The notes: generated by a model from the letters alone, not told the origin. Counted from the first letter of the stretch, positions 1-32,007 are shown. The stretch is DNA of 32,007 bases from Octopus bimaculoides (GCF_001194135.2 NC_068985.1:112132476-112164482); one strand, 5' to 3'. Made by a program: numbers and translations.

Positions 1-35
<35 letters not shown>
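1..35. repeat. (AT)n microsatellite upstream of RPL18
   Basis: Pure AT dinucleotide run at the window start. Confidence 0.95.
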
Positions 36-38
<3 letters not shown>

Positions 39-212
39 ATACATCTTTCTCCTTCTCTCCGCATTATAAATATATAGAGAAAGAGAAATAGATAGATAAA
101 TATCGATGTTTATGAATTTATACATTTAGCGGATTAATATGTTAAATTCCCATCAAGAGCAAAAGCGGAAGTTGCTTGAATTACTTGCCCTTTACTACCC
201 AGAATCCCGTAG

Positions 213-225
213 TCTTTCTTTTTCC
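213..225 (+). promoter_or_regulatory. TCT initiator / 5'TOP pyrimidine tract of RPL18 (predicted TSS near C214)
   Basis: TCTTTCTTTTTCC about 25 nt upstream of the ATG; typical of ribosomal protein genes. Confidence 0.7.
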
Positions 226-238
226 GCTGATATCCACC

Positions 239-241
239 ATG
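239..241 (+). CDS. RPL18: RPL18 exon 1 coding part (ATG only)
   Basis: CCACCATG followed directly by donor GTGAGT at 242; phase 0 joins in frame to exon 2. Confidence 0.9.
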
Positions 242-366
242 GTGAGTTTGTGCTGATTCTTGCGATGAAACCTTTTACTTATAATCTAACGAATCCGTTG
301 TTAATTTTACCAAAATGGTTTTGCTTACGCTTATTAATCACTCTTATTTGATATATCTACTGACAG

Positions 367-453
367 GGTATCGATATTTGCCATCGATTTGAGAGGAAAG
401 TGAAGAGAAAAGCCCCCAAAAGCAATGATATCTATCTCAGGTTACTCGTCAAG
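367..453 (+). CDS. RPL18: RPL18 exon 2
   Basis: CAG| acceptor and |GTAAGA donor; encodes [29 protein letters not shown], the eL18 N-terminus. Confidence 0.97.
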
Positions 454-1143
454 GTAAGACCACCACATGCGCCTCATTTCTTGTTATATTATGTTAAATA
501 TCTTCTTTTTCAACATTATATTATATAAATGATTAACGTATGGAAAAAAAATCCATCCAAATATGTGCATAACTTGTATAAAATTGTATTTCTTCCCACG
601 CACGTGAAGGAAAGGAAAAATGTGAAGTGAAAGCCGCTTATTGTTATCACCTGCGGTTTCCCCCCCCCCATCAGTTATCGTAATTAGTGGATATTGTAAC
701 ATTCCTTGCTTAATGTTAGCTCGTTTATTGTTATGGAAGGTTTTGTTCAAATGATCACAAAAAGCGGATTCTGGGTGGAATGAAATGAGATTGAAGAATT
801 TGATTTGCTTATACTTCGATAATGGTAAACGTTGGATATTTTACGGCCACTATCGCTTGGTAAGTTCGTAGTGAGACAGGCTTAATTGCAATATTTACTT
901 AAAACTCCCACCGTGGGGACACATGACAAATATACGACACCACGTGTTTAAGGTTTTAAGGCATCACCGTTGTGGCGAAGGTAAAGAATACGCACACCCG
1001 GTGTTTAGGGTTACGCCGGAAACTGGGTGGTGTGCGTATTCTGTACCACCGCCGCAGTTATATATATGAAAGCAACTCTATTTGGACATAAAAATAGGGG
1101 TTGGTTGTTAAACGGTGACTTGTCATCCCCTGAGCTGTCCTTC

Positions 1144-1213
1144 TTTCAATATATTAATGATGATGATGATTCTGACTTGTCTTCTGGTAGTCAATATCCT
1201 TCAGCTGATGGAA
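1144..1213 (+). ncRNA. Possible diverged C/D snoRNA-like sequence (paralog of family A)
   Basis: ATGATGA 1157-1163, TTCTGA 1170-1175, CAGCTGATGGA ending as in family A; no clear C' box and a weak terminal stem. Confidence 0.3.
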
Positions 1214-2944
1214 TCTGCGCCTGAAATAAAAAAGCTTTACGGTAAATTCTACAGGGACCGGGGTTCTGCGTCGTGTACAGGCTATTGTTTTTCACAACAT
1301 TTATTCACTGCTATATATAGTAATTGAGCCACGTGGGTGCTAGTTGTTAAACCTGAAGTATAAGTATTCCAACCATGGCCATCACGTTTGTAAATAACTT
1401 TTTCGTTGATATGTGTAACGAATGCTTGGAATTAGTTTACTTATGTGAAATGAAACACCTTAATGCTAATCTTAAGATGATCCACCTTAATTTAATCCTT
1501 TTGATACTAACCTGCCTATGGTACAAACTTATTTTTAAATTATCTAAATTTGAGACAAGAATGTTAATTTATGTTCCAGACACCAGATTAATGAGTTATT
1601 TTACTAAATTCTCAACTTGAATATGGTCCAAGTGTTAAAATGTTAAGATACAGTGGAAAGAATAGTATAAGGTGCATGTTTATTGGAGATGATGGGGTAG
1701 AGATTTGTCATGGTTCAAGGTAGAAGTCACTTAATGACTTATAGTAGACAAAATTCTGCACATGTAGGATGTAGAATGGTCGTCTCCTATGAGATGGGAA
1801 TAATTCTTGATTCTTTTGCAGCTGCTGTGGATACTTTGCTACAATCATAATGTGGTTCTTTGAGGGTAGTTCCATACTTTATATTTTATATATATATATT
1901 TCAGTTGGTAATTTAAATGCAAGATTAGGGTGAACATTAAATAGTCCTTTAAACAGATAAGTACATTTAAGGGGACAGGTTTATATATTCACATACATAC
2001 ATGCACTCCTGGAAATTGTAAGAAAAAACACTGCATGATTTTTTTTGTGTGTTCATAGCTCACAAATTGGTAGAAACATTATTTTTGACTGGAAAATCAT
2101 ACAGCTGCCTGCAATGTGTTTGGGTTCAAAGGGTTAAAACCCATAGAAAATGTATGATGCATTGAGCTCTGTTGGCCTTAGTGCCAACACCACCTAACAA
2201 AGTGTCTTGTGTTTTTTTTATTTTTTTTTTATTTATTAGACATAAATTTGAAAACTGATTAATTTACTGCTGCATTCTAATATTCAGATATAGAAAGGTA
2301 AGCTTCAAGGATCGAGGTGTAGGAAGTTTGTGTGCTTCAAATAGTCTTTAGAAAATATAAAAAACAACTTTCAGGAACAATAGGGATTTATTGGTGCAGA
2401 AGGTTGTGAATTTTCCATGTATCGAAGAAAAGAGGTTATTTTTACAGTTCACGGTTAGCAACTGGGGATGCTGTATATGTGAATAAACATCCAAAGTTAG
2501 GGAATGGGGTAAATAAAATCCAGGCTACATGTTTCATAGCTAGTGGAACCTTGGAAGTAATAACTATCCAAGCAAATAGTAGATCGCAAGCTACACTTTG
2601 CACCAAGAATATGTTGATTACTCAGTTTACCCTGTCATTAGGAGATCTCGTTTATTGGATATGTTGGGTGGGTTCAGAGGGTAAAAACCCACGGAAAATG
2701 CACGATGTTTCTTTTAATTCAGATGGCAAAATGTCTCAGTATCTGGGGAAGCATTATACTCCTATTGAGTCCACATGGGATCTTCTATAAAGCTGCTTGA
2801 TTTTAGATATGTACTATCTATTTAATCTTGCATCTGTTCGACCCTTTTGCCACTATCTTTTAAACTACAGTCTTAATTTTAACGTTATTTGGCTATTTCA
2901 AACAATGTTGATGACAGTTTTAATATTACTTTATTTCAAAGCAG

Positions 2945-3089
2945 GTTGTTATCAAAAGAGCTTATTTGTTAAGGGTAGTAGTATCTTATAAGGTTGGTTA
3001 ATTATAAGACAACAGAATATAGTGTCTAAAGTGGTTGACTCTCTGGAAAGATTTTTTTGAGACCCAGAGCTACTGGTACAAGTACATCA
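2945..3089 (+). ncRNA. H/ACA box snoRNA candidate, family H1 copy 1
   Basis: Hairpin 1 closed by GTTGTT/GACAAC; H box AGAATA 3014-3019. Hairpin 2 has lower stem GTGTC/GGTAC and upper stem CTCTGG/CCAGAG. ACA at 3084-3086 lies 14 nt from the upper stem. Length 145 nt. Confidence 0.65.
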
Positions 3090-3158
3090 TCTGTGTGTTA
3101 GCATCTTTTAATTTGGAAATGTAGATTAAGTGGTTCTATAGTGTAAATTAGAGTAGGA

Positions 3159-3234
3159 GTGTCTCAATGAGGAGGAAAGAATTCTGATTATCTTTTGTGA
3201 TGACTATTCAGGATCACCCAGCTGATGGAGACGC
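3159..3234 (+). ncRNA. C/D box snoRNA candidate, family A copy 1
   Basis: Stem GTGTCTC/GAGACGC; C-like ATGAGGA 3167-3173, D' CTGA 3184-3187, C' GTGATGA 3197-3203, D CTGA 3222-3225; guide TTCAGGATCACCCAG. Confidence 0.8.
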
Positions 3235-3331
3235 AACTACTATGGTTGGTTGTTAAATGCGATATAAGACTTACAGAGCATCTGCAATTCTAGTGCCCAT
3301 TAAAAGACTGGGTTGGCCATAGCCTTATCTT

Positions 3332-3467
3332 CAACCCATTAGCATTAAAATAGGCCCTATCCAGCCAAAATATTGTACTTGTTTTGTTCAAAATGGCTGA
3401 GTTTGGCCTCTTACACCTACTCTACAATGTCATTTTAAAAGTATGCAATCATGTCATCAAAATCTCA
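3332..3467. mobile_element. piggyBac-type MITE fragment of the common (TTAA)CCC(T/A)TTAGCATT family
   Basis: AACCCATTAGCATT...CTACAATGTCATTTTAAAA. Related fragments lie near 4787-4895, 6205-6403, 6548-6700, 6990-7152, 7605-7648, 10930-11155, 14385-14600 and 20020-20070, several ending AAAGGGTTA(A). Confidence 0.65.
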
Positions 3468-3781
3468 CAAATCCACGTGGACTCGCCGTCTGTAGGTGGA
3501 TCTTGTCCATAAGTACACCGAAAATTGTTGCACTAAAACTGACTTAAACTCAGCGTGCCACAATACACACTGCGCTTTCTGCTGTACAGTCACCACAATT
3601 TCTGTAGAGTGACTGGCCAGACGCTCACTAGTAAAATAGTGATTTGAAAGACAATGCAGTGGCAAATATCAAAACTCTTACAGCTGTTATACAGTCTCGC
3701 ATTGATTTCATACAGATTACTTGCTTATAGCTAGTGCAGTTGACAACTAAAATCACAGAAACCTTTTTTGGTGGACCTGTA
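3468..3781 (-). mobile_element. 5' fragment of a Tc1/mariner-like transposon (DUF4817-type HTH N-terminus)
   Basis: Minus strand begins TA-CAGGTCCACCAAAAAAGG (TIR-like) and encodes VTVQQKAQCVLWHAEFKSV..VQ then, after a frameshift, FRCTYGQDPP. Confidence 0.75.
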
Positions 3782-3891
3782 TTAGCTGCAACAAGTTGGA
3801 TATATAAAGTAAACTCGGTGGTTATCATTACAATTGAACTATACATCATCTTGCATCCGTTTAAACCTTTTATCATCATGACATCATTATT

Positions 3892-4259
3892 CGGTTATCA
3901 AAGGATCTTATTCATTGATAATATTTAATAACAATTAGGGTACTATTTGAAAAGGTTGGTTAACTTGCAGACTACACAATATCCTGTCTGAGCTGGTGAG
4001 CTGGCAGAAATGTTAGCACACCGGTTGAAATGCTTAGGGGTATTCCGCCGAAGTTGACTTCGCCTTTCATCCTTTCGGGGTCGAAGAATTAAGTACTAGT
4101 GGTGTACTGGCGTCGATCAAATTGACCGCCCCCCCCCTCCTCCTCCAAAATTTCTGCCCTTGTGCCTAGGGTAGGACATATTATAGTGTCTAAAGTGGTA
4201 GACTCAGGAAAGTTTTTTTTTTTTTTTTTAGACCCAGTGCTGCTGGCACAAGTACATTT
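3892..4259 (+). pseudogene. H/ACA family H1 copy 2, interrupted by a SINE at the hinge / H box
   Basis: Homologous 5' hairpin (GGTTATCAA...AAGGTTGGTTAA...GACTAC) and 3' hairpin (TAGTGTCTAAAGTGG...GACCCAG...AAGTACA, ACA 4254-4256) are separated by about 200 bp of SINE. Confidence 0.6.
3982..4178 (+). mobile_element. tRNA-derived SINE, internally deleted
   Basis: GGTGAGCTGGCAGAA..GTTAGCAC A-box-like head and GCCTTTCATCCTTTCGGGGTCGA core; absent from H1 copies 1 and 3. Confidence 0.75.
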
Positions 4260-4296
4260 CCTGTGTGTTAGCTTTCAATTTGGAAATGTAGATTGA

Positions 4297-4489
4297 CCCT
4301 TTCATTACTGTATTTATTTTGAGATGCTCTGTGTTTCTTTCAAAGAATTTAGTAAAAACAACTTAATTATTCAGCTAGTGTTAGGAACATAAATTGTGAC
4401 TAAGGTTTGGTGGAAGATTTTAATTCAAAACTTTTGAAAACAAGACATTTATACTAGAGTCGGTTTCAGCCAGGTTGATAACGAAAGGG
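4297..4489. mobile_element. piggyBac-type MITE
   Basis: TIRs CCCTTTCATTAC / ATAACGAAAGGG, flanked by TTGA and TTAA; paralogous cassette copies show the empty site GTAGATTAA. Confidence 0.85.
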
Positions 4490-4522
4490 TTAAATGGTTC
4501 TAGAGTTTAAATTAGAATAGTA

Positions 4523-4598
4523 GTGTCTCAATGAGGAGGAAAGAATTCTGATCATTTTTTGTGATGACCTTTCAGGATCACCCAGCTGATGGAGACAC
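4523..4598 (+). ncRNA. C/D box snoRNA candidate, family A copy 2
   Basis: Perfect stem GTGTCTC/GAGACAC; ATGAGGA 4531-4537, D' 4548-4551, C' GTGATGA 4561-4567, D 4586-4589; same guide as copy 1. Confidence 0.8.
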
Positions 4599-5399
4599 AA
4601 CTACTAATATCGGTGGTTGTTAAATGTGATTTTATAGACTTTCAGAGTATCTGCATTTCTAGTGCCCAATTCTACTACCTACCACTCATGAGTATTTCTC
4701 GCGTGTCTTTGCAATGCCGATTCCAGAAAAGTAGGAAGATATCTGCTATATATGGTTAAAAAACTAGACTTAAACTGAATATCTCTAACCCATTAGCATT
4801 CAAGCAGGCCATATCCAGCCAAAATAGTGTACTTTTGTTCAAATTGGCGGAGTCTGGCCTCACACACCCACTCTACAATGTCATTCTAAAAGTATGGAGA
4901 AATGTAGGGTTAATGAGTGCAAGTGCTCCGGTTGATACTGTTGTCATGTCACTTGACAGGTTTCTTTTGTTCTACTAAATAATGTGGATACAAATGTTTG
5001 TGACATTTTCCACCTTTTCTTCATTTTATACTCATATCCTTGCTGACTGGAGCTGGTTAGGTTGAAAAGATCCAACTAGTACCAGCCACTTAACAATGAG
5101 TGCTAGGTAGTAGTCCATTCCACTTTTTTTTTTTTTTTAATCATAAATTTGAAGGAAAATTAACTTTCTGTCGCATTCTGAAATATATTACCTGCAACAG
5201 GCTGGGTGTATAAAGTAAACTTAGTGGTTATCTTTACGATTGGAACTATGCATCATCTTGTATCCGTTTTAAACCTTTTATCATAATAACATTATTCAGT
5301 TGTTTCAAACTTCAATTAATATGTAATTTTGATCGCGGTTTTAATTTACACTACTTCAAAACAGGTTTTTATCATAGATCCAGAGGTGATATCTGGTAG

Positions 5400-5561
5400 G
5401 TTGTTATCAAGAGTTAATTAATTTGATGCCGGTATTAACTGTTGGGTACTGTCTGAAGTGGTTGGTTAACAGGCAGACAACAGAATGTGGTGTTTTATAT
5501 GCTAGACTCTTTGGAGATAGTTTATTTTTTGAGACCCAGAGCTTCTAGCAGAAGTACACAT
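5400..5561 (+). ncRNA. H/ACA box snoRNA candidate, family H1 copy 3
   Basis: GTTGTT/GACAAC basal stem, ACAGAA (ANANNA) at 5480-5485, upper stem CTTTGG/CCAGAG, ACA 5556-5558 again 14 nt from the upper stem. Confidence 0.55.
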
Positions 5562-5647
5562 CCTGGCCTTTGTTAGCAACTATGGGTTTCCAAATAAACT
5601 CGGAAATGCTGTAGATTAAATTGCTCTGGAGTGTTAATTAGTGTATG

Positions 5648-5725
5648 AGTGCCCCAAATGAGGAAGAAAGATTCTGACTATTTTTTGTGATGACTTTTCA
5701 GGATCATCCAACTGATGGAGGCACT
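5648..5725 (+). ncRNA. C/D box snoRNA candidate, family A copy 3
   Basis: Stem AGTGCC/GGCACT with a compensatory T-A to C-G change; ATGAGGA 5658-5664, D' 5674-5677, C' 5687-5693, D 5712-5715; guide TTCAGGATCATCCAA. Confidence 0.75.
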
Positions 5726-6792
5726 TTTCCTATTGCTAAATGTGATTTTATAGACTTTCAGGCAAACCTAACTGGTTTTTGAAGGATTTTGTGTAGCTAA
5801 CATGTAGAGTTCTTGTGAAGTAACTCCATATGGAATCACTAGGAGTTCCTTGTACCAAATACACTGGTGCTGTTAATTTATTTGTAAGACAGAAGACAAG
5901 ATTTTGGTTCCCAAGTGATTATTGTATCATAGCTAACGTATTTGCTTCTCCTTTTATTCTTAATTTGATTATTGTACTATGGTCATTCTGAGACGAGATT
6001 GTGAAAGATTTGGTCAAACAATCCACCCCAGTACTTAATTTTTTACTTTTAAATTTGGTAAGGTGAGGACAGGTACAGAAGCTGAACTGAAGATAGCAAA
6101 TTCAGCATTTTTACTAACCTCACCTCTTCTGAGGATTGACTGTAAGAACTAGCACACTACTATGCCAGTACCTGTAATTCGAATGTCCTATTCAGCCTCC
6201 AGCATTTATATTGACCATATCCGGCAAGAATATTCTCTCTTATGTCTAATTGACCTGATCCAGGATCTCGCACCTACCTTACAATGTTATTCTACATTAA
6301 ACAATCACATCTTTGAAATCTATGAGATAATGCATGGTTAATTCAAAACAATGTAAATCGAAAAGCATTTTGTTTGATAGAATAATCTGAACACTGAAGG
6401 GTTATTTTTCTTCTTAGTGATGTTCCCAGGTGTGTGTTGGGAAGACTTTCTTCAGAGGACCCTATGTCTCGGTCATCGCAATACTTTTTCATTGCTGCTT
6501 TAAGCATTTGGCAGCAAACCCATACTGTACATGCTGGGTTCATTTGTTTAACCCTTTGGCATCACTCACCTATCTTATAATGTAATTTTTAGACTATAAA
6601 AAAAGTGACATCACAATCCCAAGGCTGAGATAGTACATGATTAATTGAAAGTAGTGTGAATAAACAAGCATTACACTTGACCAAGTAGGTTACAGGAGCT
6701 TTTAAGCAACTGCCTTGTTTACATTGTCTATCAATGATTCCATATCTGAATGTCCTATCTGTATTTGCTCAATGCATCAACTTTATTTACAG

Positions 6793-6900
6793 CTTTACCG
6801 CTTTTTGGCCCGAAGGACCAGCTCCAAGTTCAACAAGATTATCCTGAAGCGTCTCTGCATGAGCAGAAGCAACAGACCACCGGTTCCCCTATCGCGTATT
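6793..6900 (+). CDS. RPL18: RPL18 exon 3
   Basis: TTTACAG| and |GTAAGT; encodes [36 protein letters not shown]. Confidence 0.97.
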
Positions 6901-7180
6901 GTAAGTATATTTTTCCTCGGTGTCTTATATTGTTGTGGTTGAAATAATGTTATATGCTTCATGTCTTGGGAGTTTTATATTGGAGCTTGTTTAAACTGGC
7001 CATATCTGATTCTGTCTTTGTCCGAACCAGTAGGTCCAGCCTCTCACACTCACCCTAAATCTGAAAGCTCAGAGATAGTACATGGCTACTTTAAAGCAAT
7101 GTGAATGAGTAAGAATTGCATTTGACAGAGTAATCCAAATGCTAAAGGGTTACGTTCCTTAAAAACTTGACTGTTAATAT

Positions 7181-7605
7181 GGTGAAGGCACATGGCTCAG
7201 TGGTTAGTGTCTGGCTCAGTGGTTAGTGTCTGGCTCACAATCCTGAGGTAATGAGTTCAATACCTGGACCAGGTTGTATCCTGTGTTCTTGAGCAACACA
7301 CTTTATTTTACATTGTTCCAGTTCACTCAGCTGTGGAAGTGAATTGCAACATCACTGGTGCCAAGCTGTATCAGTGTTTGCCTTTCCCTGTGTGGTAAGA
7401 AGCTTGCTTCCCAACCATGTGGTTCCAGGTTCAGTCCCACTGCATGGCACTTTGAGCAAATGTCTCAAGATACTTATACCAGAGCCTTGTGAGTGGATTT
7501 GGTAGGCAGAAACTGAAAGAGGCATAAAATAAGTTTTTGGAGATTTCTTTGACCAAAACTCTTTAAGGGTGTGCTGCAGTCAAATGACAGAAACGTAAAA
7601 TATAA
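7181..7605 (+). mobile_element. Two adjacent tRNA-derived SINEs in RPL18 intron 3
   Basis: GGCTCAGTGGTTAG A-box (locally duplicated) with GAGTTCAATAC B-box-like motif, then GTGTGGTAAG...GGTTCAGTCCCACTG...GCCTTGTGAGTGGATTTGGTAG, as at 27987 and 28452. Confidence 0.8.
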
Positions 7606-7726
7606 TAAGCATTGCATGATAGAATAATCTGGATGCTAAAGGGTTAATTTGAATCCTACTCAAGTTTGTTAGTATTAATTTATTGTCTCTGAAGTTGCTT
7701 CATTTAATTGCATTTTCTTTGCGCAG

Positions 7727-7822
7727 GTACGACACATGAAGGGACAAGACGAGGATAAGATAGCTGTGGTTGTTTCTACAGTCACTGATGACATTCGTCT
7801 GCACTCAGTGCCCAAGTTGAAG
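7727..7822 (+). CDS. RPL18: RPL18 exon 4
   Basis: TTTTCTTTGCGCAG| and |GTAAAT; encodes VRHMKGQDEDKIAVVVSTVTDDIRLHSVPKLK. Confidence 0.95.
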
Positions 7823-8358
7823 GTAAATTTTCTCTTTGGTATTCAGTGTTTGGCTGGTTATTACCCAACCCATCTATTGTAATGTTGTACTATTTCTCCT
7901 TTCTTTTATGGATGAGGTCTCTTGTTTTCTTTGTTTCCTAACTTCAGCGTATTTACCGTAAATGTCAGTTGCTTGTATGATTGGTATTATTTCATTTGCA
8001 GCTAAACCTTGTTTCTGTTGATCAACGAAATGAAAGTACTAAAAATGCCCTGTTTCAATCTAAAATACTGCTTAATTTTATTTGTGGGTTGTTGCTTAGA
8101 TTTCATTAGTTGTGACCCTTTGTATTCTTTAGTGTAGATATTGAGCAACCAACACTAACCTGGATTCCTGGATATATATTTGGTGTTAGACCTGTTGCTC
8201 TTCCATTATTACAAGCTTAACAAAGCTATTGTTATGTGTGTGTGTGGCTTCATGATTAGGGTATTCAGTTCATAATCACATGGTCATGTGTTGAATTCCC
8301 ATTCTCTGAGTGCAAGTTTTAATGCGAGGATCTTAAAAATTAGTACTACTGCTTATAG

Positions 8359-8435
8359 TGACCACTATGATGATAATCACTTCCGTGGTTCTGATTGTTT
8401 AGTGATTTGCATCTAGCCAATCCACTGAGTGGTCG
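8359..8435 (+). ncRNA. C/D box snoRNA candidate, family B copy 1
   Basis: Stem GACCAC/GTGGTC, box C ATGATGA 8367-8373, D' CTGA 8391-8394, D CTGA 8425-8428; guide TCTAGCCAATCCA. Confidence 0.85.
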
Positions 8436-8445
8436 GTTAATGTTT

Positions 8446-8575
8446 AACTGTTCATATACTGATGTGTCTAAGACTTATTACAAGCATCCTCTTTGAGAGT
8501 GATCTAAATTAAAAGTTCCCATGTTGATTTATGTTCCAAACACCAGTTGGTTTATTCAGTTTTCAATAAACATAG
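8446..8575 (+). ncRNA. Possible H/ACA snoRNA, family H2
   Basis: AAATTA (ANANNA) 8506-8511 and ACA 8570-8572; homologous blocks at about 1507-1605 and 16556-16679. Confidence 0.35.
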
Positions 8576-8826
8576 TAGTCTTGAATACAACAAATCTGTT
8601 TGGGTTTGTTTGGTGTTCTAACCGGAAAAAATTAATTCCCCTTTATTTGTTCAAGCCGGCCGTATCCGAAAGCTCTATGAAATTCCTAAAAAAAAAATAA
8701 ACAAATCACGTTAATGCAAGATGAAGCCTTTCCCGCCTTTATTCAAGTATAAATATTGTGAAATTGTTTAGACCACATGGTTTTTTCAACGTTTGAAGAG
8801 AAGTGTTTATCTTGGTTGTGAAAGAA

Positions 8827-10344
8827 ATGGCGTCAGCAAGTAGCGATTCCAACTTTGAAGGATTTACGATTGATAATATTGAAAATATAAACGAAAACAA
8901 AAGTATTCTGTCTTCGGATGAATCTGATATCGATATCTGATTATTCGTCGGACAAGGAAGATTTTAATAACGGAAATGATGAAAATGATATCGTAAACAT
9001 GACAACATGGTCAAAAATCACAACACCAAACACTATTTATGATTTTACAGATAACACTGGTGCACAACATAATTTACCTCCTGATGCTTTACACAGGTAA
9101 AGTTTTTTCTGAAAATGTTGAGGAGGAAACAAACAAATATGCGCAACATTTAATTTCTGTTCGTGGAAGATACGATCCACTATGGCAGCCAACTAATACT
9201 GCGGAAATGAAAGCGTTTTATACAATTAATATTATGTTTGGTGCTAAACAGCTTCATGAACTTTTGGAGTCCCGATGTAAGGTATGGCGATCCATATATT
9301 TCGAGTATAATGTCCAAGACAAGGTATTCGAAAATATCTCAGTATTTGCATTTGACTGATTCTGCTAATGCCCCCGACAAAAGCGACCCAAACTACGATC
9401 CCCTGTACATTATACATCCTGTAATCGATTTACTTGTAAATAATTATAGAACTGTGTATCTACCTGGGAAAAATCTGTGTTGATGAGGCCATGATAGACT
9501 ATAAGGGCAGAGTACATTTTCGGCAGTACATGCCTGCCAAACCTACTAAATGGAGGATCAGGGTATGAGAAGTTTGTGAATTGGAGACTTTGATGTTTAC
9601 ACAGGTAATAAATATAATGGGAAAAGACTGCATGGATTGGGGCATGATGTTGTATGGTCTCTTACACAACCATTTCACCATCAGCACCAACACCTCTATT
9701 TTGACCGTTTTTTTTCTTCAGTGGCTTTGGCAGAAAATCTTGCTCGTGTAAGTATTTACATGTGCAGTACTGTTATGGGAAACCATACAGGTTTATCTCC
9801 CATGAAATAAAGTTTTTAAAAAAAGGAGACATTTTACAAATGTAAAAAGAAAATTTATTGGTTACTGCTTTTAAAGATAAGACAGATTTTATTTCTGTCT
9901 TCTAATGAATATATGGGTGGGGTTGATAAATCCAACCAATATCGGGCATATTACTCAGTTGGTCGACCTGGAAAGAAATGGTGGCGGTACATTTTGTGGT
10001 TTTTAGTTAATTTTACTTTGGTAAATTCATATTGTATATGTAAAAAGCCACAAAGTACCTCCACCACCAAAAGACTGAAATTTCGGGTTGACATCGCATC
10101 TTAGTTATGTGAGGGCTTTTCTTCTAGAAAGCACAGAACTGGGAGAAAAGCAAAATTAACTGAGGTGGTGTCAACAGAGAAAATATTGACTTCCATCAAG
10201 TCGAAAAAATAAATGGAAGAAAGAAAAGTTTGTAGACTGTTCGCTGCGAAAGGATATCAGGTTGAGACTTCATATATTTGTTAGTTTTGCAAAGTGCCCT
10301 TGTGTAAAAGGTGCTTTGGACAGTTTCATGGCATAAGTGTATAA
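8827..10344 (+). pseudogene. Decayed piggyBac (PGBD4-like) transposase in RPL18 intron 4
   Basis: MASASSDSNFEGF start, WQPTNTAEMKAF, DPLY..HPVIDLL, VDEAMIDYKGR..QYMPAKPTKW, LYFDRFFSSV, MGGVDKSNQ..YY...KKWW, and a Cys-rich tail. Many frameshifts and stops plus an internal deletion; termini not found. Confidence 0.9.
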
Positions 10345-11199
10345 TTTTTTATATTCCTTTTCATTTTATTATATAATATGTGAAGTGAGAACTACATATT
10401 AATTTTCAGTATGTTACACACCTGTATTCACCTTTGTCTCATCTGTTAATGAGATTTTTTTTATTAGATGCATTCTGTTACGTAAATGAATTTGTTAAAT
10501 TGTATAAGAGTGCATAGCCAATGCTATATTGACTAGTAAAAGAGTTTTGTACTTTATTTTCAATGATAACGTTTGAATGAAATATAGAAAAGAGTAAAAT
10601 CTATCGATTACACCTGTATTTTAATTAATTCAAATTAATGTACCTCATCTTGAAAAATGTAAAATTGTTGGCAGTTGACACCTGGGATAGTTTTGGCAGC
10701 AAACCAAACAGGTATATTGTATTAAGAATCTGAATTTTAGTGTTTATTTATAATGTTATTGTTTTTACATCTGTTAATTAAATTTACCTGCCCATAAAAG
10801 TCAAATTTAGTCAGAAAGATCAGCTAAAATTACGTAATAAGTACCCATTTACAAAGTTTCAAAGCTGTGTGTAGAAAATTAACAAAGTTACAAGCAAATA
10901 CTATGGACACTCCACTTGAACCTGAATAAATCAAAATTAATGTGAACAGATAAGCATTACATTTGACAGATTAATCTGAACACTAAAGGGTTAAACTAGC
11001 CAGATCCAGCCTCTCACACCTGTCCTACAATGTCTTAAAAATAAGCAGTCACCATTATGAAAGTCTCAAAGCTACAAGATAATCTCTGATTAATTCAAAA
11101 CAATGCAAATAAATAGGGATAACAGGACAGAATAATCTGAATGCTAAAGGGTTGATATCCACTTTTTCATGCTTGTAAGGGTTGGGTGGCACATGCACA

Positions 11200-11700
11200 C
11201 CCTCTTTGCTCAGTTTCTGTCTACCAAGCTCACTCAGGAGGCTTTGCTTCGCTCTGGGCCATAGTCAAGATGGTGCATCAGTGGACTGAACCCAAGACCA
11301 CACGGTTGGTAGACAAACTACTTCAACCCCACTGCCATGCTTGCTTCACTTTAAAACCTTGTTCTGATACATATATAAAGGGGTCATGGGTAAAAACCGC
11401 CTTCAATAATGAATGACCATGGGATTGCACTTCGAATGTTATTTTCCGAGGCAAATGTCTGGGCATGGTTGTTTATGGAAGACCAGCCTTTTCTCTCCGT
11501 GACAGTGGTGTTATCCAAGGGAGAAGCAAAGTTCGGTAAAGCTTGGCACCAGTGATGTTGCAACTCGTTTCTGCAGCTGAGTGAACTGGAGCAATGTGAA
11601 ATAAAAGGACTTGCTCAAGAACATAATGCACAGTCCAGTCTGGGAATTGAACTCACTATCTCCTGATTGTGAGCCCAGTGCTCTGTCCACCGAGCCATGC
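11200..11700 (-). mobile_element. SINE fragments on the minus strand
   Basis: Reverse complements of the SINE families at 7181 (ending CCGAGCCATGC) and 7389. Confidence 0.7.
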
Positions 11701-11733
11701 ATATATATACATGTGTGTGTACATATATATATA

Positions 11734-11799
<66 letters not shown>
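11700..11799. repeat. (TA)n(CA)n compound microsatellite
   Basis: Seen directly; ends about 12 nt upstream of family B copy 2. Confidence 0.95.
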
Positions 11800-11800
<1 letters not shown>

Positions 11801-11811
11801 CAGATATAAAC

Positions 11812-11884
11812 TGACCACTATGATGAAAACCTCTTCCACGACTGATTGTTTGTGATCGTATCTAGCCAATCCACTGAGTGGTCA
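11812..11884 (+). ncRNA. C/D box snoRNA candidate, family B copy 2 (divergent D' guide)
   Basis: Stem TGACCACT/AGTGGTCA, C 11820-11826, D' 11842-11845, D 11874-11877; D guide identical to the other copies. Confidence 0.85.
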
Positions 11885-12475
11885 CGTTTATATGCATAAG
11901 AGTTATTTTTTATTTCTAGGAAGATTGTACATCTTTATTTTGATATAGTGCAGAGATGGTCATTATATTTGTTCAGTTTTGCTATTAGTCATTAAATTAT
12001 ATTTGAGATTTCCCCTGCCTCTTTTGTTAGATTTTGCATCTTCTTTTTTTCATGCTGGCATGGATTATATGAATTTTGTTGGGGCGGATTTTTGACTGCC
12101 AAAAGAATTGGTGAGACTTAGCTACAGCAGTTACCAACAGTACTAGGTTTGCTGTTTCACAGTAATTTACTCAAAGGAATTTTTAGTCCCTTATTTCTAT
12201 TGTTTTTGGCGGGTGTTTTGATATTTAGGACATGACGTTCTTCTACAAATGCTACAAACATTACATAGTACAAGGGCCAAATGTTATTTATTCACTTGTG
12301 CATTATGTGATCAATCTAAATGGAATCTAGCCACCATCTGTATGACTTTGGTTTACAGTAATGAGTATAATATTAATTCCTTGACCACCTGCAAGATTTA
12401 AGCCATTCTCACCTTAGCCCCTTTGCCAGAGTTGTTACTCGTTCCCCTTTATTCACTTCAACTAACTGATCTGAC

Positions 12476-12550
12476 TGACCACTATGATGAAAACTCCTTC
12501 CGTGGCTCTGATTGTTTGTGATTGCTTCTAGCCAATCCACTGAGTGGTTA
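12476..12550 (+). ncRNA. C/D box snoRNA candidate, family B copy 3
   Basis: C 12484-12490, D' 12508-12511, D 12540-12543, stem ACCAC/GTGGT. Confidence 0.85.
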
Positions 12551-12572
12551 AAAAGTTGAATGAATTTTTTAA

Positions 12573-12652
12573 GGCAGATTTTTTGATGGCCTGGTGGCTT
12601 TATCTAGGAGCACAGGGTTATTTGTACCAGGGCCAAGTAACTGCCAACAGTT
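12573..12652 (+). ncRNA. H/ACA-like 3' hairpin module (family H3)
   Basis: Lower stem GGCAG/CTGCC, upper stem CCTGGT/ACCAGG, ACA 12647-12649 at 15 nt from the upper stem; no 5' hairpin visible. Confidence 0.3.
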
Positions 12653-13201
12653 TTTATAATTGAATCTTCCGTCCAAATTATAATATGCCATTTTTTGTTT
12701 GCTCAAAGGAACGGCTGGCTTGGGGAGCAGTTTTGTCAATGAGGTAATTTAGGTATCTTGATGTACTCAAATTACTGGCAGAGAAGATAGTCAATACTCT
12801 TTATGTGCAATGTATGGATATGTCAGAAATTATCTAAGGCATCTTTGATATTTATATACTGCAGATCTAATAGATATATTCAAAAGGAATTTTCAATCCC
12901 TTGTTCCAAGTATTTTTCGACAGGATCTTGACAAATTTTTCTTTCTACAAACTACATAATCATGTTGAAAAAGGTACTTCAATTCAACCGGGATATTGTA
13001 ACAAGAGGGGTCAATTATACTCATTTGTGCATTATATGCTCCTCAATCTAAATGCAATTTATCCGTGTGACTTTGGTTTACAGTAATGAGTATAATATTA
13101 ATTCCTTGACCATCTGCAAGATTTAAGCCATTCTCACCTTAGCCCCTTTGCCAGAGTTGTTACTCACTCCCCCTTTATTCACTTCAACTAACTGATCTGA
13201 C

Positions 13202-13276
13202 TGACCACTATGATGAAAACTCCTTCCGTGGCTCTGATTGCTTGTGATTGTTTCTAGCCAATCCACTGAGTGGTTA
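13202..13276 (+). ncRNA. C/D box snoRNA candidate, family B copy 4
   Basis: C 13210-13216, D 13266-13269, same guides and stem. Confidence 0.85.
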
Positions 13277-13848
13277 AGTTTATGTACACAAGGTATGAAA
13301 ATATTTTATACCTGTTTAGTTATTGTTAGTCAGTAAAATGTATCTGGGATTTCTATCTCTTTTGTAATGTTTGTTAAGTCTAATGTGTTAATATGAATTT
13401 TTTGACAGCCTGATGGCTTTATCCAAGACATAGTATATCTAGGAGCACAGGGTTATTTGTATGAAGTCAAGTAACTGCCAAGGGTTTTTATAATTGAACA
13501 TTCCATCGGTCTATGTTATGATGTGCTATTTTTTGTTTAATCCCTTGTTCCAATTATTTTTGCACGGGATCTTCACAAACTTTTCTACTTTCTACCAACT
13601 TTTCATAACCATGCTGAAAAAGGTACTTTAATTCAACCGGGATATTGTAACAAAGGGGTCAGATATACTCATTTGTGCATTGTATGCTCCTTGATCTAAA
13701 TGCAATTTATCCGTGTGACTTTGGTTTACAGTAATGAGTATAATATTAATTCCTTGACCACCTGCAAGATTTAAGCCATTCTCACCTTAGCCCCTTTGCC
13801 AGAGTTGTTACTCGTTCCCCTTTATTCACTTCAACTAACTGATCTGAC

Positions 13849-13923
13849 TGACCACTATGATGAAAACTTCTTCCGTGGCTCTGATTGTTTGTGATTGCTT
13901 CTAGCCAATCCACTGAGTGGTTA
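13849..13923 (+). ncRNA. C/D box snoRNA candidate, family B copy 5
   Basis: C 13857-13863, D 13913-13916, same guides and stem. Confidence 0.85.
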
Positions 13924-13939
13924 AAAAGTTAAATGAATT

Positions 13940-14034
13940 ATATGAATTTTTTTAGGCAGATTTTTTGATGGCCTGGTGGCTTTATCTAGGAGTACACGGT
14001 TATTTGTACCAGGGCCAAGTAACTGCCAACAGTT
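13940..14034 (+). ncRNA. H/ACA-like 3' hairpin module (family H3) with H box
   Basis: ATATGA (ANANNA) 13940-13945, same hairpin, ACA 14029-14031; no 5' hairpin. Confidence 0.3.
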
Positions 14035-14896
14035 TTTATAATTGAATCTTCCATCAGTCCAAGTTATAATATGCCATTTTTTGTTTGCTCAAAGGAAAGG
14101 CTGGCTTGGGGAGCAGTTTTGTCAATGAGGTAATTTAGGTATCTTGATGTACTCAAATTACTGGCAGAGAAGATAGTCAATACTCTTTATGTGCAATGTA
14201 TGGTCAAGTGTGTTTGCATTGGTCTTAATTTTTAGAGCAAGGAAATTCCTTTAAGTTATTTGTGCATCAGTATGGTGCAGAAATGGTTATTACATTGAGG
14301 TAATACAATATATTTAGGGCTTCTCTGGTATTTGAAGCCTGTTTATAAAAAGCAGAAGTCATAAATTTTATAATGTTGTGTATGTTCGTTAAGTTTACCG
14401 CTTCAGGTTTCATTTAATTTTGGCAACTGTTATACTTTTTATTACATTGTTTAATAGCTTCAAGATTTTGATGCTGTGATTGTTTATTTTTTTAGAATGA
14501 CATTATTGGGTCAGTATGAGGCTAAATCCAGTTGGTTTGATAAAACAGGTAGAATATTTGGTCCAGGTGTAGCCAGTTTAAATATTCGGGGTTCAGCTGG
14601 GTTAGTGAATGGTTAGCTTGTATGTGATAGCTGCACCAGCTGGACTATCACAACCCTTCAAGCTTTCTGTCAAACACCTTTTGAATTTGTAGGCTTTTTA
14701 GGCGACTGGTTTCAAACCTTTTTAGCAGGAGCAACCTCGTGTTTATAAAAATCCTGCAGTTTTTATATATGACTTCTTTTTTAATGGTGGTTTGTGACTT
14801 GTGTGGTATTTAGCTGCCACTTTCTCATTTGCAGCTGTTCAAATAAAGTTCTATGGTAATATTATCTTGTACTGAGAGCCTGCTTTGTCTTTCCAG

Positions 14897-15020
14897 ATCT
14901 GTGCTCTGAGGATGACAGACCAAGCTCGCGCTAGAGTTCTTAAGAGTGAAGGTGAGATTTTGACCTTTGACCAGTTGGCAATGATAGCACCCAAGGGCAG
15001 ACATACCTCCCTGCTACAGG
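14897..15020 (+). CDS. RPL18: RPL18 exon 5
   Basis: CTTTCCAG| and |GTAAGT; encodes [41 protein letters not shown] plus 1 nt. Confidence 0.96.
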
Positions 15021-15125
15021 GTAAGTATTTTAATATTTAGTTCTGTTCTTGTGGTGACCTAATAATAATAATAATGCAAGCGTTAGAATTGGCTCGTTAC
15101 TGTTTCGACTTATTTCTTTTTGCAG

Positions 15126-15195
15126 GATGTCGTAAAGGCCGCAAGGTTTATCGCCATTTCGGTCCGGCACCTGGTGTTCCCCACAGTCACACTAA
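15126..15195 (+). CDS. RPL18: RPL18 exon 6
   Basis: TTTTGCAG| and |GTAAGT; encodes (G)[22 protein letters not shown](K). Confidence 0.96.
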
Positions 15196-16123
15196 GTAAG
15201 TATCTTCCTGTTTTGTTTTCTTTTTACCCTGCTACCCTCTGGTGTTAGCTACCTCTTTCTGAGGTCTCCACTGAGTAATTAACATAATTTTAACTCTTGG
15301 CTGTGGCTCAAGTACAACTTAGGGACAATATGTATTAGATTAGGTAAATCTATTTCTATTATTGGAACTAAAATAAGATGCACCCGTTCCTTTGTTTTAA
15401 TGCCTACCATTCCATCCTTGCACGGTCTGGCTGGAATTTGAGGCAGCTTTTCTATGGTAGGATGCTCATCCTGATGCTAACTTCCAGTTTCTCAGTAAAT
15501 AGTTTCTCCATCCTCACTGGACATTTTTCCATGAAAGACTGCAACATCACTTTTATGCCAGTGACACCCAACCCATTTACAACTATGCTACAGTCATATG
15601 CATGTGTATATGTGTGGATATATGTACATATGCAACAGGCTTCTCTTTGTTTCTGTCCACTCCTGATGCTTAGGTTTGCTCAGGCTACCAAATGTCAGAC
15701 TGTTCACCATTTTTAAAAAATTAATTTCTCTTAGCATCAGTTTGCCTCCCAATTTCTTTGTGTGATTATGATCCAAGCACAATATTTTTGTTGTTTTGGA
15801 TGGCTTTGTAAAGGAAGCTGTGCTATTGGTGATGACATAGAGCTGCGAAGGTTATCTGAATTGATTTGTCTCAATCACCAGTTTCATTCGTTTATACCAT
15901 TCCATCTGAGATTGTTCCTAGTTCTTTGTTACAAACTTTTTGTTCTAACGTGATCTTAATTTACACCAAATAATTATTTTCAAAGTTTAGGTGCCTACCT
16001 ACACAGCAGCCATACCTGTATGTTAGGTTGATTTTGATTAAAATATAATAATGGTGATTTAATTATGTTGTTTTTATCCTTGCAGCTTTGTTTTAATCCC
16101 TTTCATCAATCTTTTTCTTTCAG

Positions 16124-16199
16124 GCCATATGTACGTTCTAAAGGCCGAAAATTTGAACGGGCTCGGGGTCGCAGGAAGAGCACAGGTTTCAAGAACTAA
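16124..16199 (+). CDS. RPL18: RPL18 exon 7 (stop TAA 16197-16199)
   Basis: CTTTTTCTTTCAG|; encodes (K)PYVRSKGRKFERARGRRKSTGFKN*, the conserved eL18 C-terminus. Confidence 0.97.
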
Positions 16200-16221
16200 T
16201 TCTGTATTGGTTTGTTTCCAA

Positions 16222-16301
16222 AGTAAAATAACTCTAAAGTATTCGGTTGCTTTTGTTTTTTATTCCCTTTTGAGGAGGGTCCACCAAAGGACAACAATAA
16301 A
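16222..16301 (+). terminator. Candidate RPL18 polyadenylation signals
   Basis: AGTAAA at 16222-16227 followed by a U/GU-rich tract; AATAAA at 16296-16301. Confidence 0.5.
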
Positions 16302-16555
16302 TGCCTTGAGGGAACTTGCACACACTTGTCTTTGTGGTCTCTATAAAATGCTTTTTTTGTTTTTTGTTTCCAGATGGCAAAATGTTAATTATCAGAGCAT
16401 TGCATAGAATGTTTAATATTTCTTCAGCATCCCTATGCTCTCTCTTGAGTTCAAATTACGTGTGTATGTTAGTGAAGGACATTATTCATTGGTGCTGTCT
16501 GTGGCAAATGAGATAGAATCAACTTTGATTCTTAGCTCACTTAAATATCCAGAAC

Positions 16556-16679
16556 ACTTTATACTAAGCTGTCTCTAAGGGTAATACAAACATCCTCTTT
16601 GAGAGTGATCTGAATTAATAGCTCTATGTTGATTTATGTTCTAAACACCAATTGATTTATACAATTTTCATTAACATAG
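16556..16679 (+). ncRNA. Family H2 copy downstream of the RPL18 stop and poly(A) signals
   Basis: Shares CATCCTCTTTGAGAGTGATCT and ATGTTGATTTATGTTC..AACACCA with 8485-8545; ends AACATAG; H box degenerate (GAATTA). Confidence 0.3.
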
Positions 16680-17748
16680 TAAATTAATTGAAATGAGCTG
16701 TATATTTCAATTGAAATATAGCAATGAAGGGCTCAATACGGTTACAGACCTATTACAAAATGTGTTTGGGTTTTGTCTAATATATTCTTGATTTGAAGCT
16801 GATTTGGCTGTTGTTTCTATTGAGTTGTCAGGATGTAATTCCAAAATTAGCTAAGAATGGTGCTTAATACTCTCTCAAGACAACCTTACTGCAGCAGCTG
16901 AACAATATGGCCTCTGTGAGACTGAAACGTGTAGTGCCTTGATGTTCTGTGGAGTACAAACACATCTTGGTGGTCCTGTCAGTTTCTATGACAGACTTTT
17001 GGCAATATGCCATGCTTGAGAAGACTCATCAGGCCAAGGAAGATCAGTCATGGAAGATGCTGGTGTCATGTAAAGGCAACCATTTGTGGAGTGGTTGGTG
17101 TTAAGGACATCCAGCCGTCGAAACCATGCCAAATCAGATTGGAGTCAAGTGCAGCCCTGGTCAAGCCAGCAGATGTTAAATGATGATTCAAACTAGCCAT
17201 ATCTGGCCTGAATATTTAACCTGTTTTATGTTGAAACTCTTAACCATTTTTTACCTTTAGTTCTTATTTAACTTAGATGGATCCTCGCAACTAAATGATG
17301 TTTAAAAAAAATGTTTTTGTAATTATTTATTAAGTTGTATTTAGAAATTGCTAAAATATTTTGTTTGTGGAAGTAAATCCAATTTATTGTACATAAATTT
17401 TAATAACAAACCTCTACATGATCCCTGGTTGAGAACCACTGATTTAGATTGCTATTTCGTATTAACCCTTTCGTTACCAAACCGCCCGTAATCACCTATT
17501 CATATTTAAATGAGAATATCTGAGCAAATCTCGTTAGTACATTCGTGAAAACACGTGATTATTTGTGTAAACAGTTCAGCTATAGTTTTGTACAACGATC
17601 AACATGTTTTTTTTAATTTTGTGAATTTTGGGAGATTTTTTTCCAAATTTATTCCTGTTGTGTTTTCAAAATTTGTAATCCTGACAAAAAAATGGATACG
17701 AATTTTATTCTGTCAAGCAGCGAGTCAGAATTCGAAGGATTTTCCGTT

Positions 17749-17814
17749 NNNNNNNNNNNNNNNNNNNNNNNNNNNNNNNNNNNNNNNNNNNNNNNNNNNN
17801 NNNNNNNNNNNNNN
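17749..17814. other. Assembly gap (N run)
   Basis: 66 N inside the piggyBac element. Confidence 1.
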
Positions 17815-18244
17815 GACTATTTCTTTTTGCTTTTTTCGATGTGCCTATTTGAATTGATTACGGCGGAAACAAACCGTTACACTAAATGTAAACAAAGCGT
17901 AAAAAAGGATAGTTTGAGGTTTCCCCATAAACTTGAATGAAATTAAAGCATATTTTGCCATAAATATTATTATGGGCATTAGAAAGTTACCTAGAATAAC
18001 AAATTACTGGAGTAGTGATGAACCCTTTGGCGACGAATATGTCTCAAGTATAATGACGAGGATACGGTTTTTAAAATTGACTCAATATCTTCATGTAAGA
18101 GACACGAGCAGTACACCAGTACGTGGAAAACCAGACTTTGATCCCTTATTTAAAATAAGACCCCTCATTGACTGTGTTCAAAGCCCATATAAAACAGTTT
18201 ATAGATAAGGATATGGTTGGCTATAAAGGCTGAGTGCGTTTTCA

Positions 18245-18390
18245 CTGAGTGGTTGGCGTTAGGAAGGGCATCCAGCTGTAGAAACTGTGCCAAATTAGAC
18301 TGGAGCCTGGTGTTGCCATCCGGTTTCACCAGTCCTCAGTCAAATCGTCCAATCCATGCTAGCATGGAAAGCGGACGTTAAACGATGATG
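18245..18390 (+). mobile_element. RTE-tail SINE/LINE 3' fragment inserted in the piggyBac transposase
   Basis: GAGTGGTTGGCGTTAGGAAGGGCATCCAGCTGTAGAAAC...GGACGTTAAACGATGATG, the same tail as 27250-27395. Related copies at about 17000-17190 (+) and 30716-30998 (-). Confidence 0.8.
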
Positions 18391-21300
18391 CCAGGAAAGC
18401 GCATAAAATGGGGGATCAAAGACTGGGTACTGCTCTGAATTTTAATTTTATACTGGCAAAAGAGACAGTAATAAATCCAGTAATGTGCACAACTCTTCTA
18501 TAATACTATTTTGTTGTATACCCAATTGAATATTATCTAATAACCCATTTTCTATAGCGATGTTTGAACAAAAATTTAAATAATTTTATATTTTGTTGAA
18601 TTTACCTGTAATTAAAGTCACTTTGTGACAAAAATTTTGATATGGAATTGGTTGAGAACCTTTCGTTAATTTATCTTCCAAAAATCACATTAATATGTTA
18701 AATAAAAAAGTTAGAGTTGTTTAATGAAACCAGCCTAAATTTATTGAAACACATAAGGGGTGTAATTCGGTTAGAAATATGGTAACGAAAGGGTTAAATA
18801 CATATAATGGTAGTGTTGCCAATACTGATAGAACAATCTTGTAGAATAGCAGGTGTGATCTGCTGAACTCTTATTCTCAGTGTGTCTTGCCTCTAGTTTA
18901 GCTGATAGCCATTCTGCACATCTTGATGCCTTGTCGCGCAACAGTTAATTCCGTCTTGGATCATCCAGTTTACTTTTGTATTCTTGTAGTTGTCCCCCCG
19001 TGTGGAAGTAGTATGTAGCATGCTTTTTTATTTTTCACAACCACTGCAGTGGTTCACGAGATGGTTGTAATCTGTACACAGTTAGATAGGAACTAAAAAA
19101 AAAAGAAATATTAACTCATTGTACATGTACATACTGAATTTGTAAAACCAAAGGGAAATAAATCAAATAAGGTGGTTTTCATGCCTCATCTGACACCACT
19201 GTTATGCAGCATTGCTGTAATTTTCTTGTTTTAGACTCACTGCCATTATTCTTGAAATGGTGTTGCAATAGCTTGTGTATCTGGTAATAGAGACAGAGAG
19301 AAAGATAACCAGCTTGCCTTTTAATAATCAGTAATCCAATGTGTTAATGTCTGAAAATACAGGGGCAACAAAACATTGCAGCATTTCAACATATCGATCC
19401 ATGGCAACAGTCTGATCCCCTCTATTGGACACATGTACCAACTAAGCTAGTTGGTGCATTATTTTCCTTGTTCCATCTTTGGGTGGGGTAGTTGGTTGTA
19501 ATTATATATTTGGTAAGCAGTCTTGATAATGTAAATTTTACTAAATTATTTTCAAAATTAATTGCAAAAAAAAAAAAATATTATATTGTTGTCCTAATCT
19601 TGATTGTTTCGTCCATGTACACTCCACCCTTCTTCAGGTGTCTTGTTGTATCAGAATTCCAAACCTAACCCTTTATTTGATCTACAGATGTAGACTGTTC
19701 TCATTCCACTCTGCATTTTGTGACATTTTTCCCCTTTGGTTGAATTATGTGAATTAGCAGAACCCCGTGAGTAATTCACAGAATTAATTGTAAACTTCGG
19801 TTATTTCTGAAAATTTTATCAAACCCTGGAAGCGTAGCCTCGTGCACGATTTTATAGAATTAATACACCTTCTCCTTTCTTATCTCTGCTTTTTCCCTTA
19901 ATTAATCATGTGAAAGCATTACAGGTGGGCTAAGTAACAGGAACAGGCAGAATTATGAGACTACCATAGTGCCTAGCCTGGATTTGAACTTAAAACTTTC
20001 AGGTGACTGCTTTTTGTTGAAACTAGCCAAATCTGGCCTCACCCCAATCCTACAATGTCATTCAAAAACATTAAGTTAGCTAACCAAAGTCTCATGCTTC
20101 TTTATTCACATCATGCATCAAACTTGAAGCTATAACTTTTGTCAAAGTTATTTGTCTGGTAGAGTGGGTTGGATAGTTTAAAAAAAAAAGATAACAAAAC
20201 AAGATTATTTATTTGTACAAATTCTTTTATTCAATATCAGTTATGCTGTCAGAGACATATCCATAGGTCAAGTGGACCAAGTAAGAAAAACCAGGGGAGG
20301 GGGGCTATGAACTTAAATTACAGAGATCGTCAGGAGTTTGCCAGTAGGAAAAAAAAAAGTTCCTTGTAGTGGAGTGGGGGTCGTCTGGGACCACTTTGGA
20401 GAACAGAAACAAAGAATTGGGGGAGTTAGTTTGACATGATTTTTCGTAGTAGTGGTAAGAGTAGAGATTGGGAGTGGGTGAAGTTGTATAGGAAGACAAG
20501 GGTATTATTTTGAAGAAGAAGCACATTTGAAGAGCATTTAAAGTGAATGTGAAGCACGAAAGCTTTACATCTCAGGCAGCGATGGAACACACCAAAAAAT
20601 GGAAATGAATTTGGGTTTTGTGTGTACATACATATATATAAAGGGGAGCCCCCCAAAAAAGTCACAGAGGGTCTAAACCTTTGAGGTTTTAGTAAATTTG
20701 TTTTAATTACATTTTTTTTTATGTGTAATTCACAAACTGTGGCTCTTCTCGTATATACTGTATGAGATGCTAAGTTATCGTAAATTTAAAACGGCATAGA
20801 TGAATTATTAACACCTTTGTGACTTGGGGTCACCCTGTACATATATGTGGGGTGGGTTAATGACAGTTGCTGGCACCACCCCCGTTTATCTTCATTCATT
20901 TCTTAAGGCTGTCAGTGTGGCTGGTCTGTTTTATTTGTGCTTTTTTTTGCTTTTAATTTTTTTACAGCTAATTTATAAAGCCAATAGATTAAGCTAACCA
21001 TTGCATAATTATATTGATCACTTTTGATCTGCTTATAGAGAAGCAGAAATAAATAGCAAAGCTGGCAGATGCGAAACATTATGTAAAGGATAGGAAGGTG
21101 ACGGCAACACCACTCAAGAACTGATACACTGAGATTTATGCAGATTGAGTTACGTAATGATAGCATGGCTTGGTTGGTTGTAGAAAAGCTTTTGTTTTTT
21201 TCTCAAAGAAATTGTTAGAAGCAAGAACTGCATTTTACTTAAATTGCACTAATAGGAATTACCCAGGTGCTTACTGCATCAGCTTCCTATACCCAGGATC

Positions 21301-24171
21301 AATTGAAATTGTCAGGGTGTCACCAGATCTCTATCCCACGTTCTCCACAGGTTGTTCTTCAAAATAACATTTTCCCAATACGTTGAAAAATTATCGAAAG
21401 TAAAAATGGTATGTGAGTATTACATGCAGCATGAAATCACTCTACATAGGATTATTTCGTATTGGAAAAAAACTTTGCCGCATTACATTCTGTGTATGCA
21501 CCAACATGCCCCAATTATGATGACTTCACATTGACTGACACACAAAACTATAAATTATAGATAGAAGGAAGGGTGTATATATATATATATATACATATAA
21601 TCAATTGAATAGACCTTCCAATACATAACTGGTATTTCTCAAAATAATGTGACATACACAAACATCTACTGAGATACAGACAGAGCAGGCATTGTATGAC
21701 AAGAGAATTATTTGTATCAATTAAACAAAGTACCCCTGAAGTTGAAGATACTTGTGCCCTATTTAGTTAGTCCACCATATATACAGGTTATGCTACATAC
21801 AATGTCTAGGTATGTATAATTATATTTTTATTCCAGGGGTGACTGGTTCCAAAGGAGGCATGTCCAGCCACATAGAATAAAGATCTCAAAGATTAATCTG
21901 AGAGACGGTGAAATTTTTAATCCATAATTGTTATTCCAACAAAATACATTTTGTCAGACTACTAACAATTATGGATTTAATATTTGAATTACATTTATAT
22001 ACACAGGCACATATGACCGAGATAACAGGATGTTGGTCTACCAGCTGAATGGTTTGGTACATTAGATGCGAATAATGCTACCAATAGTCTCTGTGACAAA
22101 GCTACTGAGCTGCATCAAGTTACCCAGCTCTCTAAATAGGTACGGTTTGTTTCTAAGAAATAGAAGACTTTTGTTAATGCCGAGATCGAGCGTTCCAAGA
22201 GAGTTGTGACTAGAAAAGCTAACAGGCACATTGTCGCAGAAGTTAAATATCCTGTTCATACTTCATCTACACTTACACATATGCACAATATTCTTTAAAA
22301 TGCCATCATAGGACTGGACCGCCTGGCCAGATCAAAACAGTAAGAATGGCCACAATAGTCAATCTTAATAAAAAATATACTTACTCTATTACAAGTATTG
22401 AGTTTTTATCACTTCGTTTGTAACAAATACTTTACGATAGAAAGTCTTACATTGAATTTTAAGAAGTTTCAACCTCACGAAAACAATTGCTGGGGTGGTT
22501 TGGTGTGGACGTTATCATACAAGGTTTCGTTGCCACCCCATATAAAGCGCTACTGTTATTTCAGTATGCTCTTAAAAATTAAACCCTGCAAATTAAACTG
22601 TTGCATTACATGATGCCAGGACAGTTGGTCCAGCGCAGAGTTTACCTGTAACAACTACTATACATGACAGGAGTCAACAGTGTGTCTGCATGCACATGTA
22701 TGCATACGTAAGTCAAATGGCCTTCTGTTCACACACAGATGAATACAAGATATGTACACAAGTGAAAATGTATACATACTGTTTATGTATACATAAAATT
22801 TACATACATACGTGAGAGGACCAAAGTTAGAACTAGCTTAACCAGTTATTGTATATTGTGCCTTCGTCATACATACTTTTAACATACACACACATATATA
22901 CATACATGGGTATTTAAGATGTCAAAAAAAAAAAAAAGTCTTATGACCTCATGTTTCTCTAAAACGAAATGAGACTTCTTAATATAACAAAAGAATTGAA
23001 ATGAAGAAGAAAAAGCTGGATGTGCACAAATCGTGTAGATCACACAGGAATTGTAGGATATAGCTACATTAACTTGAAGCATGATAGTCATCAAAGAGAG
23101 AGCAACATTGCAATTCTTACTAACTTTTCTGCAAAAATGACCTTTTTTACATATAGAGATCTCTCTTATATGCAATCTGCAAAACAGAACATTCACTTTG
23201 GAGAGTTAATTTACAATATATATATATATATATACATGCACACACACACATACACTTTGCTATGTATGCTTGGGAAGGGTGTGTGTATATAAATTTTTAT
23301 AACATTTATTCATAGTTTTCTTGCAGTTCGCTTCCATTATACTACAAGCTCTCTGCAGATTTAATGCATTCACTTTTTATCTGCAGAGCTCTTTCATTGG
23401 CTGAAAAAAATAAAATTATGAATAAATCTGAAAATTTCTTTGGAATTGTTAACATACTGGTCTATAAGTTTATATATGTATGTTTGTGTGTGTATATATA
23501 TATATTTATATATATATATATATATGCATACTGGAGCAAGTGGTTTTGTTGCTGAATAGCCTTTCTACTTAACCACCTGGCTATAAAGTAAAAGAAGTAT
23601 GAGGAAGGCGGGACTTGTTTCATAATCAGTCAAATCAAAACTAGAGCAAGTAGACCTTAAGTGCCTTGCTCAAGAGTAAAATTTGAATGGTTGGAAGCAA
23701 TTCAAAAGTTGCTTGGTGTCTCATAATAACAGAACCAAATTTGATGAAGCAAAAGCAATATTATTTATTTTATACATATATATGTATTGTAACTGCGAAT
23801 GCCTAATGGTGTTAGGAGAGAGAAAGAGGATTTTGATTAGACTAAACACTGCTGAGAGTTAGCTGTTCCGGGTGACCAACTGACTGCCGATTAGAAGGGA
23901 AAGATGTCGTGGTTGACTGCATCACCTGATGTAAATTCACATTTAAAGGTGAGGGACGATGGGTGGGGGCTAGGGAGAGGGGTCCAAAGAGAGGTAATAA
24001 GCTTGTCCTGTTTTGTATTGAACTGCGGAAGGGAAAGGTATCAGAATTATTAGGAAATAGCAAGAAAGGGGTGGCATTTATATGACTTTCTCTCAAGACA
24101 CGTGAAGAATGTCAGCAACTGCCAATAAATTATTTCAATCCCCATATGGAGTTTTTTTTTGGGGGGGGGGG

Positions 24172-24369
24172 NNNNNNNNNNNNNNNNNNNNNNNNNNNNN
24201 NNNNNNNNNNNNNNNNNNNNNNNNNNNNNNNNNNNNNNNNNNNNNNNNNNNNNNNNNNNNNNNNNNNNNNNNNNNNNNNNNNNNNNNNNNNNNNNNNNNN
24301 NNNNNNNNNNNNNNNNNNNNNNNNNNNNNNNNNNNNNNNNNNNNNNNNNNNNNNNNNNNNNNNNNNNNN
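24172..24369. other. Assembly gap (N run)
   Basis: 198 N after a poly-G run. Confidence 1.
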
Positions 24370-24616
24370 TGCAACAACAAGAACAACAATTAATAAAACA
24401 AGGTCGTCAATGTGATAAAATATCGATTATTCGCTTGTATTCTTGTTTATAAATTACTAACCTACACTGGCATGGCAGCGTGCACCATTTTCTTCTTTTT
24501 TTTCTTCTTTTACCAGCGTTGCATACAACAAACTATACATCTAAGAACACGCACATACATGTGTCTCTACACGTACATACATGTATTCACATTCATGCAA
24601 CCACATGTGAATGCAC

Positions 24617-24649
<33 letters not shown>

Positions 24650-24839
24650 TCCACATTTACTTTCACCCACGATTTTGTATTTTAAGAGCCAAGATACATT
24701 TACAAAAGATTTACAAACAGAAAAAAATAAATGAGAAAAAAAAATTCTATAATTTATACAATGGTAGGGGGGAACATGGGATTTTGGTTTAGGGGACTAG
24801 CTGGAGGAGAGAAACCATTATTTGGCATGAATTCTGGTT

Positions 24840-25593
24840 AATAATAATAATAGTAATAATAATAATAATAGTAGTAGGTGTGTGGAGGTTCTGTGAGGAA
24901 GAAGACATCACACAAAAAAAAAAAAATTCCTTCGTAAAGGTTTAAAAACTAAATGCTATTCATGTGATGCTACTATCGATGATGATGATGATGATGGTGG
25001 TAGTAGTAGTGATTGTGATAATGTTGATGATAATGATGATGATGATGAAATCACTATGTTTGAGCAGTTGCACATTGTCACGCTTCACATGTGTTCATCG
25101 CCCGAAAAGAATTTTCAAAAAAAAAAAAATTTTTTTTTTCAATCTTAAATGTTGTTCCACATGACTTAATAAATTTGTAAAATTTTACGACAAATTTTAA
25201 AAAAAGAAAAATTTTACAAACAAACCATAAAAATAAAAAATAAATATTAGCCCAGACACAGCTTGTTTCTAAGTTCAAGAGCAGCTGTTGGAATTAACAA
25301 AAAAAAAAAAATTTTTTTTTTTTCATAATATAATAATAATAATAATGGTTATCATTATTATTATTAACATTTCTAACAGGCACAAGGCCAGAAATTTGGG
25401 AAAGGAGGGGGGAGTTAATTAAGTCGATCAAGTTGACTCCAGAATATAACTGGTACATTATTTCGTTAACCATAAACGAATAAAAGATAGAAGTCGACCA
25501 TGGCGAGTTTCAAAGTCTGAATATAAAGGGACGTAACTAAATACCACAAGATATTCAATCCAAGCTTTACTGTATGTGTGTATGTATATATGC

Positions 25594-25625
<32 letters not shown>

Positions 25626-25800
25626 ATATATATATAGACACGTTTTGTGTGTGTGTATACACACATATGTATGTATATATATATACACACATTTGTGTTA
25701 AGTTTGTTTATGTGTATATATATATATATATACATATTTATACATACATACATATAAATGTCAATCCACCACCACTTTTTAAATATTAATAATAGTAATG
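24840..25800. repeat. Cluster of simple repeats: (AAT)n, (GAT)n, (TA)n/(TG)n, poly-A/T
   Basis: Seen directly, e.g. 24840-24870, 24976-25050, 25325-25345, 25570-25755. Confidence 0.85.
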
Positions 25801-25948
25801 AAATACGGTAGCAGCAGCAACAATAATAGTTAAAGTGTTAGTGGTGGTGGTGGTGGTCTGGAATAATAATAGTTCAAGTGGAGAGGTGTGTGTGTGTGTG
25901 TCGGTATGTGTGGTACGTGGAGATGGACAATGGCGAAGGCAACGTCTC

Positions 25949-26051
25949 TTAACTTAGTTCCAACATAGCATCGAGTTCTTCGGTGAGGTTCTGTAGCATG
26001 TTGTCTATGTCATGTAGAACATTCCCTGTCTCTGTGGTAGCAGGTTTGCTA
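25949..26051 (-). CDS. CASKIN: Caskin-like gene, terminal coding exon
   Basis: Strong pyrimidine tract and CAG acceptor; encodes SKPATTETGNVLHDIDNMLQNLTEELDAMLELS*, matching the caskin C-terminal motif (L.DI..M...L..(E/Q)LDAML). Confidence 0.85.
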
Positions 26052-26218
26052 CTGGAATCGGACAAATAAAAAGAAAAGAAAGAAACATTATACACGAGGA
26101 ACATAGGGAATTATAAAAACTTGGGAACTTTCTAAACATATATATTCACACATAAAAACGTATATACACTTATCATCACCAACACTTTTATACACACACG
26201 CACACATATATATATAGA

Positions 26219-26389
26219 TAAAGAAGTGATTTTAAATTCTCAATCGCAGAATAATGCTAATAATATAGCCTGAACAGGATAAACTAGCTAGCCACCTACA
26301 CTTTTCTCTGCAAAATAGGGGTAGTTTATCCTGTTCAGGCTATATTATTAGCATTATTCTGCGATTGAGAATTTAAAATCACTTCTTTA
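26219..26389. repeat. Perfect 68-bp inverted repeat with a 35-nt spacer (foldback / TA-flanked MITE-like)
   Basis: 26219-26286 is the exact reverse complement of 26322-26389; both outer ends are TA. Confidence 0.95.
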
Positions 26390-26490
26390 ACTTTCTAAAA
26401 GACATCTCAACGCTTCTAAAAGCAAACTTCGTTTGTTTATTTACGTTTGTCGTAATTTGAATTTAATATATATAGACATATATACACATT

Positions 26491-27395
26491 GAGAGACGAC
26501 TGCGCGAGTATGGACATGTGGCAAGAATGGATGAGGATAGCTGTGTGAAAAAGTGCCACACCCTAGCAGTTGAGGGAACCTGTGGAAGAGGTAGACCCAG
26601 GATGAGGTGGTGAAGCGCGACCTTCGAACTTTAGGCCTCCCTGAGGCAATGACCAGTGACCGGAACCTTTGGAAATATGCAGTACGTGAGAAGACCCGGC
26701 AGGCAAGTGAGAGCATAATCTGTGGCCTCTGCCAGAAGTGTAGCCAGCTCGCTAATCTGTATCTTTACCTCATTGGACACTAAAAACCCAGCTTGCAAAG
26801 AGCTGTTGAGGCAAGTGAATTTGGAATTTGAAATCTGAAATCGAACCGAATCCAACGACTGGCACCCATGCCAACCTCTCCATCTTTGGACACTAAACTC
26901 TGCTTGCTAAGACCTGTTGGGGCAAGTGAAATCGTAATTGAAACATACTCGATGACTGGTCACCGCGCCAGTGGAGCACTAATAGCACTGTCGAGCGTGT
27001 TCATTGCCAGAGCAGCTGTCTGGCTTCCGTGCTAGTGGCCTGTAAATAGCACCATTAGAGCGTAATCGTTACCAGCGTTGCCTTCTAGCACTTGTGCTGG
27101 TGGCACATTAGAAAAGGTCGTTGCCAGTACTGCTGGACTGGCTCCCGTGCAGGTAGCACATAAAAAACACCTTTTTGAGTGTGGCCATTGCCAGTACCAT
27201 GTGACTGGCCCTCATGCTGGTGGCATGCAAAAGCACCCACTATACTCTTGGAGTAGTTGGCGTTAGGAAGGGCATCCAGCTGTAGAAACTCTGCCAGATT
27301 AGATTGGAGCCTGGTGCAGCCTTCTGGTTTGCCAGTCCTCAGTCAAATCGTCCAATCCATGCTAGCATGGAAATAGGACGTTAAACGATGATGAT
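26491..27395 (+). mobile_element. 5'-truncated RTE-clade LINE (ORF2 C-terminus plus 3' UTR)
   Basis: ERRLREYGHVARMDEDSCVKKCHTLAVEGTCGRGRP/DEVVKRDLRTLGLPEAMTSDRNLWKYAV (one frameshift), ending in a (GAT)n tail. Confidence 0.8.
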
Positions 27396-27421
27396 ATATA
27401 TATATGTATATATATATATAC

Positions 27422-27452
<31 letters not shown>

Positions 27453-27765
27453 GGTGCAGGCATGACTGTGGTAAGACACTTGCTTCACTGTGTCTTTTAC
27501 TACAGCCTCGGGCCGACCAGAGCCTTGTGAGTTGATTTGGAAGATGGAAACTGAAAGAAGCCTGTTGTATGTATGTATTTATGTGTCTGTGTTTGTCCCC
27601 CATCACTGCTTGATGGCTGGTGTTGGTGTGTTTACATTTCTGTAACTTAGTGGTTCAGCAAAAGAGACTGATAGTATAAGTACAGGGCTTTAAAACAGTT
27701 AAGTTCCAGGGGCTCGGTTTGGCTGCAGTCAAATGACCAAAACAAGTAAAAAAAAATAAAAGAAT
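27453..27765 (+). mobile_element. tRNA-derived SINE (deleted copy)
   Basis: Shares AGCCTCGGGCCGACC..GCCTTGTGAG..GATTTGG..GAAACTGAAAGAAGCC and the GCAGTCAAATGAC tail. Confidence 0.75.
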
Positions 27766-27986
27766 ATATCTTCGACCTGGTGAGTAGCTATAGCAGTACC
27801 CCTCCATTCAGGTAATTACTAGTTCTGAGCTTCCGCTAGCTAGGAAATATATGTAACCTGAATTTTACCTGTTCCATTCCCTAAATTTTGGATTTTTATT
27901 CGCATACACAACAACCACAGTTGCTAACCGTGAACTATAAAATAACTTTTTGCAGATTATTGAACTTTGATATGGGAAAAATTTAC

Positions 27987-28342
27987 GTGGCAGTGCGGTA
28001 AGTAGCTTGCTTACCAGCCACATGGTTCCCGGTTCAGTCCCACTGCGTGGCACCTTGGGCAAGTGTCTTCTACTATAGCCTCGGGCTGACCAAAGCCTTG
28101 TGAGTGGATTTGGTAGATAGAAACTGAAAGAAGCCTGTCGTATATATATGTGTGTTTGTCCCCCCAACATTGCTTGACAACCGATGCTGGTGTGTTTACG
28201 TTCCCATAACTTAGCGGTTTGGCAAAAAAGACCGATAGAATAAGTACTAGGCATCCAAAGAATAAGTTCTGGGGTCGATTTGCTCGACTAAAGGCGGTGC
28301 TCCAGCATGGCCGCAGTCAAATGACTGAAACAAGTAAAAGAG
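27987..28342 (+). mobile_element. tRNA-derived SINE, near full length
   Basis: GGTAAGTAGCTTGCTTACC..CCACATGGTTCCCGGTTCAGTCCCACTG head and GCAGTCAAATGACTGAAACAAGTAAAAG tail. Confidence 0.85.
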
Positions 28343-28451
28343 TAGTTGTTTTTTTATACCTTCTACAGATTGCTCAAAGCTTACTAACTTCCTACACCTT
28401 GATCCTTGGATCTTACCATTAGATACAATTATATATAATTCACATGCACAG

Positions 28452-28822
28452 ACAGGAGTGGCTGTGTGGTAAGTAGCTTGCTTACCAACCACATGGTTCC
28501 AGAGACAGTCCCACTGCATGGCACCTTGGGCAAGTGTCTTCTACTATAGCCTCGTGCCGACCAAAGCCATGTGAGTGGATTTGGTAGACGGAATCTGAAA
28601 AGAAGCCCGTCGTATATATATATGTGTTTGTCCTCCCAACATCGCTTGACAACTGATGCTGGTGTGTTTACGTCCCCGTAACTTAGCGGTTCGGCAAAAA
28701 GTGACCGATAGAATAAGTACTAGGCTTACAAAGAATAAGTCCTGAGGACGATTTGCTCGACTAAAGGCGGTGCTCCAGCACGGTCGCAGTCTAATGACTG
28801 AAACATGTAAAATAGTAAAGAG
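28452..28822 (+). mobile_element. tRNA-derived SINE, near full length
   Basis: Highly similar to 27987-28342. Confidence 0.85.
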
Positions 28823-29083
28823 AGACATGAAATAAAAGAAACAAAAATACTTTGCCCCATGCAACAACAACAGGAACGACCCAGAGGTTTTGGAAGCTTT
28901 TCCTCACAATGTTGGAAACTTCCATATCGTCAGCAAATATCTCAGTCATATAGACATACATAAATTTACACACACACACATATACATACATACACACAAA
29001 TGTGCTTCAATTTATTAACGATGTCAAAATATGTATACATAGTTATCTCCCTTGAATGGACCACAGAGAATCACAACACTTAC

Positions 29084-29213
29084 GGTTTGGGTGGCGGTTC
29101 CACGGGCTTCTTGGGTTCTACAGGCGGGGGTGTGGGTCTGAGTTTGGGTTTCGGTGCAATAATCGGCGATGCTGAAGCTTCATACTTCTTTGGCAACGGA
29201 GGCCGCTGGGGAG
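29084..29213 (-). CDS. CASKIN: Caskin-like gene, penultimate proline-rich exon
   Basis: TTGCAG| acceptor and |GTAAGT donor; phase 1 to phase 2 joins both neighbours in frame; encodes PQRPPLPKKYEASASPIIAPKPKLRPTPPPVEPKKPVEPPPK. Confidence 0.85.
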
Positions 29214-29321
29214 CTGCAACGAAGACGAGACAGTGAATGGATTCAGTAAAAATTCCGTTATTTACATGTTATTTATTATATACCGATTTTTGATGGCATT
29301 TGAGGGTGGAATGACCTAGTG

Positions 29322-29576
29322 CAGGGGTTTTCAAACTGTGGTCCGCAAGGACAAGACAGGGGGTCCGTGGACAGCAAATACTTTTTATGGGCAATTTGAT
29401 TTTATATATGTTTTTTAATCGAAATCTTTTAATTGACAATAAACCTATTTGTTAAATAAATAAATGTAAAAATATGTTATTTCAAGCAAATATTTATGTA
29501 TAAATTTCATAAGCGTTTATAAGGCAAAGCCTGAAATATAAAGGGGTCCGCAAGTCAAAAAGTTTGAAAACCCCTG
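29322..29576. mobile_element. hAT (Charlie-like) MITE
   Basis: Perfect 16-bp TIRs CAGGGGTTTTCAAACT / AGTTTGAAAACCCCTG; 8-bp TSD ACCTAGTG / ACCTAGCG with a central TA. Confidence 0.88.
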
Positions 29577-31622
29577 ACCTAGCGAAATCGTGGTTTCGAT
29601 TCCTGAATCGGCTGGTGCATTGTGTTTTTTGAGCAAAACACTTCATCTGACTTTGCTCTGCGATCACTTCCACACTTGACATGGTGGTACACTGTTCACC
29701 TGTAACAGGCAATACTGTTGATTTGATGGTATGAGTAAGCTTATATGCAGCATAAATATTTAATTACTGGCTGGCCCCATGCTGTCGAAAATGACGGCTA
29801 ATAGTAGCATTTTGTATAGAAATAAGTTACATAATAATCACATAAGCATTCACATACTTACCTTGTACAGGTATACACACACACAGAGTTGAAACGCTCT
29901 TTGATTTTTCTTTTCAGCGTTGAATGTTCACCATCCCAATTCCATTGCACATACACACACAAACATTCACTCACATGGTTCCCTTTTACATACACACCTA
30001 TACACTCACGCAAAGTTGAAACACTGTTTGACTACTTTTTTTTTTTTTCACTGTAGAACTTCTATCATCCCACTACCAAGTTTGCCATCACCCCTTCCTT
30101 TCTCATTCATATGTTGTGACGGAGAAAAACACAAGAGTATTATCATAGTAGATTATAAACAAATTGTTCAGCAAGAAACTACAGGCATATTTGATGCAGA
30201 GTTTTTGTGAGGAGGAGTAGAAAAAAAAGGAAGAAAAGGGGCTCAGAAAATCACCCCTGGGTCCTATAATGCTAAGTTGGACCTTCCATAAGGTCACTAT
30301 TTTTCCTTAATATGCACGGCTGGAACTGGTGTGTGTACATTTTTTAAGCCATTAAATACAGTATCAACCTATCTCAGCCACTTTTGGAAAGCACTTCAAC
30401 AGAATCCACTAAAAAAAACAAAAAAAAAAAACGTATACACACTTAAAGAAAGGATAACTGTATATAAATATTTGACTTGTAGTTTTAACAAATTGAGGTA
30501 ACACTGAATAAAATTATTTATACAGATTTTTCCTTTCCTAAAGTGTGTATACATTTTTTTGGAGGATTCTGTGTGAGCTATGTTCTGTGCGTCATCTTAA
30601 TAATTTCAAGACTACAAATTTAGAAGAGAGGTTAGTTAATTAATGAACAGCAATCAACTATAGAAAATAAAGGCTAAGTTAACTTTGGTGAGATTCAAAG
30701 TTATGATGTACATCATTATCATCATCATCATTTAACGTCTGCTTTCCATGCTAGCATGGGTTGGACGATTTGACTGATGACTGGTGGAGCAGGTGGCTAC
30801 ACCAGGCTCCAATCTGATTTGGCAGAGTTTCCACAGCTGGATGCCCTTCCTAACACCAACCACTCTGAGAGTGTAGTGGGTGCTTTTACATGCCACCAGC
30901 ACGAAGGCCAGTCAAGCGGTATTGGCAACGGCCACACTTGAAATGGTGTATTTTACGTGCCACCTGCACAGGAGCCAGTCCAGTGGCACTGGCAACGGAG
31001 CTGAAAAACATTGCGAGGAATATAATATGTTGCTGTAACAATTTTGCCAATCTACTGCACTAAGCACCTTCAGAAGTTGCTTTACTAAATCCTTTCAAAT
31101 TCTTTATCATTTTCAAAAATGAATTGAAACACAGAGTCAATGTTATTTCATTTAAAATATGGTAATGAAATGGTTAACATAATTTTAGGGGCAAATATAC
31201 AGAAAGGGCACAATTACACAGCTAATTGTGATATTCACAGCTAGTATCTAAAGTTTTGTAAGGGATGATTTGAGAGGGACAGTTGACAGTTATTTCTGAA
31301 AGGTTGCATGTCTAAGCCACTTTAGCTACTTGGTTCAACCTAAGTTAAATATGTCTGTTTGCAATCATTCGGTGTCTGTTATTTTGCTACAGGGAATGAA
31401 AGGACTTAAAATAAGCATGGGTAACCTTTTTCTGAGAAGTGAATAGCATGAGACATGACTCGGCATAAAGCAGGCCAGACTATTAAAAAAAAAATTCAAG
31501 ATAATTTTCTGTTAGGCATACCATTTTTCTGCAAGCTGCAGATTGGCCATAACTGACATGGAACAAGCAGTGACCTAACTAAAACCTTTACAGGTCAGTT
31601 TACAATGTTATAAAATACTTAC

Positions 31623-32007
31623 GTTCATCGTTAGCATCATCGTTTAATTTTGGTTGTGTCTTATCGATTGAGCTACTTGTGAGTGAAGTGCTGTTGGAGC
31701 GAATACCAATGTTGTCTTGATCGACATCAGTCAAATCAAAATCTGCTTGGAGTCCCTCGATTAGCTTCAGCGCCGCTGGAGAATTCTTCTGCTTTATCGT
31801 ACCGATGTTTTCGTTAGCGAACGGCAAAGTGTTAGATTCCACACTTGAGTTGGAACTATTTGATTCCACGCTCAATGTAGAATCCTTTCGCTTTGCCACA
31901 AACTCTTCTTGTTCTGGGATGCTCTTATCTAGAGTGGAGGTTGGTAGTGCCATAGGGGCTGGGGGATCTTCAATTATCTTCTCGTTAATTGGAAATTTTT
32001 GCATCAA
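31623..32007 (-). CDS. CASKIN: Caskin-like gene, upstream exon (5' partial; runs off the window)
   Basis: Open Ser/Pro-rich frame (..KFPINEKIIEDPPAPMALP...NDDANDE) ending at donor GTAAGTA (31622), phase 1, in frame with exon 29084-29213. Confidence 0.75.

Follow-up and report, generated by a model that had tools for sequence, protein, structure and literature searches.

How several snoRNAs that share a single intron come to be freed from the transcript that hosts them is the question raised by the window analyzed here, a stretch of 32,007 nt from Octopus bimaculoides. The window holds the RPL18/eL18 gene on the + strand (239-16199), composed of seven exons (239-241, 367-453, 6793-6900, 7727-7822, 14897-15020, 15126-15195, and 16124-16199) and introns that are all of the GT-AG type. 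The predicted 187-aa product matched Pfam PF17135 (3.5e-90) and was identical to O. bimaculoides XP_014781072.1. An initial, sequence-only reading had placed six or more snoRNA candidates in intron 2 (454-6792; 6339 nt) and five or more in intron 4 (7823-14896; 7074 nt), and had proposed that their release would need endonucleolytic cuts, hidden non-coding exons, or recursive splicing.

Box C/D units in introns 2 and 4

A generic, family-independent scan of the window identified seven canonical box C/D units on the + strand and none on the - strand, compared to a shuffle mean of 0.08, and an eighth unit was recovered by a covariance model only. All were sense to RPL18, as the sequence-only reading had it, and all were confined to introns 2 and 4. 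The units belong to two families, CD-B in intron 2 (three intact copies and one decayed) and CD-A in intron 4 (five copies), neither of which corresponds to a recognised Rfam family; the covariance models built for CD-A and CD-B were designated R1 and R2, respectively. The earlier count for intron 4 was therefore borne out by exactly five sense box C/D units, whereas that for intron 2 held for the three intact units and the decayed one but not for three H/ACA candidates, termed H1, which found no support (see below).

In intron 2, CD-B copy 1 occupies positions 3159-3234 (+; R2 87.6 bits, generic scan and alignment) and possesses box C (AUGAGGA), D' (CUGA), C' (GUGAUGA), and D (CUGA) elements closed by a 7-bp terminal stem (GTGTCTC/GAGACGC). 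Copy 2 lies at 4523-4598 (+; R2 87.7 bits, generic scan) and copy 3 at 5649-5724 (+; R2 88.3 bits), the latter with a compensated change in its stem (GTGCC/GGCAC). A CD-B-like relic at 1149-1216 (+; R2 18.7 bits, E 0.07) retains the boxes but has lost the terminal stem. It gave a BLAST match to a cuttlefish CD-B position, and its guide had no rRNA match, with 944 of 1000 shuffles equalling its best rRNA score.

In intron 4, CD-A copy 1 (A1; 8358-8436, +, R1 88.4 bits) is an old paralogue that shares 95% identity with its O. vulgaris orthologue. Copy 2 (A2; 11811-11885, +, R1 79.2 bits and alignment) has a decayed D' guide and spacing, with boxes C and D and the D guide intact. Copies 3, 4, and 5 (A3-A5) form a recent tandem array on the + strand at 12475-12551 (R1 99.0 bits; repeat families D4, D9, D10, and D20), 13201-13277 (97.2 bits), and 13848-13924 (99.7 bits). 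The spacers between snoRNA units are kilobases in size, TE-laden, and unconserved. Between A1 and A2 lies a frame-broken remnant of a piggyBac-type transposase (9238-10104, +), whose DDE_Tnp_1_7 pieces scored 8.7e-13, 1.9e-10, and 6.1e-06 when each was searched alone.

CD-A copy 5 is separated by 974 nt from the 3' splice site of its intron, and the distances for the O. bimaculoides units as a whole are 0.97-6.46 kb, in agreement with the 1-6 kb estimated earlier. The corresponding range was 0.97-11 kb for all octopod copies, and of the ~60 units found across species all except one had a 3' splice site at a distance of 0.7-11 kb. Throughout, the units measured 72-81 nt and were situated on the + strand of RPL18 introns, in keeping with the length of about 60-120 nt, the sense orientation, and the translation-related host expected of box C/D snoRNAs.

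Boxes, terminal stems, and predicted targets

Alignments of both families showed invariant boxes and conserved guides within scrambled flanks. Among 24 CD-A copies, ATGATGA (C) and CTGA (D) were invariant, and nearly every copy carried the internal boxes CTGA and TGATT/TGAAT. In CD-B, CTGA and the C' box TGATGA were invariant, while box C was AUGAGGA in octopods and AUGAUGA in cuttlefish, and the D' box, CTGA in octopods, was degenerate in the cuttlefish copies. The terminal stems of both families covary, with the compensatory changes typical of box C/D snoRNAs. For the 6-bp CD-A stem, 98.7% of cells were paired versus ≤48% when the stem was slid (0/500 shuffles), with 11 doubly changed cells and double changes in three pairs; for the 7-bp CD-B stem, 88.3% were paired versus ≤71% when slid (3/500 shuffles).

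Targets were predicted with rDNA of unidentified metazoans in metagenomes, not of cephalopods. With moderate to weak support, the CD-A guides are predicted to pair with two 28S sites, GGCCA*UGGAAG and GGAU*UGGCU, and the CD-B guide with nt 4-16 of 18S rRNA. The CD-A D' guide would form 11-12 bp (two of them G.U) with LSU GGCCAUGGAAGU (shuffles 7/300 and 57/300) and the D guide 9 perfect bp with LSU GGAUUGGCU (shuffles 26/300), each individually weak. The CD-B D guide would form 12-13 bp with SSU nt 4-16, a score reached by 0/300 shuffles for cuttlefish. In octopods, CD-B is mismatched (C.U) at position 5, the would-be methylated nucleotide; a further possibility is that octopod CD-B acts on this extreme 5' end of 18S rRNA in a non-methylating, chaperone-like manner.

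Among Rfam families, CD-A matched SNORD18 (RF00093) best, scoring 27.8 bits where the gathering score is 41, and is not a member of that family. Both have the same general C/D layout, with UCCGUG at the core of the D' guide, but their guides are not the same (CUUCCGUGGCU vs UGGUCCGUGUUU). In the rDNA the U18 target AAACACGGACCA does occur, and by inspection CD-A would pair with it over only ~6 bp.

Conservation and copy number across species

No intron sequence of RPL18 other than the CD-A and CD-B units was conserved as far as Argonauta and cuttlefish. CD-A was found in 5, 8, 8, 6, and 5 copies and CD-B in 3, 5, 5, 5, and 3 copies in O. bimaculoides, O. vulgaris, O. sinensis, Argonauta, and cuttlefish, respectively. 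Several sense units share an intron in O. bimaculoides (three plus the relic, and five) and in the four other species alike. The array layout has been kept since the octopus-cuttlefish common ancestor. Covariance-model searches of RPL18 from scallop, chiton, whelk, and the annelid Owenia found neither family, and the Owenia gene hosts SNORA57 instead. Judging from these genes, RPL18 hosting of CD-A/CD-B does look lineage-specific, as had been suspected, being seen in Octopus, Argonauta, and cuttlefish only.

Paralogues within an intron had bodies that were 79-94% identical and flanks at background (50.3 +/- 2.2%), which argues that two or more copies in each intron are probably under selection. 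Old paralogues of this kind, with background flanks and intact boxes, stems, and guides, were O. bimaculoides A1 versus A3-A5, cuttlefish A1 versus A2, and cuttlefish B1-B3. A1 orthologues grouped across species (support 100/99), and between O. bimaculoides and O. vulgaris the CD-A bodies shared ~95% identity, compared to 77-88% for neutral intron sequence. CD-B bodies were barely above their flanks between these two Octopus species (88-91% vs 85-89%). The distal copies A3-A5 are 96-99% identical, with flanks that are similar too, and are individually too young for selection to be visible; distal CD-A copies clustered by species, and two-unit blocks have been re-duplicated in the octopus arrays. 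From their sequence features and conservation, the units are very probably bona fide C/D snoRNA genes arranged sense and multi-copy within single introns.

Proposed release of the snoRNAs from RPL18 pre-mRNA

No promoter or terminator motif common to the genera was detected at the units, nor was any upstream motif at a fixed distance, and they are therefore most likely transcribed within the RPL18 pre-mRNA, which is highly expressed. Several copies in each intron would be functional. The strong 6-7 bp terminal stems beside boxes C and D would allow core snoRNP assembly without a nearby 3' splice site. Endonucleolytic cuts in the spacer RNA, made in the pre-mRNA or after excision and debranching of the intron, would then free inner snoRNAs of ~75 nt, and exonucleases would trim to each protected snoRNP. 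Local duplication would expand or contract the arrays and, with them, the snoRNA dose per host transcript. Because at least two to three copies per intron are independently conserved, a one-per-intron exonucleolytic route would not explain all of the units. We put the probability of endonucleolytic processing of the CD-A/CD-B arrays from RPL18 pre-mRNA at about one half. The spacers were searched for conserved hairpins suited to be RNase III-type sites, and none was found. The earlier argument for additional processing stands insofar as a step beyond one-per-intron trimming is likely; it had left out sno-lncRNAs and a single snoRNP per intron, neither of which needs an endonuclease.

In the latter scheme, one unit per intron molecule assembles a snoRNP and exonucleases destroy the rest, unassembled sister copies included, with extra copies serving to raise the chance of capture for units far from a splice site. 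It makes use of the standard pathway of exonucleolytic trimming (PMC10557570), and all copies are indeed distant from the 3' splice site, in positions at which assembly coupled to splicing should be inefficient. It also predicts weak selection on every copy, which fits the body and flank identities of the paralogues, and the partial decay of the A2 D' guide and of the relic indicates that redundancy is tolerated. Stems of 6-7 bp that contain GC pairs should nonetheless give efficient assembly on each unit, and arrays of up to eight near-identical copies seem beyond the needs of redundancy. We consider a single product per intron unlikely.

H1 elements and the search for hidden exons

Each snoRNA could instead occupy an intron of its own, as in SNORD115/116, if hidden exons or recursive sites were used and the extra exons were later removed or the isoforms degraded by NMD. 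Mammalian tandem C/D arrays do employ repeated host exons (PMC11028025), and H1, part of an Octopus-specific repeat unit, always lies 60-70 nt upstream of a CD-B. H1 copies occur on the + strand at 2937-3097 (copy a), at 3894-4267 (copy b, in pieces 3894-3998 and 4176-4267), and at 5393-5569 (copy c), and AGGTTGT at the 5' edge and GTACA at the 3' edge were invariant in 6/6 aligned Octopus copies. The AG|GTTGTT sites at these edges (CAG|GTTGTT at 2943 and TAG|GTTGTT at 5398) had been taken for weak splice junctions. The frequency of AGGT proved to be at chance (26 vs 23.7 expected; 22 vs 25.1 expected), GTTGTT departs from the GTRAGT consensus at +3 to +5 and resembles none of the six GTRAGT-like RPL18 donors, and AGGTTGT is absent from the intron 4 array; recursive splice sites (ratchet points) at AG|GTTGTT were accordingly rejected. 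Moreover, nhmmer found no H1 in Argonauta, cuttlefish, or the outgroups, although the arrays of the first two are equally multi-copy, and no flank motif was common to the genera. Copy b is split by a ~177-nt insert (a MITE with inverted termini at 4003-4014 / 4147-4158), as are copies in O. vulgaris and O. sinensis, and one such H1 lineage was propagated despite the split in units whose CD-B is intact. Finally, in a spliced cuttlefish mRNA (contig L131) the annotated exons abut one another, with none extra, although transient or NMD isoforms are outside its reach. Hidden exons thus appear improbable.

H1 was also rejected as an H/ACA snoRNA. Its MFE was no better than that of shuffles (z +0.28 and -0.62), and its consensus fold lacked a hairpin-hinge-hairpin and had the conserved ACA paired within a long-range closing stem. 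Inspection of the 5' domain showed no 3' pocket strand, and a search of Rfam H/ACA families gave no match at E<=10. Orthologous H1 copies were 79-87% identical, much as their flanks were, with no excess conservation.

Three further explanations were weighed against endonucleolytic release. Should exonucleases halt at the outermost snoRNPs, sno-lncRNAs, long RNAs with a snoRNA at either end, would be the main stable products and inner copies would never be freed, a documented outcome for two snoRNAs in one intron (PMC11028025) that also accords with the failure to find a spacer cleavage signal. The chance of this seems slim, as inner copies without any guide activity would not be expected to keep guides and boxes intact for so long, and the TE-laden, unconserved spacers are unlike a functional lncRNA body. 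Independent transcription units nested in the intron, each with a promoter and a terminator of its own, are very improbable: T-runs follow some cuttlefish copies but are inconsistent in octopods, the upstream motifs noted above are lacking, and the strict sense orientation of ~60 units is what host-dependent expression predicts. It is hardly more credible that only one copy per intron functions, the others being young pseudogenes whose similarity is due to recent duplication or gene conversion, since the similarity of A3-A5 and their flanks, the clustering of distal copies by species, and the visible decay of some copies are offset by the old same-intron paralogues and the cross-species orthology of A1.

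Relation to known snoRNA clusters

The octopus RPL18 arrays are an uncommon but already known type of gene layout. The intronic snoRNA cluster is a named category (PMC11028025), and PMC3089462 and PMC2246290 cite examples from rice (Liang et al. 2002) and, for H/ACA snoRNAs, from Drosophila (Huang et al. 2004/2005). Like the octopus arrays, these clusters have several snoRNA genes per intron in host orientation and many duplicated isoforms, rely on transcription of the host, and require some processing in addition to one-per-intron trimming. The clustered type in Drosophila is H/ACA, with C/D snoRNAs at one per intron (PMC3089462), whereas the octopus arrays are box C/D; they further differ from the rice and Drosophila clusters in being homogeneous (one family per intron), in having a ribosomal-protein host, and in their kb-spaced, TE-filled spacers. 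We found no report of such arrays from lophotrochozoans in the literature.

SNORD115- and SNORD116-type arrays likewise repeat a single C/D family many times in tandem, with a copy number that varies between related species, and unequal crossing-over or gene conversion underlies their evolution (PMC11028025). Their host is non-coding, with repeated exons, one snoRNA per intron, and orphan snoRNAs, in contrast to the octopus units, which occupy single introns of a protein-coding gene, have guides with predicted rRNA complementarity, and, judging by the cuttlefish mRNA, appear not to be separated by exons. The proposed endonucleolytic step has a precedent in XendoU, which acts on U16/U18 in the Xenopus L1 gene, also a ribosomal-protein host (PMC10557570), and Rnt1 in yeast provides a further splicing-independent release of intronic snoRNAs; unlike the octopus arrays, both the U16/U18 and Rnt1 cases involve one snoRNA per intron. 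Splicing-independent endonucleolytic release is documented in Xenopus as well as in human assays in vitro (PMC10557570, PMC11028025), contrary to the notion that the route would be non-vertebrate, and both it and intronic clusters are established concepts (PMC10557570, PMC11028025).

We tentatively suggest that coleoids may possess a dedicated splicing-independent pathway, predating the octopus-cuttlefish split, that frees many identical C/D snoRNAs per RPL18 intron. If true, such a pathway would give animals a C/D-type equivalent of the polycistronic clusters of plants, one in which snoRNA dose would be set by tandem copy number.

Results

The window is part of Octopus bimaculoides chromosome CM046605.1 and carries RPL18 (eL18) on the + strand at 239-16199, with seven exons, GT-AG introns and a 187-aa product (XP_014781072.1) that matches Pfam Ribosomal_L18 at 3.5e-90. 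Since intron 2 (+) occupies 454-6792 and intron 4 (+) 7823-14896, the interval 454-14896, to which a sequence-only reading had assigned polycistronic snoRNA arrays, extends from the first base of the one to the last base of the other. A search of the whole window with Rfam at gathering thresholds gave no match. A generic, family-blind scan for box C/D units (RUGAKGA, 45-120 nt, CUGA, terminal stem of at least 5 bp) returned seven matches on the + strand, confined to introns 2 and 4 and each with a 7-bp stem, compared with none on the - strand and a mean of 0.08 in shuffled sequence. An eighth unit at 5649-5724 was missed solely because a 3-nt spacer precedes its box C; it scored 88 bits with a covariance model. 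Five units of one family, CD-A, lie in intron 4 (A1-A5; 8358-8436, 11811-11885, 12475-12551, 13201-13277, and 13848-13924), and three units of a second, CD-B, lie in intron 2 (B1-B3; 3159-3234, 4523-4598, and 5649-5724), together with a decayed CD-B relative at 1149-1216 that no longer has a terminal stem and matches no rRNA. Repeat analysis placed the true repeated units at 2978-5744 and 11842-14203. The proposed box C/D arrays are thus real, all sense, and as numerous in intron 4 as claimed (five or more), but the six or more candidates counted in intron 2 reduce to three credible snoRNA genes, as the H/ACA candidates among them fail (see below).

The best Rfam match of CD-A was SNORD18, an identity that we rejected because the score of 27.8 bits falls short of the threshold (41) and SNORD18 has another guide; neither CD-A nor CD-B therefore belongs to a curated family. 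Low-threshold Rfam matches at 11.7 kb (mir-297, mir-466, mir-3688, and others) were artefacts of a (TA)n(CA)n microsatellite at 11695-11802, directly upstream of A2.

Comparison with the RPL18 orthologue loci of O. vulgaris, O. sinensis, Argonauta hians and the cuttlefish Acanthosepion pharaonis showed that CD-A and CD-B are the only non-exon O. bimaculoides sequences, all intronic, that can be aligned by BLAST to Argonauta or cuttlefish. In O. bimaculoides, O. vulgaris, O. sinensis, Argonauta and cuttlefish, respectively, there are 5, 8, 8, 6, and 5 copies of CD-A and 3, 5, 5, 5, and 3 copies of CD-B. Neither box C nor box D varies across 24 aligned CD-A copies; D' and C' are kept and two stretches of guide sequence are also conserved, whereas flanks from different genera show no relation to one another. 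The terminal stem of CD-A shows covariation (GACCAC/GTGGTC in octopods, GGCTGC/GCAGTC in cuttlefish), with 98.7% of stem cells paired versus at most 48% when the partner is slid, and its covariation score was reached in none of 500 shuffles. The CD-B stem is 88.3% paired, its score was reached in 3/500 shuffles, and a compensatory change from T-A to C-G occurs in O. bimaculoides B3 and O. vulgaris B5; its box C reads AUGAGGA in octopods and AUGAUGA in cuttlefish. Taken together, these alignments indicate that both arrays have been conserved since the coleoid ancestor. A weak extra match to the CD-A model (20.4 bits, E 0.012) was seen in a cuttlefish intron (L003 14540-14618, +), and a CD-B-like relic of 31.4 bits, which has no O. 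bimaculoides counterpart, occurs in intron 2 of O. vulgaris (L004 11794-11866, +) and O. sinensis (L005 11404-11476, +).

All of the ~60 snoRNA units in the five species are in sense orientation. The snoRNA-bearing introns of octopods hold 4-8 units each, every one of them separated by 0.97-11 kb from the 3' splice site that follows, and four successive cuttlefish introns hold 3, 2, 1, and 2 units; only the last cuttlefish CD-A lies at the canonical distance (80 nt). CD-A and CD-B are interleaved in Argonauta, where both introns carry both families. A block of CD-B, CD-A, CD-B, CD-A in intron 2 of the Argonauta locus (L002 15146-16500) recurs in intron 4 (19559-20913, offset +4413) with exact identity over at least 215 nt and equal model scores; it reflects either segmental duplication spanning exons 3-4 in the very recent past or an error of assembly.

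Matches to the CD-A and CD-B covariance models (R1 and R2, respectively) were found in cephalopod RPL18 loci only; the same models found neither family in RPL18 of scallop, chiton, whelk or Owenia. When eight related and outgroup loci were searched with Rfam at gathering thresholds, the sole match was an H/ACA snoRNA, SNORA57, in an RPL18 intron of the annelid Owenia fusiformis (L129 14384-14517, +; 62.6 bits, above threshold), so RPL18 as a host is not confined to cephalopods. The suggestion of lineage-specific host use, followed through mollusc and annelid RPL18 introns, therefore holds for the cargo but not for the host: CD-A and CD-B appear coleoid-specific among the taxa sampled, in which octopods and a cuttlefish represent the cephalopods.

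Same-intron paralogues are 79-94% identical in their snoRNA bodies, in contrast to ~50% in their 150-nt flanks, the level of unrelated intron sequence (50.3 ± 2.2%). This result covers A1, A2 and A3-A5 compared with one another in O. bimaculoides, A1 versus A2 and B1-B3 in cuttlefish, and the Argonauta copies. A tree supports orthology of the A1 lineage in O. bimaculoides and O. vulgaris (100/99), with 95% identity between the two bodies compared with 77-88% for neutral intron sequence. Decay is visible in the D' guide of A2 and in the relic at 1149-1216, which means that the intact copies do not owe their state simply to a recent origin. The distal A3-A5 copies are recent (96-99% identity) and arose when a two-unit block was re-duplicated, as also happened in O. 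vulgaris. From this pattern of divergence we conclude that purifying selection is probably acting on at least two to three copies per intron, and the possibility that a single copy works in each intron, examined here through paralogue conservation, was disfavored.

The three intron 2 elements previously proposed as H/ACA genes (H1; 2937-3097, 3894-4267, and 5393-5569) were rejected as such. They folded no better than shuffled sequence (z of +0.28 and -0.62), the conserved 'ACA' of their consensus structure is paired in the closing stem rather than free behind a second hairpin, profile searches matched three Octopus species only, and their identity between species (79-87%) equals that of the flanks. 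Moreover, the middle copy is interrupted by a ~177-nt insert (3999-4175) with inverted termini (GGCAGAAATGTT and AAAATTTCTGCC at 4003-4014 and 4147-4158). The same interruption is present beside intact CD-B units in O. vulgaris and O. sinensis (two copies each), from which it follows that the insertion is older than the separation of the species and was carried along when the unit was re-duplicated. H1 is best read as a component of an Octopus-specific repeat unit.

Other elements were also observed in the window. A very stable ~100-nt hairpin in intron 2 (960-1062, +; MFE -50.1 kcal/mol, z = -4.98, 0/200 shuffles) has a conserved counterpart in O. vulgaris (86%, L004 3710-3786), where the gene is preceded by a second, incomplete copy (L004 2176-2229); these features point to a repeat of the foldback/MITE type, or possibly to a precursor like that of a miRNA. 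A frame-broken piggyBac-type transposase remnant (9238-10104, +; Pfam DDE_Tnp_1_7 in three separate ORF pieces) lies in intron 4 between A1 and A2. SINE-like repeats (D6, D7, D12, D13, D17, D19) occur once in RPL18 intron 3 (7388-7523) and as three adjacent copies at 27490-28817, ~11 kb downstream of RPL18, and members of another short repeat family, with ...AAGGGTTA at their end, were found at 6324-6404, 6627-6687, 7072-7152, 7582-7646, and 10913-10993.

Guides were compared with metazoan-type rDNA units taken from metagenomes (5.8S motif), which are not cephalopod; one of these (L103) was annotated by Rfam. The CD-A D' guide (CTTCCGTGGCT) is predicted to pair over 11-12 bp (2 G.U) with LSU GGCCAUGGAAGU, the CD-A D guide (GCCAATCC) to pair perfectly over 9 bp with LSU GGAUUGGCU, and the CD-B D guide core (TCAGGATCA) with its neighbours to pair with SSU positions 4-16. 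Tests against shuffled guides gave strong support for cuttlefish CD-B (0/300); among the CD-A guides, support was moderate for D' (7/300 and 57/300) and weak for D (26/300). The location of invariant guide columns inside the complementary stretches lends the predictions some added weight. The nucleotides predicted for methylation are the A of LSU GGCCA*UGGAAG, the U of LSU GGAU*UGGCU and U8 of the SSU. In every octopod CD-B copy, a C.U mismatch falls exactly on the nucleotide that would be methylated, where the cuttlefish copies are paired. We know of no modification at the predicted contact sites of either family in human or yeast, including 2'-O-methylation of 18S rRNA nt 4-16. The human-numbered identity of the 28S sites, for example a possible proximity to the SNORD50 G2863 site, was given no weight as evidence.

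Discussion

How several units would be released from one intron was considered in light of their surroundings. No promoter or terminator motif around the units was common to different genera, which argues for host-dependent transcription. The sequence-only reading had offered hidden exons and weak AG/GT junctions as one way out. AG/GT tetramers occur at chance frequency, GTTGTT is unlike all six real RPL18 donors, and sites of this kind are absent from the intron 4 array. In addition, in a spliced cuttlefish-type mRNA contig assembled from a public read run (L131, of which the 5' 453 nt fail to map to the locus), the annotated exons follow one another with no further exon between them; a second such contig (L130) is chimeric, and no Octopus transcript contig contained the exact RPL18 protein. 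No conserved spacer hairpins of the kind expected for RNase III-type sites were found. The single candidate, a 12-bp AU-rich perfect inverted repeat (13014-13025/13085-13096) ~105-190 nt upstream of A4, has a near-copy upstream of A5, is absent before A3, and was set aside as a processing signal because it is too weak and inconsistent among copies. External flanking stems were likewise dismissed on inspection, as TCAACT/AGTTGA pairing exists only at A3/A5 and is not conserved.

Our preferred reading, to which we assign a probability of about 0.5, is that the units would be co-transcribed with RPL18 and assembled into snoRNPs without need for a nearby splice site, that the spacers would be cut endonucleolytically and the products then trimmed, and that tandem copy number would set snoRNA dose. 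The main rival, in which one assembled snoRNP per intron molecule is released by exonucleolytic trimming only, seems to us unlikely. Splicing-independent endonucleolytic release is already recognised, including that by XendoU in Xenopus (PMC11028025, PMC10557570), as is the formation of a sno-lncRNA from an intron that carries two snoRNAs (PMC11028025). The processing route proposed earlier was reasonable but overstated, and it is not specifically 'non-vertebrate'.

Intronic snoRNA clusters are a recognised category (PMC11028025), to which the octopus RPL18 arrays belong; they are not a new kind of system. In Drosophila it is the H/ACA type that is clustered, with C/D snoRNAs one per intron (PMC3089462), whereas the octopus arrays are of C/D type. 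Their distinguishing features are that they are C/D-type and homogeneous, have a lophotrochozoan ribosomal-protein gene as host and have been kept since the coleoid ancestor. The giant squid genome paper gives snoRNAs as Rfam-type matches only (PMC6962438), and homology-only annotation overlooks real, conserved cephalopod snoRNA families such as these, for which Rfam gave no match here. Their predicted rRNA contact sites are open to direct testing, and homogeneous box C/D arrays within single introns offer a natural system for the study of inner-copy release and of the tuning of snoRNA dose by copy number.
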